Shown piece after piece: positions 1 through 64,000 of a stretch of DNA of 64,000 bases. The notes under the pieces are model-generated. The model was not told where the DNA came from and searched no databases. It saw only the letters and a list, made by a program, of their open reading frames with translations. The position numbers and the translations under genes are program-made. The stretch is from an uncultured Chthonomonadaceae bacterium (GTDB taxonomy: Bacteria > Armatimonadota > Chthonomonadetes > Chthonomonadales > Chthonomonadaceae): NCBI GenBank assembly GCA_963835065.1, contig CAWIEK010000009.1, forward strand, positions 32,001 to 96,000, written 5' to 3'. How positions within the stretch are numbered: position 1 is the first letter of the stretch; each line of letters opens with the position of its first letter.

Positions 1-9
1 CTTTCTGCT

Positions 10-1482
10 TTGTGCGCAGTCTCGGTTCCTGCGCCGCGCAAAGGGACTGTGACGGCGCGGCTTGCGCCTGCCGCGCCCCGTATACCGGGGCAAACCTCGC
101 GCCGAAACCGGACGCGCTCAACTCCGCCCCCGCCTGCCGACGGCTGCGCCAATCAGCAGTCGCCTCTCGTGCGCGTGTGCTTGCTGCGCTATGCGGGCGC
201 GTCACAGATCGTTGTGGAAGCGCTTGCCGGAGCAAAATTGCTGGACGAAATGGGCAAAGAGCGGGCGGCGGGTATCGGCCCGTGGACGTTTACGTCAGAG
301 GGTGGCGGCATACAGGCGCGGGATGCGCGGGGTAAAAAGTTAGGCGCGATTGTGGAAGGACAGCCCTGGCGGGTGCAGACGGAGGACGGCGACGCGCAAA
401 TCGGCCTGCGCGGTTCAGGAAGCGCTATACGCCACTATCACGGCAGCATGGAAATCCGCAATGCGGGCGGGCAAATTCGCGTCATCAACGAAGTGGATAT
501 AGAATCGTATCTGTGCGGCGTGGTTATCAGCGAGATCGGCGACGGGCCACTTGAAGCCATCAAAGCGCAGGCCATTGCCGCCCGCACCTACGCCATCAGC
601 AGCCGGGGCCGCTGGAAAACCGACGGCTATGACCTGCGCGATACGGTTGACTCGCAGGCGTACAACGGCATTGAAGCGGAAACGAGCGACGGCAACCGCG
701 CTGTGCGCGAAACAGCCGGCTGGATACTGACACTAAACGGGCAGGCCATTGACGCGGATTTTTGCGACGATTGCGGCGGCGTCACGGCTCCGGGTGACGA
801 TCCCAACATCCTGCCGCGCTCCGTTTCCGATGCGGAAGCGCACCGCAACATCCGCCGTTCGCCGCATGGAACGTGGACGCTGAACCTGACGGCGGATAAA
901 TTGGGCGCGATAGCAGGCCGAAACAGCAAGGCGCGAGGAACCGGAACCCTGCTCGGCGTGGAAATCAGCGCGCGGGATGTGTCCGGGCGGGCGCAGCGCG
1001 TCCGCCTCGGATGGGGGCCAAAGACCCTATCCGGTTCCTCCCTCCCAACTACTTCCGCCAATTCCGCCGCGAGTTCCTCTACGAACGCAATGCCGCCTGA
1101 CCCCTCTGAGGGCAGCCGAACCTCCACTTCCCCGCTTGTACCGCCTTCGGCTCCCGCGCTGCCCACCGCTACGATGTTCACGGAAATCAGCGGCGACACT
1201 TTGCGCGGACTGATTGGCTACAACGTTTTGCGCAGCACCCTGTTTACGGTTCGGCGGATGCCCAACGGAGATTTTCAGTTCGACGGCAAGGGATGGGGGC
1301 ATGGGCATGGCCTGTGCCAGCAGGGCGCTCTCGCCCTCGCCGCTCCCCCGCTCAACCGCGCCGCCGCCGCCATCGTCCAGCATTACTATCCCGGCGCGCA
1401 GCTTACGCGCATGACGCAGGCGGCGGAGGAAGGGGCAGAAGAGGGAAGAGGGAAAAGGGAAAAGAAAAAAGAAAAAATATAG
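10..1482 (+). CDS. SpoIID/LytB domain protein (true start probably upstream of the window)
   Basis: Motifs INEVDIESYLCGVVISEI, EAIKAQAIAARTYA, DTVDSQAYNG, LRSTLF and GWGHGHGLCQQGA are typical of SpoIID/LytB. Confidence 0.9.
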   Translation: MCAVSVPAPRKGTVTARLAPAAPRIPGQTSRRNRTRSTPPPPADGCANQQSPLVRVCLLRYAGASQIVVEALAGAKLLDEMGKERAAGIGPWTFTSEGGGIQARDARGKKLGAIVEGQPWRVQTEDGDAQIGLRGSGSAIRHYHGSMEIRNAGGQIRVINEVDIESYLCGVVISEIGDGPLEAIKAQAIAARTYAISSRGRWKTDGYDLRDTVDSQAYNGIEAETSDGNRAVRETAGWILTLNGQAIDADFCDDCGGVTAPGDDPNILPRSVSDAEAHRNIRRSPHGTWTLNLTADKLGAIAGRNSKARGTGTLLGVEISARDVSGRAQRVRLGWGPKTLSGSSLPTTSANSAASSSTNAMPPDPSEGSRTSTSPLVPPSAPALPTATMFTEISGDTLRGLIGYNVLRSTLFTVRRMPNGDFQFDGKGWGHGHGLCQQGALALAAPPLNRAAAAIVQHYYPGAQLTRMTQAAEEGAEEGRGKREKKKEKI

Positions 1483-1525
1483 GAGGCGATATAAAGGAAC
1501 ACGAATAGAGCAAATTACCGGAAAT

Positions 1526-1568
1526 AACAACGCGCCCTGCTTTTTCTTGAAAAGCAGGGCGCGTTGTA
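1526..1568. terminator. Intrinsic terminator-like hairpin
   Basis: acaacgcgccctgctttt / aaaagcagggcgcgttgt perfect inverted repeat downstream of the SpoIID gene. Confidence 0.7.
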
Positions 1569-1810
1569 TAACACACCGGTACACTGCGGCATAGATTCGC
1601 CAGAAGTTCTTTCGTCCGCAGGACGATTGACCGAAGGCCTAATAACCGCCAACGAGATTTAGATGGTATATACCGGTTCCTACCAGCATATTTACACCAT
1701 GGCGTACCAGACGCGGCGCGATACAGGAAGCCACAACAAAGTTAGGCCAGGATAATGTAAGGTGTGCCTGGCATCTTGATATACACAAACAAAAATGGCA
1801 CACGGCGCGT

Positions 1811-2119
1811 TTACTGGTGACGATGCGGCACAAGCGCGCATTGCCGCCACATAGCCCGCCACTCCAGAAGCGTTGCTTCCAGCGCTTGTTCCGGCGACTC
1901 GCCAATGGAACGTCGCTTGTGATACTCCTCAAACGCAAGCGCGTAGCCGGGCAGCAACATTTCCGCATCTTCATCGGTGATGGTGAAGCCGGACGCATCG
2001 CAACAGACAGCTGGCGCGCAGGCAGTTTTGTTATGTTCGCTGTCAATGATTGAAGCGACGACAGGACGAACCGCAGTTTTGTATATCTCATTCATCATGG
2101 TTTGATACTTGCTTTCCAC
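1811..2119 (-). CDS. Hypothetical protein (~100 aa)
   Basis: Protein-like composition; sits between two terminators; no family recognised. Confidence 0.5.
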   Translation of the reverse strand: MESKYQTMMNEIYKTAVRPVVASIIDSEHNKTACAPAVCCDASGFTITDEDAEMLLPGYALAFEEYHKRRSIGESPEQALEATLLEWRAMWRQCALVPHRHQ

Positions 2120-2326
2120 TCATCCCAGAGTGAACGACATCAAGGTCATTGGAGGCAAGCGGGAACCAACGCGCTTGTGGCGCGTTGTTATAAGCAGACG
2201 ATAGACACTGGCGAATGTTCCCGGAATAGAATTAGGAAGAGGCAACCCCCGCAAGTTCACTGGAAGAGCGGAGTTTTCGATGCAACTGATGTTAGTATAG
2301 CCACTTTTTCAATGAAAAACAAGGCT

Positions 2327-2369
2327 AAAAAGTGGCAATTTCCTGAAAACTCAGGAAATTGCCACTTTC
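2327..2369. terminator. Bidirectional intrinsic terminator
   Basis: aaaagtggcaatttcctga / tcaggaaattgccactttt perfect stem downstream of the S53 gene. Confidence 0.8.
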
Positions 2370-2415
2370 TGCCATAAATAGGGGCGCGGAACGACTGCCG
2401 CTCCTTCGCCAGGGG

Positions 2416-4788
2416 CTACTGCGCGTTCAGCGCGAAGTCATCCACCAGGAATGAGGTTGCGAGGGAACTATCTTCCACACCCACCAGATAGACCTGCACC
2501 GTTTGCCCCTTGTAAGCCGACAAGTCAAACGTTTTTTGGGTGTACGCGCTGCCTTTGTTCAGGTTGGAGTAGGTTGCGAGGGTGGTTAAAACCGCGCCGC
2601 TGCTGTTACGCACCTGCACTTTGAGCGTGTCGTAGGCCGATGTAGTTGTAGTTTCCTTGGTGGTGACGAGCAGCCAGAAGGTCAGTGTCGCGCTCGTAAC
2701 GGTGGAAGGAATAGTTACCGTCTGGTACACCGTATCGGTGTGCGCCGAGCCATAACCATCCATCCAGGCTTTCCAACTGCCGCTGTGGGCGGGAGCGCCG
2801 GTGGAACTGTCAATCACGCCCGAAGTCGTCGTCCACGAACCGTCGGCTCCACTTTCAAAGCCGGGATTTTTCAGCAGTTGCGTGGGGGTTCCGCCGCCGC
2901 CGCCACCGCCACCGCTTACCGTGCCACCGGCAAGGTCGGTCAGCAGGTTCGCGCCGTTGTTGATGGTTCCCAGCCCGGTTGCCGCGTCGTAGCCGGAAAC
3001 TGCCGGGTAGTACAGGTTGGTGCTGCCGTCGGCGATGTCATGGAACTCTGTGGTGTAGTTGCTGCCTTTGCCAATGGTGTATAAAGGCGGGTTGGCGAAA
3101 CCTAACACGCCTTTGCCGGCGCTGACGCGCTGCTGATTGACCAGCGCGATAAACGCCGACCAGAGCGGAGCGGCGCAGCTTGTGCCGCCATAAATGTTCC
3201 ATTTGCCGCCAACGTAAATGGCATAGCCGCTGTTCGGGTCGGCGTCGAGAGAAACGTCGGGCACGTTGCGGTACGTGGTGGAGGTTTTCGCGGCGGTAGA
3301 GCCGAAGCCGACTTGATACGATGGAATAGTCCAGACCGTGCTGATGCCGCCACCCCCACCGCCATTGGCAATGCTGCCGCCGTTCCAGGTGGTTTCCGAA
3401 CTCCATGCGCCGCCTGCGCCACTGGTGGTCAGTTTGGTTCCGCCAACGCCCGTCATGTAGGGCTGCGAAGCCGGGTCGTCCACACTCAGCGAGGAGCCGT
3501 TGTCATACGCGCCGCTGTCGCCCGCGGCGGCAAAGATGCTCTGCCCCTGCGCGGCCATCTGCTGAAAAGCGTTGTTTTCGCTGGTGCGCGCGCTGGAACT
3601 GTTGCCGCTTTCGTACAATCCCCAACTGGTGCTGACGCTTTTGGCAAGGTTGTCCGTAGCGATGCGGTTGTACGTATCCACGACGCCCGCATTAGAATTC
3701 GGTCCCTCGTACACGTAAATCTTGGACGCGCCCGGGGCAAGGGCGATTTGCAGTTCGATGTCGAGCGTCACTTCGCCCGCGCCGCTGCCCGCCGCGCCCG
3801 TAGCGCTATCTACCAGCACATTTTGCAGGGACACGCTGGGCAGGCCGAAGTTGCCTTCGTAGGCCGTAATATCGCTGGCCTTGTAGCCGTCGAGTTCAAA
3901 CAAGCCCAGGGTTTGCCCCGTGCCGGTTTGCGTCACGCCGCTCAGTCCGTAGGCTTTCTTGATGTCATTCGGCGCTAATCCCCCGCCTGGCCCGGAACCT
4001 GTTAGGCGAGGGTCTGCTCCCCCGCCCGTACCCGGACTATCGCCTAGCGGAACCAGCGGATTGGCGGGTGGATTAAGAAAAGCAAGCGGGTCCATCGGCT
4101 TCAAGCGGTTGTGCGGCTGCCAGACGGCGGCGGTATCCAATCCGACGACGCTTTGCAACTTGCCGGCAAGACCGGCGGGAATCACAGGGTCGGCGTCCGG
4201 CGCGCGGAACACGCGCCCGGTGGGTAACCGGTACTGCTTCAAGCGCAGGCCGAAGGCGGCTTCCACGTTTTGCGCCGGGGCAGCCACATCCAGGATCAGG
4301 CGGTTGGGATGGGTCGCCGTTACGGTCAGGCCCTGCGCCTGCGCGAAGGCGGCAACCGCGTTGTAATCGGCCTGCGTGGGCGCGAACTGCGCGTTGAATT
4401 GTTCGGGCGTCAGATATTTGCCGTACAGGGGATCGTTGGGATCGTACAGGCGCGTCAGCAGATCGGTGAGCGCGGCTTGATTGCGCAGGGGCAGGGCGAG
4501 GGCGAGATTGACGGTTTCCGCAGGCTGGACGCGGCCAATCAAATTGGCGCTTTGCACCACGTCGGGAATATGGCCGCGCAGGTGTACCGCGCCGGTTTGC
4601 GCGCCGGCGGACAGAGAAAGTGTGGCAAGGCCACAAAAAGCGGATAGGGAAGCTAGAACACGCGAAGCCGAAACCAACCGCGAACCGGCGCGGCGAAAAA
4701 AGCGACCAGAGCAGCGTTGTTTCAAATCCAAACTCCTATGGCCGGACCTTGCCCGGCGGGGGTCACGCGAAGAAGGCTTGGGATGCAT
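2416..4788 (-). CDS. S53 family (sedolisin/kumamolisin-like) serine peptidase with prodomain and C-terminal beta-sandwich domain
   Basis: Prodomain (YGKYLTPEQFNAQFAP), catalytic EVTLDIE, AAAGDSG, RNVPDVS, GGTSCAAP, GYDAATGLGT; signal-like segment; start uncertain. Confidence 0.92.
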   Translation of the reverse strand: MHPKPSSRDPRRARSGHRSLDLKQRCSGRFFRRAGSRLVSASRVLASLSAFCGLATLSLSAGAQTGAVHLRGHIPDVVQSANLIGRVQPAETVNLALALPLRNQAALTDLLTRLYDPNDPLYGKYLTPEQFNAQFAPTQADYNAVAAFAQAQGLTVTATHPNRLILDVAAPAQNVEAAFGLRLKQYRLPTGRVFRAPDADPVIPAGLAGKLQSVVGLDTAAVWQPHNRLKPMDPLAFLNPPANPLVPLGDSPGTGGGADPRLTGSGPGGGLAPNDIKKAYGLSGVTQTGTGQTLGLFELDGYKASDITAYEGNFGLPSVSLQNVLVDSATGAAGSGAGEVTLDIELQIALAPGASKIYVYEGPNSNAGVVDTYNRIATDNLAKSVSTSWGLYESGNSSSARTSENNAFQQMAAQGQSIFAAAGDSGAYDNGSSLSVDDPASQPYMTGVGGTKLTTSGAGGAWSSETTWNGGSIANGGGGGGISTVWTIPSYQVGFGSTAAKTSTTYRNVPDVSLDADPNSGYAIYVGGKWNIYGGTSCAAPLWSAFIALVNQQRVSAGKGVLGFANPPLYTIGKGSNYTTEFHDIADGSTNLYYPAVSGYDAATGLGTINNGANLLTDLAGGTVSGGGGGGGGTPTQLLKNPGFESGADGSWTTTSGVIDSSTGAPAHSGSWKAWMDGYGSAHTDTVYQTVTIPSTVTSATLTFWLLVTTKETTTTSAYDTLKVQVRNSSGAVLTTLATYSNLNKGSAYTQKTFDLSAYKGQTVQVYLVGVEDSSLATSFLVDDFALNAQ

Positions 4789-4993
4789 CGTTGCGGAAGA
4801 AACTCTTGCGCGCGAATGTCGGTCAGAAAAGTACAGGGGTATTGTACAGGGTACTTATGAGAATAGCCAGTATATTTACCAAAAATACAGGTGTAAACTG
4901 CTATTTTTTACAATTTTACGGATACGCAGACGCAGGTAGCTTGAAGACGGCAAGCCAATGCAAGTTCGTTGGGAATTTACATCGGCGGCGGTA

Positions 4994-5022
4994 TTGACAA
5001 TTTCGGCAACAAGGCTTATAAT
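4994..5022 (+). promoter_or_regulatory. Consensus sigma70 promoter (putative antitoxin/antisense RNA promoter)
   Basis: TTGACA 4994-4999, 17-nt spacer, TATAAT 5017-5022; no credible + strand CDS follows. Confidence 0.85.
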
Positions 5023-5074
5023 AGAAACATCCCTGCCGAGGATGTGAAGTCCCCGACAGGAAACAGCCTAAGCT

Positions 5075-5206
5075 CTAAAGCAGATTAGAGCATCGGCGCT
5101 GGCGTTTTCGCCGTTGTCGCTTTATCCAGCGGCACAGCAAGACAATTGCCGTGCTGAGGGTGACGACGTTGGCGGCTACAGCCAGCCAGAACAGGAAGCT
5201 TGTCAT
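5075..5206 (-). CDS. Small membrane peptide, putative type I toxin: MTSFLFWLAVAANVVTLSTAIVLLCRWIKRQRRKRQRRCSNLL
   Basis: Hand-translated 43-aa ORF; SD GAAAGGAG 6 nt before the ATG; ~21-aa hydrophobic helix followed by an Arg/Lys-rich tail; TACAAT -10 box at 5302-5307 on -. Confidence 0.75.
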   Translation of the reverse strand: MTSFLFWLAVAANVVTLSTAIVLLCRWIKRQRRKRQRRCSNLL

Positions 5207-5317
5207 CAGCTTCTCCTTTCTGCGAGAAAATTAGCGTTGGCGCGCTGATTCCTCGAGTTTGTTTTGGGAGTGTGGCGCGCTAACGCTGCACTCCCGCACT
5301 CATTGTACCCACACAAG

Positions 5318-5366
5318 CAAAGCGTTCCGCCTCCCCATGAAGGAGAAGCGGAACGCTTTGTTGTTT
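5318..5366. terminator. Bidirectional terminator hairpin
   Basis: caaagcgttccgc / gcggaacgctttg stem just after the CrtP-like stop. Confidence 0.75.
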
Positions 5367-5392
5367 ATACTCTACGCAAATGATAGCAAACT

Positions 5393-6943
5393 TTATCCGC
5401 GCGCTGTTCCCGCCAGTTCCGGGCGGCTGACGGGCGCTTTGTCGTCGCGCCCATAATCTTCCAGAACGCAGTTGGCAGCGATTTGCCCGGACATCAAGAC
5501 CATCGGGACGCCGGGGCCGGGATTGACGCTGCCGCCCGCCCAATACAAGCCTTTGATGAGGTCGCTGCGGTTGGACATTTTGAAGGCGGAATTCAGGCCG
5601 CGCTGCGTGACCACGCCGTAAATCGCGCCCCGGTTCACCCAGTACATCTTCTCCAAATCGCGCGGCGTAACCGTCCGCGACACCTGAATACTGTCGCGCA
5701 GGCCGGTCAGACCGCTCCGCTCCAGCTTGCTGATAATCACCTCCCGATAGCGAACGGCTTCTTTGTCCCAATCGAAAGCGTCCGTCAGATAGGGGCAATG
5801 CACCAGAACATACAGGGCAGTGCAGCCGGGCGGAGCCATCTGCGGGTCGGTGAGGGATGGCACGGCGAGATAGCAGGTCGGGTCTTCGTGCGGAATCTTG
5901 CGTTCGTACAGGTCGCGGAACTCCTCGTCGCTGTCGGCGGAAAAATAAAAGTCGTGGTGCTTCAATTGCGGCCAGGTTTTGTTGCAGCCCAGGTAAAGCA
6001 CGATGCCGGAACACGCCGGTTCCAGTTGCTTTTCGTGCTTTTGCGCATACGCTTTCGTATCTACGCCGGTAAGCATTTGTTCCAGTGTGCGTACAATATC
6101 GGAATTGGCGACCACCACATCAAACGTTTCCAGGTCGCCGTTTTCCGGCACAATGCCCCGGACGCTTCCGCCTGCGGTTTCGATACGCGCAATCGGTGTA
6201 TTCAGGCGTACATCCACGCCCAACTCGTCGCATAAGCGAGTCAGGGCGCGGGCGATTTCTCCTGTGCCACCCATAGGATACCAGCAGCCGAGCGCAAGCT
6301 GCACCCAAGCGATCAGGCACAAAATGGCAGGCGCGACAAACGGCGACGAGCCGACGTATTGCACGAAATGCTCGAACAATTGCGCCAGGCGCGGGTCTTT
6401 GAAATGCTTGCGCACGGCCTGGTGCATCGTGGAAAGCGGGTCCATATTCATAGCGATCCCTAATGATTGAATGTTCATCGGGTTCGCTCGCGCCATTTCC
6501 ATGATGCTGCCATACGGTTTCCAGTAAAACCAGCGATCCGACACGTCGTTCATTTTCTGGCTGTACGCGAGAAATTGAAGGTAATTGGAAATCTCGGCTG
6601 GCGCAAACCGCTGAAGTTCGGCGATCATATCCTGCAATGACGTGTACAAATCAAAGCGGCTGCCATCCGCGAAAAACGCGCGCCACTGTGGATCAAGCGA
6701 CACCAAATCCAGATAATCCTCGCGCCTGCGCCCCACATCGGAAAACAAGCGATCCAGAACGTCGGGTTTGGTGATGATGGTCGGCCCCATATCGAAATAG
6801 TAGCCGCCTTCTTCCCAAACGTTCATTTTGCCGCCCAAATGCGCGTTCTTTTCAAACAGCGTGACGGCATGGCCCGCGTGTGCCAGCCGAACCGCTGCCG
6901 CGCACCCTGCCAATCCCCCGCCTACTACGGCTATCTTTGCCAT
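5393..6943 (-). CDS. Phytoene desaturase family oxidoreductase, CrtP/CrtNb-like (diapolycopene oxygenase)
   Basis: GGGLAG FAD motif, FDMGPT, EPACSGIVLYLG..PQLKHHDF, NRGAIYGVV, GGSVNPGPGVPMVLMSG. Confidence 0.85.
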   Translation of the reverse strand: MAKIAVVGGGLAGCAAAVRLAHAGHAVTLFEKNAHLGGKMNVWEEGGYYFDMGPTIITKPDVLDRLFSDVGRRREDYLDLVSLDPQWRAFFADGSRFDLYTSLQDMIAELQRFAPAEISNYLQFLAYSQKMNDVSDRWFYWKPYGSIMEMARANPMNIQSLGIAMNMDPLSTMHQAVRKHFKDPRLAQLFEHFVQYVGSSPFVAPAILCLIAWVQLALGCWYPMGGTGEIARALTRLCDELGVDVRLNTPIARIETAGGSVRGIVPENGDLETFDVVVANSDIVRTLEQMLTGVDTKAYAQKHEKQLEPACSGIVLYLGCNKTWPQLKHHDFYFSADSDEEFRDLYERKIPHEDPTCYLAVPSLTDPQMAPPGCTALYVLVHCPYLTDAFDWDKEAVRYREVIISKLERSGLTGLRDSIQVSRTVTPRDLEKMYWVNRGAIYGVVTQRGLNSAFKMSNRSDLIKGLYWAGGSVNPGPGVPMVLMSGQIAANCVLEDYGRDDKAPVSRPELAGTARG

Positions 6944-7048
6944 GATAATTCTGCTTCTCCCCGAAAAACCAACTTACAAAAAGCCAATTTTATGACCTTC
7001 GGCTACTCGTCCTGCGGACGGAATTCTCTGATAATTTTATGCTTGCTG

Positions 7049-7651
7049 TTAAGGCTCAGGATTGAAGTACCAGCCCGAATCGAAAATTCGCGGACCTTCT
7101 TGCTCCAATCGGTCATTGGAAGCCTTGAAAAAGGAAAGAAAACTATCCGCAACGTAGTACATCATGTCCGGGTCGTGCTGATAGACGATGATTTGTCCCG
7201 TTTTGCCCTGTGGTGTCGGGGCAGCATCAACATACAGCGCCGCGTTCCAACCGCCCCACTCCGCAAAGGGAAACCAGTGCCGGTGCGAAAGCAGGCCGGG
7301 CTGGATGCGCGCGTCCCATTCGCCTGCATATTCATCCGGCTCAAGGTCGGGAATGGCATCGGTATCTGCGGAGTAGGGGCCGTGTACGTTGTACAACTCC
7401 TGTGCCTCTTCCACGCTCATTAAGGAGAACGGCGTCTCCTCATCCGTATCTGCAAGAAACCAGAGTTGACCGGGAGAGCCGTTGCAGACCTGCCACAATC
7501 CGCGCAAATCCTCATCCAGTGGGATACCAGTTTGCGCCATCACTCGTTCAAGAACATCGGATGTAACCGGTGGGGCAAGCGTCAAGGGATGCCCGGCTGC
7601 CCGGCTAAACGCGAGCAGTCGGTCAAGTTGCGCCTGTAGTTCTGCTCTCAT
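7049..7651 (-). CDS. SMI1/KNR4 family protein
   Basis: GIPLDEDLRGLWQVCNG, WFPFAEWGG, YVDAAPTPQGKTGQII, VADSFLSFF. Confidence 0.8.
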   Translation of the reverse strand: MRAELQAQLDRLLAFSRAAGHPLTLAPPVTSDVLERVMAQTGIPLDEDLRGLWQVCNGSPGQLWFLADTDEETPFSLMSVEEAQELYNVHGPYSADTDAIPDLEPDEYAGEWDARIQPGLLSHRHWFPFAEWGGWNAALYVDAAPTPQGKTGQIIVYQHDPDMMYYVADSFLSFFKASNDRLEQEGPRIFDSGWYFNPEP

Positions 7652-7665
7652 ACAAACGGCCCCTC

Positions 7666-9228
7666 TTATTTTGCGTGTTTGTTCCAGTGACGAACGGCAT
7701 CGGTCAGTTGGCGAACAGCCTGCATTTTCGCTTTTACGCCTCGCGCCGATTTCAGGGCGAGAAAGCCACGCAAAATGGGCATGGTGGCGTCGTAATAGGG
7801 AAATACATGCCGCTGCGCTCCTGCCTTAGATTGCCAGCAGACGGTTTTCCAGTGTACAAATTCGTCCAGGCCCGCTTCGCCGCGCTGCTGTCCCCAGCCG
7901 CTTGCGCCCGTGCCACCGAAGGGCAAGCCGGGCCGCGTACCCGTCATCAATGTTTCCGAATTGATTGTAACTACGCCTGCCTTCAACCGCGCCGCTATAT
8001 CCCTACCCCGGCTCACATCCCGCGTCCACACGCTTGCGCCCAATCCCATCGGGTTCGCGTTCGCAAGGGCAATTGCTTCGTCAGTATCACGCGCCGAGCG
8101 GACGCACAAAACCGGGCCGAAGAAATCTTCGCGCATAATCGGCATTTCATCGCGGCAATCGGCAAGCAGGGTCGGGGTATAGAAAAAGCCGTTCGCAAAT
8201 TCTTCCCCATCCAAACAATCGCCGCCTGTTACCACTCTTGCCCCACGCTGAACCGCATCCACTGCCAGCCCGTGTGCCCGCTTCCGAAACCCGTCCGTTC
8301 GCACAGGCCCGTAATCCACGCCCGCCCGCAAGCCCTTCAACGCAGCTTCGCAGGCATCGAGAAAAGCCGGGTACGCGGAGGCTTCCACATAAACGCGCTG
8401 CGGCGATACGCAGCTTTGCCCCGCGTTGCAAACGCGCGCCCAAACTGCCGCTTTCGCCGTTGCGTTTAACTCCGCGTCCGCGCAGACAATCAGGGCGTCG
8501 TTGCCACTGAGTTCCATCACGCTCGGAATACCGCGCGGGGCAAGCTGCGCCAGTATCGCTCGCCCGGTGGCAACGCTGCCCGTAAACGCCAGTTTATCAA
8601 TATACGAGCCGGCGTTTTCTTCATCGGAGTTGGCGTCTGCTTGAAGCGGATTGCACAATGCCTGCCCCGTACCGCCATCTCCCGTTACCAACGTAACAGG
8701 CAAACCGGCGCGTTCCAAATGGGCATACAGCGCCACAGCGGAAGCCGTTGCCAGTTCCGAAGGCTTCCACACGACTGCATTTCCGCCCGCAAGCGCCCAG
8801 GCCAGCGTCGCGCCGTCCAGCAGCAGGGGATAATTCCACGTGCCGATGACGCCCACAACGCCAACCGGCATCGGCAGCAATTGCGCCCGCTTTTCCCCCG
8901 CAACCGTTCGCGGCTTCAGCAGACCCGGCAAACGCGCCATCAGCCAATCCAGCCCGCCAATCAACGCCAGCACATCGGCGGCATACGCTTCTTGCAGCGG
9001 CTTGCCAATCTCCTCCGCCACCACCAGCGCCAGCGCGTCCGCATCCCCGGCAATGCTGTCGCGCAGACGCCGCAGCGCCCCTACCCGCTCACCAACCGCC
9101 ATTGCGCCCCACGCGCCTTGCCGCTCCCGCGCCCGTTTCACCGCACAGGCCACCTCTGCCGCCGAGGATATGGGAAAGGTCCCAATCCGCGCGCCGTTTC
9201 TGGGATTGTACGAGCCAAAAGAGGTCAT
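7666..9228 (-). CDS. Aldehyde dehydrogenase (likely carotenoid-aldehyde dehydrogenase, AldH-like)
   Basis: WNYP, KPSE, FTGSVATG, MELSGND, NAGQSC, EDFFGP, PFGG; start moved to ATG 9228 because the upstream extension is repeat DNA. Confidence 0.92.
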   Translation of the reverse strand: MTSFGSYNPRNGARIGTFPISSAAEVACAVKRARERQGAWGAMAVGERVGALRRLRDSIAGDADALALVVAEEIGKPLQEAYAADVLALIGGLDWLMARLPGLLKPRTVAGEKRAQLLPMPVGVVGVIGTWNYPLLLDGATLAWALAGGNAVVWKPSELATASAVALYAHLERAGLPVTLVTGDGGTGQALCNPLQADANSDEENAGSYIDKLAFTGSVATGRAILAQLAPRGIPSVMELSGNDALIVCADAELNATAKAAVWARVCNAGQSCVSPQRVYVEASAYPAFLDACEAALKGLRAGVDYGPVRTDGFRKRAHGLAVDAVQRGARVVTGGDCLDGEEFANGFFYTPTLLADCRDEMPIMREDFFGPVLCVRSARDTDEAIALANANPMGLGASVWTRDVSRGRDIAARLKAGVVTINSETLMTGTRPGLPFGGTGASGWGQQRGEAGLDEFVHWKTVCWQSKAGAQRHVFPYYDATMPILRGFLALKSARGVKAKMQAVRQLTDAVRHWNKHAK

Positions 9229-9240
9229 CAGAAAATTAAC

Positions 9241-9552
9241 CACCCGCCTGCGGCTAGAGACACAGAGGCACAGAGGAAAAACCAATGCGAGAAAAAAGAA
9301 GAGAACCGCGAAACATGCGAACCAAGACGAAAAAAGGAAAATACAAAAGCCCAAACCACGGATGAAACGGATAAAACAGATGGACACGGATAAGAATAGC
9401 AGAGAATTAGTCCTTCTCGTGTGTAATCCTGTCTATTCCCCTTCGTTCTTTTTTCGTTTATTTCGTGGGTTTCGCGGTTTCTATCTCTCTCCTTTTCTTC
9501 TCTTCCTCTGTGTTCCCTCTCTGTGTCTCTGTGCCTCTAGCGCAGCGGGTGG
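9241..9552. repeat. Nested palindromic intergenic repeat cluster (acacagagg 9-mer arms with inner IR pairs)
   Basis: cacccgc..ctagagacacagaggcacagagg versus ctctgtgtctctgtgcctctagcgcagcgggtg; inner aaccgcgaaac / gtttcgcggtt; same family at 55070-55110 and 57811-57978. Confidence 0.8.
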
Positions 9553-9561
9553 TGAATACTC

Positions 9562-11226
9562 CTATCTTCGCGCCGTTGCGGTGATTTCTTCCGCCGCGAG
9601 GCGGCCTGAAGTCAGCACGATGGGAACGCCGCCGCCCGGATGGGTGCTGGCGCCGACGAAGTACAGGCCATTCACGTCTTCGCTGCGGCTGTGCGGGCGG
9701 AAGTAGGCCGACTGCAAGAAACTTGGCGTCAGGCCGCTGTACGCCGCGCCCGCGCAGCAGCCGTAAAGCGACTCGAACTCCGGGGGCGTGAATTCGCGCT
9801 CGAACACGATGTTGTCGCGCAGACCGGGCAGCCCTTCATTTTCCAGTTTCGTCAACACGCGCTCACGCAGCAGGGGCGCTTCGCGTTTCCAATCAATCTT
9901 GGCGTCCGTGTTGGGACAGGGAACCAGAACATACACAACATCGTGGCCGGGAGGAGCCAGCGTCGGGTCGGTACGGGTCGGGATGCAGACGTGCATGGCC
10001 GGGTCACGGGGCAGGATGTGGTGAACGCAAATGTCGTCTATGATCTGCCGGTAGTTGTCACTCAGCACGATCATGTTATGTCCCCACTCGCTCGGTATTT
10101 GCTTCACGCCAAGATACAGCAGATACCCGGAACAGCCGAAGTCATGTTTATCTATTCGCGCATCCGTGTGCTTGCGCCGGACTTCGGGCGGCAGCAGCGT
10201 TTTATACGCCATTGGCACATCTAAATTACACACTACCACGTCGGCCTGCCAATTGCGCCCGTCACAGGTACGAACGCCCGTCGCCTGCTTGCCTTCCATT
10301 GTAATGCGCTCGACGGGCTGATTGAAGTGCAGATTACCGCCCAATTCGCGCAGCAGGGTTTCCAGCGCGTCAGCAAGGGCAATCGTGCCGCCTTTCGGGA
10401 ACCACACGCCGAATTCCATTTCAATGTAGGGCAGCAGGGCGTAAATGGAAGGACAGGCGTAGGGACTCATGCCTAAATACAGGGTTTGAAACGTGAGCGC
10501 CTGCCGGAGTTTTTCGTTCGTGATGTTTTTGCTGACGAACTTGTACACGCTTTCAAGGGGTAAGGCTTTCACCAGCCCGCGCAGGGTTTGCGGGTGCGTG
10601 AGGTCGCGCAGGCTGTTGAACGAGCGTTCGATAAAGTTGTAGCGGGCGTTGTCGTACTTGCCCTTCATTTTGCCGATAAACGGGCGGATGCGGTCTTTAT
10701 CTTCGGGCGCGAACTCCTGCATGTGCGCGATCATCTCGTCAATGGAGCCGCCCATGTTCAATTGGCTGCCGTCCGGCCAGACGATGGTATACGCGGGAGT
10801 GAGTCGCGTCCAACTTAAATAATCTTTGATGTCGCGCCCGCAGGCGCGGAAGATATTTTCAACGACTTCGGGCATCATCAGCATGGTCGGCCCCATGTCA
10901 ATGGTAAACCCCTGCTCCCGAATCACGTTCATGCGCCCGCCACTGCGCGCGTTGCGCTCGATCACATCCACCTGCCAGCCCTGCCGCGCCAGATGAATGG
11001 CGGCGGAAAGCCCGCCCAAGCCCGCCCCAATCACAACCGCGCGGGGACTATCAGCGACATTTCGCGTCTCATTCTGCGCGTTGCGGCGGTCTGAGCGGCG
11101 GTGTTCATCGCCGAAATCAGCATTGTCCTGCTGGCGCGCTCTGGCAGGCGCGGCAACGGAAGGGGACATGGCGGCAGACGGAAGGGGAGCAAACTCGGCT
11201 CCATCGGATACATTCATCGAAGACAA
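9562..11226 (-). CDS. Phytoene desaturase family protein, CrtN/CrtI-like
   Basis: GAGLGG, DMGPTMLMMP, FQTLYLGMSP, GVWFPKGG, QSAYFRPH, VGASTHPGGGVPIV. Confidence 0.9.
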   Translation of the reverse strand: MSSMNVSDGAEFAPLPSAAMSPSVAAPARARQQDNADFGDEHRRSDRRNAQNETRNVADSPRAVVIGAGLGGLSAAIHLARQGWQVDVIERNARSGGRMNVIREQGFTIDMGPTMLMMPEVVENIFRACGRDIKDYLSWTRLTPAYTIVWPDGSQLNMGGSIDEMIAHMQEFAPEDKDRIRPFIGKMKGKYDNARYNFIERSFNSLRDLTHPQTLRGLVKALPLESVYKFVSKNITNEKLRQALTFQTLYLGMSPYACPSIYALLPYIEMEFGVWFPKGGTIALADALETLLRELGGNLHFNQPVERITMEGKQATGVRTCDGRNWQADVVVCNLDVPMAYKTLLPPEVRRKHTDARIDKHDFGCSGYLLYLGVKQIPSEWGHNMIVLSDNYRQIIDDICVHHILPRDPAMHVCIPTRTDPTLAPPGHDVVYVLVPCPNTDAKIDWKREAPLLRERVLTKLENEGLPGLRDNIVFEREFTPPEFESLYGCCAGAAYSGLTPSFLQSAYFRPHSRSEDVNGLYFVGASTHPGGGVPIVLTSGRLAAEEITATARR

Positions 11227-11305
11227 CGCGCCTCCTCACGGGCATGGTCACGCACGGACGTACAACCTTTGTACGCGCTGAACCGTTGATTTACTTCACA
11301 ATGTC

Positions 11306-11419
11306 GGTGTTCAGGTGTTCGGGTATTCAGGTGTTCGTTATGATTGCTTTCTGCGCTAAAGCAAACGTTGGTGCTTTTGTATCTCCTGAACACCCGAACA
11401 CCTGAATACCTGAACACCC
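11306..11419. repeat. ggtgttca/tgaacacc octamer tandem repeats in inverted arrangement
   Basis: Same family at 23396-23428, 47022-47127 and 61750-61856. Confidence 0.85.
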
Positions 11420-11421
11420 AC

Positions 11422-11901
11422 CTAATCCTGCAAGGTTTCCAGAACGCGCAATAACTCCTGTGGCGCGGGATTGCCGCGCTGCGCGAACGCGATTTTGCCC
11501 TGCCGGTCTATCAGGTACACGGTTCGGCGGATAAGGCCGAACAACATGCGGCAGCCATACGCGGCGGCGATTTCATTTTTCGCGTCCACCAGCAGGGGAA
11601 ACGGAAACTGATGGCGGGCGACAAAACCGGCGTGTTTCTCCTGGTTGGCGGGGTTGACGCCGTAAACGCGCGTGTCCTGCGCCTGAAAGCGGCTCCAATC
11701 ATCGCGGAACGCGCACAATTGCGCGGTGCAAACGGGCGTATTATCTCCCGGATAAAACACCAGCACGACCCGCTCCTTGCCGCGCAGGGCTGACAGGGAC
11801 AGCGTACTGCCGTCGCTGCATAGACAGGTGAAGTCAGGCGCAGGCTGTCCTACGGAGATAAGGTTCGATTGCGCAGCCACGTTTGTTTCGCTTTCCCTCA
11901 A
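11422..11901 (-). CDS. Peroxiredoxin (BCP/AhpC-TSA family)
   Basis: APDFT, FYPGDNTPVCTAQLC, FPFPLLVD, RTVYLID. Confidence 0.92.
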   Translation of the reverse strand: MRESETNVAAQSNLISVGQPAPDFTCLCSDGSTLSLSALRGKERVVLVFYPGDNTPVCTAQLCAFRDDWSRFQAQDTRVYGVNPANQEKHAGFVARHQFPFPLLVDAKNEIAAAYGCRMLFGLIRRTVYLIDRQGKIAFAQRGNPAPQELLRVLETLQD

Positions 11902-12153
11902 AGTTTTGCCCTGTCGCGGCGGGCGTATTGCACAGGACGCGCGTTCCGCTGCGAACGGAAAACAGTCGCTTGTGTCAGGCGGTAGAGGCTCCGGGCTGTT
12001 CTTATATTACTGTTCACTAATGTAACTGGTTCCACGTTCCGGCTTTTTCGTGTCTTTTTGCCGTATTCTTTCGGGCTTAATCGCCCGGCCCTCAACCCCT
12101 GACCCCTTCTCCCAAAGTTGGGAGAAGGGGAATCAATCAGGACAGGCTCTTGC

Positions 12154-13758
12154 TTACTCTTCTTTGCCGCCTGCGTGCTGAAGCAGAACGACAAGGGTTG
12201 CATCCTTGTGCTTGCGCGCGTAATACAAGGGCGTGTGTACGGACGACGTGTGCGCGTTCACATCTGCGCCATGCTGGAGCAGCAGGCGCGTACAGGGGAT
12301 GTTGGACGCCAGAACTGCGAGGCACAGCGGTGTTCGCGTGGATTGGGAACGTCCTGTTTGGTTGGGATTTGCGCCATGTTCCAGCAGAAACGCTACACCG
12401 GAAGGGGCATGGAGAACAGCCTGGCACAGCGCCGTTTCGCCCGCCTTATTTGTCCCGTTGACATTGGCTCCCAACGCAAGCAGGCGCGGGAACAAATCGG
12501 CGTGCCCAGCCTGTGCCGCCCACGCCAGAATGCCTTGTTTGTCCGAGCCGATCTTCGCGCCCGCTTGCTGCAGCAGGGTCACACATTCGGGAGCAAAGCA
12601 AGCCGCGTTCATCAGGAGGGATGCAGGCATCAAGCCTTTGTTTCCATACAATTTTGACATACCCATACTTCCGTCACTTAACGGTTGATTTACGTCGGCT
12701 CCATGTTGAAGCAGTACCCGAAGCTGCGCCCTGTCCCGCCGCAAAATGGCGGCTTTCAGCGCGGCTGCATTGTATCCGTTGACATTCGCGCCCTTTCGGA
12801 GCAGTTCCGGCACAAGCGCAGGCAGATTGACAACGGCGGAAGCGAGGGCGGGAAGGTCCCAGGCACTGCTTGCGGGCGCTGCGTTGGGATCGGCTCCATG
12901 CGCGAGCAGCAGGCGAGCAAGAACGGCGTCTTTGTGGGTGATTGCCTGTAACAGTGGCGGCGAAAGCAGGGTGCTGCCGGCATTGACATTCGCGCCGTGT
13001 TCCAGCAGCAGGCGAACCGCGCCCATGCTGCGCCGGTCAACAGCGACTTGCAAGGGGGTCGGCTGCTCGATTGGAGGAACAACGCTAACAGCCGGTTCGC
13101 GGGCATCCACGGCAGCGCCCGCTTCCAAAGCCGCGCGCAATCCGGCAAGGTCATCCAGCCGTATCCATTGGTGGAGCGTTACGCGCGCGCCATGCGCCTG
13201 CAGCAGGCGCGCGAGTTCCCGCGTAACTCGACAATACTGTTCGGCTTCGGCGGCTGCCTTCTGCGGATCATGGGGATAAACGGCACGAGAACTGCGCGCA
13301 ATGGCGCAATCCATTGGCAACCCGGAATTGGGCTGAAGGGCGTTTGCATCCGCCCCATGTTCCAGCAGAGCGCGCGTCAGTTTGACGTTGCCATCGTTGC
13401 AGGCGATATTAAGCAAACCTGCATCCCACTTTTCACGCACATTCGCGCCATGTTCGACCAACAGGCAGGCGATCTCTGTTTGTTTTTCTTTGGCGGCTGA
13501 ATTGGCGGCGCTCCCCGTAATTCCACACGCCACATACAGCAGGGGAATATCCTCGCCTAATTCGGTTTCATGTGGTTTCCTCGTGTTGGGATTTGCGCCT
13601 TTGGCAAGCAGGGCGCGAACGGCGGGCACATTTTTGGTTTCAACGGCGGTGAGAAGCGCGGCATCGAGATAGCGCCGGTACACGTTCCGTCCGATGATAG
13701 CAAGCGCGCAAACAACAACGAGCGGGAACAGCAAACGCGGCAAACGGCCTTTTGACAT
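12154..13758 (-). CDS. Ankyrin repeat protein with N-terminal TM anchor
   Basis: Many LLxHGA(D/N)VN and TPL ankyrin motifs; GAGGA RBS before ATG 13758. Confidence 0.9.
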   Translation of the reverse strand: MSKGRLPRLLFPLVVVCALAIIGRNVYRRYLDAALLTAVETKNVPAVRALLAKGANPNTRKPHETELGEDIPLLYVACGITGSAANSAAKEKQTEIACLLVEHGANVREKWDAGLLNIACNDGNVKLTRALLEHGADANALQPNSGLPMDCAIARSSRAVYPHDPQKAAAEAEQYCRVTRELARLLQAHGARVTLHQWIRLDDLAGLRAALEAGAAVDAREPAVSVVPPIEQPTPLQVAVDRRSMGAVRLLLEHGANVNAGSTLLSPPLLQAITHKDAVLARLLLAHGADPNAAPASSAWDLPALASAVVNLPALVPELLRKGANVNGYNAAALKAAILRRDRAQLRVLLQHGADVNQPLSDGSMGMSKLYGNKGLMPASLLMNAACFAPECVTLLQQAGAKIGSDKQGILAWAAQAGHADLFPRLLALGANVNGTNKAGETALCQAVLHAPSGVAFLLEHGANPNQTGRSQSTRTPLCLAVLASNIPCTRLLLQHGADVNAHTSSVHTPLYYARKHKDATLVVLLQHAGGKEE

Positions 13759-13889
13759 AGCGGTGTCCTCGTGGGGGGAGGAAGATGGGCGCAAGGATAG
13801 CCCGAACGCCGGGGCAGCGTTGGAGCAGGGACGGCATTGTTTTGAGCGGTGATGATGTGTCCCCAATGCGGGCATATAAATGGAGCGGG

Positions 13890-14480
13890 CGCGGCTGTTT
13901 GCGAACGCGCGCCAGTAGCTTCTTTTGCTCCTCTGCGCCGCTACCGCCTTCGTGGGGCAACAGCGTCCAGAGGAGGGGAATAGCCCGCTTGCGAGAGGCT
14001 AAGGCGACAAACAACAGGTGAAAGCGGTCGTCAAGATCGGTCTGATCCCTAATCAACTCGCTCTCGCGGTTCTTCCAGCAGGCCAGCCCTGCCCGTGCCA
14101 TGCCTTTGTACCAGAGCGTAGGCGCACTCGCCTTGTTCTTGAGAAAGCGTTCCAGGCGCTGCAAGGCGTTGCGCGCGTTACCGGGAATAGGAAGGCGTTG
14201 GGCGCGTTACCGGCAATAGGCAAGAACAACGCGATTTTGGGCAAATGGACATGGCCGGCAAGCACCAAGCCAGAGATGAACAGCGCCAGATTGTGGAGTT
14301 GGGGCACACTGGCGTCAGGCACACGTAGACGCAAACGCGCTGACAGGGTATCATAATTCGTACAAGACCGCTTCATGGTTGACCTCGGTGAGCATGTGGG
14401 TTGGCGCTTACATTCTACCAACTTTGTCACCGAAACGGTCTTGTTCTCATTATCACTTTTTCTGAAGGTTCGTCAGGGCT
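13890..14480 (-). pseudogene. Truncated, frameshifted IS4-like DDE transposase remnant
   Basis: Fragments in two frames (LALFISGLVLAGHVHLPKIA; QRLERFLKN; DQTDL..LFVALASRKRAIPLLW); an internal duplication breaks the frame; C-terminal half absent. Confidence 0.7.
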
Positions 14481-14582
14481 GTGTACTAAATTAGGATATA
14501 TTTCTACTCTCATTGGCTCAGACAGCACCCTGAATTGCAACTACTATCGGTTCACAGGAGCCAAAACACTGGCTTTTTTTGA

Positions 14583-14831
14583 ATGAGCAGCAACACGATG
14601 CAATCCAAAAACAATGTAATCCGCCCGTCCGTGAGTGATGTTTTAGATCAGGCATGGCTCGATGCAGGAATGTCGCTACAAGAGTTGGAAACAAATAAGC
14701 GTCTGGCAGACATTTTCGATCAATTGCTGGCTTCGGGACGAACGCCGGAAGACATCAATGCGGAGTGGGAAATGAAAACGCCACAGGAAATTATATGCAA
14801 TCATGCGCCTCCATTACGGACACAGAACTGA
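14583..14831 (+). CDS. Hypothetical protein (82 aa)
   Basis: Protein-like ORF followed by a terminator hairpin. Confidence 0.45.
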   Translation: MSSNTMQSKNNVIRPSVSDVLDQAWLDAGMSLQELETNKRLADIFDQLLASGRTPEDINAEWEMKTPQEIICNHAPPLRTQN

Positions 14832-14852
14832 TAACGCAGAACTGTTCAGGAA

Positions 14853-14890
14853 TTCAGCCCTGCGCGAGTATGGTCGCGCAGGGCTGAAAA
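14853..14890. terminator. Terminator hairpin between convergent genes
   Basis: ttcagccctgcgcga / tcgcgcagggctgaa. Confidence 0.75.
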
Positions 14891-14894
14891 TATG

Positions 14895-17800
14895 TTACCG
14901 TTGGGTGGTTTCGCGGCGGATGGCGCGTCCGGGGCGGTAGGCTTTGTCCGGGAACGCGGGCGGGTTGGGACGCGGAACCGGGTGTTTGGCGATGTCGGCT
15001 TTTAGCGCGGCAATCGCCCGATCCAATTGCGGGTCGCGCCCGGCCATCAGGCTTGCCGGATCGTTGGCAACGGTAATGTCGGGCTGCGCCCCGGTTCCCT
15101 CGATGAGCCACGTTCCCTTGCCGTCCGGCGCCCATTCGCCGTAATTGGGAATGGATAGCCTGCCGCCGTCTATCAGCGGATAGCCACCGCCGGAGCCGAC
15201 CTCCCCGCCCCATGTCCGAACGCCAACAACCGGGCCGAGTTTGAGCCGCTGAAAAGCGTCGCAGAATTCTTCCGCATTGGAACCGCTGTTTTCATTACAC
15301 AGGGCCACGCTGTAGCCGGAAAACCCCCAACTCTGCCGCGTCCATGACGCCCCGTAGCGCGGCTTGAAATAGGTCATGGGCTTGGACGCCATTTGCAGCA
15401 GCAGCATCGCCGAAATGTTGCCGCCGCCATTGTTGCGAACGTCGTAGATCATGCCGTCTTTGGGCAGATTGGCGTAATAGTGCTTGGTGAACTCGGTCAG
15501 GCCGCCCTGCGTCATGTCGGGAATATGGACGTAGCCCAGGTTTTCGCCGCCATGCGTTCGGACGTACTCGCGGCGGCTGTCCACCCAATCGTAGTACCGC
15601 GCTTTTGCCTCCGTTGCCATCGGTTTTACGCGAATCTCCCGCGCTCCCTCCAGAGTCGGCTTGCTGTTGACCGTAAGCGTCAGCATTTGCCCCGGCGTTC
15701 CGATCAGCAGCGCTTGAAGGTCCTGATCGGCGCGAACCGGCTGTCCTGCGACGGCAAGAACGTAATCGCCGACTTTGACGTTTACGCCCGGAGTCAGCAG
15801 GGGTGAGCGCGATTCAAGATCGAACTCGTCGCCTGGATACAGTTTTGTGATGCGGAAAGCGTCTACGCCTCCGACGACGCCATTCCCCGCGCCGCCCACA
15901 TTCCCTGCCCCGTTTGCGCCTCCATTCGCGTTTGCGCCCGCGTTGGGATTTGCATTGGCATTTGCATTGGCATTTGCGCCGTTCGCTTTGACCGGCTCGA
16001 AATCCGCGCCCAGATAGCCCATCGGAGCCGGACGCGCTGTTACCTCGCCCGTATCCCCGCCGCCCACATACGCATGGCCTGTATTCAGTTCGGCAATCAT
16101 ATCGCCCAAAATGCCGTTGAGGTCGCTGCGGTCAGCGACGGCGGGAAGCTGCGCCGCGTACTTGGCTTTCACGGCCTGCCAATTGACGCCGTGCATGTTC
16201 GGATCGTAGAAAAAGTCGCGGGCAATACGCCACGATTCGGCGAAAATCTGCTTCCACTCCTGCGCGGGATCAACCGTCAGGGTCACGCCCGCCATGTCCA
16301 CATTGCCGGTTCCGGGCGCGACAGGACCGGTTGAACTGTCCACAACAGCAAGCGCCTTGCCCGTCTGCAGCAGCAGTTTTTTGCGATCCGCCGATACCTG
16401 AAAGTCCGACAGGCGCGGAACCAGCGTCGCGCTTTGCTTCTTTTTGAGGTCGAAAGCAATCAATGAGTTGGGAACCGGGCCAGCCTGCCCTTCCGGGTCG
16501 GCGTTGACGAGCAGGAGCAGCCGTCCGTCCAGCGCCGCCACTTTGCCATAACGGTCGGCAGGCAGGGGAATGTCTACAAGCCGCGTGGCGATGCCGTTCA
16601 CATCCACTTTCACGGTCGGCAAACTTCCTGATGCCGGGGCCGCGTTGCCTGCCGCGCCGGGTACGCTTGTTGCCGCGCCGGTCACTGCGCCAGTCGGGGA
16701 TGCGGGCGTGGCAGGGGTTGAAGCCGGGGAAGCGGGACGGGAAGCCGCTGCGGTATCGGGCGTACCCTCCTCGTCGTTGTTGAGCAGGAACGGCGAGGGC
16801 GTGTCGGCGGCAAGGGGAACCAGCGTTACTTTTGTTGTTTTGCTGTACGCGAAGAAATGGCTTGCGCCGGCGTCTACAGGGTCGAATTGCCGGTCCGAGA
16901 GGAACACAAGATACTTGCCGGAGGAGTCGAACGTTGGCCCGTAACTGTTCATTTCAGATGTGGTAATCGCGGTTTTCTTGCGGGTGGCGATGTCGTACAG
17001 GTAAACGGCGCTGTTCCAGTTCGGCTCATTTTTGTCGTAAGCCAGCCATTTGCCGTCCGGGCTGAAGGCAACCGGGTCTACCATATTGTCGTAAGAGCCA
17101 CCCCGGTCAGCCTGATCTACGGTTGTCATTTCGCCTGTTGTCGTATCGGCAAGCAGAATCCGCATTTCCCGGTCACTGGTGGCAATGGTTTTGCCGTCCG
17201 GCGACCAGAGGAGGGGGCCGAGCGGCCCCTGATGGGCGCGGGTCAGTTGCCGCGCCGGCCCGGTTCCGGTTGTGGGCGCAATCCAGATTTGCTCTTCGCC
17301 GGAGCGATCCGACACAAACGCCATTTGCCTGCCGTCGCGCGACCACGAGGGATACTGCGAGCGGCTTCCCGGCAGAAGCGCAGCCGGGCGGGCATCGCCG
17401 TTTTCTACGGGAACGCTCCACACCTGCCCCCGCGCTTCCACAAGAACGCGCTTGCCTGTCGGCCCAATCGCGGCATAGTTGATCGCGGGCTGAAGCGGGA
17501 CGCGGCGCGAACGGGCATGGATGCGGTCGGAATTGAGCGCGAAGCGCAGTTCCGTTGTTTTGCTTGTGGCCGGGTCGAACAGAGCGAGTCCATGCCCGTG
17601 CTGAAACACAATGCGCCCGCCATCCGAAGCGGGATACGCGATGCCGTAATCCGTGTAATGGGTGACTTCGGCTGTTTTGCTTGTTTTCGGGTCGAGCCGG
17701 TACAGGTTGGCAATGCCGTCGCGCTCCGACACGAAATAGATTGCGTCTCCAACCCATACGGGTGTGGTATCAATGCCCGGATCATTGGTCAGTTTTTTGA

Positions 17801-18458
17801 ACGTTTTGGCACTCGTGTCGGCAAGCCAGATGGCGTCCGCCTGCCCACCCTGATAGCGAAACCAGTGCTGCCATTCCGCGCTGACGGGCACGTAAGCGAA
17901 CGTATGCCCATCGGAATTGACGGCGGCGTGTTCCACTTGCGGTATGGGCAGGAGCGTAGGCATTCCGCCGCCAACAGGAACCTGCCACAAGCGATTGCGG
18001 CGCTCACCCGAATTGCGGCGCGAACGGTACAGGATGAATTTACCGTCGGGCGTCCAGCCGACAACCTGCGCCCCGCTCGGATCATACGTCAAGCGTTTCG
18101 GTTCGCCGCCCACAAGCGGCATTACATACACGTCCACTCCGCCGTCGTACTGCGCAGTGAACGCCAGCATTTTACCGTCGGGTGAAAAGTGGGCGCGGGA
18201 TTCAATGCCGGGATGCGAGGTAATGCGCTGCGCGGTTCCCGCCTGAACGGAACCCAGCCACAGGTCGCCCTCAGACGTAAAGACAACCCGGTCGCCATGA
18301 ATATCCGCGCGGCGCAAAAACGGCGCTTCGGGGTTTTGCGCGTTCGCCCTCAGTGACAGTACGCCAACCGCAAACGCGGCAAAAGCAGCAATCCGCCACT
18401 TACGGCAGGCTAATCGCGTTGTGACCCTGGAAAAGAGTTTGTTGTTCATGGGAATCAT
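14895..18458 (-). CDS. Tricorn protease-like S41 peptidase (PD40 propellers, PDZ, S41)
   Basis: FTSEGDLW, SPDGK repeats, ELNTGHAY, GYVHIPDM, DVRNNGGG, SGSNAEEF, GVRTWGG. Confidence 0.95.
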   Translation of the reverse strand: MIPMNNKLFSRVTTRLACRKWRIAAFAAFAVGVLSLRANAQNPEAPFLRRADIHGDRVVFTSEGDLWLGSVQAGTAQRITSHPGIESRAHFSPDGKMLAFTAQYDGGVDVYVMPLVGGEPKRLTYDPSGAQVVGWTPDGKFILYRSRRNSGERRNRLWQVPVGGGMPTLLPIPQVEHAAVNSDGHTFAYVPVSAEWQHWFRYQGGQADAIWLADTSAKTFKKLTNDPGIDTTPVWVGDAIYFVSERDGIANLYRLDPKTSKTAEVTHYTDYGIAYPASDGGRIVFQHGHGLALFDPATSKTTELRFALNSDRIHARSRRVPLQPAINYAAIGPTGKRVLVEARGQVWSVPVENGDARPAALLPGSRSQYPSWSRDGRQMAFVSDRSGEEQIWIAPTTGTGPARQLTRAHQGPLGPLLWSPDGKTIATSDREMRILLADTTTGEMTTVDQADRGGSYDNMVDPVAFSPDGKWLAYDKNEPNWNSAVYLYDIATRKKTAITTSEMNSYGPTFDSSGKYLVFLSDRQFDPVDAGASHFFAYSKTTKVTLVPLAADTPSPFLLNNDEEGTPDTAAASRPASPASTPATPASPTGAVTGAATSVPGAAGNAAPASGSLPTVKVDVNGIATRLVDIPLPADRYGKVAALDGRLLLLVNADPEGQAGPVPNSLIAFDLKKKQSATLVPRLSDFQVSADRKKLLLQTGKALAVVDSSTGPVAPGTGNVDMAGVTLTVDPAQEWKQIFAESWRIARDFFYDPNMHGVNWQAVKAKYAAQLPAVADRSDLNGILGDMIAELNTGHAYVGGGDTGEVTARPAPMGYLGADFEPVKANGANANANANANPNAGANANGGANGAGNVGGAGNGVVGGVDAFRITKLYPGDEFDLESRSPLLTPGVNVKVGDYVLAVAGQPVRADQDLQALLIGTPGQMLTLTVNSKPTLEGAREIRVKPMATEAKARYYDWVDSRREYVRTHGGENLGYVHIPDMTQGGLTEFTKHYYANLPKDGMIYDVRNNGGGNISAMLLLQMASKPMTYFKPRYGASWTRQSWGFSGYSVALCNENSGSNAEEFCDAFQRLKLGPVVGVRTWGGEVGSGGGYPLIDGGRLSIPNYGEWAPDGKGTWLIEGTGAQPDITVANDPASLMAGRDPQLDRAIAALKADIAKHPVPRPNPPAFPDKAYRPGRAIRRETTQR

Positions 18459-18475
18459 TATACTCCCCTTTTGTG

Positions 18476-19705
18476 CTACTCTGTTCTTACCGCCTGACTT
18501 TGGGCATACGCGGAAACAACCGGGAGGGGCATCAAGTCCGGGGTCAGGTTTTTGGCGGTTCGGTCCGACAGCACGACGCTGCGCTCGACGACGTTTTCCA
18601 GTTCGCGCACGTTACCCGGCCAGCGATAGGCGCGGAGCATATCCCATACCTGCGCGTCTACCGTTATGATTTTACGCCCGTTCTGCTTGCAGTATTTGTC
18701 CAGAAAGTGTTCGACGAGCGTCGGAATATCTTCCGGTCGTTCGCGCAGGGGCGGCAGGAAAATGGAGATGATGTTCAGGCGATAATATAAATCCGCGCGA
18801 AACGTGCCATCTTCCACGCATTTTTCAAGGTCTTGGTTGGTGGCGGTAATCAGCCGCACGTCCACTTTGGTTGTTTTGGTCGCCCCGATGCGCTCGAACT
18901 CCCACTCCTGCAAAACGCGCAGCATTTTAATTTGCACCGAGGCGGGAATGTCGCCGATCTCATCCAGAAACAGCGAACCGTTGTTTGCCAGTTCAAACCG
19001 GCCCGGCTTTGCCGCCACTGCGCCCGTAAACGCATTTTTTTCGTGTCCGAACAACTCGCTTTCCAGCAGGGTTTCGGGCAGGGCAGCGCACGACACGGCG
19101 ACAAACGGTTTGCCACTTCGCGGACTGTTGTAGTGCAGGGCGCGGGCGATGAGTTCTTTGCCCGTGCCGCTTTCGCCGCGTATGAGAACGGTTGCGCGGC
19201 TCTCGGCAACCCGCTCCACAATTTTGTACACTTCCTGCATTTTACCGCTTACGCAGTCCAAGCTGTCAAGGCGCACGGTTGTTTTTAACTGCTGCCTGAG
19301 TTCGGTATTTTCCGCCAGCAGGGCGCGATGCTCCAGCGCTTTCTTAATCACCAGCCGCACTTCGTCCATGTCAAAGGGCTTTTGCAGGTAGTTGAACGCG
19401 CCGTGCCGCATGGCTTCTACAGCGGATTTGATGGTTCCATAGGCGGTCACGATAATCGCGGAACATTGCGGATGCAGTTCTTTGACCTTTTGCAGCACTT
19501 CCACGCCCGTAATATCCGGCATGATCAGGTCGGAAATCAGCACGTCTATGGTGTGCGTGGAAGCCAGATCAATGGCTTTCTTGCCGTTTTCCGCTGTGAG
19601 TACCGTATAGCCTTCTTTTAGCAGCATCGCTTCAAACACGCGCCGAATGTTTGGCTCGTCATCCGCAATCAAAATCGTGCTGTTCTTGCCGTTCGCCGCT
19701 GCCAT
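18476..19705 (-). CDS. Sigma54-dependent response regulator (REC + AAA+), no C-terminal HTH
   Basis: [60 protein letters not shown]. Confidence 0.95.
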
Positions 19706-19885
19706 TGGCCTTGCTGCTCCTTAAAAGGTGATTATATCAGAAAAGTGATTCTTAGAATGTCCGCCGCGTCAACACTTCGACGCCCAATTCCGGCGTTTCT
19801 GTTCCCCGCTTCAAGTGGGATTGTGGCGGATTCGCTGAGTTTTTCCAGTGGTTCGTGAATTTTCCGGTAGGTTTGCAGGCGAAGG

Positions 19886-19963
19886 AGTTGATAGTTGATA
19901 GTTGATAGTTGATAGAGATAAGCGTCCCATCCCGTAAACCCCAACACCTGACACCCAACACCC
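19886..19963. repeat. Heptamer tandem repeats (gttgata x4; aacaccc-type)
   Basis: Direct inspection. Confidence 0.8.
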
Positions 19964-19968
19964 ACTTT

Positions 19969-21735
19969 TCAATTGTCCGGGAAGGGTCCGGCGGCACGGC
20001 CATAAATCAAAGGCGGCTTGGGCGGGGGCGGCGCGTCCTGGTCGTGGGGGGGAACAAGCGGAAGCCATACGCGGAACCGGGTTCCCTGGTTCACGTCGCT
20101 TTCCACTTCGATCTGGCCGCCGTGATTGTCCACGTTTTTTTGGACAATGGAAAGGCCCAACCCGGTTCCTTTAGGGCGTGTGGTGACGAAGGGCTGAAAA
20201 ATGCGCTCCAATTCTTCGGGTTCAATCCCGGTTCCCGTGTCGCAAAATTCCATTCCGGCCATCTGGCGAGTCTCCTCCCAACGACTTTGTATTTTTAGAA
20301 CGCCGCTTTCGGGCATGGACTGCGCGGCGTTCATAACAATGTTACGGATCACCTGGCGGATTTGCGCTTCGTCGGCGAGGATTTCCGGCAGACCGGGGGC
20401 CAGTTTCCAATCCAGGCGAACGCGATGCTCCTTGAGAAAGAGCGCAAGGGATTTCAGCGCGGCGCGGAGCAGAGTATTGAGCTGTATGGGCGCGGGCGCG
20501 AGGGGCGTGGGACGGGCAAAGTTGAGCATCTCCGTTGTCAGGCGGCTCAATCCGTCCACTTCCTCAATGATAATGTCGGGCCATGTGGGGCTGTCAAGTT
20601 CGCTGCGAATAAGTTGGGCCGCGCCCCGGATGGGAGAAAGGGCATTGCGCACTTCATGCGCCATTTTGGCGGCAAGCTGCCCGATGTCGGCCAGTCGCCG
20701 CATTTTTTCCAGCTCGTTTTCGAGATGCGTTTCCTGCGTCACGTCCTCGAAGATAAGAACAACGCCGGCGCGCTCCCCGGTTTCGCGGGGCGCGTTGGGA
20801 CGCTCCGGCAGGCGGGACGCCATGACAACCAGCGTCAGCGCCGGCTTATCCTGGGGATGCAGCGTTAATTTCAAGCGATGCACGGGTTCCCCGGTTTCCT
20901 GAACGCGGCCAACAAGGGCAAGCAGGTTCTCCTGTTCGCTTGGCGGCAGGCGCAGGGCCGCAAAAGCGGCTTCGAGGGGAGCATTGCGCATGTGACGCGC
21001 CCCGCCTTGCAGCAGCAGTTCGGCGGCAGGGTTGCAGCGGGCAATGTTTCCGTTGGCGTCCGTCGTGAGAATGGCGGCTTCTATGGACTGCAAAACGTTA
21101 TCGGTGGTGTCTTTCAAGCGGCGAAGTTTGGCGGCGCTTTCCTGCATTTGCGCGGTGAGCAGGGCGTTTTCGAGGGCAAGCCCGGCCTGCCAGATGTAGG
21201 CTTGCAGAAGGTTTATTTGCTCCTCGCGGATGGGCGCGGGTTTACGCTGATTATCGGCCACAAGGACGGCAAGGCAGGTTTCACCGCGAATGAGGATGGG
21301 CACGGCGACAAAGGCGTTCGCGCCGAGTGAGCGGGCGTAGCCCTTATTCTGGCGGTACGCGGGAACGCGCTGCTCCTCTTCGGATACAGGCAGGCGGCTG
21401 TCGAAGTGGAGCATTTCACGGGAACGGGCCACTCGTCCAACCGCGCCTTCTCCAAGCGTGACAGGATTGCGGGCAAGGCTTTCCGGGTAGCCTTCGCTTG
21501 CGCGGATGGTCAGCGTGGGGCGGTTGGTATCCTGTAAATACAGGCAGCAGCGGTCAAAGCCAATGATGCCGCAAACCTGGCCGGGGATAATTTCGAGCAG
21601 CGCGTCCATATCGGGGGCAGACAGGAGGGCGCGCGACAGGGTGGACAGGTCGGACAGGTGGCGCGTGGTTTGATGATTCTCATCGCGCGGATATGATATA
21701 ATGGTTAAAGGCGTCGAATTAAAGCTACTGCTCAT
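19969..21735 (-). CDS. GAF/PAS sensor histidine kinase
   Basis: GAF region, PAS (ILTTDANGNIARCNPAAE), AHEVRNALSPI, NIVMNAAQSM, DTGTGI, GTGLGL; start uncertain. Confidence 0.93.
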   Translation of the reverse strand: MSSSFNSTPLTIISYPRDENHQTTRHLSDLSTLSRALLSAPDMDALLEIIPGQVCGIIGFDRCCLYLQDTNRPTLTIRASEGYPESLARNPVTLGEGAVGRVARSREMLHFDSRLPVSEEEQRVPAYRQNKGYARSLGANAFVAVPILIRGETCLAVLVADNQRKPAPIREEQINLLQAYIWQAGLALENALLTAQMQESAAKLRRLKDTTDNVLQSIEAAILTTDANGNIARCNPAAELLLQGGARHMRNAPLEAAFAALRLPPSEQENLLALVGRVQETGEPVHRLKLTLHPQDKPALTLVVMASRLPERPNAPRETGERAGVVLIFEDVTQETHLENELEKMRRLADIGQLAAKMAHEVRNALSPIRGAAQLIRSELDSPTWPDIIIEEVDGLSRLTTEMLNFARPTPLAPAPIQLNTLLRAALKSLALFLKEHRVRLDWKLAPGLPEILADEAQIRQVIRNIVMNAAQSMPESGVLKIQSRWEETRQMAGMEFCDTGTGIEPEELERIFQPFVTTRPKGTGLGLSIVQKNVDNHGGQIEVESDVNQGTRFRVWLPLVPPHDQDAPPPPKPPLIYGRAAGPFPDN

Positions 21736-22069
21736 AATGATGCCGACAGAAAAGAAACCTGTGCTGCGCAACGGTGGGAGCATCAGGGAAGTTGTGTCGG
21801 ATGGAGGATGGTTGCCGCGCGGCAGCAAGAGTATGGCAACGTCACCATCGCTGTTGACGAACCATCAAGGGCGCTGGTATTTGTGGCTTGTATATCAGAA
21901 AATTTGTACAGCCATGATAATTCTGTACAGCTATAATCACCTATTGTACCATATTGCGCTGATAATTCTCTTTGTCTTTCGGGGTATTTTGTTTGTCCGT
22001 CCGTTTCGGGGATTGAAAATACCCGTAGCCCTATTTCACAGCAAGCGTTTTCAATTCCTGGCAGACGGC

Positions 22070-22098
22070 TTGACAACCGCGCATTAATTCTTCATAAT
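22070..22098 (+). promoter_or_regulatory. Sigma70 promoter for the sugar ABC ATPase
   Basis: TTGACA-17 nt-CATAAT. Confidence 0.65.
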
Positions 22099-22239
22099 CT
22101 TCCTATACACCGAGTGCCTTGAATCAGGATGAAAGCTGATTCTTTCTCCTTTTTCCTTGAAAAACAACGATTTCTGCTTCCCTATTATCTTTCCTTATTC
22201 CCTGAGTATCCGCATAGAAGCGGAGGAGAGTGTCGCGTT

Positions 22240-23388
22240 ATGGCTGGCGTAGAATTGAAAAATCTGACCAAATCGTTCAACAAGGTCACTGCGGTCAACA
22301 GCATCAACCTGGAAATCCGGGACAAAGAGTTTATGGTGCTTGTCGGGCCTTCCGGGTGCGGTAAAACCACCGCCCTGCGCATGATTGCCGGCCTGGAAGA
22401 GTCTACGGGCGGCGAGATTCTCATTGGCGACCGGGTTGTCAACGATGTGTCGCCCAAAGACCGCGACATTGCGATGGTGTTCCAGAACTATGCGCTGTAC
22501 CCGCACATGAGCGTGTACGACAACATGAGTTTCGGGCTGCGCTTGAAGCGGACGCCGACGGGGGGCGTATGGCCGCTCAATTCTCGCCGGACGTTTACCA
22601 AAGAAGAGATTGACCGGCGGGTTCAGGAAGCGGCGGAAATGTTGGGATTGAAGCCCCTGCTCCAGCGCAAGCCCAAAGAACTGTCGGGCGGGCAGCGTCA
22701 GCGCGTGGCGTTGGGACGCGCCATTGTGCGCGAACCCAAAGTGTTCCTGATGGACGAGCCGCTTTCCAACCTGGACGCCATGCTGCGCGTACAAACCCGC
22801 GCCGAACTGATTAAATTGCACCGGCGTTTGGGCATTACGACCATTTACGTCACGCACGATCAGGTGGAAGCCATGACGATGGGCGACCGCATTACGGTGA
22901 TGAGCAACGGCATCATTCAGCAGGTTGGAGCGCCTTTAGAGTTGTACAACCATCCCGTGAATCTGTTCGTCGCCGGCTTCATCGGTTCGCCCGGCATGAA
23001 CTTTGTGCCGGTCAAAATCGCGCAGCAGGGCGAGCGGCTTGTGGCGGATGCGGGCAGTTTCCGCGTCGTATTGCCACCTGCGCAGGCCGAGCGCGTCCGC
23101 GATTATGTCGGCAAATCGTGCATGTTCGGCATACGCCCCGAAGACATTTACGATAAGCAGCTTGCCGGCCTGATACAGTCCACCCCGGACAACACCATTG
23201 CCGTTGACGTGGATGTGATCGAGCCGTTGGGCAGCAACATCGAAATGTACCTGAAATCCGGGGAGAGAACGCTGACGGCCATGATTGACAGCGCTTCGCC
23301 CGCGCGCATGGGCGACAAGATCGAAGTGATTTTGGACATGGACAAAACCCACCTGTTCGACACGGAAAGCGAGCAGGCGTTGTACTGA
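22240..23388 (+). CDS. Sugar ABC transporter ATP-binding protein (MalK/UgpC/MsmX-like)
   Basis: GPSGCGKTT, FQNYALYPH, LSGGQRQR, DEPLSNLDA, C-terminal TOBE; GGAGG RBS. Confidence 0.95.
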   Translation: MAGVELKNLTKSFNKVTAVNSINLEIRDKEFMVLVGPSGCGKTTALRMIAGLEESTGGEILIGDRVVNDVSPKDRDIAMVFQNYALYPHMSVYDNMSFGLRLKRTPTGGVWPLNSRRTFTKEEIDRRVQEAAEMLGLKPLLQRKPKELSGGQRQRVALGRAIVREPKVFLMDEPLSNLDAMLRVQTRAELIKLHRRLGITTIYVTHDQVEAMTMGDRITVMSNGIIQQVGAPLELYNHPVNLFVAGFIGSPGMNFVPVKIAQQGERLVADAGSFRVVLPPAQAERVRDYVGKSCMFGIRPEDIYDKQLAGLIQSTPDNTIAVDVDVIEPLGSNIEMYLKSGERTLTAMIDSASPARMGDKIEVILDMDKTHLFDTESEQALY

Positions 23389-23451
23389 GGCAATGCGGGT
23401 GTTCAGGTGTTCGGGTATTCAGGTGTTTGTCTTGATTGCCGGAGAGTTGCT

Positions 23452-24396
23452 ATGTCCCTTCGAGCGTCTTATCGCAGATTGTCGCGCCCTGCCCGCAGGT
23501 TGATTGGGGTGGGAGCGTTCGCCTGCGTTTTGGGGATAGGCTGGCTCTGGCTTGGCCGCGCCCTCCTGACGCGCTGGCTGATTGATGCCGTGAATCGAGG
23601 AGATACTACGCAGGTACGCCGCTTATTGCGCTGGGGCGCAAACCCCAATCAATCGAAAAACATTGTGTTTTGGGACGCTGACAGTATGACAGGACCCTGG
23701 ACAGCGCTGGATTTGGCCGCCTGGCAGGGGCGTACCGATCTCGCGCGGCTTTTTATTGTCAGGGGCGCAGACGTAAACCGGCGCGATCTGAACGGCAACA
23801 CCGCGCTAATATGGGCGATGCGGCACGGTGGCCCGTCAGATACCATACCTTTCCTGCTGGCGCATGGAGCCGACGTTCACGTTCGAGATGATGCAGGCAA
23901 CAACTTGCTTTGTATTGGTGTATTCGGCAGCATCGGGCGTCAGATGGAATTACTTTTCGGACACGGGCTAGATATAAACGCTAAAGTGAACAATGACTGC
24001 ACTATCATTGAGCAAGCAGTCAACTTGCATTATGTAGAGGAAACACGCATTTTGCTGGAGCATGGAGCCGATTGGAAATACTGCGCCAAACCGGAAAACT
24101 GCGCTTGGCTGACGGCTGCTAAATCCGGCCAAACCCCGATGCTGAAACTGCTGTTTGAACACGGAGCCGATGTCAACGCGCCCCTGCATGGAACAACTCC
24201 ATTAGCTGCCGCCGCTACCGGCGGGCATGTGGAAGCCACACAGTTTTTACTGTCGCAAGGGGCAAATCCCAATATCAAGACAGGATACAAGCATACCCTT
24301 CTTACCGACATCACAGATTTGGGCGCGCAATGGAGTACCCGCCAAACCAAGTGGAACGAGATAGCCATGCTGCTGCGCATGGCAGGCGCGAAATGA
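23452..24396 (+). CDS. Ankyrin repeat protein with N-terminal TM anchor
   Basis: GANPN, TALDLAA, GADVN and TPLAAAA repeats. Confidence 0.9.
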   Translation: MSLRASYRRLSRPARRLIGVGAFACVLGIGWLWLGRALLTRWLIDAVNRGDTTQVRRLLRWGANPNQSKNIVFWDADSMTGPWTALDLAAWQGRTDLARLFIVRGADVNRRDLNGNTALIWAMRHGGPSDTIPFLLAHGADVHVRDDAGNNLLCIGVFGSIGRQMELLFGHGLDINAKVNNDCTIIEQAVNLHYVEETRILLEHGADWKYCAKPENCAWLTAAKSGQTPMLKLLFEHGADVNAPLHGTTPLAAAATGGHVEATQFLLSQGANPNIKTGYKHTLLTDITDLGAQWSTRQTKWNEIAMLLRMAGAK

Positions 24397-24412
24397 AGCA
24401 GGTTAATTACGC

Positions 24413-25099
24413 ATGAGTTTGCGAACCGAAAACGTCACCTTGAGCTACGGGGATGGCGACCAGATTACGTATGCCGTGCGCGACGTTTCCGCCGCGTTTC
24501 CAGAGCGCGGGTTTTACGGCATCATGGGGCCGTCCGGGAGCGGCAAAAGTTCGCTGCTGTATCTGCTCAGTGGGCTGAAACTGCCCACGTCCGGCGATGT
24601 GATTTACGGTGGGCAATCCCTGTCCCGCATGAGCGACGGGGAACGGGGCCGAACCCGGCGCGAACGCTTCGGCTTTGTGTTTCAGCAGCCGTTTCTGCTC
24701 AACTACCTGACCGCCCGCGAAAACGTCCTTGTCGCGGCCCCGGCAGGTGACCGGCAGGCAAAAACCCGCGTGGACGCCCTGCTGGACGAACTGCACATTC
24801 TGCCCCTTGCCGAGCGTTACCCCGCCCATCTTTCCGGCGGCGAACGGCAGCGCCTCGTCGTGGCCCGCGCCATGATCAATCAGCCCGCTATCATCTTCGC
24901 GGACGAACCCACCGCCGCCCTCGACCACGCCAACGGACGCGCGGTCATCGAACTGCTCATGCGCTACCGAACGCAGGGAGCCGTCATCGTTGTTACCCAC
25001 GACCCCAGCATGTTAGCCGAAGCCGACAGCATCTACCATCTCACGGACGGCCTGCTGGATCATATTGAGGAAGGGATAGGGGAGAACAATGCTGAATGA
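24413..25099 (+). CDS. ABC transporter ATP-binding protein (LolD/MacB-like)
   Basis: GPSGSGKS, GFVFQ, LSGGERQR, ADEPTAALD, VTHD. Confidence 0.93.
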   Translation: MSLRTENVTLSYGDGDQITYAVRDVSAAFPERGFYGIMGPSGSGKSSLLYLLSGLKLPTSGDVIYGGQSLSRMSDGERGRTRRERFGFVFQQPFLLNYLTARENVLVAAPAGDRQAKTRVDALLDELHILPLAERYPAHLSGGERQRLVVARAMINQPAIIFADEPTAALDHANGRAVIELLMRYRTQGAVIVVTHDPSMLAEADSIYHLTDGLLDHIEEGIGENNAE

Positions 25100-25212
25100 T
25101 GAGTGATGAATGATGAGTACAATGCAGAATCCAATTCATCATTCATCATTCATCACTCATCACTCAGCACTACCCTCAACACCCTGAAACCCTAAAACCC
25201 TAAAACCCTACC
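25093..25212. repeat. Heptamer repeats (tgatgaa/ttcatca inverted; accctaa-type)
   Basis: Direct inspection; the same family is inserted in ppc. Confidence 0.8.
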
Positions 25213-25225
25213 CGAAGGAGATACC

Positions 25226-25744
25226 ATGTCCACTCGCAGCGTTACTTTGAGAGGCAATCCATTTGCCGTTGAGGGGCCGGAACTGAAAGCCGGCGACAAA
25301 GCCCCCGATTTCACCTTGCAGGCCAATACCGCAGAGGGGCTGAAAGACATTTCGCTAAAAGATTTTGCGGGCAAAACGCTTGTGCTTTCCGTGCTTCCTT
25401 CGCTGGATACGCCCGTGTGCGCCCTGCAAACACGCACCTTCAACCAGAAGGCAAGCGCGTTGCCGGACAATGTCGTCGTGCTGACGGTTAGCGCCGACCT
25501 GCCGTTTGCGCAGGGACGTTTTTGCGGCGCGGAAAACATTGACAAGCTGCAAACCGCGTCCGACCACCGCGATTCCAACTTCGGCAAAGCGTATGGCGTC
25601 CTGATTTCGGAAGGCCCATTGCAGCGTATTCTGGCCCGCTCCATCTTCGTCGTCGGCCCGGACGGTACGCTCAAATATGTGGAGTACGTGTCCGAAGTCG
25701 CCAACGAGCCGAATTACGACGCGGCTCTCAGCGCAGCGGCGTAA
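25226..25744 (+). CDS. tpx: Thiol peroxidase
   Basis: PSLDTPVC, SADLPFAQGRFC, SDHRD, LARSIFVV, EPNYDAAL. Confidence 0.95.
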   Translation: MSTRSVTLRGNPFAVEGPELKAGDKAPDFTLQANTAEGLKDISLKDFAGKTLVLSVLPSLDTPVCALQTRTFNQKASALPDNVVVLTVSADLPFAQGRFCGAENIDKLQTASDHRDSNFGKAYGVLISEGPLQRILARSIFVVGPDGTLKYVEYVSEVANEPNYDAALSAAA

Positions 25745-25752
25745 CTTCTATT

Positions 25753-25853
25753 TGTCTTGAACCATGATTTATGTAATTATGATGATTGCCATGAGGAACG
25801 CGCCTCCTAATCATGGTAATCACATAAATCATGTGAAATCATGGTTCAAGACA
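25753..25853. repeat. Palindromic REP-like element
   Basis: tgtcttgaaccatgattt ... aaatcatggttcaagaca, with internal aatcatg repeats. Confidence 0.8.
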
Positions 25854-25865
25854 AATTTCCGCCTG

Positions 25866-27650
25866 TCACTTTGCTTCTTTGAACACCCAGGGCGACAGTT
25901 CCGCCCTACCCCCGACTTTTATGACAACCTCTTGCGCGTCACGGTCTGCCCTGGCTTGTCGGATTCCCATTCGCTGCGACAGAAACTTTGCTAAGGTCGT
26001 TGGAGCAAGAGCAGGCGAGAGATAGGGCTTTACTTCCTCAAGCGCGATGTGGTACGCGCCTGCGGCCATATTCGACAGGGCAAAACGACCATTCTTGTCT
26101 ATGGCAACCTCAATACGCGCCGGGGTATTCTCTGCTTTTCCTTTTTCCTTTTTGCTGCTTTTTCCATTTACTTCGTCTTTTTCCGTTGCTTCGCCTATTT
26201 CGTTGCGTCGCGTGATATTCAGGGTTGCTGTCGCCAGCCCGAACGCCCCTTTGCTTGTCGTGATTTGCCCGGACAGCGCGCCGCCACGCTCTCCCTTTCT
26301 TGAGCGCAGGGTTTTGGGAAGCGGGGCGTTGAACAGGCTTTCGGGCGGATAATTGTCCAGATGTAAATCCAGATACAGGACGAGGGTTGTGTCCGCGCCC
26401 TGCCCCGGATACAAAGCGCGGGCGGGCAAGGCAAGCAGAAACGGTTCGTTGTCCCATACGGCGGCGTTCGCATGGAGCGGGGTGGAATTCGCGCCCGTCA
26501 GCTGTATGCCTGCCTGAATTTTTCCATTCGGGCAAACATGGGGCGTCAGAACGCAGGTAAGCGTCAGCGATTGCAGGGGCGCGTTTTGCGGATTAGCGGG
26601 TGTACTTACAATTGGGGCATACAGACGCAGGACGTTGGGCGTATCCGGCGTGAGGGCGAGAAGATTGGGCTGTGGAGGGCGCAGGGGCGTTCGGAAAGCG
26701 GACGGGGGCAGACGGCGCAAAACGGCTTCCATCGGCTCGCCTTTGAGCATCTTTGGCTTAATCGCGGGCTTGCTTGCCGCTCCCGGTTCAAGAACCAACG
26801 GTTCGGAGACCAACTTTAATGTTCGCGCCGTGTCTCCCTTCACAATAGCGGCCCCGGCCATGCCGAAGATACGCAATTTCCACGGCAAGGGCACGTTTTC
26901 AATATGAAACGGTAAGTCTGTCACGCTGCCGGACGCTAAAGTTGGCGCGGAACCGGGCATTACAGAGGAAGATGCCAGGGTCGGGCGTAAAGCCGCGTTG
27001 CCTGCCGGGTTGTCGGCGACAAGATGTACCACGCCATTAATTCGACTCACATACGCAGCCGATTGGGAGGGCGCAGACAGGGAGACCACATAGCCCAGCC
27101 CTTTGGGGAAGGAAAACTCGCGGCCTGCTTCCAAAATCGCAAGGCGCTGCCCCGTGTTGTCCATAACCGTCACATCGGCGCTGAGGTGGTCAAACATCTG
27201 CATCTGCCCGCTCCGCGTGGACATCACCTGAAGGCTCAGGCGCAACGGCTCGGCAATCGCCGTATTTGTGCCATACGGCGGATTGGTGTCATACACATAG
27301 GACGTTGAGCGTACCCGCCGCGCGGAAACAATGTAATCGCCGGTTTGACAGGCCAGATTTGCCATATAAAGGGGCTGTCTTCCCGCATCCATGCCCTGCC
27401 GGTCGTGCCTGCCGAATTCCGACCCGGAATTGCCCGCCGCGCTGCCTGCGCTGCCCGGAACCGGAAGTGTGACGGGAGCCAGCACCTGCGCCATGCGGGG
27501 ACTGTGCAGAAGGATGCAGGCCGCGCCAAAGGCTCCTCCGGCAAGGCTCAGGAACGTCACGCGCTGCTGCCCGGACGCCAAAAAAGCGATAGCCGCCTTC
27601 TTATCAGGCGCGCTGCCGTGTTTGAACGCGCGGAATCGGAATACGGACAT
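25866..27650 (-). CDS. Hypothetical membrane-anchored/exported protein
   Basis: Long ORF, GGAGGA RBS, N-terminal hydrophobic segment, C-terminal carboxypeptidase-regulatory-like strand pattern (DKNGRFALSNMAAGAYHI). Confidence 0.7.
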   Translation of the reverse strand: MSVFRFRAFKHGSAPDKKAAIAFLASGQQRVTFLSLAGGAFGAACILLHSPRMAQVLAPVTLPVPGSAGSAAGNSGSEFGRHDRQGMDAGRQPLYMANLACQTGDYIVSARRVRSTSYVYDTNPPYGTNTAIAEPLRLSLQVMSTRSGQMQMFDHLSADVTVMDNTGQRLAILEAGREFSFPKGLGYVVSLSAPSQSAAYVSRINGVVHLVADNPAGNAALRPTLASSSVMPGSAPTLASGSVTDLPFHIENVPLPWKLRIFGMAGAAIVKGDTARTLKLVSEPLVLEPGAASKPAIKPKMLKGEPMEAVLRRLPPSAFRTPLRPPQPNLLALTPDTPNVLRLYAPIVSTPANPQNAPLQSLTLTCVLTPHVCPNGKIQAGIQLTGANSTPLHANAAVWDNEPFLLALPARALYPGQGADTTLVLYLDLHLDNYPPESLFNAPLPKTLRSRKGERGGALSGQITTSKGAFGLATATLNITRRNEIGEATEKDEVNGKSSKKEKGKAENTPARIEVAIDKNGRFALSNMAAGAYHIALEEVKPYLSPALAPTTLAKFLSQRMGIRQARADRDAQEVVIKVGGRAELSPWVFKEAK

Positions 27651-27798
27651 GCCCATTCCTCCAGTACCGGGAATCAGAAGGCAGTAGACAGAAGACAGAA
27701 GACAGAAGACAGAATTCTCTCCCAATGTATACCGTACACATCAGGTCATCAGTGATTGAAAGCGCGGCTTCTGTCTTCTGTCTTCTGTCTACTGCCTT

Positions 27799-29118
27799 CT
27801 ACTTTGCGACTTGCAGGCGGGCGAAGCGGCGCGGGCCGACGCGCAGTACAGCTTGATTTAGGTCAGCAAGCGGCAGTTCCGCGCTTATATCGGATAGTTT
27901 TTCACCGTTGAGGAACGCGCCGCCCTGTTCGATGAGACGCCGCGCTTCGCCGTTGCTTTTCGCCATTCCCGCTACGACGAGCAGTTTGCACACCCATACC
28001 TTGCCGTCCTTGACGGCCTCTTCAGGAATAGCAATGTTCGGCATATCGGTGGGCAATTCCTTTTGCGCGTGAATCCGGTTCCACTCCTGATCGGCAGCCT
28101 CGCCTGCTTCCGCGCTGTGGTACAGGGCAATAATCTCCCGCGCCAGCCGCCGCTTTACATCTTTGGGATTGATTTGCCCGGAATCGGCCTGCGCCAGCAG
28201 GGATTCTATTTCCGGCAGGGGAACATCCGTGCAAAGCACAAAATAATCGCGCATCATCGCGTCGGAAAGCGACATCAGCTTGCCGAACATAGAATCGGGC
28301 GATTCCGTAATGCCGACGTAATTGCCCAGCGACTTGCTCATTTTCTTCGCGCCGTCCAGCCCGACAAGCAGGGGCATGAACAGCGCGATTTGCGGGTCCT
28401 GCCCCAATTCTCTTTGCAAGTCGCGCCCGGCCAGAATGTTGAAGGTTTGATCCAGCCCGCCCATTTCGACATCGGCTTCAATGGCAACGGAGTCGTATGC
28501 CTGCGCCAACGGGTACAGCAGTTCATGCAGGCTGACCGGCTGATGCTGCGCCAATCGGTTCGCAAAATCTTCCCGCGACAGCACTTTGGCAACGGTCATT
28601 TTCGAGGTAAGCTGAATCACGTCGGCAAAGCCCAGTTTGCCGAGCCATTCGCCGTTGAAGCGCACAGTGGTTTTTTCGCGGTCCAAAATCCGCGCCAGTT
28701 GATCCACATACGTATGCGCGTTGGCTTCGATTTCTGCCGACGTAAGCATGGGGCGGGTCGCCGAACGCCCGGACGGGTCGCCGATAAGCGCGGTATAATC
28801 GCCGATGATGATAATGACCTGATGCCCCAAATCCTGAAACTGACGCAGTTTGCGCAGCACAACCGCAAACCCTAAATGAATATCGGGCGCAGTCGGGTCC
28901 AATCCCAATTTAATATTGAGCGGCTTGCCCGTCCGTTCCGATTTCAGCAGTTTTTCGGTCAGTCCGTTATCCGGCACGATGCCCTGCGCCCCGCGTTCCA
29001 GTCGGACAATCTGCTCCTGAATATGCGCGGGCACTTCGGTTCCCGGCGTTGTTTCTTGCTGTCTTTCTTGCTCTGCCAAATCCAAAGTAGCCTCAATTCT
29101 CGTCAAAGTTGGATGCAC
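27799..29118 (-). CDS. tyrS: Tyrosine--tRNA ligase
   Basis: GLDPTAPDIHLG, GDPSG, YPLAQAYD, GGLDQTFN, KMSKS, C-terminal S4 domain. Confidence 0.97.
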   Translation of the reverse strand: MHPTLTRIEATLDLAEQERQQETTPGTEVPAHIQEQIVRLERGAQGIVPDNGLTEKLLKSERTGKPLNIKLGLDPTAPDIHLGFAVVLRKLRQFQDLGHQVIIIIGDYTALIGDPSGRSATRPMLTSAEIEANAHTYVDQLARILDREKTTVRFNGEWLGKLGFADVIQLTSKMTVAKVLSREDFANRLAQHQPVSLHELLYPLAQAYDSVAIEADVEMGGLDQTFNILAGRDLQRELGQDPQIALFMPLLVGLDGAKKMSKSLGNYVGITESPDSMFGKLMSLSDAMMRDYFVLCTDVPLPEIESLLAQADSGQINPKDVKRRLAREIIALYHSAEAGEAADQEWNRIHAQKELPTDMPNIAIPEEAVKDGKVWVCKLLVVAGMAKSNGEARRLIEQGGAFLNGEKLSDISAELPLADLNQAVLRVGPRRFARLQVAK

Positions 29119-29182
29119 TCGCTCGTTTTGTTGTTTTGTGAACTAATGTTAGCACAGTCGCGCCAAATATTCAACAGTGAAT

Positions 29183-29290
29183 ACAGGCATCAGGCATCAG
29201 GCATTAGGTATCAGGTATCAGGCATTAGAACCAAATCTTTTCTGTCTTCTGTCTTCTTCCCTAATGCCTGATGCCTGATGCCTAATGCCT
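29183..29290. repeat. ggcatca/tgatgcc heptamer repeats with ttctgtc repeats
   Basis: Direct inspection; gacagaa/ttctgtc family also at 27680-27797. Confidence 0.8.
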
Positions 29291-29302
29291 ACGAGGATAA
29301 TC

Positions 29303-30990
<1,688 letters not shown>

Positions 30991-31165
30991 AACCTTCGTG
31001 ACGAAACTGCCACGTCTGCGCCTGCCGGATGCGCTGATGGCGCGTCTTTACGGCCTCGCCATTCGGTTTGGACACGCATATCTCAGAAAATACAAGCGTT
31101 TTGTTCGGAACTCCCGTGCCCGATGCAAAAACAAGTTCGGTCAGCACAACATTTGACTAACGATA

Positions 31166-32113
31166 CTATCTTCGACGGCGGCGCAAAAATACTCCCACTC
31201 CGGTCAGCCCGCCTGCCAGAAGAAGGGCAATTGTGCCGGGTTCGGGAACTTGCGCGCCAAGCCCGGAAGCGGGAGCAAGGTCGTCCAAGCCCGCGATAGT
31301 GCCTATGACAGCGGCGGTATTACTGGCAATGTGGTATTGAAGGACATGGCTATTTCCCCGACTGGCGATGTACAGGTTCCCTAAGCCATCCGAGGTAATA
31401 CCATCTGGCTGCGAGAGAACCGCTCCTGTCGGCCTCAGAAAGTTGAAGGCTAAGGTAGTGGGATTGAGTTCGAGGATACGACCATTATTGTAGTCGGAGG
31501 CGAACAACATTCCCGTCACGCTGTCATACGTCAACCCATCCAGGAAAACCCCCGTGTTCGCAGACTGTGCGATCACGCTGCCGGTTGTCGGGTCAATACG
31601 CTCGATTCGCGAGTTATTGTTCTGGAAACCACTGCTCACATTGACGAACAGGCGGCTTGCGGAATCATAGATAATCCCATCCGGCCTGCCGCTCAATGAC
31701 AGAGGACTGCCCTGTACGCCGCCGGACAGCCGGACACGCCTAAGAGAGTTGGTAGCCTGGTCGCTGACAAGAAAACTGGTTTGATCTGGTTCCAGGGCGA
31801 GATCAATCGGCGAACCAAGCCCCGTCGCCAGCACGACATTGGAATGGCTGTGTGGATCGTATGCCAAGACTCGGGCGTTATCGAGTTGAGAGTATATGAT
31901 GCGTCCATCGGAATCAAAAAAGAGACTGTCAAGCGCAGCCCCGGTATTGAAGATCGGGGTGACGACATGTGTCACAGCATCAACGGTGTATATCTGGTTG
32001 GTGGTAACTGATGTGGCATAGATGGTCTGTGCCGAGGCGGGTCGGCAAATTGCCCACACCGTCAACATCGAGAGGCAAAGAGTAAAGCCGGTGGTACGAA
32101 AAAAGCATTGCAT
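31166..32113 (-). CDS. PEP-CTERM sorting-domain protein with beta-propeller
   Basis: Signal peptide; PIDLALE/PDGI propeller repeats; C-terminal VPEPGTIALLLAGGLTGVGVFLRRRRR. Confidence 0.9.
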   Translation of the reverse strand: MQCFFRTTGFTLCLSMLTVWAICRPASAQTIYATSVTTNQIYTVDAVTHVVTPIFNTGAALDSLFFDSDGRIIYSQLDNARVLAYDPHSHSNVVLATGLGSPIDLALEPDQTSFLVSDQATNSLRRVRLSGGVQGSPLSLSGRPDGIIYDSASRLFVNVSSGFQNNNSRIERIDPTTGSVIAQSANTGVFLDGLTYDSVTGMLFASDYNNGRILELNPTTLAFNFLRPTGAVLSQPDGITSDGLGNLYIASRGNSHVLQYHIASNTAAVIGTIAGLDDLAPASGLGAQVPEPGTIALLLAGGLTGVGVFLRRRRR

Positions 32114-32248
32114 GAAATTTTCCTTTTCAACTTCTATACTCCCGTAGGAGTAAGGAACAGGATACGAGAACTAAAACGAAACATAGATTGTTACCTTTGT
32201 TAATGAGAGAACTTTCCACATTTTCAAGCCTGTAAAGGCTTGAAAGCG

Positions 32249-32338
32249 GCACAACGATTGAATTTAGCGGCAAGCCCCTGATTGCTTCACAAGGAAAAAT
32301 GCCAGGTGGGGCTTGTCCGCTGTAAGGAGGGGTTGGGC
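32249..32338 (-). other. Integron attC-like recombination site
   Basis: On -: GCCCAAC-CCCTC-CTTACAGC-GGACAAGCCCC...GGGGCTTGCC-GCTAAAT-TCAATC-GTTGTGC; R''/L''/L'/R' spacing with extrahelical bases; 90 bp. Confidence 0.75.
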
Positions 32339-32706
32339 CGCCACAGGCAAGCAATGGCAGCGACACAAACCTTGTTAACGGTGAAACCAACAAGCCCTGG
32401 CAGCGTTTTATGCAAGACACAGGAGTGGAACGATACTCCTACGAGGTAAATTAAACGGACGTGTGCGGCCGGCCACAACGCCCGTAAGCCTGTTTTCTGC
32501 GCCTTCTTCCGCTTGCTGTCACCTGCTGCAAACTATTTTTCACAATTAACCCGGAATTGCGCGCCGAACGCGCAGGAAATTGCGAACAAACGGGTAAATT
32601 AGTAGGGACAACTTACGCGGCGCGCGGGAAACCCTCGGACGGCTGGTAACGCATGGACGCAGCCGCCTGAATTTTCCCGCGCCCCCAATTCACAGGAGGA
32701 ACCTAC

Positions 32707-33243
32707 GTGAGACGACTTGGTACAATTTGGAGTGCCGCTCTCGTACTTGTTTTAAGCGTGTTCGCGCTGTTCGCGCCCAATGCGGTTCGCGCGCAGACAG
32801 GCGACTCATCCGATCAACTCCCCGAACTGTCGCAGGACTGGGAAGTGCGCGTCGGCATGTACGTGTTTCAAAGCAAGACAACCCGCGGTAACGCCGGGGA
32901 AATCGGCATCAGCGGCGATGTCAACCGGCGCGTGTATGCCGGGCGGGGCTACGATGTCACCATCGGCATCGGCTATCATGGCATTGACCCCATTTACAGC
33001 ATTCCCCTGACGGTTGACCTCGTTGCCTACAAAGACAACCTCCGTTACGGAGGGGGCGTCGGCTATGCGTTCGGCAAGCGCGCCAATGGCAGAGGGCTGA
33101 AAGGAACCGTCGAGGAACTGCTGCTCGGCTATCAGCTCACGCGCGGGCGCAATCCCGTTTCCGTGGACCTGCGCTATATGTTCATCGGCGGCTCTTCCAG
33201 CGAACTCGACGGCTACAGCCTGACGTTTGGCATGAGGTTCTAA
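32707..33243 (+). CDS. Exported protein, probable small outer-membrane beta-barrel
   Basis: AGGAGG RBS, signal peptide, alternating G/Y-rich strands, terminal YSLTFGMRF. Confidence 0.75.
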   Translation: MRRLGTIWSAALVLVLSVFALFAPNAVRAQTGDSSDQLPELSQDWEVRVGMYVFQSKTTRGNAGEIGISGDVNRRVYAGRGYDVTIGIGYHGIDPIYSIPLTVDLVAYKDNLRYGGGVGYAFGKRANGRGLKGTVEELLLGYQLTRGRNPVSVDLRYMFIGGSSSELDGYSLTFGMRF

Positions 33244-33322
33244 GTCAAAGGGGTCAGGATTCAGGGGTCAGGGGTCAGGAAAGACCTATATATTCCTGCA
33301 CTTCTGCCAGCAGGAAAGTCAG

Positions 33323-35011
33323 TTACTCCAGACTGACCCCTGACCCCTGAATCCTGACCCCTACCCCGTACCGCCTTCCCATCCAATACGGCAGCAGCCA
33401 GAACGCGCCGTCCATTTCCCGCGTACCTCCCGTCCCGCTGTCGGCCAGATAGGGATTTTCGTTCCACTTGGTTACGCCGCGCTCACCCGGCGGCAGCGGC
33501 GTTGTCAGTTGCCGCTTGCCGAAGCGGTCTAAATCCGGCGCGAAGACAACGTCGGGACGGTGAGAATTCTCCATTTTCCAGTCCCGCAAATCCAGCGGCG
33601 CATCCTGAAGCCACTCCGTAATTGCGTCCACGTCGCAGGGCTTTCCCGCGCAGGCTGTGTAGATGATATTGTAAAAGGGCGAGCGCTCCGGGCGTAAAAT
33701 TGACTGCGTTTGCTCCAGACTCAGCAGGTACAGTTGCCGCAGCATCGGATCGGTTTCCAGCATCAGCAACGGGTAATAGGCGCAGGCGGCCAGTTCATCA
33801 TCGGAATGGTTGTTGTCGCCTTCGGGCGGCAAAACTTTCTGGCGAATTGTATTCAGCGCGTAGCCGTGTTCCTTGATGAGCGTTTGGTAGGCGGCAGCGA
33901 ATCGCTCACAGGGGCTTAGGCGCATGGCAACGCGCAGATGCGACAGCATTTCGAGTGAATTCAGCCCCCGCTCGTTCTTCCATTGCGGATCATTATTCAG
34001 CAGTTCGGGAGTCCACACGCCCCAACTTGTACGCTTACCGTTCGCGCCCACCAGCGTATAGTTGTTGTCCAAAATGTGACTGGTGACGGCGTGGCATACA
34101 TTTGCAATTGCCCGTTTCTCCTCTTCATCCGCCACGAGTTCATAATACACGTACCACGCCAGATAATGCCCATCTATCTCATCTGAAGAGGTATCGCCTT
34201 TGTACAGCATATCGGCGTCAACGGGCGATTGAATCCAGTTGCGCTGCGGCACGGACATTTGCGCGCGCTCATTTCGCCTTACCGCCGCCCGCGCGGGAAA
34301 GCCGGGAATTCCCGTGACCGTCACCAGTTTCAGCAGGGCGTTCAGACTCCGCCGCGCCAAACAACGCGCTTCTTCCTCCTGTGTCACCGCGTACCGAAAA
34401 CACTCCGCGCATAGATATAACGCCGTCCACAATCCATCGTTGTCGCTCGCTTCATACAGAAAACTGTCCAGATCAACCGGACGAGTCAGCAGGCACTCCG
34501 TTACCCAGCCGTCACGATTATGCCGCGCCTGCGTGATTTGCTCGTAATGCGCGGCTTTCGCTTCCCATGTCATGTCTATGGATTCGATACAGGAGAAGCC
34601 GTCCGGCGTTGCAAGCCAGGCGCGGTTTTGCAGGTCAATGGCAATGCCTTCTACGCGGTCATGGGGCAGCCAGCGCTTGCCGCCGAAATAGCGCCAGGTT
34701 CCTTTTTGCAGCCGCGCCGCGCCCCGTTCGCTTCCCACCCACAACGTACCCTCGTTTCCCAATGCGAGGCACGTCGGGTTTTGCAGCGGAAAGCCATCCT
34801 TGCCGGTGAGGAAAAGCGAATGATGTTCCGTATGGATACCTAAGCCGTGTTCCGTTACGGTCCAACGGCAATTTTCAAGCAGGCAATCGGCCTGTAAAAC
34901 CTTTTGGAGACTTACGCCGTCTAACGGATTAAGCGCGTCATAAAATGTCGCAATGTCCTGACGAAACCGGTCGCTCGAAGGCGCATCTTCCTGGCGAGAA
35001 GCAGCATTCAT
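33323..35011 (-). CDS. Hypothetical protein: short propeller repeat plus helical-barrel-like domain
   Basis: GTLWVGSERGAAR and AWLATPDG propeller blades; acidic motifs DNDGLWT, SSDEIDGH, NHSDDEL. Confidence 0.8.
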   Translation of the reverse strand: MNAASRQEDAPSSDRFRQDIATFYDALNPLDGVSLQKVLQADCLLENCRWTVTEHGLGIHTEHHSLFLTGKDGFPLQNPTCLALGNEGTLWVGSERGAARLQKGTWRYFGGKRWLPHDRVEGIAIDLQNRAWLATPDGFSCIESIDMTWEAKAAHYEQITQARHNRDGWVTECLLTRPVDLDSFLYEASDNDGLWTALYLCAECFRYAVTQEEEARCLARRSLNALLKLVTVTGIPGFPARAAVRRNERAQMSVPQRNWIQSPVDADMLYKGDTSSDEIDGHYLAWYVYYELVADEEEKRAIANVCHAVTSHILDNNYTLVGANGKRTSWGVWTPELLNNDPQWKNERGLNSLEMLSHLRVAMRLSPCERFAAAYQTLIKEHGYALNTIRQKVLPPEGDNNHSDDELAACAYYPLLMLETDPMLRQLYLLSLEQTQSILRPERSPFYNIIYTACAGKPCDVDAITEWLQDAPLDLRDWKMENSHRPDVVFAPDLDRFGKRQLTTPLPPGERGVTKWNENPYLADSGTGGTREMDGAFWLLPYWMGRRYGVGVRIQGSGVSLE

Positions 35012-35624
35012 ACTTTTTTATTCCTGACTATCGCTGCGCTATTTTCGAGTCACGCCCTGTTATGATCAAGAACGCGAACACTCTGCCAAGTTGAAACATC
35101 GGGTTCTTAGTTTTGAGATTGCCGATGTGTCGCGCCCGGCAGAAAAGGAGCGCAAGGTCGTTCGCGCATGTTATGCGGTTGTGAATGTTACCCGTTTTGC
35201 TTTCTTGTTGACTTCGATTTGTCTCCAAAGAGGAGTTAGAAAGACAAATCCGCCCGGATGTGTCTGCAAGCACGGCTATTGTGACGTGTTTCTCTGCGCG
35301 GCTGTGGCTGAGTTCACAGTTGGGCAAGTAACATCCCAGGGCGTCGCGTCGTCAATAACAGGTACAGGTTCGCAACTCGCGCAAATGCCGGTTTTTTACG
35401 TGATTGGCTGAAAACGTCGTTTCGATGCCTTCCTGTACGCGCCAGGTATGGAACAATCCATTAGCAGGATTGGTTTCTTTGCAACACTGCTTGGAAGCAA
35501 GCCATTGGCCTTCCTTTTTTGCCAATGCGTTGTGAGTTATCAATAGTCGTGGCGCATACAGGAAGCGAACACAAACATCGGGGCAACGCCGCAGGCAGAT
35601 AGAACAAGGGGTGACAGCTAGAAA

Positions 35625-36518
35625 ATGAAAAACACGCAGCAGAACTCCGCGCATCAGGAACCTTCGGAAGCGCCTGGCGAGGCTCCGAGCATAATCCCGG
35701 ACGCCATTTCCTTTATGACCCGCTTGACACGACAGCGCCTGCTCACTTTTGAGGAAGAAGTCGCTTTGTCCGTCCGTGTCAAAAACGGCGACGCCCGCGC
35801 CAAAGATCGCCTTGTCGAATCTAATATGCGCCTTGTCATCAACATCGCCAAGAACTACCGCACGGCGCTGGTTCCGTTCGAGGATTTGGTTCAGGAAGGC
35901 GCAATCGGCCTGATGACGGCTGCCGAGCGCTACGATCCGAGCAAAGGCTACCGTTTCAGCACGTATGCCACGCACTGGATACGGCAGGCCATCAGCCGCG
36001 CCATAGACAACAAGGCCAAAGCCATCCGCATCCCGGCCCACGTTTCCGAATCCCTGCGCAAGCTGGAACGGACGCGCGCCCTGCTCACCCGCGAACACGG
36101 CGAAGAGCCGACGGCGGAAACCCTTGCCCTGCACTTAGGTTTGACGCTGCGCAAAGTGAATGCCCTGCTGCAAGCGGGGCTGGAACCGGTTTCCTTAGAT
36201 ATGCTCGTCGGGGATGAGGAGAACACCACTCTCGCCTCGCTCATCAACGACCGTACCGCCGCCAACCCGCAGGACGCGGTTCTCAGCCAGGAGATGCAAG
36301 CCGAACTTTTCAAGCTGCTGTCTATCCTGACGCCGCGCGAACAGGAAATCATGCGCCGCCGCCTGGGTTTTGAAGAAGAATCGTCGCAAGTCTTGCAGGA
36401 AATCGGCGAAAACATGCACATATCGCGTGAGCGCGTCCGCCAGATCGAAGTCCAGGCGCTGAAAAAACTAAAACACGCCGCCAAGCGCCGTAACCTGATG
36501 GGCTATATCAGCAGCTAA
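35625..36518 (+). CDS. RNA polymerase sigma factor, RpoD/SigA-like family lacking region 1.1
   Basis: NMRLVINIAKNY, DLVQEGAIGL, YRFSTYATHWIRQAISR, IRIPAH, SRERVRQIE. Confidence 0.95.
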   Translation: MKNTQQNSAHQEPSEAPGEAPSIIPDAISFMTRLTRQRLLTFEEEVALSVRVKNGDARAKDRLVESNMRLVINIAKNYRTALVPFEDLVQEGAIGLMTAAERYDPSKGYRFSTYATHWIRQAISRAIDNKAKAIRIPAHVSESLRKLERTRALLTREHGEEPTAETLALHLGLTLRKVNALLQAGLEPVSLDMLVGDEENTTLASLINDRTAANPQDAVLSQEMQAELFKLLSILTPREQEIMRRRLGFEEESSQVLQEIGENMHISRERVRQIEVQALKKLKHAAKRRNLMGYISS

Positions 36519-36554
36519 AATGCGGGTGTTGGGTATTGGGACACCCAACGCCCT

Positions 36555-37448
36555 TTAATTCACAGGAACCTCATAAACCCCGTCGCCATACGCAAAACTC
36601 AGATGCTTGCCGTCGGGACACCAGAACAAGCCTTGCAAGGAGAAGGCCGTGCCGGATTTGCTGTAAGGCGGTTTGTTGGGCATGTCGTCTTTCACAACGC
36701 CCAAAATGTCCGTGCGGCTGCCGTCTACCGCGCTTATCAGAATTGCCGCGCCCTGCCCCCGAAATGGCGCTTTGTACCCGCGCCGCAAACGCTGCATAAT
36801 CGCATCGCGCCACTCTATGTGGGGAACCAGGCACTTATATGCTATGCGCTTGCCGTCCGGCGATAGAGATACCGAAGAAAAAGAAGTTTGCATGTCCGGC
36901 ACTACCTTGATTTTCCATAAGTAATCCGGCTTGGGCATAGGTCGGCTCAAAGAATAGTGCTGTGGTTCATTGAACGCGCTAATAATCTTAAATTGCTTGT
37001 CTCCTTCGGCAAATGTCTGCACGTATGGCCCTACATCTCGCATCGGGTCTTGAAAGAAGCTGTCTTTACCCGGCATCAGTAGTTCTTCGAACGTGGTGGA
37101 TTGAGTTGCTTGATTCCATCGCAGTGTTGCCGTTCCCTCCGGCCTATATTCGTAGAGTCGCAACTCGCCGTTCGGAGTCCAATAATACCCCTCGGCTTTA
37201 GCAAGCGACGCTATGCGGTGGGCATGCGCCATCAGGTCGGGAGGACGCGCCCGCATCTGCACCGTTCCAATGCCCGCGCCCACGCCCGCCACCAGCAAGA
37301 GCCGAACCGACGCCCACATCAGCCAGCGCTGCCAGCGCGGACGCGCCCGTTTGCCGGATACGGTAGCGCCTGTCGTTAGGGCATCCGTGTGTTCGCCTTC
37401 GCTTGCTGCCACATCAGCATTGCCCGTCTGCTGCATTTTATCCGGCAT
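36555..37448 (-). CDS. TM-anchored protein with TolB/PD40-like C-terminal repeats
   Basis: TM segment; LSPDGKRIAY, WCPDGKHLSF. Confidence 0.75.
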   Translation of the reverse strand: MPDKMQQTGNADVAASEGEHTDALTTGATVSGKRARPRWQRWLMWASVRLLLVAGVGAGIGTVQMRARPPDLMAHAHRIASLAKAEGYYWTPNGELRLYEYRPEGTATLRWNQATQSTTFEELLMPGKDSFFQDPMRDVGPYVQTFAEGDKQFKIISAFNEPQHYSLSRPMPKPDYLWKIKVVPDMQTSFSSVSLSPDGKRIAYKCLVPHIEWRDAIMQRLRRGYKAPFRGQGAAILISAVDGSRTDILGVVKDDMPNKPPYSKSGTAFSLQGLFWCPDGKHLSFAYGDGVYEVPVN

Positions 37449-40400
37449 CGTCGTTCTTCTCCTGCCGCTGCTGCGCGCGCCGCTTGGCCGCCATCAGCCG
37501 CGACATTCCGGCTTCTTCTTCGGGTACAGGCGCGTTTTCTACCACCTCCACAGGAGCCGCTACCGTAACGGGTTCCACTCCCTCCGGGCGAATGGTACGG
37601 GAGGGTTGCCGGGTGTTGGGTGTCGGGTGTCGGGTGTCGGGTGTTGGGATTGACGATTGTTGATTGCCGATTGCCGATTGCCGATTGAGGATTGGGGATT
37701 GGGGATTGACTGTTCCCTGTTCCCTGTTCCCTGTTCCCTGTATCTTCTCTTCCCCTACCCCTTCTTCCTGACCACTGACCACTGACCACTGACCACTCGC
37801 AACGCTCTCCTTCCGCTCCATCAGGCGCGACAGTTCGGGCGTGGCGGCGCGGGTTTTCGGGGTTGGGGCTTTGCGGCCTGTTATCCACGCCCAGGCGCGG
37901 GCGAAGTCGCTGCGCTCAATGGCGAGGCGGCGCGTGGCGATGTCGAACAGCAGGAACGGAAGGGTGAGCAGCATCAGGTAAGGGATCATGTCCTGCGCGG
38001 AAAAGACAACCGGGCGGTCTGCCGCGAACACGCTTGGCGCGGAGGGTTCCACGCGCCCGCCTCCGGTTTGCGCAAGCTGCGTCATCAGGTATTGGTTGGC
38101 CTGCGTGTCTTTGTATTCGGGCGAGTACGAGGTTGCCAGGCCGATGCGCGTGGATTTGTCCGGCTTGCTTGGATCGGAGGATTTTTGCAGCACGTTGATC
38201 AGGTACGTTCCGGTTTGCGGCGCGTCGAAGTTGGCTTCATAGTGCCCCGGCCCGGTTTGCGACAGGGTTTCTTCAGTGGGCATTGCGCCCTTGATTCCGG
38301 TCACGCCGGGCGGCACGATCCGCGCCCGCAGACTCAATCGGTTGACGAATTTGCCTTTGTCGTCAATGGCGTCCACAACCACATGCCCCCGGTTGTTTTC
38401 CATCGTCACTTGCGTACTGTACTCGCTTGGCGCAAACGGGCGCAGGGTCCAGCGCACGGCCTGCGCCCAGAACTTGGCATACCCCGGCCAGCCCATCCAC
38501 GCCGCCGCCCACCGCGCCCGGTCATCCGACATAAACGCGACGGAACGGCCCAACCCATACCGCCAGCCGGCGAAAATCGGATCGGTTTCGCGGTTCGGGT
38601 TGCCGTTGCGCAGGGCAAGGAGCGCGGTTGGCTTCAGGCTGGTCACGTCGTAGCCGAGCAGGGGCGGCGCTCCTCCCCAATCCATGCCTTTCAATATCTC
38701 GTCGCCATCAGTGGGCACAACGTGAAACGGTTCCTCGATAATGGGCGGCTGCGAAATGGTCTGCTGGTCTTTGAGAAGGAGGTACGGCAACTGCTGCGGA
38801 CGGTCAGCGACATACGCCTGCCCATCCCCGGTTTTGGCAATCGCCGCCATAAATTGTACGCCGCTGCGATCCGCGCCCGTTGAAATTGTGGACACGGTAA
38901 TGCCCATATCGCGGATGCGCTGGATGTTGGCGACAACCGCGCTTTGATTGGCTTCCCACACCGCGTCGCCGTCGCCAAGAAAAATGATGTGCTTGATTTT
39001 GGCGTCCGTCTGGTTCAGGACGCGGGCGGCTTCCATCAGAAACGGGTCATAATTGGGCGGGTCGCCCATGTTTTGCAGGTTCTGCATCTGCGCTTTGATC
39101 GCGTCCCGGTCTACGACGTGCTGCATCGGGATGCGCCAGGTTCCGCCCGGAGCCATGTTCGCAATGTCACCCCTGCCGTACCCGAACGCGCCGTTGCAGT
39201 CCAGAACGCCCACCTGGTCAATCGGTTCCAGCAAATCCATCGTGGCTTTGGCGGCTTCAATGGACATATTCACGGTTGTCGGGATTTCCAGGTTTTCAAT
39301 CACAAGCGCGACGGCAACGGAGGGCAGCCGTTTTTGCTTTTTCACGTCCATCGAAACCGGCAGCGCGTCTTCTAAGGGCGTTCCCCGGTAGCCGCCCGCG
39401 CCAAAACTGGTATCGCCGCCCACCATGCCCAACCCCACGCCGAAATCGCGGCAGGCGACCTGCAAGGCGGTCATTTGCGCCGACGACAGCGCTGCGGCAG
39501 GCACATTGCTCAGAAACACGCTGTCATAGGGCTGGAGTGCGGCAGCCGACGTGGGCATGGCGTCGGGGTTGGCGTACTCAACGTTGATATTGAGGCTTTG
39601 CAGCGATTTGCGCAAAAAGCCGGTCAGGGTCGGGCTGTCAGCGACATACAAAATAGTGGGCTTGCCTTCCACCCACACAAAGCCCTCGCCCTTGTTGTTT
39701 TCGGCAATGGTGTCGTCGCGGGCATCCAGCGTGGCGGTGTAGCGATAAAAGCCCTTGTCGCCCACAATCTGGTCGAACGCAACCACGTTCTTCCCCCGGT
39801 GCAGGTCTATCCGCTTGCTCAATCCGGTCGGCTTGCCGTCCCGAAACAGCGATACGGTTGCCGATTGCGCGGTTTGGCTGCTGACGATCACTTTGGCGGT
39901 AAACGGCTCCCCGATCTTGACCCGGTTGGGCAGGTTCATTTTGTCAACGAGGGCTTCTTTGGTCAGCGTGACCGGCAGGGTAATCGTGTCCAGAACGATG
40001 TGGTCGGCGTTGAGTTCCTGCACGACGGACAGAGCGCGTCCCACGTTTTCGTTGCCGTCCGACAGCAGCACAATGCGCTTGCCCGCGTCCCGCGCTGCGG
40101 TATCCAGTTCGTTTTTGGCCTGCTGCAAGGCGCGTCCAATGTCGGTAGCCGTCGTAATTCCCGGATCGCGCAAATGCGCCAGTTCGAGCGGCTGACCTAA
40201 CATAGATTGGACGTGCGCTTCGCTGGCGAACGTAATCACGCCGATTTTGTCTACGGTTCGCATTCCCCGCCCGGCTTCCCGAATATACTGCTCCATGCGC
40301 GTCCGCTGATCGTCACGGATACTGCGCGACGAATCCACCACGAACACGACGGCAAGGGCATTGCCCGGCTTCACAATCTTCAATCCGGCAAGGGTGAAAA

Positions 40401-40587
40401 TCAGCAGGGTGGCAAGGGCGCAGCGCAGCAGCAGCGCCCCCCTGCGCCGCGCAGGACTCATATCCGTGACGGTATGCCGATTGCACCAGCCAAAGAAGAC
40501 AAATGCAAGCGGCAGCAGCAGCAAAAACCACGGATTGGCAAACTGAACAGATTTGAATAATTGCGTGACAAAACTGAATAATTGCAT
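37438..40587 (-). CDS. VWA-domain membrane protein (BatA-like N-terminus, VWA, GATase-like domain)
   Basis: FANPWFLLLLP, VDSSRS MIDAS, LLSDGNEN, GGDTSFGAGGY, WRYGLGRSVAF, C-terminal TM. Confidence 0.9.
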   Translation of the reverse strand: MQLFSFVTQLFKSVQFANPWFLLLLPLAFVFFGWCNRHTVTDMSPARRRGALLLRCALATLLIFTLAGLKIVKPGNALAVVFVVDSSRSIRDDQRTRMEQYIREAGRGMRTVDKIGVITFASEAHVQSMLGQPLELAHLRDPGITTATDIGRALQQAKNELDTAARDAGKRIVLLSDGNENVGRALSVVQELNADHIVLDTITLPVTLTKEALVDKMNLPNRVKIGEPFTAKVIVSSQTAQSATVSLFRDGKPTGLSKRIDLHRGKNVVAFDQIVGDKGFYRYTATLDARDDTIAENNKGEGFVWVEGKPTILYVADSPTLTGFLRKSLQSLNINVEYANPDAMPTSAAALQPYDSVFLSNVPAAALSSAQMTALQVACRDFGVGLGMVGGDTSFGAGGYRGTPLEDALPVSMDVKKQKRLPSVAVALVIENLEIPTTVNMSIEAAKATMDLLEPIDQVGVLDCNGAFGYGRGDIANMAPGGTWRIPMQHVVDRDAIKAQMQNLQNMGDPPNYDPFLMEAARVLNQTDAKIKHIIFLGDGDAVWEANQSAVVANIQRIRDMGITVSTISTGADRSGVQFMAAIAKTGDGQAYVADRPQQLPYLLLKDQQTISQPPIIEEPFHVVPTDGDEILKGMDWGGAPPLLGYDVTSLKPTALLALRNGNPNRETDPIFAGWRYGLGRSVAFMSDDRARWAAAWMGWPGYAKFWAQAVRWTLRPFAPSEYSTQVTMENNRGHVVVDAIDDKGKFVNRLSLRARIVPPGVTGIKGAMPTEETLSQTGPGHYEANFDAPQTGTYLINVLQKSSDPSKPDKSTRIGLATSYSPEYKDTQANQYLMTQLAQTGGGRVEPSAPSVFAADRPVVFSAQDMIPYLMLLTLPFLLFDIATRRLAIERSDFARAWAWITGRKAPTPKTRAATPELSRLMERKESVASGQWSVVSGQEEGVGEEKIQGTGNREQGTVNPQSPILNRQSAIGNQQSSIPTPDTRHPTPNTRQPSRTIRPEGVEPVTVAAPVEVVENAPVPEEEAGMSRLMAAKRRAQQRQEKNDDAG

Positions 40588-40695
40588 GGGCACGAGGCAG
40601 CCCTTCCTATGGAGTCCGCACGGGAAAAGAAACAAACGGCGCAAAGCGGCAACACAGCCGTCCTATCCCTCATACGCAAACCAACGAACCGGTGA

Positions 40696-41349
40696 TTACA
40701 TTTTCTTTACAATGCGCAGGCGCTGCAGCCAGCAACGCAGCCATACTCTTGCGCTTTCCATAAGAGCCAGAGCAGGAATAGTACGCTTTAATTCCGTTTG
40801 TGGAAGCAGGACGGACACGTTCGGCCAGCCATACGCGACGGTGGCAAGCGGGATGCCGGAAGCGTCGAAAACGCCATCGCACAGCCACGCGCCGCCCATC
40901 CGCTCGTAAAAGCCCCGCGCCGGGTGGTTTTCGGTCAGCACCCACACGAGCATGGAATTCATACCCTGCCGCTTCAACTGCCGCGCCGCTTCGATCACCA
41001 TGGCGCGGCCAAAACCCTGCTTGTGATGCTCCGGCAGCAGATACAGGCTGTACAGTTCGCCCTTATAGTTGCGGTTGTGGTGGCGTTCCGGGCCGAAGGT
41101 GACGCAGCCAACGATTTGCCCCGCGTCGTTTTCGGCAACCAGCGTGACATGCAGCCGGGAATGGAATTCGATGATGCGCTGCCAGTAGGCTTCCTTCGCC
41201 TGCTCGGACACCAGTTTCGCCAGGGCGGCGTCGGGGATGATGCCGGGATACGCGGCCTGCCAACTGCGCGCGTTGACCTGCGCGACTTGAGCGGCGTCAG
41301 CAATCTCGGCAGGACGAATACGCACGAAACGTTGCTCCTTTTGGCGCAT
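40696..41349 (-). CDS. GNAT family N-acetyltransferase
   Basis: IRPAEIADA, SWQAAYPGII, GELYSLYLLPEHHKQGFG, WVLTENHPARGFYERMGG. Confidence 0.9.
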   Translation of the reverse strand: MRQKEQRFVRIRPAEIADAAQVAQVNARSWQAAYPGIIPDAALAKLVSEQAKEAYWQRIIEFHSRLHVTLVAENDAGQIVGCVTFGPERHHNRNYKGELYSLYLLPEHHKQGFGRAMVIEAARQLKRQGMNSMLVWVLTENHPARGFYERMGGAWLCDGVFDASGIPLATVAYGWPNVSVLLPQTELKRTIPALALMESARVWLRCWLQRLRIVKKM

Positions 41350-41567
41350 CCGCCGGCATCGAGCGGCTGCGCTTCTCAGGCCCCTTTGCGGCACAAACGC
41401 CAATGACGCGCAAAACAGTGACTGTCTGCGCGTCGTATTCGTTATGCCGTTCTTGAATTCCTGCTTAATGATGAAGGATTGCAGAATTAGGGTAGGTAAA
41501 AAAAGATATGTAGAGGCATCGTCGAAATCTTGGCAATGCAGCGCTTCCAGCCCGATGTCTCGTTGTG

Positions 41568-41633
41568 TCAAGTTGTGGGAGTGAGGCGTCGTGACCTCGT
41601 AAGCGTCAGGGCGAACGGGAGGGGTGGGGACAT
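41568..41633 (-). CDS. Putative 21-aa small peptide MSPPLPFALTLTRSRRLTPTT
   Basis: Strong SD GGAGGTGA 7 nt before the ATG; downstream stem and T-tract. Confidence 0.4.
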   Translation of the reverse strand: MSPPLPFALTLTRSRRLTPTT

Positions 41634-41872
41634 AGGCTCTTCACCTCCCTTCCTGTATGGATAGCACCTGTCTAACATCTATATAGTAGACTTGGTTCTA
41701 CTGTTTAGACGGCAGTGTGGGGCAAAAGGTTCACTGTTTTTTTATTTTTTAGCGGGATTGTTGTTGCGGGTAGGCTATTCCTGGTGTGGTGTGGGAACGG
41801 GGAAGGGGGCTTACTTCGGGGCTGATCGTTTATCCCTTGCCGGCGGACGCAACGCGCAAGGGGCGCAAAAAG

Positions 41873-41952
41873 AGGGCACAACGCGCAAGGAGGGCACAAC
41901 ACGTAAGGAGGGCACAACACGTAAGGAGGGCACAACATGTTGTGCCCCTACG
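41873..41952. repeat. 18-bp tandem repeats ending in a GTAG-type REP palindrome
   Basis: (gagggcacaacacgtaag)n followed by gggcacaacatgttgtgcccctac. Confidence 0.8.
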
Positions 41953-41977
41953 TTCGGGAACTTGTATTTTTCAACCC

Positions 41978-42304
41978 TTACCGCTTGCGCGGCACGGCTT
42001 TGGTTTGGGGCTGCTTCGATACGGCGGAAACGGCGGCAGGCTTGTTCGGCGTAGATGCCACTGTATTCTTCATGGGCGCGTTGAACGTGAGTTTGCCCCC
42101 TTTCTTTTTCGCCGGGTAGCCCTGCAAAATGCCTTTTTGCGCCAGTTCCGTCACGGCCTGATACGCCCAATGGGTTTTCGGCACGTCGGGAAAGCCTTTG
42201 AAGTCGGCATTTTGCGCCCCTGCCTGAACTGTTGCCGTCGCGCCCAAAACTGCCATCGGCAGCAAAATCGCAAAGCCATATCGTTGCGCTGCAATTCTTT
42301 TCAT
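41978..42304 (-). CDS. Small exported S-layer homology (SLH) domain protein
   Basis: Signal peptide; FPDVPKTHWAYQAVTELAQKGILQGYP. Confidence 0.85.
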   Translation of the reverse strand: MKRIAAQRYGFAILLPMAVLGATATVQAGAQNADFKGFPDVPKTHWAYQAVTELAQKGILQGYPAKKKGGKLTFNAPMKNTVASTPNKPAAVSAVSKQPQTKAVPRKR

Positions 42305-42322
42305 AGTTTGTCCTGCCTTTCT

Positions 42323-43255
42323 TTACTCTAAACTTTTGGTAATAAGCGCGGGAGCGGACTTATCTATGGTTTCCGCCTTGACTGCTTCTTGTAACAACGG
42401 CTGTAAAAGTTGTTCGGTATGTTCTTCTTGCCCGTTTGCTGTTGAACGCAAGAGTTGATCTCCCGCCTCAGAGACGGGTTGCTCTGTACCAAAACCGGGA
42501 CGCAACAGGATTTCAGACGGCGTTGCTGAGAAGGAAGGCCGCAGCAAGACACCGGGGGCATGTTCTGAATGTAAACGTTCTTCAATGCAGAGGACCGTTT
42601 TGTTTGCCATGTCCGCCAGAATACGTGTGTTCTCGTGTTTGAATCGGATGGGCAGACGCATTACCCATCTTTTCAGCATTTTCGAGGTTTGATGCGTTCC
42701 CACTTGCGAAAGAGCAAACAGTAAGCCGCTCGTAAGTTTATCCGGTTCGCCTCCCTTGTTACCATGCTGCTTCCAGCAATGCGAATCAAGCAGCGAAAGC
42801 ATTTGGGTTTGGCGCTCTTGGTTCAGGAGGTCACTGTCCAGCCTATCTACCATTTGCATGAGACTGGCGATTTTGTCTACTTTCACGGAGTATGTTTCTG
42901 GAGAAGCGTGTTGTAACTCCAGCAGCAGAATAGGCAAAACGTCTTTCGTTTCCGCAGAAGAAACTTTAGCAGAGTACCTTTTGATTGCCCTGCTAAAGCA
43001 AGCCTGCAGACAAAGTTGACCGAGGATTGCGCTGCTAACAACAAAGATGGCTAGGTAAAGCAGGGCGTTTGAACCCGCACTACTTGAACGATGGGGAAAC
43101 GTAAATAAGTACAGCAATAGTATGATACATAAGCCAACAAAATTCGCCATAATAGCGTTATTTATACGGTTTATAGTGCAATAGTGTCGGTGGATGCGAC
43201 TTAAACTGATTTCCTCCAAACTATCGCAGGGCTTGTTCTGTTTCCAACGAAGCAC
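42323..43255 (-). CDS. Hypothetical membrane protein with triple LLR C-terminal motif
   Basis: Two TM segments, helical region, LLRP..LLRP..LLRS tail; GAGGAG RBS before GTG; lower GC. Confidence 0.7.
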   Translation of the reverse strand: MLRWKQNKPCDSLEEISLSRIHRHYCTINRINNAIMANFVGLCIILLLYLFTFPHRSSSAGSNALLYLAIFVVSSAILGQLCLQACFSRAIKRYSAKVSSAETKDVLPILLLELQHASPETYSVKVDKIASLMQMVDRLDSDLLNQERQTQMLSLLDSHCWKQHGNKGGEPDKLTSGLLFALSQVGTHQTSKMLKRWVMRLPIRFKHENTRILADMANKTVLCIEERLHSEHAPGVLLRPSFSATPSEILLRPGFGTEQPVSEAGDQLLRSTANGQEEHTEQLLQPLLQEAVKAETIDKSAPALITKSLE

Positions 43256-43265
43256 GGGGTACTCC

Positions 43266-44795
43266 TCACACCGCATGTCCCGTCAGTGGCGGCTGCGCGG
43301 CGGGGCCGAAGCCGACGTTGCGGCGCACTGTTAATGTCACCTGATCGCCGTTGAATTCGCAGACGACGGTTTGTATGTAGGGTGTTTCGTAGAAGCACAG
43401 GGTTGCCGTATAGGTGTTGTCCTGCGTCCACGTTCCGCGCGCCGCCACTTTGTTGGAGACTGCGCCTTCCAGTCGGGCTGTGCCTTTTACCCACTGGCTG
43501 CTTCCGCATGTTACGCGCTGTTCGCCCTTTGCGTCCCGCGTTACCATCTGCCAACCGCTTGCATCGAACGTGAGCGTAAGCGATTCGATTTTCTGCGGGT
43601 TGTCAGCAAATCGGAATGTTTTGCCGGATACGCGGGCGGCAGTGGGCGTTGTCGGCTGTCCCTGTGGAACCGGAATGGCAAGCGCTTTTAGTTTCCGCGC
43701 CAGGTCTTTGTCCCCGTCGCTTTTGGGCAATGGCGTCGGTTGCATCGCGGGCAGCAAATGTTCCCATACGGCGTTGAGGATGGCCTGCATATCGCCCACG
43801 CCGCTGGTGATGGCAAGCACGGCGTCGTGATCCGGCAGGACCACGCAGAACTGGCCGAATGCGCCGTCCCCGCGATAAGCGTTGTGCCGACAGCGCCAGA
43901 ATTGATAGCCGTAGCCCTGACTCCAATCACTGGCCGCGCTCGGATCGCCGTTGGATACCTGCGCATGTGTCGCCTGCTCCACCCAATTTGCGGGCACAAC
44001 CTGCTTCCCGTTCCACTGCCCTTTTTGCAGATACAATTGGCCGAAGCGGGCAATGTCTTCGGTTTTCACGGCCAGGCCCCACCCGCCTGTATTGATGCCT
44101 CTGGGACACGTTTCCCACGTCGGATGTTCAATGCCCAGAGGGACGAACAGGCGCGATGTCAGGTATTCCAGAACGGGTTTCCCGGTCTGCTTCTGCACAA
44201 TGGCGGACAGCATGTACGTGGCCGCGCTGTTGTAAACGAATTTGGAACCCGGCTCGTGTTCGACGGGCAGGGCGAGAAAGCCGCGTACCCAATTACCGTC
44301 CGGCTGCGCGGTTGTCGGGCCGGTGGCATCCTTGTCGTGCCCCGTGTTCATGGTGAGCAGATGCTTTACCCGCATGGCGGCAAGGTTGTCGCTGATAGAC
44401 GCGGGCAGTTGGTCCGGGAAGAAATCCATTATCCTGTCTTCCACGCTCAAATGCCCCTCGCTCACAGCAAATCCAACCGCCGTACTCGTGAAACTCTTGC
44501 TCAGCGAGTACAGCATGTGCGGATAGGAGGGCGCATACGGCTGCCACCACGCTTCCGCCGCCACTTTGCCATGCCGCAGCAGCATCAGGCTGTGCAGCCC
44601 GCCCACTTTGGCGTTCACGGCATCCACAAAGGCGGCAAGGCCATCGGGCGCGATACCCGCCGCTTCCAACCGGACGCGGGGCAGTTTGTCGGCTGCGGCA
44701 GCGGCAGACGCGGGCGCATCGGCAGCCAGCTCTCCCACAGCACACGCGGCGGCGCCCAAAGCAACGCCCTGCAAAAACGTTCGACGGTCAGACAT
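43266..44795 (-). CDS. Tat-exported serine hydrolase (beta-lactamase class C-like family)
   Basis: SDRRTFLQG Tat signal; YSLSKS (SxxK); FVYNS; HLLTMNTG; GYGYQFW. Confidence 0.92.
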   Translation of the reverse strand: MSDRRTFLQGVALGAAACAVGELAADAPASAAAAADKLPRVRLEAAGIAPDGLAAFVDAVNAKVGGLHSLMLLRHGKVAAEAWWQPYAPSYPHMLYSLSKSFTSTAVGFAVSEGHLSVEDRIMDFFPDQLPASISDNLAAMRVKHLLTMNTGHDKDATGPTTAQPDGNWVRGFLALPVEHEPGSKFVYNSAATYMLSAIVQKQTGKPVLEYLTSRLFVPLGIEHPTWETCPRGINTGGWGLAVKTEDIARFGQLYLQKGQWNGKQVVPANWVEQATHAQVSNGDPSAASDWSQGYGYQFWRCRHNAYRGDGAFGQFCVVLPDHDAVLAITSGVGDMQAILNAVWEHLLPAMQPTPLPKSDGDKDLARKLKALAIPVPQGQPTTPTAARVSGKTFRFADNPQKIESLTLTFDASGWQMVTRDAKGEQRVTCGSSQWVKGTARLEGAVSNKVAARGTWTQDNTYTATLCFYETPYIQTVVCEFNGDQVTLTVRRNVGFGPAAQPPLTGHAV

Positions 44796-44824
44796 AGTTG
44801 ATTTATCCTTCATAAAGATTATCT

Positions 44825-44947
44825 CTGCCGGGTACTGAAAGTACCCGGCAGGACAAAACAAGCGTCTTACAGACGCGATTCTCTATTCACAAATTCCTGC
44901 GTCCGTAGGACGGTTGTACTTTCCTGCCGGGTACTTTCAGTACCCGG
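44825..44947. repeat. Pair of REP-like palindromes
   Basis: ctgccgggtactgaaagtacccggcag and cctgccgggtactttcagtacccgg, in inverted orientation. Confidence 0.8.
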
Positions 44948-44955
44948 AACGCAGG

Positions 44956-46131
44956 CTATACAAACGGGACGCTCATGCCGTGATGGGGGCCGGAGGTGTA
45001 TACGTCTATGGCGGCCTGATACACGCGGCGCGTCATGGCGGCGACGCGGGGCCAGGCGTAGCGAGTCGCGTACTTGCGGGCGTTTGCCGCCAGTTTTGTT
45101 TGCCGCTCCGGGCTGTTCAGCAAGGCCAGCAGTTTTGTTCGGTAATCTGTCGCATCGCCCGCCCGAAACAATTCCACGCAGTCCACGCGGTTTGAAATCT
45201 CCTGAAAGCAATCCAGATCGGACGCGAACACCACGCGGCTATGCGATAGTGGCAGGGTCACGGAATACGAACCCGTCGCATAGGTATGCGGCACAAGCGC
45301 AATGTCCGTCGCTTCCATCGCTTCGGCCACATCCTCATCGCTCAGATACCCGGTCAGAACCACGCGCTGCTTTTGCCCCGAACGCTCTACCGCCTGCCGA
45401 ACCGTTTCCGCGTAGGGCGCTTCGCTTTCATTCCTTGCGCCCCCCGCGATTACCAATGTCACGTCTTCGGGCAGCCCCGCCAGTACCTCCAAACTCAATT
45501 CATAGCCTTTATTGGGCGTCACGTAGCCAAAAATGGTCAGGACGCGCTTGCCGTGCAGCCCGAACCGCTCCCGGAACGCTTTGCCGCCCGATGGGGCAGG
45601 CAGGGGCGCGGGTACTCCCGTCGGCACAATGGTCACATAGCCGGGTTTTGCGCCCCGCGCAATCAGTTCGTTGCGGGCCGCGGTGGTATGCACAATCGTA
45701 ATCGCAGTCGTGAACGGCGCGGTTTCCACGCTGTCGCGGTAGCCCTGATTGCGCACCAGCAATTGCTTGGCAAGCCACTTATGCGGACGCCGCTCCTGTT
45801 TCAGTTTCAGCAGATCGGCCAGCGTGGTTGTCGTGTGCGCGGTCAGCACGACGGGCTTGGTAAGCAGATAGCGCATCTCCCAAAAGGCGGACGCGCGGGG
45901 CATGATGCCGCCCCAAAAACTGTGTTCGTGCTGAATATGCACCACATCTACATCGGCGTGGTTGAGCAATTCGGCCTGCTCCCGATAATGCACAATCGGC
46001 TGACGCCCTTCTTCAATCGGCACGACCTGTATTTCCGTATCGGGAACCTGTTCAAACCCTTCCACCAGCGCCCTTGTGTACGCGGCAATCCCGCAGCGCG
46101 GCCCCACCGTCGTCAGCATCGCTACTTTCAT
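44956..46131 (-). CDS. Glycosyltransferase family 4
   Basis: CGIAAYT, VVHIQHE, FGYVTPNKG, GT-B C-terminal pattern. Confidence 0.9.
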   Translation of the reverse strand: MKVAMLTTVGPRCGIAAYTRALVEGFEQVPDTEIQVVPIEEGRQPIVHYREQAELLNHADVDVVHIQHEHSFWGGIMPRASAFWEMRYLLTKPVVLTAHTTTTLADLLKLKQERRPHKWLAKQLLVRNQGYRDSVETAPFTTAITIVHTTAARNELIARGAKPGYVTIVPTGVPAPLPAPSGGKAFRERFGLHGKRVLTIFGYVTPNKGYELSLEVLAGLPEDVTLVIAGGARNESEAPYAETVRQAVERSGQKQRVVLTGYLSDEDVAEAMEATDIALVPHTYATGSYSVTLPLSHSRVVFASDLDCFQEISNRVDCVELFRAGDATDYRTKLLALLNSPERQTKLAANARKYATRYAWPRVAAMTRRVYQAAIDVYTSGPHHGMSVPFV

Positions 46132-46287
46132 CGTAACCGCCGTATTTTCCTATCCCGCCCGGAAGCAGCCGGAGCCGGAATACGTTCTACAGGGAACTTG
46201 TCCCAACCATAATTCAACCTTGCGCCCACTTGCGCTCCCCGCCCCGTTCCGATTATAATAGGCCAATGTCTGCCACCGGGAGTTTTC

Positions 46288-47022
46288 ATGAGCCTGATTA
46301 AGCGCGTCAATCGTCGTTTGCGTGGAGAGTTAATGCCGCCCCTTCCGTTCGACAGCGACGAACATCTGTCCACGTATCTGTTTCCTTTGTATGACGAACC
46401 GCATCAGCCCTCACAACGCCTGATTGACACAATGCTGGCCTGTGTCCGCGAAGTGCCGCAGATTGACTTGGCCGATATAGCCGTTCGCCCGGCAATCAAC
46501 TCGCGCCGGTTCCTGCAATGGCCGGGCGAACATTACAAATTGCTTGCCGGTATGATGGTCGCGCTTCAGCCCCGCAGCGTCGTTGAAATCGGAACGCATA
46601 CCGGCTGGTCCGCTCTCGCCATGAAGAAGTACCTTCCCCCGAACAGCCGCATCAGCACCTTCGACATCAACGCATGGAACGCGCTTACCGACACGGCCCT
46701 GACCCCTGCCGATTTTGCCGACGGGCAACTTGTCCAGCATTTGGATGACCTTGCCAATCCCGCTGTTGTCGCCAAACACCGCGACCTGCTGGCAAACGCC
46801 GACCTGATCTTTATGGACGGCCCGCACGACGGCCCAACGGAAGTAAAAATGATGGCAAACTTCCAGGCGGTTCCGTTCGCCAACAATCCCCTGCTCGTTT
46901 TCGACGACATTCGTATGCACGAACTGCTCAAATTCTGGCGCGACCTTGCCCTGCCCAAAATGGATATTACTTCCTTCGGCCATTGGAGCGGAACCGGCCT
47001 CGCGGAATGGAAACTTGGGTAG
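46288..47022 (+). CDS. Class I SAM-dependent methyltransferase
   Basis: VVEIGTHTGWS, DLIFMDGPHDG, VFDDI, GHWSGTG. Confidence 0.85.
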   Translation: MSLIKRVNRRLRGELMPPLPFDSDEHLSTYLFPLYDEPHQPSQRLIDTMLACVREVPQIDLADIAVRPAINSRRFLQWPGEHYKLLAGMMVALQPRSVVEIGTHTGWSALAMKKYLPPNSRISTFDINAWNALTDTALTPADFADGQLVQHLDDLANPAVVAKHRDLLANADLIFMDGPHDGPTEVKMMANFQAVPFANNPLLVFDDIRMHELLKFWRDLALPKMDITSFGHWSGTGLAEWKLG

Positions 47023-47130
47023 GTGTTCAGGTATTCAGGTGTTCAGGTGTTCGGGTCAATGCAAAAGTACCGAAGTTTAATTTACCGCGATAAGGCAATA
47101 ACCTGAATACCTGAACACCTGAATACTCGA

Positions 47131-48024
47131 TTACCGTATCAATTTTCGGGCGCGGAGTTGACGCTTCACCGCCACGCCCAGGTGCAGCAATTCGTTTTTC
47201 GCCAGTCCCATGCCTACTACGCCGAACATCGCCGTCCTTGCGCCCATCCCCGCCGTCTTACGGTAGTACACCAACGCGCTCTTGAACAAACGGGCGGTCA
47301 TGGCGCGGTTTTGCTGCCGGACGCTGCCCATCCAGTGATGCACAATCCGCGCTTCGGGCAGGTAGACCACTTTGTACCCCGCCTTGCGAATTCGCCAGCA
47401 CCATTCGATTTCCTCATAAAACATGAAAAAATCTTCGTCCAGCATCCCCACTTTATCCATGATAGCGTGGGGAACCATCATACATGCGCCCGACACCTGA
47501 TCCGTTTCCCAAGTCTCGTCAAAATCTTCCCGGCCATACTCATAGTTACGATCATACGCGCGCCGGTTCAGCCGACGCAACCCTGAATGACCGATAAATT
47601 CGCGCCAGGGCGTTGGGAACGGGCGTCCGTTGTGCTGAAGCGAACCGTCTGTGTTGAGCAGTTTGGGGCCAACCGCGCCCACATCCGGGTGTGTGTCCAG
47701 ATACCCCACCATGCGCGTCAGCGATTCCGGTTCCGCTTCCGTGTCCGGGTTCAAAATCACGACATGCCGCCCCTTAGACTGCCGCAACGCCTGATTGTTG
47801 GCGCGGGCAAAGCCGGGATTATCTGCATTGGCAATCAGCTTCACATGAGGAAATTCTGCCGCCACCATGCCCGCGCTGTCATCCGGCGAATGGTTGTCCA
47901 CCACCCAAACCTCAGAACAAATGTCTTCTGTAGCAGTAGGCAACGCGGTCAAACACGCGCGCAGCATGTCGCGCGTGTTGTAGCTGACAATCACAATGGA
48001 CAAATCCACATCCACTCCACTCAT
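47131..48024 (-). CDS. Glycosyltransferase family 2
   Basis: SIVIVSYN, VVDNHSPD, NPGFARANN, LNPD, SGACMM, FFMFYEE. Confidence 0.93.
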   Translation of the reverse strand: MSGVDVDLSIVIVSYNTRDMLRACLTALPTATEDICSEVWVVDNHSPDDSAGMVAAEFPHVKLIANADNPGFARANNQALRQSKGRHVVILNPDTEAEPESLTRMVGYLDTHPDVGAVGPKLLNTDGSLQHNGRPFPTPWREFIGHSGLRRLNRRAYDRNYEYGREDFDETWETDQVSGACMMVPHAIMDKVGMLDEDFFMFYEEIEWCWRIRKAGYKVVYLPEARIVHHWMGSVRQQNRAMTARLFKSALVYYRKTAGMGARTAMFGVVGMGLAKNELLHLGVAVKRQLRARKLIR

Positions 48025-48141
48025 ATCCTATTGTACAACATTCAAGAAAAGGAGAAAAGAAGAAAAGGAGAAAAGGAGAGTTCGACATGAATCTTTTCTC
48101 CCCCTCTCCTCTTCTCCCCTTCTCCTTTTCTTCTTTTCTTC

Positions 48142-50988
48142 CTAACCCGTATTGCGCAGGCCGGCGGAAATGCCGTTGATGGTGGCGGCGAGGGCGTAGT
48201 TGAGTTCGTCGGACTCTTCGCCCTGCCGCTTGCGGCGCAGCAGGTCGAGTTGTATCAGGCTCATCGGGTCTATGTAGGGGTTGCGCAGGCGGATGCTTTC
48301 CGCCAGCATCGTACTGGCTTCCAGCAGTTCCGTTTGCCCCGTAATGCGCAAGAGTACGCGCTTTGTCCGCTCGAACTCCTCACTGATCATCGTGAACACG
48401 CGCTCCCGAACGCCCGCATCGGCCACCAGATCGGCGTACCGACGCGCAATCGTCAAATCCGCTTTTGCCAGCCCGGTTTCCACGTTGCGGATCATGTCTT
48501 CAAACAGGGGGAATTTGCGCAGCATGGTTTGCAGCACGGCTTCATGCGCGGGGTCGGCGTTGAGAAAGCGCTCCACCGCGTACCCGACGCCGAAATAGCC
48601 GGGCAAAACGTGCCGCGACTGCATCCAGCCGAACACCCAGGGAATAGCGCGTAAATCTTCCAAGCCGCGCTTTTGGCTGCGCCGGGTGGGACGCGACCCG
48701 ATGCGCGCGTGTTCCAGTTCCCCAACGGGCGTGGCTTCCTCGAAATAGGGCAGAATGTCCGGGTTTTCCGCGACATTGGCGCGGTAGAACTGAAACGCTT
48801 CCTCGGACATGCCATTCAGCGCGGCTTCCCACTCCGGTTCGATGTTTGCGCCCCACCCGCCTGCCCGCGTCAGGGCTTCCAGCGAGGCGGCGACCATCAA
48901 TTCCAGATTGCGCTCGGCAATCACGCCGTCCGCGAATTTCCAGTTGAGAACTTCCCCCTGTTCGGTTATTTTCAGCGGGCCGTCAAACGAGTTGGGCGGC
49001 TGCGCGGCAATGGCGCGGTGCGTCGGTCCCCCGCCACGCCCCACCGTGCCGCCGCGTCCGTGAAACAAGCGCAGTTTGACATTGCACTCCCGCGCCACGT
49101 CGTGCAGGGCGCGGTGCGCCTTGAAAATCTCCCACGTGCTTGTCAGCATCCCGCCGTCTTTGTTGCTGTCGGAATAGCCCAGCATTACTTCCTGCATTCT
49201 GCCCCATGAATTCAGCAGAGGCGCGTAACTTTCCGACTGCCATAAAGCGCGGCAGATTTCGGGACAGTTGCGCAGGTCTTCGATGCTTTCAAACAGGGGC
49301 ACAGGCATGATGCCGGGATCGCTGCCGTCTTCACTCGCGGCCACGCACACGCCGTTGGACTGGAGCAGCCACACAAGAGAAAGCATGTCGTCTACGCCCG
49401 TCGTGCCGCTGATGATATAGGTTCGGATGGACTGCGGCGGAAACTGCCGCTTGATGTCGGCCAGAGCGCGCATCGTTTCCATTAGCTGCGTGGTTTCCGG
49501 GGCGGGCGCGGGCGGCACAACAATGGATTCCCCGGTTCCGATTTGCGCTCCGGTTGCCAGGTCGCGCATCGCCTGCGCGTGGATTTTGGCGTGTTGGCGA
49601 ATGTCAAGCGTATGCAGATGAAACCCGAACGCCCGCACCTGCCGCAAAAGCGGATCAATCAGCAGGCGGGCAAGCCGCGCGCCCCGATGGGCGGTCAGGC
49701 TGTTGCGTACCAGATTCAGGTCGGCGGCAAAGGCTTCCGCGTTGGCATAGGCGTGAAGGGTGTCGCGCAGGTTGGCCGCGTCCTGCGGTTCCAAACTGCT
49801 TTTCAGGCGGAAGAGGACATACGCGAGAAAGCCGCGATAACTCTCATCCGTAGACTTGGTGCGGAATTGCGCTTCGTCCAGCCGGATGCTTTGCGCGTAA
49901 TCGGCAAGCGCCGCCAGCAGTTCATCCGAAACCGTCACCTGTTTTGCGGAAGAACTGAGCTGCTCGATAACATCGGCAACGCCGTGAATGTAATGCGAAA
50001 CAATGGTTTTCCGCGCCAGAAGCAGGGCACTGCGCGTCGTGTCGGGCGTGACGAAGGGGTTGCCGTCCCGGTCGCCGCCGATCCACGAGCCGAAGCGCAG
50101 CACGTCCGGCAGTTGTTCGGGCGTCAGCGGCATATTGTAAACCGTGTGAAAGGCGTCGGCAAAGGTTTCGTACAAACGCGGCAGGCTGGCAATCAGGGCG
50201 TTGGGATAATAGTCCAATCCCATACGGATTTCGTCGCGCACGGTAGGGGCGCGTCGCCTTACTTCATCCGTCTGCCATAGCGCGGTAATATCCCCCGCCA
50301 TAATGTTCTCGCGCTCCCGCGCTTCCAGATCGGTCAGCGGCAGCCAGTCCAGCCGTTCGATCTGATCGGCGATCCGCCGCCGCTTGAACAGAACCGTGCG
50401 TCGCGCCACTTCCGTCGGGTGCGCGGTAAACGTCGGCACAACCTCAATACGCCCAAAGATCTCCAGCGCCTGCTGCGCGTCAATGCCGTGCCGACACAAC
50501 CTTTGCAGCGTTCCCAGCATGGAACCCGGCTGCGGCTTGCGGTCAGGGTTGACCAATGCCGCCCGCAGCCGCCGCTTGCGGTGATTGGCTTCCGCCAGAT
50601 TGGTCAACTCAAAATAAATCGAAAACGCTTTGGTAACGCAGTACGCATCGTCCACGCTCAATTGCCGGATACGGTGTTCCAGGTTAAGGGTTGAGGGCGA
50701 AGAAAGTGATGAATGATGAGTGCTGAGTGATGAATGGGAATTCAATTCATCATTCATCATTCCGCGTTCATCATTTCCCCTGTATTCGATTGCCAGCCGC
50801 CGCAGGGTTTCGACGGTTTCAAAGAGTTCCGTGCCGCCCTGTTCCTGCAGGACTTCGCCTAACAGCCTGCCCAGGGAGCGCACGTCGCGGCGCAGGGGCG
50901 CTTCTTTCTCGTTGGGCGCGGTGGTAATCAATTCCTGCAAACGCGCGATTTGTTCCGTACTCGCCCACAAAGGCTGTTGCTCTGTCAT
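48142..50988 (-). CDS. ppc: Phosphoenolpyruvate carboxylase
   Basis: FTAHPTE, SWIGGDRDGNP, QEVMLGYSDSNKDGG, FHGRGGTVGRGGGP, LRAIPWVFGW, LRNTG. Confidence 0.98.
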   Translation of the reverse strand: MTEQQPLWASTEQIARLQELITTAPNEKEAPLRRDVRSLGRLLGEVLQEQGGTELFETVETLRRLAIEYRGNDERGMMNDELNSHSSLSTHHSSLSSPSTLNLEHRIRQLSVDDAYCVTKAFSIYFELTNLAEANHRKRRLRAALVNPDRKPQPGSMLGTLQRLCRHGIDAQQALEIFGRIEVVPTFTAHPTEVARRTVLFKRRRIADQIERLDWLPLTDLEARERENIMAGDITALWQTDEVRRRAPTVRDEIRMGLDYYPNALIASLPRLYETFADAFHTVYNMPLTPEQLPDVLRFGSWIGGDRDGNPFVTPDTTRSALLLARKTIVSHYIHGVADVIEQLSSSAKQVTVSDELLAALADYAQSIRLDEAQFRTKSTDESYRGFLAYVLFRLKSSLEPQDAANLRDTLHAYANAEAFAADLNLVRNSLTAHRGARLARLLIDPLLRQVRAFGFHLHTLDIRQHAKIHAQAMRDLATGAQIGTGESIVVPPAPAPETTQLMETMRALADIKRQFPPQSIRTYIISGTTGVDDMLSLVWLLQSNGVCVAASEDGSDPGIMPVPLFESIEDLRNCPEICRALWQSESYAPLLNSWGRMQEVMLGYSDSNKDGGMLTSTWEIFKAHRALHDVARECNVKLRLFHGRGGTVGRGGGPTHRAIAAQPPNSFDGPLKITEQGEVLNWKFADGVIAERNLELMVAASLEALTRAGGWGANIEPEWEAALNGMSEEAFQFYRANVAENPDILPYFEEATPVGELEHARIGSRPTRRSQKRGLEDLRAIPWVFGWMQSRHVLPGYFGVGYAVERFLNADPAHEAVLQTMLRKFPLFEDMIRNVETGLAKADLTIARRYADLVADAGVRERVFTMISEEFERTKRVLLRITGQTELLEASTMLAESIRLRNPYIDPMSLIQLDLLRRKRQGEESDELNYALAATINGISAGLRNTG

Positions 50989-51100
50989 TCGTACCCCCCA
51001 CGTCTGCTCTCATGGATAATGTTGTTTATACGCGGAACATTTGCGATTGTTCGGAGGCTATGTCATTTTCACTTAATCCTGCGCGCCGATGCCGCAGGTA

Positions 51101-51129
51101 TTGACAATCGAACAAATATAACTTACAAT
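51101..51129 (+). promoter_or_regulatory. Sigma70 promoter
   Basis: TTGACA-17 nt-TACAAT upstream of the gene at 51192. Confidence 0.7.
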
Positions 51130-51191
51130 AAATATCTCACTTACCTACAAATGAGTTACGCAGTTTCTACGTCGCATTGAAAGGAGCCGTC

Positions 51192-52211
51192 ATGAGCGAA
51201 GAGGAAGAAGGGGCGGGAGGCATCGAGATTACCGACTCCGTGATTATGAACTCGGAAGTCACCTCATCGGAAAAGTCGGGATTCGCGCCTTTTCTGGAAG
51301 CGACGCGGCAGGCTTCAGACCGTTCGCGGTTTATGATCTACCTGATTCTGGTGGCCGTTGTCGCCAGTTTCGGCGTATATCGTTCCGGGCGCGCGCCGGG
51401 ATGGAACAGCAAGCGTATTGCCTTCTACAGCAAAGTGTCCGGCTGCTACAAGCCCGGATGGGAACACTCGCAGGACCCGGACTGCGCGTACATCTACCGC
51501 TATCGTCAGGAACTTGGCGTACCACTGCCAAAAAACTTCGACAAGGATACGGCGGAAGCGGTTGCCAAGACTTACGAGAAGCAGCGCGACGAGGCTATCA
51601 AGGCCCGCCAGGAAGCGCTGACCATCAGCGTCCCCATTCTGGGCGCGAAATTCGACATCAACGATTTAGGGATGGTCAGCGGGGCGGCATTGATGGCGTT
51701 GCTGTTCATGCTGTACGCTTCCGCGCAGCGCGAGTCCCAAAACTTACGCATTGCGATGGACAAGGCGCGCACGTCTACCGATCTGGTACTGCTGGAATCC
51801 ACGCAGGTGTTTTCTTCAGCGAACCATAACAACGCGCTCGCCGAGATCGTTACCGCCGTGCTGTACGCCCTACCCGTGTTGATTTTAGCCGTGATAGATC
51901 GTTACAACTTTGTTCGGCGCGTCAACAGCATTTTCCTGCAGGGATCACTTGCCTTCTATATGGAATACGCTTTGAAGCTGCTGCTGACGGCAGCGACAGC
52001 GCGGGGCGCGTATCTGTGCTGGCACGAATCGAGAGCGATTAACCGGCAATTAGATGACCTGCGTACCAAAGAAACGAAACTCCGGGCAGAAGAGGCGAAA
52101 GCAACGCAGGATAAAGAGCGGGAGCGCGCGCAAAAGCAGCAAGGCGCGTCCCTCGCTCACACTCCGGCGCAGCAAAACGGAACATCGCAACAACCGTCGG
52201 TAACAAACTGA
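51192..52211 (+). CDS. Hypothetical multi-pass membrane protein
   Basis: AAGGAG RBS; about 4 TM segments; coiled-coil tail. Confidence 0.75.
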   Translation: MSEEEEGAGGIEITDSVIMNSEVTSSEKSGFAPFLEATRQASDRSRFMIYLILVAVVASFGVYRSGRAPGWNSKRIAFYSKVSGCYKPGWEHSQDPDCAYIYRYRQELGVPLPKNFDKDTAEAVAKTYEKQRDEAIKARQEALTISVPILGAKFDINDLGMVSGAALMALLFMLYASAQRESQNLRIAMDKARTSTDLVLLESTQVFSSANHNNALAEIVTAVLYALPVLILAVIDRYNFVRRVNSIFLQGSLAFYMEYALKLLLTAATARGAYLCWHESRAINRQLDDLRTKETKLRAEEAKATQDKERERAQKQQGASLAHTPAQQNGTSQQPSVTN

Positions 52212-52300
52212 AAACATCATTCCAACAATGGCCTGAGCAGGAATAGCCATTCTTATGCGGAACTCTATAAAAGGCAACTTGGAAGATGAGGAGGAATACG

Positions 52301-52546
52301 GTGCATCAAATTTCGCTTGAAGACGCCGCCGCGCGTCTGCCGCAACTTGTGGCTGAAGCCGGGAACGGTGAAGACGTTGTGCTAACGCAAAACAATCAGC
52401 CTGTCGCCCGGTTGATTCCGGTTGCGCCTGCCGTGTCGCGCCCACGCCGGGAACCCGGCAGCGCTAAAGGCATTATTCTGCACATTGCGGATGATTTCGC
52501 CGCGACGCCGGAAGAATTTGAGGCGTATCTTGGACGTGCCTGCTAA
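52301..52546 (+). CDS. Type II antitoxin, Phd/YefM (prevent-host-death) with DUF2281-like tail
   Basis: EDAAARLPQLV..GEDVVLT..PVARLIP; GSAKG..IADDFAATPEEFEAY; GAGGAGG RBS. Confidence 0.85.
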   Translation: MHQISLEDAAARLPQLVAEAGNGEDVVLTQNNQPVARLIPVAPAVSRPRREPGSAKGIILHIADDFAATPEEFEAYLGRAC

Positions 52547-52576
52547 CAGCGTACAGCGTTTGTGGTAATGTTGTAT

Positions 52577-53431
52577 TTATGGATTCTGCGTTTCGGATCC
52601 CGTATTAGAAGCGCGAAGCAACTGCTGCGGTTCCGTCGGCGCACTGGAAACGACCGGGCGCAGCAACGTATCGAGCGCGTCTGGTTGCGTTCCGGCGCGC
52701 AACAGAGTTTGTTCCACGCGGGCATGTTCGGCGCGCTGCTGTACATACGGCAAGCACTCCTGCGCGGCAAAACGCACTTGCGGATTGCGGGCTGTACGCG
52801 CCAACTTCTCCACATGCGGAACCGCTTTCTCATCCCCAATTTGTTCCAGCGCCTTCAAAATGGCTATCTTCAAATCTGCGCCCCAAAATCGTCCGTAGTA
52901 TGGAAAATACTCGTCATTGCTCAGACAACGATACAGACATTTGCGCTGCTGGGACGTAAGCAGGATGGTATCCGTAGCCTGTAATCGCGGCAGCATTTGT
53001 ATCAACATTCCTTTGAAACGCGCGTTTCGCAGAAGTTGTGATGTGGCATAAACTTCAATGAGCGGGCCAATTGCCTGTGGAATATCCAGAACTGCGATGT
53101 TGCGGGCAACGCGACTCTTCCATTGCGAAAACAGATATAGCACCCCTATAAAGCCGCAGCTGAAGAAGATTGAGTAGTCTCTGACAAAGCCATGTCCGGG
53201 AAGAGTGCCGAACATTACAGCCGGAATGTAAAGCAAGCCATAAATAGTTACAAAGACCATTTCCAGTTTGCGTATACGATTCAGCCGTTTTATATCACCG
53301 GCAATTAAGGCTTGCAAGTCGGCTTGCGCCTGCTGCCGTTCCGCGTCGTTGGAACTGTTCAGGCGGCGGGCGAGCGCGACGGTATCCACATCCGTAGGAA
53401 ATGTCGGCATAAAGCGCGTTTTCTCCGGCAT
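52577..53431 (-). CDS. HEAT-repeat membrane protein with triple LLR tail
   Basis: 2 TM segments; ILKALEQIGDEKAVPHVEKLA; VRFAAQECL; LLRA..LLRP..LLRA. Confidence 0.8.
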   Translation of the reverse strand: MPEKTRFMPTFPTDVDTVALARRLNSSNDAERQQAQADLQALIAGDIKRLNRIRKLEMVFVTIYGLLYIPAVMFGTLPGHGFVRDYSIFFSCGFIGVLYLFSQWKSRVARNIAVLDIPQAIGPLIEVYATSQLLRNARFKGMLIQMLPRLQATDTILLTSQQRKCLYRCLSNDEYFPYYGRFWGADLKIAILKALEQIGDEKAVPHVEKLARTARNPQVRFAAQECLPYVQQRAEHARVEQTLLRAGTQPDALDTLLRPVVSSAPTEPQQLLRASNTGSETQNP

Positions 53432-53562
53432 GGGCGCGTTGTTGAGGGTGCGCGCAATGCGAACAGGGGTGTGCAGCCTGGCAAAGCGTTACTTTTACTC
53501 AGATGGCGCGTCGTACCTGTAGCGTGTATACTGAGGGTATCCCTTTCGTTGACGGAGTAACC

Positions 53563-54024
53563 ATGTCGCGTGGCGCAGAACCAGAACAATCCAATAATCT
53601 TATTCTAAACGAACCTTCGGATTCGCCTGCCGATGCCAAAATCACGCCACACCCTGACCAAGTTTCCGCGCATCTTGCCAATGAGCGCACCTTTCTGGCG
53701 TGGAGTTTCACGTCCCTGTTCATCATGAGCGGCGGGGTCGCGTTGGCGCGAGCGTTGGTTGCGCTGAATACATCGCCACTATCGTCAGGAGCAAGCGGCG
53801 CGGCAGTGGTTATTTTTTATCCCACAACGCTGGGCCTGATATTCCTGGCGGCGGGGCTGGCGATTATGGTCATGGCGGCCTGTCGCTATATGAGCGCGCA
53901 GGAACAGATTATCCAGCGCCGCTATCGCCCTTGCAGTACATGGGTGATGGTGTACCTCGCCATTATTCTGGCGCTGTGCGCGATTCTGGCCGGGTTCCTG
54001 CTGCAATTACGGGGCACTTTGTAA
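53563..54024 (+). CDS. DUF202/YidH family membrane protein
   Basis: HLANERTFLAW signature; 3 TM segments. Confidence 0.9.
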   Translation: MSRGAEPEQSNNLILNEPSDSPADAKITPHPDQVSAHLANERTFLAWSFTSLFIMSGGVALARALVALNTSPLSSGASGAAVVIFYPTTLGLIFLAAGLAIMVMAACRYMSAQEQIIQRRYRPCSTWVMVYLAIILALCAILAGFLLQLRGTL

Positions 54025-54054
54025 AAGGGTCTGTCAAACGCGCGCAAGTTCTTA

Positions 54055-54164
54055 GGGACTTTCACCAAAATAAACGTTCCACCTGACCGAGTCGTGAACG
54101 ACCCGTCTAATGGGCGTTCCGCCAGCCAGTCTGCGACCGGAACACTTATTTTTGTGAAAGTCCC
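54055..54164. mobile_element. MITE-like element with TTA flanking direct repeats
   Basis: TIRs gggactttcaccaaaataa..gttcc / ggaac..ttatttttgtgaaagtccc; TTA at 54052-54054 and 54165-54167. Confidence 0.65.
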
Positions 54165-54247
54165 TTACTGCTTACGCCGCTCCTCATTTCTTCGCCTACA
54201 GTTTGTACTCTTACCGATCTTTTCCTCACCAATCACAATGAACCACT

Positions 54248-55087
54248 ATGACAAACACACTACGCAAACCTGTTCTGGACGCCGCATTTTGGGCATGTAA
54301 ACCGCTTATAGGCATGGTACACCTGGGCGCGCTGCCGGGAAGTCCGCGCGATACCGGCGAACCGATAGACGCGCTGCTGCAACGCGCCATAGCCGACGCG
54401 CAGGCATTGGAAGCCGGGGGAGCTGACGCCATCATGGTGGAAAACTTCTTCGACGCGCCTTTTGCCAAAGACCATCTGCCGCCGCATACGGTTGCCGCGC
54501 TGACGCGGGCGGTACAGGCCGTGCGAGACGCGACAAATTTGCCGATTGGCGTCAATGCCCTGCGCAATGACGCGCTTGCCGCCATCGCCATCGCGCACGT
54601 TTGCGGCGCGCAGTTTGTTCGTATCAACGTCTTTGTCGGCGCGGCGGTGACGGATCAGGGAATCATCGAGGGCGCGGCGCGGGCGGCCAATCTGTACCGC
54701 CGGGAACTGCGCGCGGACGTGCAGCTATGGGCAGACGTGTTCGTAAAACACGCCGCGCAATTGGGCGCGAACACGCTGGAAGACGCCGCCAAAGACGCCG
54801 TATTGCGCGGGCTTGCCGATGCCCTGATCGTCAGCGGAACCGCAACCGGCAACGCTACCGCCCCCGACGATGTTCGCCGCGTGAAGCAGGCCGCGCCCCA
54901 AACGCCCGTGCTGATCGGCAGCGGCTTTGACGCCGACACCGCGCCCGCATTGCTTGTCCATGCGGATGGCGCGATTGTCGGCACGAGCCTGAAGCGCGAC
55001 GGCCAGGTTGCCAATCCCGTTGATACTTCCCGCGTCCGCAGTCTGCGCCAGGCCATGCGGGGAGAAATGAACCACCCGCTGCGCTAG
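54248..55087 (+). CDS. BtpA/SgcQ family protein
   Basis: IGMVHLGALPGSP, MVENFFDAPF, GVNALRND, FVRINV, DVFVKHA, GSG. Confidence 0.93.
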   Translation: MTNTLRKPVLDAAFWACKPLIGMVHLGALPGSPRDTGEPIDALLQRAIADAQALEAGGADAIMVENFFDAPFAKDHLPPHTVAALTRAVQAVRDATNLPIGVNALRNDALAAIAIAHVCGAQFVRINVFVGAAVTDQGIIEGAARAANLYRRELRADVQLWADVFVKHAAQLGANTLEDAAKDAVLRGLADALIVSGTATGNATAPDDVRRVKQAAPQTPVLIGSGFDADTAPALLVHADGAIVGTSLKRDGQVANPVDTSRVRSLRQAMRGEMNHPLR

Positions 55088-55241
55088 AGACACAGAGACA
55101 CAGAGGAAAAGCAATGCGAGAGGAACGACGAGAGAAACAACCGGCATACTCATGCCCACAGGACAATTGGCCGCTGGCCTAACAACCGGTATTTTATATA
55201 CCGGTTGAAAATGGCAGTCTCATGTTTTACAGGTTTGCCTG

Positions 55242-55487
55242 TTACGAGCGTTGGGTTACGTCCCAAACCACGTCTCGGATGCCGGGGATGGTGCGCAGGA
55301 TTTGTGAAATCTGCATCATTTCGGCTTTCAGGTCCACGCCGGGATGGGAGCGCAGCGTACCCAGGACGCCGGTGAGATGCACGTTCCCACCGATCACGCT
55401 CACGCTGAGCATGGAAGTATCTACGTACCGCCGCGCAATTTGGGCGCGCACCTTGCGCGTCTCTTCCTTGTTGTTATGAGCAGACAT
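55242..55487 (-). CDS. Small BON-like domain protein
   Basis: LSVSVIGGNVHLTGVL...RTIPGIRDVV resembles a BON fold. Confidence 0.6.
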   Translation of the reverse strand: MSAHNNKEETRKVRAQIARRYVDTSMLSVSVIGGNVHLTGVLGTLRSHPGVDLKAEMMQISQILRTIPGIRDVVWDVTQRS

Positions 55488-55574
55488 TTTCGACTTCTTT
55501 CTCACGCGCCTTGCGTGAAGAGTGGAACGCCTTGCGCCGCAACGCGCCCCGCGAACCATGTTAATGCGCCCTGT

Positions 55575-55678
55575 TCAAATAAGAGTTCGTAGGGGCGCAA
55601 TTTATTGCGCCCTCTTGGAACCGGCAACTTGTGGACTGGAACCGGCAATTTATTGCGCCCCTACGAACTCTTATTTGA
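55575..55678. repeat. REPIN-like element (GTAG REP doublet in a 27-bp perfect IR)
   Basis: tcaaataagagttcgtaggggcgcaat ... attgcgcccctacgaactcttatttga. Confidence 0.85.
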
Positions 55679-55778
55679 CTGGCTGGCTTGAGAATACGAC
55701 CTGCCGCCGTAGTGAAGGACATAAATAAATCTATCTACTTGTAGACGCGAAAAAACTCTGCTTCGTTCCTCTGCCTGT

Positions 55779-56303
55779 TTACCCTTGCTTTTCAGGTGCT
55801 TTTGGCACTGAAGCCTCGGATGCTTCTCCGGCCTCGCTTGCGCGCAACAGGCTGTCGCCTGTTACCGGGGTTACGCCCTGCGCGGGACGGAGCAGAATGT
55901 CCGGGTTTGCAGGCGGCTCGGACGAGGGATGCAGCAGGGTTTGCGCCAAATAGCCCGGTTCGGTTCGCTCCCGCATCCGATGCAGGCATTGCGTCGCCGC
56001 TTCCCGCACTTCCGAGGAGGTTCGCAGGGCCGCGTTGGGCAGGCTCACAAACTCGACATGGCGCATAACCCACGCCAGATTTCGTATCCCTTCCCGCTCC
56101 TGAAGGGCGCGGAGGGTGGCAATCACTTCGTCCGGCGTGTAATCCCCGTGGCGGTTCACGCAGAGATTGGCGAGACTGCGCTGCGCCTGCTCCCGAACTC
56201 CAATGTCGGCGTCGCACAGGCCGTTGAGCAACCATTGAATATGCGCCTCCTGCGTTTGAGCCGGAGGCATTTTGCGCAGCCATTGTATGATTTGAGCCAG
56301 CAT
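55779..56303 (-). CDS. HEAT-like protein with triple LLx tail
   Basis: LCDADIGVREQAQRSL, EVREAATQCL, LLHP..LLRP..LLRA; GGAG before ATG 56303. Confidence 0.65.
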   Translation of the reverse strand: MLAQIIQWLRKMPPAQTQEAHIQWLLNGLCDADIGVREQAQRSLANLCVNRHGDYTPDEVIATLRALQEREGIRNLAWVMRHVEFVSLPNAALRTSSEVREAATQCLHRMRERTEPGYLAQTLLHPSSEPPANPDILLRPAQGVTPVTGDSLLRASEAGEASEASVPKAPEKQG

Positions 56304-56432
56304 CCACCCTGCTCCACGCCAACCGGCAACATTCCCGCTTGCAAGTGGTATCAATATGCGGCACTCAAACAAGTTTTTCCTGCTCGAATCCGAAACCAAA
56401 CCAAATTCCTGTCCGTTTAGCCATAATAGAGA

Positions 56433-57785
56433 GTGGGCATACTCGCCATCACTCGAAACGTTCTGCAAGCAACGACACAAACAACCAACAGATATAAAAC
56501 GAAAGCAACGCTTTTGCGTCGAACACTGGAAACCGAACAAACTCCAACCCTGGACGCGCCCCTGCTGAACGCGCGGCCTGCCGTCACAACCGAGGCGGAC
56601 GTGGTGGCAAAACGCGGCTTGCACGCGCCCGAAACGCAAACGCAGCAGACCGCTGCTATTGCCACGCGCAACCCCAACGCTATTGTCGCCCTGCCACCCA
56701 CCCCGCAGCAGCTTGCCGTGAAAGCGCAGGTTGCGGAAGCGATTGCTCAACGGCAGCGCGAACAGCAAAAGCGGCGACTGGTGGAACACGTTGTCAATGG
56801 CGACGGCGGGCCGTATCAGTGGCATGCCAGTGTTTTTGAAACGTTTGGCTACGCGCTTGCGTCAGGAATGGCAACGAGTGACGCCTTGCGGCAGGCAACG
56901 CGCGCGGCGAACCCGCAGATGCAAGCCCTGTTCGCGGACATTGCCGCGCAGATCGAGCAGGGCGCGACACTGGTACAGGCGCTCAAAACGCATCAGGAGC
57001 AGTTGCCCGACATCGTTGTACCCATCTTTGAACATGGGCTGATTTACGGCACGGCGGAAAATGCGGCGCGACAGACAGCCAGAGCCTTGCAGCAACTGGC
57101 GGGCGTACAATCCAAATTCGAGTACAGCGCGCTTAATCCCGGCTTTGTGATGCCCCTGATTGCGGGCGGCATTATGATTTTGGCGCTGCTGCCATTTTTT
57201 TTAATCTGCGCCAATCCGCTGGTTCCCTATACGCTGTTTTGCGCGTTGATGTTCGGCGGAAGCGCATTAGTCTGGAAGTTCCGGCATAAGCTGACGCAGC
57301 GCAAGGCTGCGAATGTCGCTGTATCAAAATTTGTGCTGCGCGGTTGGGGCAAAGGATTTGTGCGGCGTCAGATGGGCGGGGCGCAGTGGTCACGCACATT
57401 TGCCGCGCTGTGGCACTGCGGCGTTCCCATCAGTTCCGCGCTGGAAGCGGCAGGACGCAGCACGCGCAACGCGCACTACGAAAGCATTTTGTGCGAAGCC
57501 GCGCAAGCCGCGCGCAATGGCGTGAGTTTGAGCGACAGCCTGGCGCAAGTCGGCTTGCTCAAAGGCGAAATGATCAACACCCTTCGCACGGGCGAAATGA
57601 CGGGCGACTTAGGTCCCGTTCTGGAGCAATACGCGGACGTCCTGGAAGACGACGCCAAGCAGCGAGGCGCGCAGGTCTTGTTTCTGAGTACCTTCGGCCT
57701 GGTATTCGCGTGTGCCCTGATCATCTGCATCCTGGCGCTGATCTTCGCCTACATCTATTCCGGCAGGCCGATGCCGGTAGACTAG
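56433..57785 (+). CDS. Type II secretion system F family (PilC/GspF-like) protein
   Basis: Two T2SSF repeats (IAAQIEQGATLVQAL; GVPISSALE..GVSLSDSL..GEMTGDL) with TM segments. Confidence 0.85.
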   Translation: MGILAITRNVLQATTQTTNRYKTKATLLRRTLETEQTPTLDAPLLNARPAVTTEADVVAKRGLHAPETQTQQTAAIATRNPNAIVALPPTPQQLAVKAQVAEAIAQRQREQQKRRLVEHVVNGDGGPYQWHASVFETFGYALASGMATSDALRQATRAANPQMQALFADIAAQIEQGATLVQALKTHQEQLPDIVVPIFEHGLIYGTAENAARQTARALQQLAGVQSKFEYSALNPGFVMPLIAGGIMILALLPFFLICANPLVPYTLFCALMFGGSALVWKFRHKLTQRKAANVAVSKFVLRGWGKGFVRRQMGGAQWSRTFAALWHCGVPISSALEAAGRSTRNAHYESILCEAAQAARNGVSLSDSLAQVGLLKGEMINTLRTGEMTGDLGPVLEQYADVLEDDAKQRGAQVLFLSTFGLVFACALIICILALIFAYIYSGRPMPVD

Positions 57786-57810
57786 CGGCAAAACGAACGA
57801 AAAGAACCTT

Positions 57811-57978
57811 CACCACAGAGGCACAGAGACACAGAGGGGTCACAGAGGGGAAGAAAAGAAGAAGAGAAGAAGAGAAGAAAAGGAGAGGGAACAGCCAAAT
57901 ATACGAAGCGTCATAGTTCCTCCTTTCCTTTTCTTTATTCTCTCTATGAAACCTCTGTGTCTCTGTGCCTCTGTGGTG
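57811..57978. repeat. caccacagaggcacagag palindromic repeat
   Basis: Inverted arms flanking purine/pyrimidine tracts. Confidence 0.85.
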
Positions 57979-58003
57979 GGAACGAATTTTTAAGGAGTTG
58001 ACT

Positions 58004-59377
58004 GTGCAAGCACGAATTACCAGGCGGCAGATACTGACGGGGGCGGCGCTGATAGCGGCGGGCGTGGCGAACGGCTTAGGGCGCAACCGTCCCGCGCTTG
58101 CCAACGTCACGATTGGGCCGAACCCGCATAAAACGGGCGGCGATGCGCTCGTGGTGGTGTTTCTGCGCGGGGGCGCGGACGGCCTGAACATTGTCATCCC
58201 ACACGGCGAAGACAATTACCACCGTTACCGGCCCACGCTCGCCCTTGCCCGTCCCAATGACCGTACTGCCGCCGCAGCCGCCCGCGCGCTCGATTTGGAC
58301 GGCTTTTTCGGGCTGCATCCATCGCTGGCCCCTCTTCTGCCGCTGTACCAGAACGGGCAAATGGGCATCGTTCATGCCATCGGGTCGGGCGACAAGACCC
58401 GTTCCCACTTTGAAGCGATGGCAACGATGGAACGCGGCATTGCCAGTGACACGGGCGCGGCCAGTGGGTGGCTCGCCCGCCATCTCGTGACAACCGCCGA
58501 TCCCAACAACTCGCCCCTGCGCGCCGTCGCCATCACCGATACCATGCCCGACTCCCTGCGCGGCGCCAACAACGCCACCTCGCTAACCTCATTGGCGGAT
58601 TACAAACTGAATGTGCAGCAAGTGGCGGACGAGGGAAAAGGGAAAAGGGAAAAGGGAAAAGATACAAACCCAACACCCAACACCCAACACCCAACACTCC
58701 GTTCCGACGCTTTGACCGAAACGCTGCGCGGGCTGTATGCGGCAACCGAGAAGACGGACGCGCTGCAAAGCGCGGGGCAGGAAACCTTGCTGGCATTGGA
58801 CGCGATTCGGCAGCTTGATCCCGCGCATTATCGGCCTGCGCCGGGCGTCACCTATCCCGGCAACGATCTGGGCAACGGACTGCGGCAGGCGGCGTGTCTG
58901 CTCAAAGGCAACATCGGGCTGGAAATGGCCTGTTTGGACATGGGCGGATGGGACACGCACGTCGCGCAGGGACGCGACGCGGGATTTCAGCCGGCGCGTT
59001 TAAATGAACTGGGCCGCGCCCTGGCCGCGTTTCACGCCGATCTTGGTCCCGCCGCAAGCCACGTCACCACGATTGTCATGACGGAATTCGGGCGGCGGGC
59101 GGCGGAAAACAGCGGGCTTGGCACGGATCACGGGCGGGCAAGCTGCATGTTCCTCTTAGGCGGCGGCGTGGTGGGCGGCAAGGTACACGGACAATGGCCG
59201 GGGCTGGCCGAGTCGCAACTGGAAAATGCGGGCGGCGGACAGGGAGATTTGCGCGTCACGACGGATTACCGCGACGTTCTGGCCGAAGTCGTTTCCCTCC
59301 GCCTGCGCAACCCCCGCCTCGCCGAAGTGTTCCCGGACTACGCGCCCCAGTTGCGCGGCGTGGTTCGACAAGCGTAA
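58004..59377 (+). CDS. DUF1501 domain protein with Tat-like N-terminus
   Basis: TRRQIL, LVVVFLRGGADGLN, RSHFEA, GGWDTH, TEFGRR, GTDHG, TTDYRD. Confidence 0.93.
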   Translation: MQARITRRQILTGAALIAAGVANGLGRNRPALANVTIGPNPHKTGGDALVVVFLRGGADGLNIVIPHGEDNYHRYRPTLALARPNDRTAAAAARALDLDGFFGLHPSLAPLLPLYQNGQMGIVHAIGSGDKTRSHFEAMATMERGIASDTGAASGWLARHLVTTADPNNSPLRAVAITDTMPDSLRGANNATSLTSLADYKLNVQQVADEGKGKREKGKDTNPTPNTQHPTLRSDALTETLRGLYAATEKTDALQSAGQETLLALDAIRQLDPAHYRPAPGVTYPGNDLGNGLRQAACLLKGNIGLEMACLDMGGWDTHVAQGRDAGFQPARLNELGRALAAFHADLGPAASHVTTIVMTEFGRRAAENSGLGTDHGRASCMFLLGGGVVGGKVHGQWPGLAESQLENAGGGQGDLRVTTDYRDVLAEVVSLRLRNPRLAEVFPDYAPQLRGVVRQA

Positions 59378-59392
59378 GAAAGAAGAGCAGAA

Positions 59393-59436
59393 TGGGAAAG
59401 GCTGGCTTTGCTTGCTTGCAAAGCCAGCCTTTCCCA
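59393..59436. terminator. Terminator hairpin between convergent genes
   Basis: tgggaaaggctggctttgc / gcaaagccagcctttccca. Confidence 0.8.
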
Positions 59437-59444
59437 ATTAAAGG

Positions 59445-59924
59445 CTAAGGCGATCCTGAACAGTCTTCCACCTGTATTCTTTCCATTGCCAGGACATTGC
59501 CCCTCTTCGACCATCCTGAGAGCACCTCTGCTATTTCGTGTGTCTTGCCGTTCTCACGCTGTACTTCCAGGGCAAAAGCATATACGTGAGGTCGCCAACT
59601 CCAGCGCGTACCGGTGATACGATAATGCAGAACACGTCCGTACCGTTTCTGCATCATCAGCAGCCATACCTGGGTAAGAGAGTTGTCGGCTTCTCCTCCT
59701 CCCTGGGCCGCGAGGTAGCCGCGATCCACGAGGGTACGCGCAGCTTGCTCATCGGCAGGACTGCGGTCAACACGAAGCCAGATTGCCCATACTACAATTG
59801 CAGCAACTCCCCCCAGCAACTTTACACCTACAGGCCTCCACAGGTTCCGTTCTCTCACAGCTACCAACTTTCCGCGCCTGATCTTCGCGACGAGACTTCC
59901 GGCACAATCGCAGCTACGGCGCAA
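59445..59924 (-). CDS. Hypothetical protein with one TM segment (start uncertain)
   Basis: LLGGVAAIVVWAIW hydrophobic segment; co-oriented downstream of the TPR gene. Confidence 0.5.
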   Translation of the reverse strand: MRRSCDCAGSLVAKIRRGKLVAVRERNLWRPVGVKLLGGVAAIVVWAIWLRVDRSPADEQAARTLVDRGYLAAQGGGEADNSLTQVWLLMMQKRYGRVLHYRITGTRWSWRPHVYAFALEVQRENGKTHEIAEVLSGWSKRGNVLAMERIQVEDCSGSP

Positions 59925-59995
59925 TCAATGGTCGTATGTTTCTCCTCAATTCACTGCCGTTCGCGCCTTCTCCTCTTCTCCCCATCTCTCGCGGT

Positions 59996-61627
59996 CTATT
60001 TTCCCGGCGCGGCTCCTTTGGTCGTCATGCGCGTCAGGTTTTCTTTGGCTAAGGTATTGCCGGGGGCCAGTTGCGTGGCTTTGCGGCAGGCGGCGATAGC
60101 TTTGGGAAGGTCGCCTTTGGCTTCATACGCCACGCCGAGATTGTTGAAGGCATCGGCAAAATTCGTGTCCAATTGCGTGGCTTTGGTGAAGTGGGTAATG
60201 GCTTCGTCGTACTTGTGGTCTTTTTGCGCCACCAGCCCCAGGCCATTGTGCGCGTTAGCGTTGGTGGGGTCGGCCTTCGCCGCCTGCGCGAACAGTTCGC
60301 GGGCGCGAGTCGTACCCGCAGTATCGCCTTGCTTGAAGTAATGGACGCCCAATGTCAGGCACAATGGAGCCAATGCGGGGCCGGTTCCGACGTGCTTCAC
60401 AGCGTCTTCCAGAACAGCCGCCGCCTCGTCGTTTTTGCCGGCATTTTGCAGCGACAGGCTATAATTGGCCCAAGCGGACGCGCTTTCCGGTTTTAGTGTG
60501 GTCAGCTTTTGAAAGGTGAGGGCGGCTTCGGCGTAGTGGCTCTGCTCGTACTGCGCGGCTCCCATGCCTTGCAGCGCGCCGATGTTGTTGGGGTCCAGCT
60601 TTAACACGCCTTGATACGCCTTGATAGCGGCATCGTAATGTTTCAAGCGCGATTGAACCAGCCCCAGATTGTACAGGGGTTTGGGATCGGCGGGACGCAA
60701 CTGCGCGGCTTTGGCAAACTGCGCGGCAGCCGCTTCGTCGCGCTCCAGTTCATACAGCGTTTCACCATACGCGGCGCGAATGGTGTAATCTTCCGGCGCG
60801 AATTTCTGCGCCTGCGCCAGCGAAGTTTGAGCGGCGATGAGCTGCGTCTTCCCTGCGGTATGGTCTGCCGCGCTTTTGGAGGCAAGCAGTTTATGAGCGG
60901 CGCTTTGCTGTGCCAGGCCGAGGTTGAGCCAGAAACTGGGGTTGGTGGGTTCCAGGCGCGTGGCGGCCTGATGCGGGGGAATGGCGTCCATGTAGTTGCC
61001 CGACATCTGAAAGGCGTATCCCAATCCATCCTGCACATACGCATCGTCAGGAGACAGCGACACGGCTTTCTGGAACGCGGCCAGGGCTTCGGTTTTATGC
61101 CCCATCTTCAAATCCAGGCTGCCGAGATTGTAGTAAGCGTCGGCCAGGCGCGGCATTTTGGGTTCCAGCTTGATCGCGGTCTCAAACTCTTTGACGGCTT
61201 CGGGATAGCGCTTCAGGCCGTCGTAAATGTTGCCCAGGTTGAGATGGCCGTCCGCCAGATTGGGCCGCAGGGCAACGGCATCCAGCATCGGCTGAAGCGC
61301 TTCCTCGTAGTGCCGCTGCTGCAATTGAATAAAGCCGATCCAAAACAGCGCGGTGGGTTCTTTGGGCGACAGTTCATGCGCCTTTTGAAACTCCGTCAGC
61401 GCGTCATCCAATTTCTTGCCGTTGTAGTTCTTGACGCCCAGATCGAAATGTTCGCGGGCGGTGTCGGCGGCGCGGGCAGGCAGGGGCGCGGGCAGCAGCA
61501 ATCCACAAATAAGGCCAAGCGTCAGCACCGCCACGCTCCGATGGGAACGCAAGCGCCGAAAGAAGGCATTGCGGGCGCAGCATGGTAGGAGCGGAAACAA
61601 GCGCGTCACGCGGTGGAACATAGTCAC
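59996..61627 (-). CDS. Exported tetratricopeptide repeat protein
   Basis: Signal peptide; many A..NLG..Y TPR motifs. Confidence 0.93.
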   Translation of the reverse strand: MTMFHRVTRLFPLLPCCARNAFFRRLRSHRSVAVLTLGLICGLLLPAPLPARAADTAREHFDLGVKNYNGKKLDDALTEFQKAHELSPKEPTALFWIGFIQLQQRHYEEALQPMLDAVALRPNLADGHLNLGNIYDGLKRYPEAVKEFETAIKLEPKMPRLADAYYNLGSLDLKMGHKTEALAAFQKAVSLSPDDAYVQDGLGYAFQMSGNYMDAIPPHQAATRLEPTNPSFWLNLGLAQQSAAHKLLASKSAADHTAGKTQLIAAQTSLAQAQKFAPEDYTIRAAYGETLYELERDEAAAAQFAKAAQLRPADPKPLYNLGLVQSRLKHYDAAIKAYQGVLKLDPNNIGALQGMGAAQYEQSHYAEAALTFQKLTTLKPESASAWANYSLSLQNAGKNDEAAAVLEDAVKHVGTGPALAPLCLTLGVHYFKQGDTAGTTRARELFAQAAKADPTNANAHNGLGLVAQKDHKYDEAITHFTKATQLDTNFADAFNNLGVAYEAKGDLPKAIAACRKATQLAPGNTLAKENLTRMTTKGAAPGK

Positions 61628-61925
61628 ATCTCCTGCGGTTTCCCTTCCCGCACAGCCTGTGTTGCCGGGAATGTCGAAAACGCGGTAGGTCAGGGCGCGG
61701 TTTAAAATACGTCTTTCTCATTATACTGCGCAAACGGGGAAGATGCAATCGGTGTTCAGGTGTTCGGGTGTTCAGGTGTTCGGGTGGTGATCTTGCCAAG
61801 TTACAGAAAACTTCGGTACTCTTGTATTTCCTGAATACCGAATGAACACCTGAACTAAACAGCCCCCTTACTTTTCGGTAAGTGGGGCTGTTTGCACAAT
61901 GGGAACACGCGGGAAGAGGCGTAAT

Positions 61926-62216
61926 TTATTTGGCTGCGTATCCCAGCGTCGCAAGGAGATCGGATTTCGTGTTGTCCGAGTAGCTTTCCTGCGTTTCTTT
62001 GATAACGGAAGCGTTGAATTCCGCGCGGGGAATGGCTTCCGGGTCTTCGTCTAAGGACGCTTCGGCGGCGGACTGCTGCTCCTTGATCTGGCGGAGCGCT
62101 TCGGCGAGTTGCGGGCCGAAGGCTTCCAAAATCTGGTCGGCGCTGGTATCGTCCTGAACCGGGATTTGCAGGGTTATCATCAAAACGGGTGTTTCCGGGT
62201 TGGTTTCTGGATTCAT
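61926..62216 (-). CDS. Small acidic hypothetical protein
   Basis: GAGGGAG RBS; protein-like composition. Confidence 0.65.
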   Translation of the reverse strand: MNPETNPETPVLMITLQIPVQDDTSADQILEAFGPQLAEALRQIKEQQSAAEASLDEDPEAIPRAEFNASVIKETQESYSDNTKSDLLATLGYAAK

Positions 62217-62276
62217 GATTTGTTCTCCCTCGTGGGCAAACATGCGTTCTTGCGCAGTACATCAGAAAGCGCGTAA

Positions 62277-63299
62277 TTAGGTCACTTCCGTACTAATAGT
62301 ATCCTGCATCAGCCGCCAAAGTGCAAATAATTCTTGCGGCTCCACCCGTCTGTTTGGCTTGTGTCTGTTCAGGTTCAATGCTGCGCTTATAGTGAGAGAC
62401 GAGCAAACGAAGCGGAAAGTTTCTGAGGTTAGTGTCTGTCGTGAACAAGTGAACAATTTAGTCTTCTCCCTTGCAGGAAGAAGGTGGCCGAAGGCCGGAT
62501 GAAGGTAGAACCTACCGTTTCCCCGCAGCAGCGCTACAAGGTCGGGACGACCCGCCTGTTGGGCAAGCATGATTGGAGTAACGCCCTTCTTGTTACGATA
62601 ATTCGGATCGCCTCCATGTGCCATGAGCAGACGGAGGCGATCTTCACCATAGTCGCTACTTACAGCGAAATGCAAAGCAGTATCGCCCCCTTCATCTTCC
62701 ATAGAAACGTTCGCGCCATGCTCCAGCAGAAGGCGCGTCATGCCCGTATCACGTACCTCAACAGCTAACATCAGCGGCGTCTTGCCTTCTCTGTCTTGAG
62801 AGTTGACGTTCGCGCCATATTCCAGAAGAAGTTGAACCGTCTCCGAATAGTCACGCCAAATGGCCCAATGCAGAGCGGATACATCTTGTGAGTCTCTGGC
62901 CTTGCAATCCGCGCCATGCGCCAGCATAGTACGAACTAAAAGCGCCTCTTCCGGTTTTTTTTCACGCACAATGATGAAACGATCTGAGAAATGCCAATGC
63001 GCTCCACAAACAAACAGAAACGCCGTCGAACTATCATCTACAAGCGGCGGTGAACGATGCAGTAGCTGCAGCGCCAGTTGCGGCAGGGAAGGCGCGGGCG
63101 AAGCATTGTAGCGCGTGTTCGGGTCGGCTCCCGCGTTGACAAGGAGAAGCGCCTGCTTATTATCGTAGTGTGCAAGAGCGGCAATGAGTTGGCGGTTGAG
63201 GATGTACTGCCGCTTCGCCTGCCATACCCACAGACCACAGCCGCCCGCCAGCAGCACGACAACCAATACTGAAAAAAATAGTAGACGCCGATGTTTCAT
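62277..63299 (-). CDS. Ankyrin repeat protein with N-terminal TM anchor
   Basis: GADPN, SALHWA, GKTPLMLA, GDTALHFA, GVTPIMLA. Confidence 0.9.
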   Translation of the reverse strand: MKHRRLLFFSVLVVVLLAGGCGLWVWQAKRQYILNRQLIAALAHYDNKQALLLVNAGADPNTRYNASPAPSLPQLALQLLHRSPPLVDDSSTAFLFVCGAHWHFSDRFIIVREKKPEEALLVRTMLAHGADCKARDSQDVSALHWAIWRDYSETVQLLLEYGANVNSQDREGKTPLMLAVEVRDTGMTRLLLEHGANVSMEDEGGDTALHFAVSSDYGEDRLRLLMAHGGDPNYRNKKGVTPIMLAQQAGRPDLVALLRGNGRFYLHPAFGHLLPAREKTKLFTCSRQTLTSETFRFVCSSLTISAALNLNRHKPNRRVEPQELFALWRLMQDTISTEVT

Positions 63300-63394
63300 A
63301 TTCTTCTCATTCGCCACTCGATACCAGACACCTATTTTCCTGGCCGCCTTCTTTCCGCAAGTCCTATGCTACTTTGCGCCTTTGCGCAGCGCCT

Positions 63395-64000
63395 TTACTC
63401 CGTCGGAACCACATACAGGCCATCTTCATCGTCCCACGCGATATGCCGGTTGTCTGCAAGCCATTGCACATGCTGCATTGTAAAGTGGTCTGTAGATATC
63501 GTATGCCCGATTTCGCGCAGGTCGCTGCCATCCAGATTGCTCACCCACAAACCCTGCACCTGCTGAACGGGCGGATGGATGCGGGGGATTATGCGGTGCA
63601 GCAGCGTCAGCAGGGGCGACGCTTGTTCATAGCGCAGTTCATAAACGATGCTTTTGGTAATCCGGGGAAGTCGTCGAAGAGCCGTATTGTGGCGTGAAGG
63701 GAAGGTTGAGCGGCAAAGTGCGCAGGGGCTTTGCATCATACCGAATATGGTAGTCGAACACGTCATAAACAGCCAGATGCCAGCCCGTCGGCGGGTTACT
63801 GCCCGCCTGCGGTTCTAATACGTACTCCTTGCCATCCGGCGCAAGCGAGGCGAACAAAGTGTGCGCCTGCGGTGAATTGGCGGCAATCTCCTGATGTTTC
63901 TCAGGATGGCGCACATCATTGACATACACGGGAAGTAGCGATGGTTCCAGTTTTCCATTATTTGCGCCGGGAGCAGGCGTAAAGGAGACCTCCTCATCAC
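63395..64000 (-). pseudogene. TolB/PD40-like protein, 5' end outside the window, apparent frameshift near 63655
   Basis: Frame 1 is open from the window edge (LAPDGKEY..TSPDYQK); frame 2 continues (SIVYEL..LWVSNLDGSDLREIG..WLADNRHIAW..LYVVP); resembles 36555-37448. Confidence 0.6.

Follow-up and report, generated by a model that had tools for sequence, protein, structure and literature searches.

The window, by which we mean the whole stretch of 64,000 nucleotides from an uncultured Chthonomonadaceae bacterium, carries a cassette of ~300 bp in the intergenic gap between a peptidase ORF (2416-4788) and a flavin-oxidoreductase gene (5393-6943), both on the minus strand. Within this gap, at 5206-5075 on the minus strand, an ORF encodes a 43-aa peptide; read directly from the sequence, its position and product are exactly those claimed by an initial annotation of this DNA, and so is the Shine-Dalgarno (SD) sequence upstream of it, AGAAAGGAG at 5221-5213 (minus). 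The peptide combines a hydrophobic segment, residues 6-24, with a Kyte-Doolittle 19-mer mean of 2.1 and a net charge of +9. Upstream of the ORF lies the TACAAT box described earlier, at 5307-5302 (minus), a predicted weak promoter with a start near 5295 and with no recognisable -35 box before it. Facing the gene from beyond its stop codon, at 4994-5022 on the plus strand, is TTGACA-17-TATAAT, which matches the consensus at 12 of 12 positions and predicts a start near 5029. The peptidase is of the pro-kumamolisin type, and the window copy is not placed in a cas operon with a guide. A promoter-like site, TTTACA-17-TATACT at 4869-4897 (minus), stands back to back with the antisense promoter and probably serves the peptidase gene. 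On the other side, 5393-11226 (minus) comprises two flavin-oxidoreductase genes and one aldehyde-dehydrogenase-like gene, a series broken by a SMI1/KNR4 (SUKH-1) gene at 7049-7651. These flavin-oxidoreductase genes resemble carotenoid desaturases, the one at 5393-6943 presumably being phytoene desaturase-like.

ORF 5206-5075 is a gene under purifying selection. In 13 intact copies, pN/pS across codons 2-29 comes to 0.33-0.39, a value to be read with the choice of intact copies by peptide similarity in mind, as this choice favours a low pN/pS. The peptide frame is free of stops through its first 35 codons in 12/12 intact copies long enough to test, and each of the other five frames has stops in 5 to 12 of these 12 copies over the same stretch; because the copies are related, such counts are not independent. 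The family motif is MxSFxFWL. The hydrophobic 19-mer is kept in 13 copies (means 1.56-2.1 by hydropathy calculation), and the basic tail gives full-length copies a net charge of +6 to +10. One copy, G002_C3, reads through the stop, and the adjoining gene is also fragmented in that assembly. That the peptide matches no recognised family holds up, given that 14 members have no significant match in Pfam, NCBIfam or PHROG; among the matches of these members at E values up to 1 there is no named type I toxin family, be it Hok, Ldr/Fst, Ibs, TisB, TxpA, BsrG, AapA, SprG or holin-like toxin. Likewise, no PDB chain matches the peptide, and an ESM Atlas search gave scores no higher than 0.80. A collection sequence considered as a family member, P0015, was rejected as a repeat artefact.

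DNA and protein searches for relatives recovered the whole ~300-bp cassette elsewhere: two other genomes of its genus have it, as do two further genera of Chthonomonadaceae. A profile of 24 sequences finds it in 5/68 genomes of the class, all of them Chthonomonadaceae, at 1 to 9 copies each (G000, the source genome, 2; G001, 1; G002, 2; G023, 1; G031, 9), so that 37/42 genomes of the family are without it. In a phylum-wide sample of 401 Armatimonadota genomes strong matches are confined to the same genomes; 18 further genomes give weak partial matches only (E 2e-4 to 1e-2), of which the one inspected, L063, was rejected. An SD-plus-start DNA pattern returned 15 loci, with four outside Chthonomonadaceae, none of them a cassette. 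Three antisense-frame matches, presumably PilT-like, were rejected as relatives. No relative was found in the viral contigs, phage records or plasmid records searched; protein collections yielded 17 sequences including the query and metagenomes two loci. Seventeen DNA copies were compared, those of the five genomes together with the two metagenomic ones, and 15 of them have an assessable 3' side, two G031 copies being cut by contig ends.

Four of the 15 assessable copies are broken, by one in-frame stop, two frameshifts and, in one case, reduction to a 5'-half relic. The relic lies in the source genome itself (L078:1389-1560, G000:C63:121457), and the view that the window copy is the only one in G000 was given up when the profile found it. 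It retains the -10 box, the 5' hairpin, the SD lock and 18 codons, and is without the basic tail, the 3' hairpin and the opposing promoter. In the broken-frame G031 copies L045, L049:9957-10318 and L052 (C111, C533b, C152) the -10 boxes of the peptide gene are non-consensus, as they also are in some intact copies. In a tree of 14 copies the G031 and metagenomic copies form one group and the G023 copy is sister to the genus clade (98/98). Three of the genus copies lie downstream of the same flavin-oxidoreductase gene, with a different gene on their other side, and the G031 copies adjoin groEL, tyrS, tpiA, queC, lepA, ftsA and others, as identified with Pfam. This clustering apart from the genus, next to unrelated neighbours, is reminiscent of type I loci, for which lineage-specific duplication has been described (PMC2887945). 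One metagenomic copy has a DDE transposase gene immediately beyond it (L086:445-1734).

The shared position in the genus bears on a reading of the cassette as the last gene or a 3' regulator of the upstream flavin-oxidoreductase operon, which would agree with its same strand and same place in three genomes. We give this reading hardly any credence, as a long hairpin at 5313-5364 (-39.0 kcal/mol on the minus strand) separates the flavin-oxidoreductase gene from the cassette, and the other 14 copies are not seen beside that gene, though several of them are near contig ends. With U-rich tails in both directions, this hairpin is the predicted terminator of the flavin-oxidoreductase gene and likely also the end of the window copy's antisense RNA; on the plus strand its energy is -30.1 kcal/mol, and a terminator-like site at 5345-5359 lies within it.

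The predicted mRNA, 5296-5022, is more stable than expected (z = -7.4, with 0/200 shuffles equally stable) and would fold into local hairpins in series, with H1 at the 5' end (5266-5295), H2 in the leader (5223-5255), the SD stem, the ORF, H3 around the stop codon (5072-5091) and H4 at the 3' end (5032-5060), all on the minus strand. A hexamer related to TACAAT occupies the same position in most copies and is degraded in several G031 copies. By eye, a hairpin of different sequence takes the place of H2 in most copies, being absent from L085, and H3-like inverted repeats are seen at the stop of most copies. H1 and H4 are the stems that covary most strongly, more so than the SD stem. In H1, 89% of 136 cells are paired and 6/8 pairs show changes on both sides; in H4, listed as terminator-like and the predicted terminator of the peptide mRNA, 100% of 154 cells are paired, 6/11 pairs show changes on both sides, and on each of the five covariation measures 0/500 shuffles match it. 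A comparison by eye of the H1 loops of the window copy and of copy G002_C10 suggests that a local inversion made a direct repeat inverted.

The pairing of the SD with early codons, leaving the AUG in the loop, is predicted in 17/17 copies and involves codons 3-7. In the window copy the lock spans 5188-5221 (minus), with the SD at 5221-5213 facing 5200-5188, at -15.0 kcal/mol; across the 17 copies it ranges from -11.1 to -18.5 kcal/mol. By comparison, SD stems of 441 control genes of the source genome average -6.7, and 9.3% of them reach -11 and 1.1% reach -15. Set against synonymous recoding the window copy is not exceptional, with 11.8% of 500 recodings as stable, and the lock falls within the best 5% of recodings in 7/17 copies. 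Lock stability comes largely from the choice of Ser-Phe-x-Phe-Trp, and what constrains the conserved N-terminal motif may thus be the RNA no less than the protein. In the alignment 95.5% of SD-stem cells are paired and 8 cells are changed on both sides, a number reached in 0/500 shuffles; two pairs covary, and two of the five covariation measures are not above shuffles (262 and 500 of 500). A compensatory change in the lock falls at a synonymous Ser position. When 109 hydrophobic short SD-led ORFs of the source genome were scanned, 3 combined such a lock with an opposing promoter, by criteria that were chosen after the locus had been seen.

The initial annotation had further proposed two mutually exclusive stems in the leader. 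Both sets of arms exist, the hairpin at 5266-5295 and the alternative pairing 5233-5245/5275-5287, and the switch in the mRNA does not, as the alternative stem has a probability of 0.006 in the mRNA ensemble. On the antisense strand of the window copy its probability is 0.97, and none of the 16 other copies exceeds 0.11 on either strand. A conserved leader switch was thus rejected, the alternative stem being confined to the window copy and to its antisense strand. Nor did we find a processing step or a switch for releasing the mRNA lock.

On the opposite strand the evidence starts from the promoter. The source genome has 46 perfect TTGACA-17-TATAAT sites, where simple arithmetic from its 57% G+C gives ~0.3, and the organism therefore uses this consensus. 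An opposing promoter is present in 13/15 assessable copies, in 11/11 with an intact peptide and in 2/4 with a broken one, a suggestive association with peptide integrity in which the difference is not significant. In the genus, 4/4 full copies have it in perfect form around a diverging spacer; 6/7 G031 copies and L086 have an extended -10 form, L085 has TTGACA-16-TAATAT, and the G023 copy has a perfect promoter that lies farther out. As had been claimed, the antisense strand is without a coding sequence of its own, and no plus-strand reading frame is conserved across copies. Its predicted RNA (5029-5366, from the promoter and the polarity of the U tracts) folds with z = -6.4.

Where would the two transcripts end? 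On the mRNA strand the 12 nt after H4 contain 5 or more U in 11/14 copies, against 1/14 on the opposite strand. For H1, read on the plus strand as the predicted antisense terminator, the following 12 nt of the antisense strand contain 6 or more U in 14/17 copies, a count into which the -10 box partly enters; of 63 perfect promoters, used as a partial control, 3% have 4 or more A in the 6 nt past the -10. This polarity after H4 and H1 points to a mirror layout, with an antisense RNA that probably extends over the full length of the mRNA. For the antisense RNA, the likely end in most copies is the hairpin at 5266-5295 (~270 nt). For the window copy, continuation to the hairpin at 5313-5364 (~335 nt) is more likely, because it has the weakest tail (4 U) and a competing stem.

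Given that the plus-strand promoter is much the stronger, the plus-strand RNA could be a small RNA in its own right or a small repeat element, with the minus-strand ORF incidental to it. The mirror antisense frame has a similar pN/pS (0.33-0.44), which is what one would expect of it, and the RNA contigs described below carry no strand. Yet this frame has stops in 7/12 copies and no start, whereas SD, ATG, hydrophobicity and charge are all kept on the minus strand. The G-U pairs of the SD stem and of H4 can pair on the minus strand only, so both stems are assigned to that strand. Rfam gave no match near the cut-off in the window or in 9 related loci, and no shared terminal repeats were seen by eye in ten cassette flanks. 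Loss of the ORF with retention of the plus-strand RNA, the pattern expected of a stand-alone RNA, is not what the relatives display; peptide, SD lock, hairpins and promoter are conserved together. We therefore regard this explanation as very improbable.

In an RNA library from biocrust, X1, a single study, seven contigs fall on 5040-5277; they carry neither strand nor level and differ in sequence at 2 to 16 positions. Over 1-20000 of the window X1 provides 9 contigs, of which 7 fall on the cassette and the remaining 2, short and partial, fall elsewhere; as the run was found by using the cassette stretch, the empty flanks are not counted as evidence. A second run, X2, provides short pieces only. 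At 5227 and 5268 the loose ends of X1 contigs run into self-complementary leader variants unlike the window, pointing to further unsampled copies of the cassette.

We favour the reading of the cassette as a toxin-antitoxin system of type I, belonging to a new family, with an antisense RNA that probably covers the entire mRNA, and hold it to be probable. The initial annotation had proposed a type I module, a proposal that now draws support from joint conservation, decayed copies and a patchy multicopy spread; its leader switch has fallen away. Occurrence in 5/68 genomes at 1-9 copies, next to unrelated neighbours, is counted in favour of this reading. In the mechanism that we envisage, the predicted weak minus-strand promoter would produce an mRNA of ~270 nt whose SD would be paired with its own codons 3-7. 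The 43-residue peptide, hydrophobic and basic-tailed, would insert in the membrane with the tail inside and, if over-made, would likely arrest growth. The perfect plus-strand promoter would supply an excess of antisense RNA that likely covers the whole mRNA and blocks translation, and the duplex of the two would be destroyed by RNase III. The two terminal hairpins would act as mirror images, each ending one transcript beside the start of the other. Once plus-strand transcription stops, leftover mRNA could leak peptide through a breathing SD stem.

The main rival to the type I reading, which we consider unlikely, is that of a non-toxic small membrane protein under antisense control that tunes a membrane partner or a stress response. 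The evidence at hand concerns regulation and selection, and a precedent exists in YhzE-2 of Bacillus subtilis, which is likewise multicopy, with a hydrophobic peptide and an antisense RNA, and is yet not toxic (PMC2887945). The three genus copies that stay downstream of the same flavin-oxidoreductase gene would suit such a tuning role. A role of this kind fits less well with the absence of the cassette from most of the family, including G013, which is 99% complete, belongs to the genus of G031 and has no profile match; the flanking genes are rearranged in G013, and a comparison with an empty site there is uninformative. It also fits less well with the share of broken copies and with the presence of the opposing promoter in every intact one. 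The placement of one copy in a cas operon with a matching guide argues against it as well, as this is the setting described for toxins and immune genes (PMC10120712; 10.1101/2024.12.27.630466).

That copy, in G023 (L044:2738-3471, G023:C4), lies between the Cas3 gene and the Cas5d/Csd1 genes of a type I-C operon, with a 14-repeat array downstream. A solitary repeat before cas5 is identical to the array repeat at 34/37 nt, and its spacer matches at 15/17 nt, with mismatches at positions 2 and 6, a target that adjoins a TTC PAM ~40 bp upstream of the predicted peptide start. The match covers 14/15 scored positions, where the best of 2000 shuffled spacers reaches 11 and the best other site in 6.1 kb reaches 10. 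Between the antisense promoter and the peptide gene there are three further repeats, all degenerate, for whose spacers the 6.1 kb examined contains no clear target. The guide is to be read with a seed mismatch at position 2, with its occurrence in one genome, and with a target that is also within its own predicted leader, so that it may instead tune cas expression. With CreTA, CrePA and CRISIS, systems of Cascade-repressed cargo, G023 shares a cargo between cas3 and cas5c, a solitary repeat before cas5c and a partially matching spacer, with a mismatch at position 6, whose target beside a TTC PAM is ~40 bp from the predicted start, near the cargo promoter. What sets it apart from them is a cargo that encodes a type I-like membrane peptide, runs on the other strand from the cas genes and keeps its antisense promoter, whose transcript first crosses the three degenerate repeats. 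Beside the window copy, in contrast to all these, there are no cas genes or repeats.

The G023 layout fits both the rule for type I-C CRISPR-supervised immune genes (10.1101/2024.12.27.630466) and the logic of CreTA, in which a toxic cargo is repressed by Cascade (PMC10120712). We propose, tentatively and with more doubt than confidence, that a mirror-layout type I family was captured here by a type I-C operon, such that a Cascade guide represses the toxin promoter and Cas5 cuts the antitoxin RNA out of a degenerate mini-array transcript. If this is true, the route from an antisense toxin-antitoxin to a CRISPR-repressed toxin is caught in the act, with the window copy as the free-standing form. 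The G023 copy offers a natural comparison of antisense-only with antisense-plus-Cascade control in one peptide family. The same layout, by following the rule for supervised immune genes, lends some weight to a peptide for abortive infection, toxic only when an infection stops host transcription or Cascade and selected for defence instead of self-maintenance, a reading that differs from the type I explanation in purpose more than in mechanism. Weak, non-significant holin matches in 4/14 members (best E 0.007) point the same way. Most copies, however, adjoin housekeeping rather than defence genes and the cas-linked case is the only one, and we rate a selected role in defence as quite improbable.

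A scan of the source genome for the same architecture found two further groups of peptides. One, of 36 aa (L115:1900-2007, minus strand, and L116; G000:C3:120206, C37:44094 and 47237), has three copies, a stop hairpin, a 3' hairpin and an opposing TATAAT, occurs in 5/42 genomes of the family, matches nothing in Pfam and is likely another type I family. The other, of 32 aa (L117:2013-2108, plus strand, and L118; G000:C16:3912 and 45589), has two copies and an extended -10 opposing promoter, occurs in 4/42 family genomes and resembles the 36-aa group by eye. A profile comparison of the 43-aa family with the 36-aa group was negative (probability 4.6%). A 2025 account limits the type I systems found so far to Proteobacteria, Firmicutes and Tenericutes and suspects a search bias (PMC12390103); the same question is raised in PMC5367252. 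Our literature search, mostly without subscription journals, found no type I system in Armatimonadota, and such loci could be listed in T1TAdb, TADB or the supplements of papers. A conserved, expanding family in this phylum, together with the look-alike 36-aa group, would bear on the question of search bias. The cassette is easy to test in a laboratory strain, as it is ~300 bp long and both promoters are of the sigma-70 consensus.

How does the cassette compare with known type I systems? Its general dimensions fit the class, as an mRNA of ~270 nt, taken from predicted ends, and a product of 43 aa lie within the 150-400 nt and 20-60 aa of its members. A hydrophobic segment with a charged C-terminus, present by hydropathy and charge in 13 copies, is a feature of the class and is the shape of its membrane-acting toxins (PMC8309996); sequestration of the SD, another such feature, is predicted in every copy, with moderate covariation. 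In T1TAdb the anti-SD elements described either precede the SD or sit at the 3' end, and one within the ORF, as here, is less usual, though involvement of the ORF is reported for AapA3 (PMC8167048). The predicted antisense RNA, at 270-335 nt, is longer than the 60-200 nt given by T1TAdb.

By sequence the cassette fails the tests for every named type I family, as judged by searches of Pfam, NCBIfam, PHROG, PDB and Rfam. Like the AapA toxins of the Helicobacter AapA/IsoA systems, the peptide has basic C-terminal residues, and in both the ORF can take part in SD occlusion; AapA mRNAs are described as having a long-distance 5'-3' fold and 3' processing (PMC8167048), whereas the cassette ends in local covarying hairpins and gives no match. 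Fst, Ldr and SprA1 share with it a short single-helix peptide with a charged tail and a translation initiation region held in a stem, yet the PxxxG(C) motif of Fst/Ldr is absent from the 24 aligned peptides and there is no profile match. TxpA/RatA, BsrG/SR4 and SprG/SprF, convergent systems of Gram-positive bacteria, likewise have an antisense promoter that faces the toxin gene from downstream of its stop codon, and a peptide with one hydrophobic segment and a cationic C-terminus; TxpA is not toxic in E. coli (PMC2887945). Their two RNAs overlap only at the 3' ends (~75-120 nt), whereas in the cassette no conserved U-tailed hairpin stops the antisense RNA before the 5' hairpin, and again no profile matches. 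Ibs/Sib, from enterobacteria, is a multicopy repeat like the cassette, and its antisense RNA covers the whole ORF and the ribosome-binding site (PMC4147584, PMC8594479), which for the cassette is a prediction; it differs in that IbsC, as described, is without a basic C-terminus where the peptide here carries +9 (PMC8309996), and neither Pfam nor Rfam links the two. On this comparison of predicted architectures, the layout is closest to Ibs/Sib and the peptide is closest to the basic-tailed toxins.
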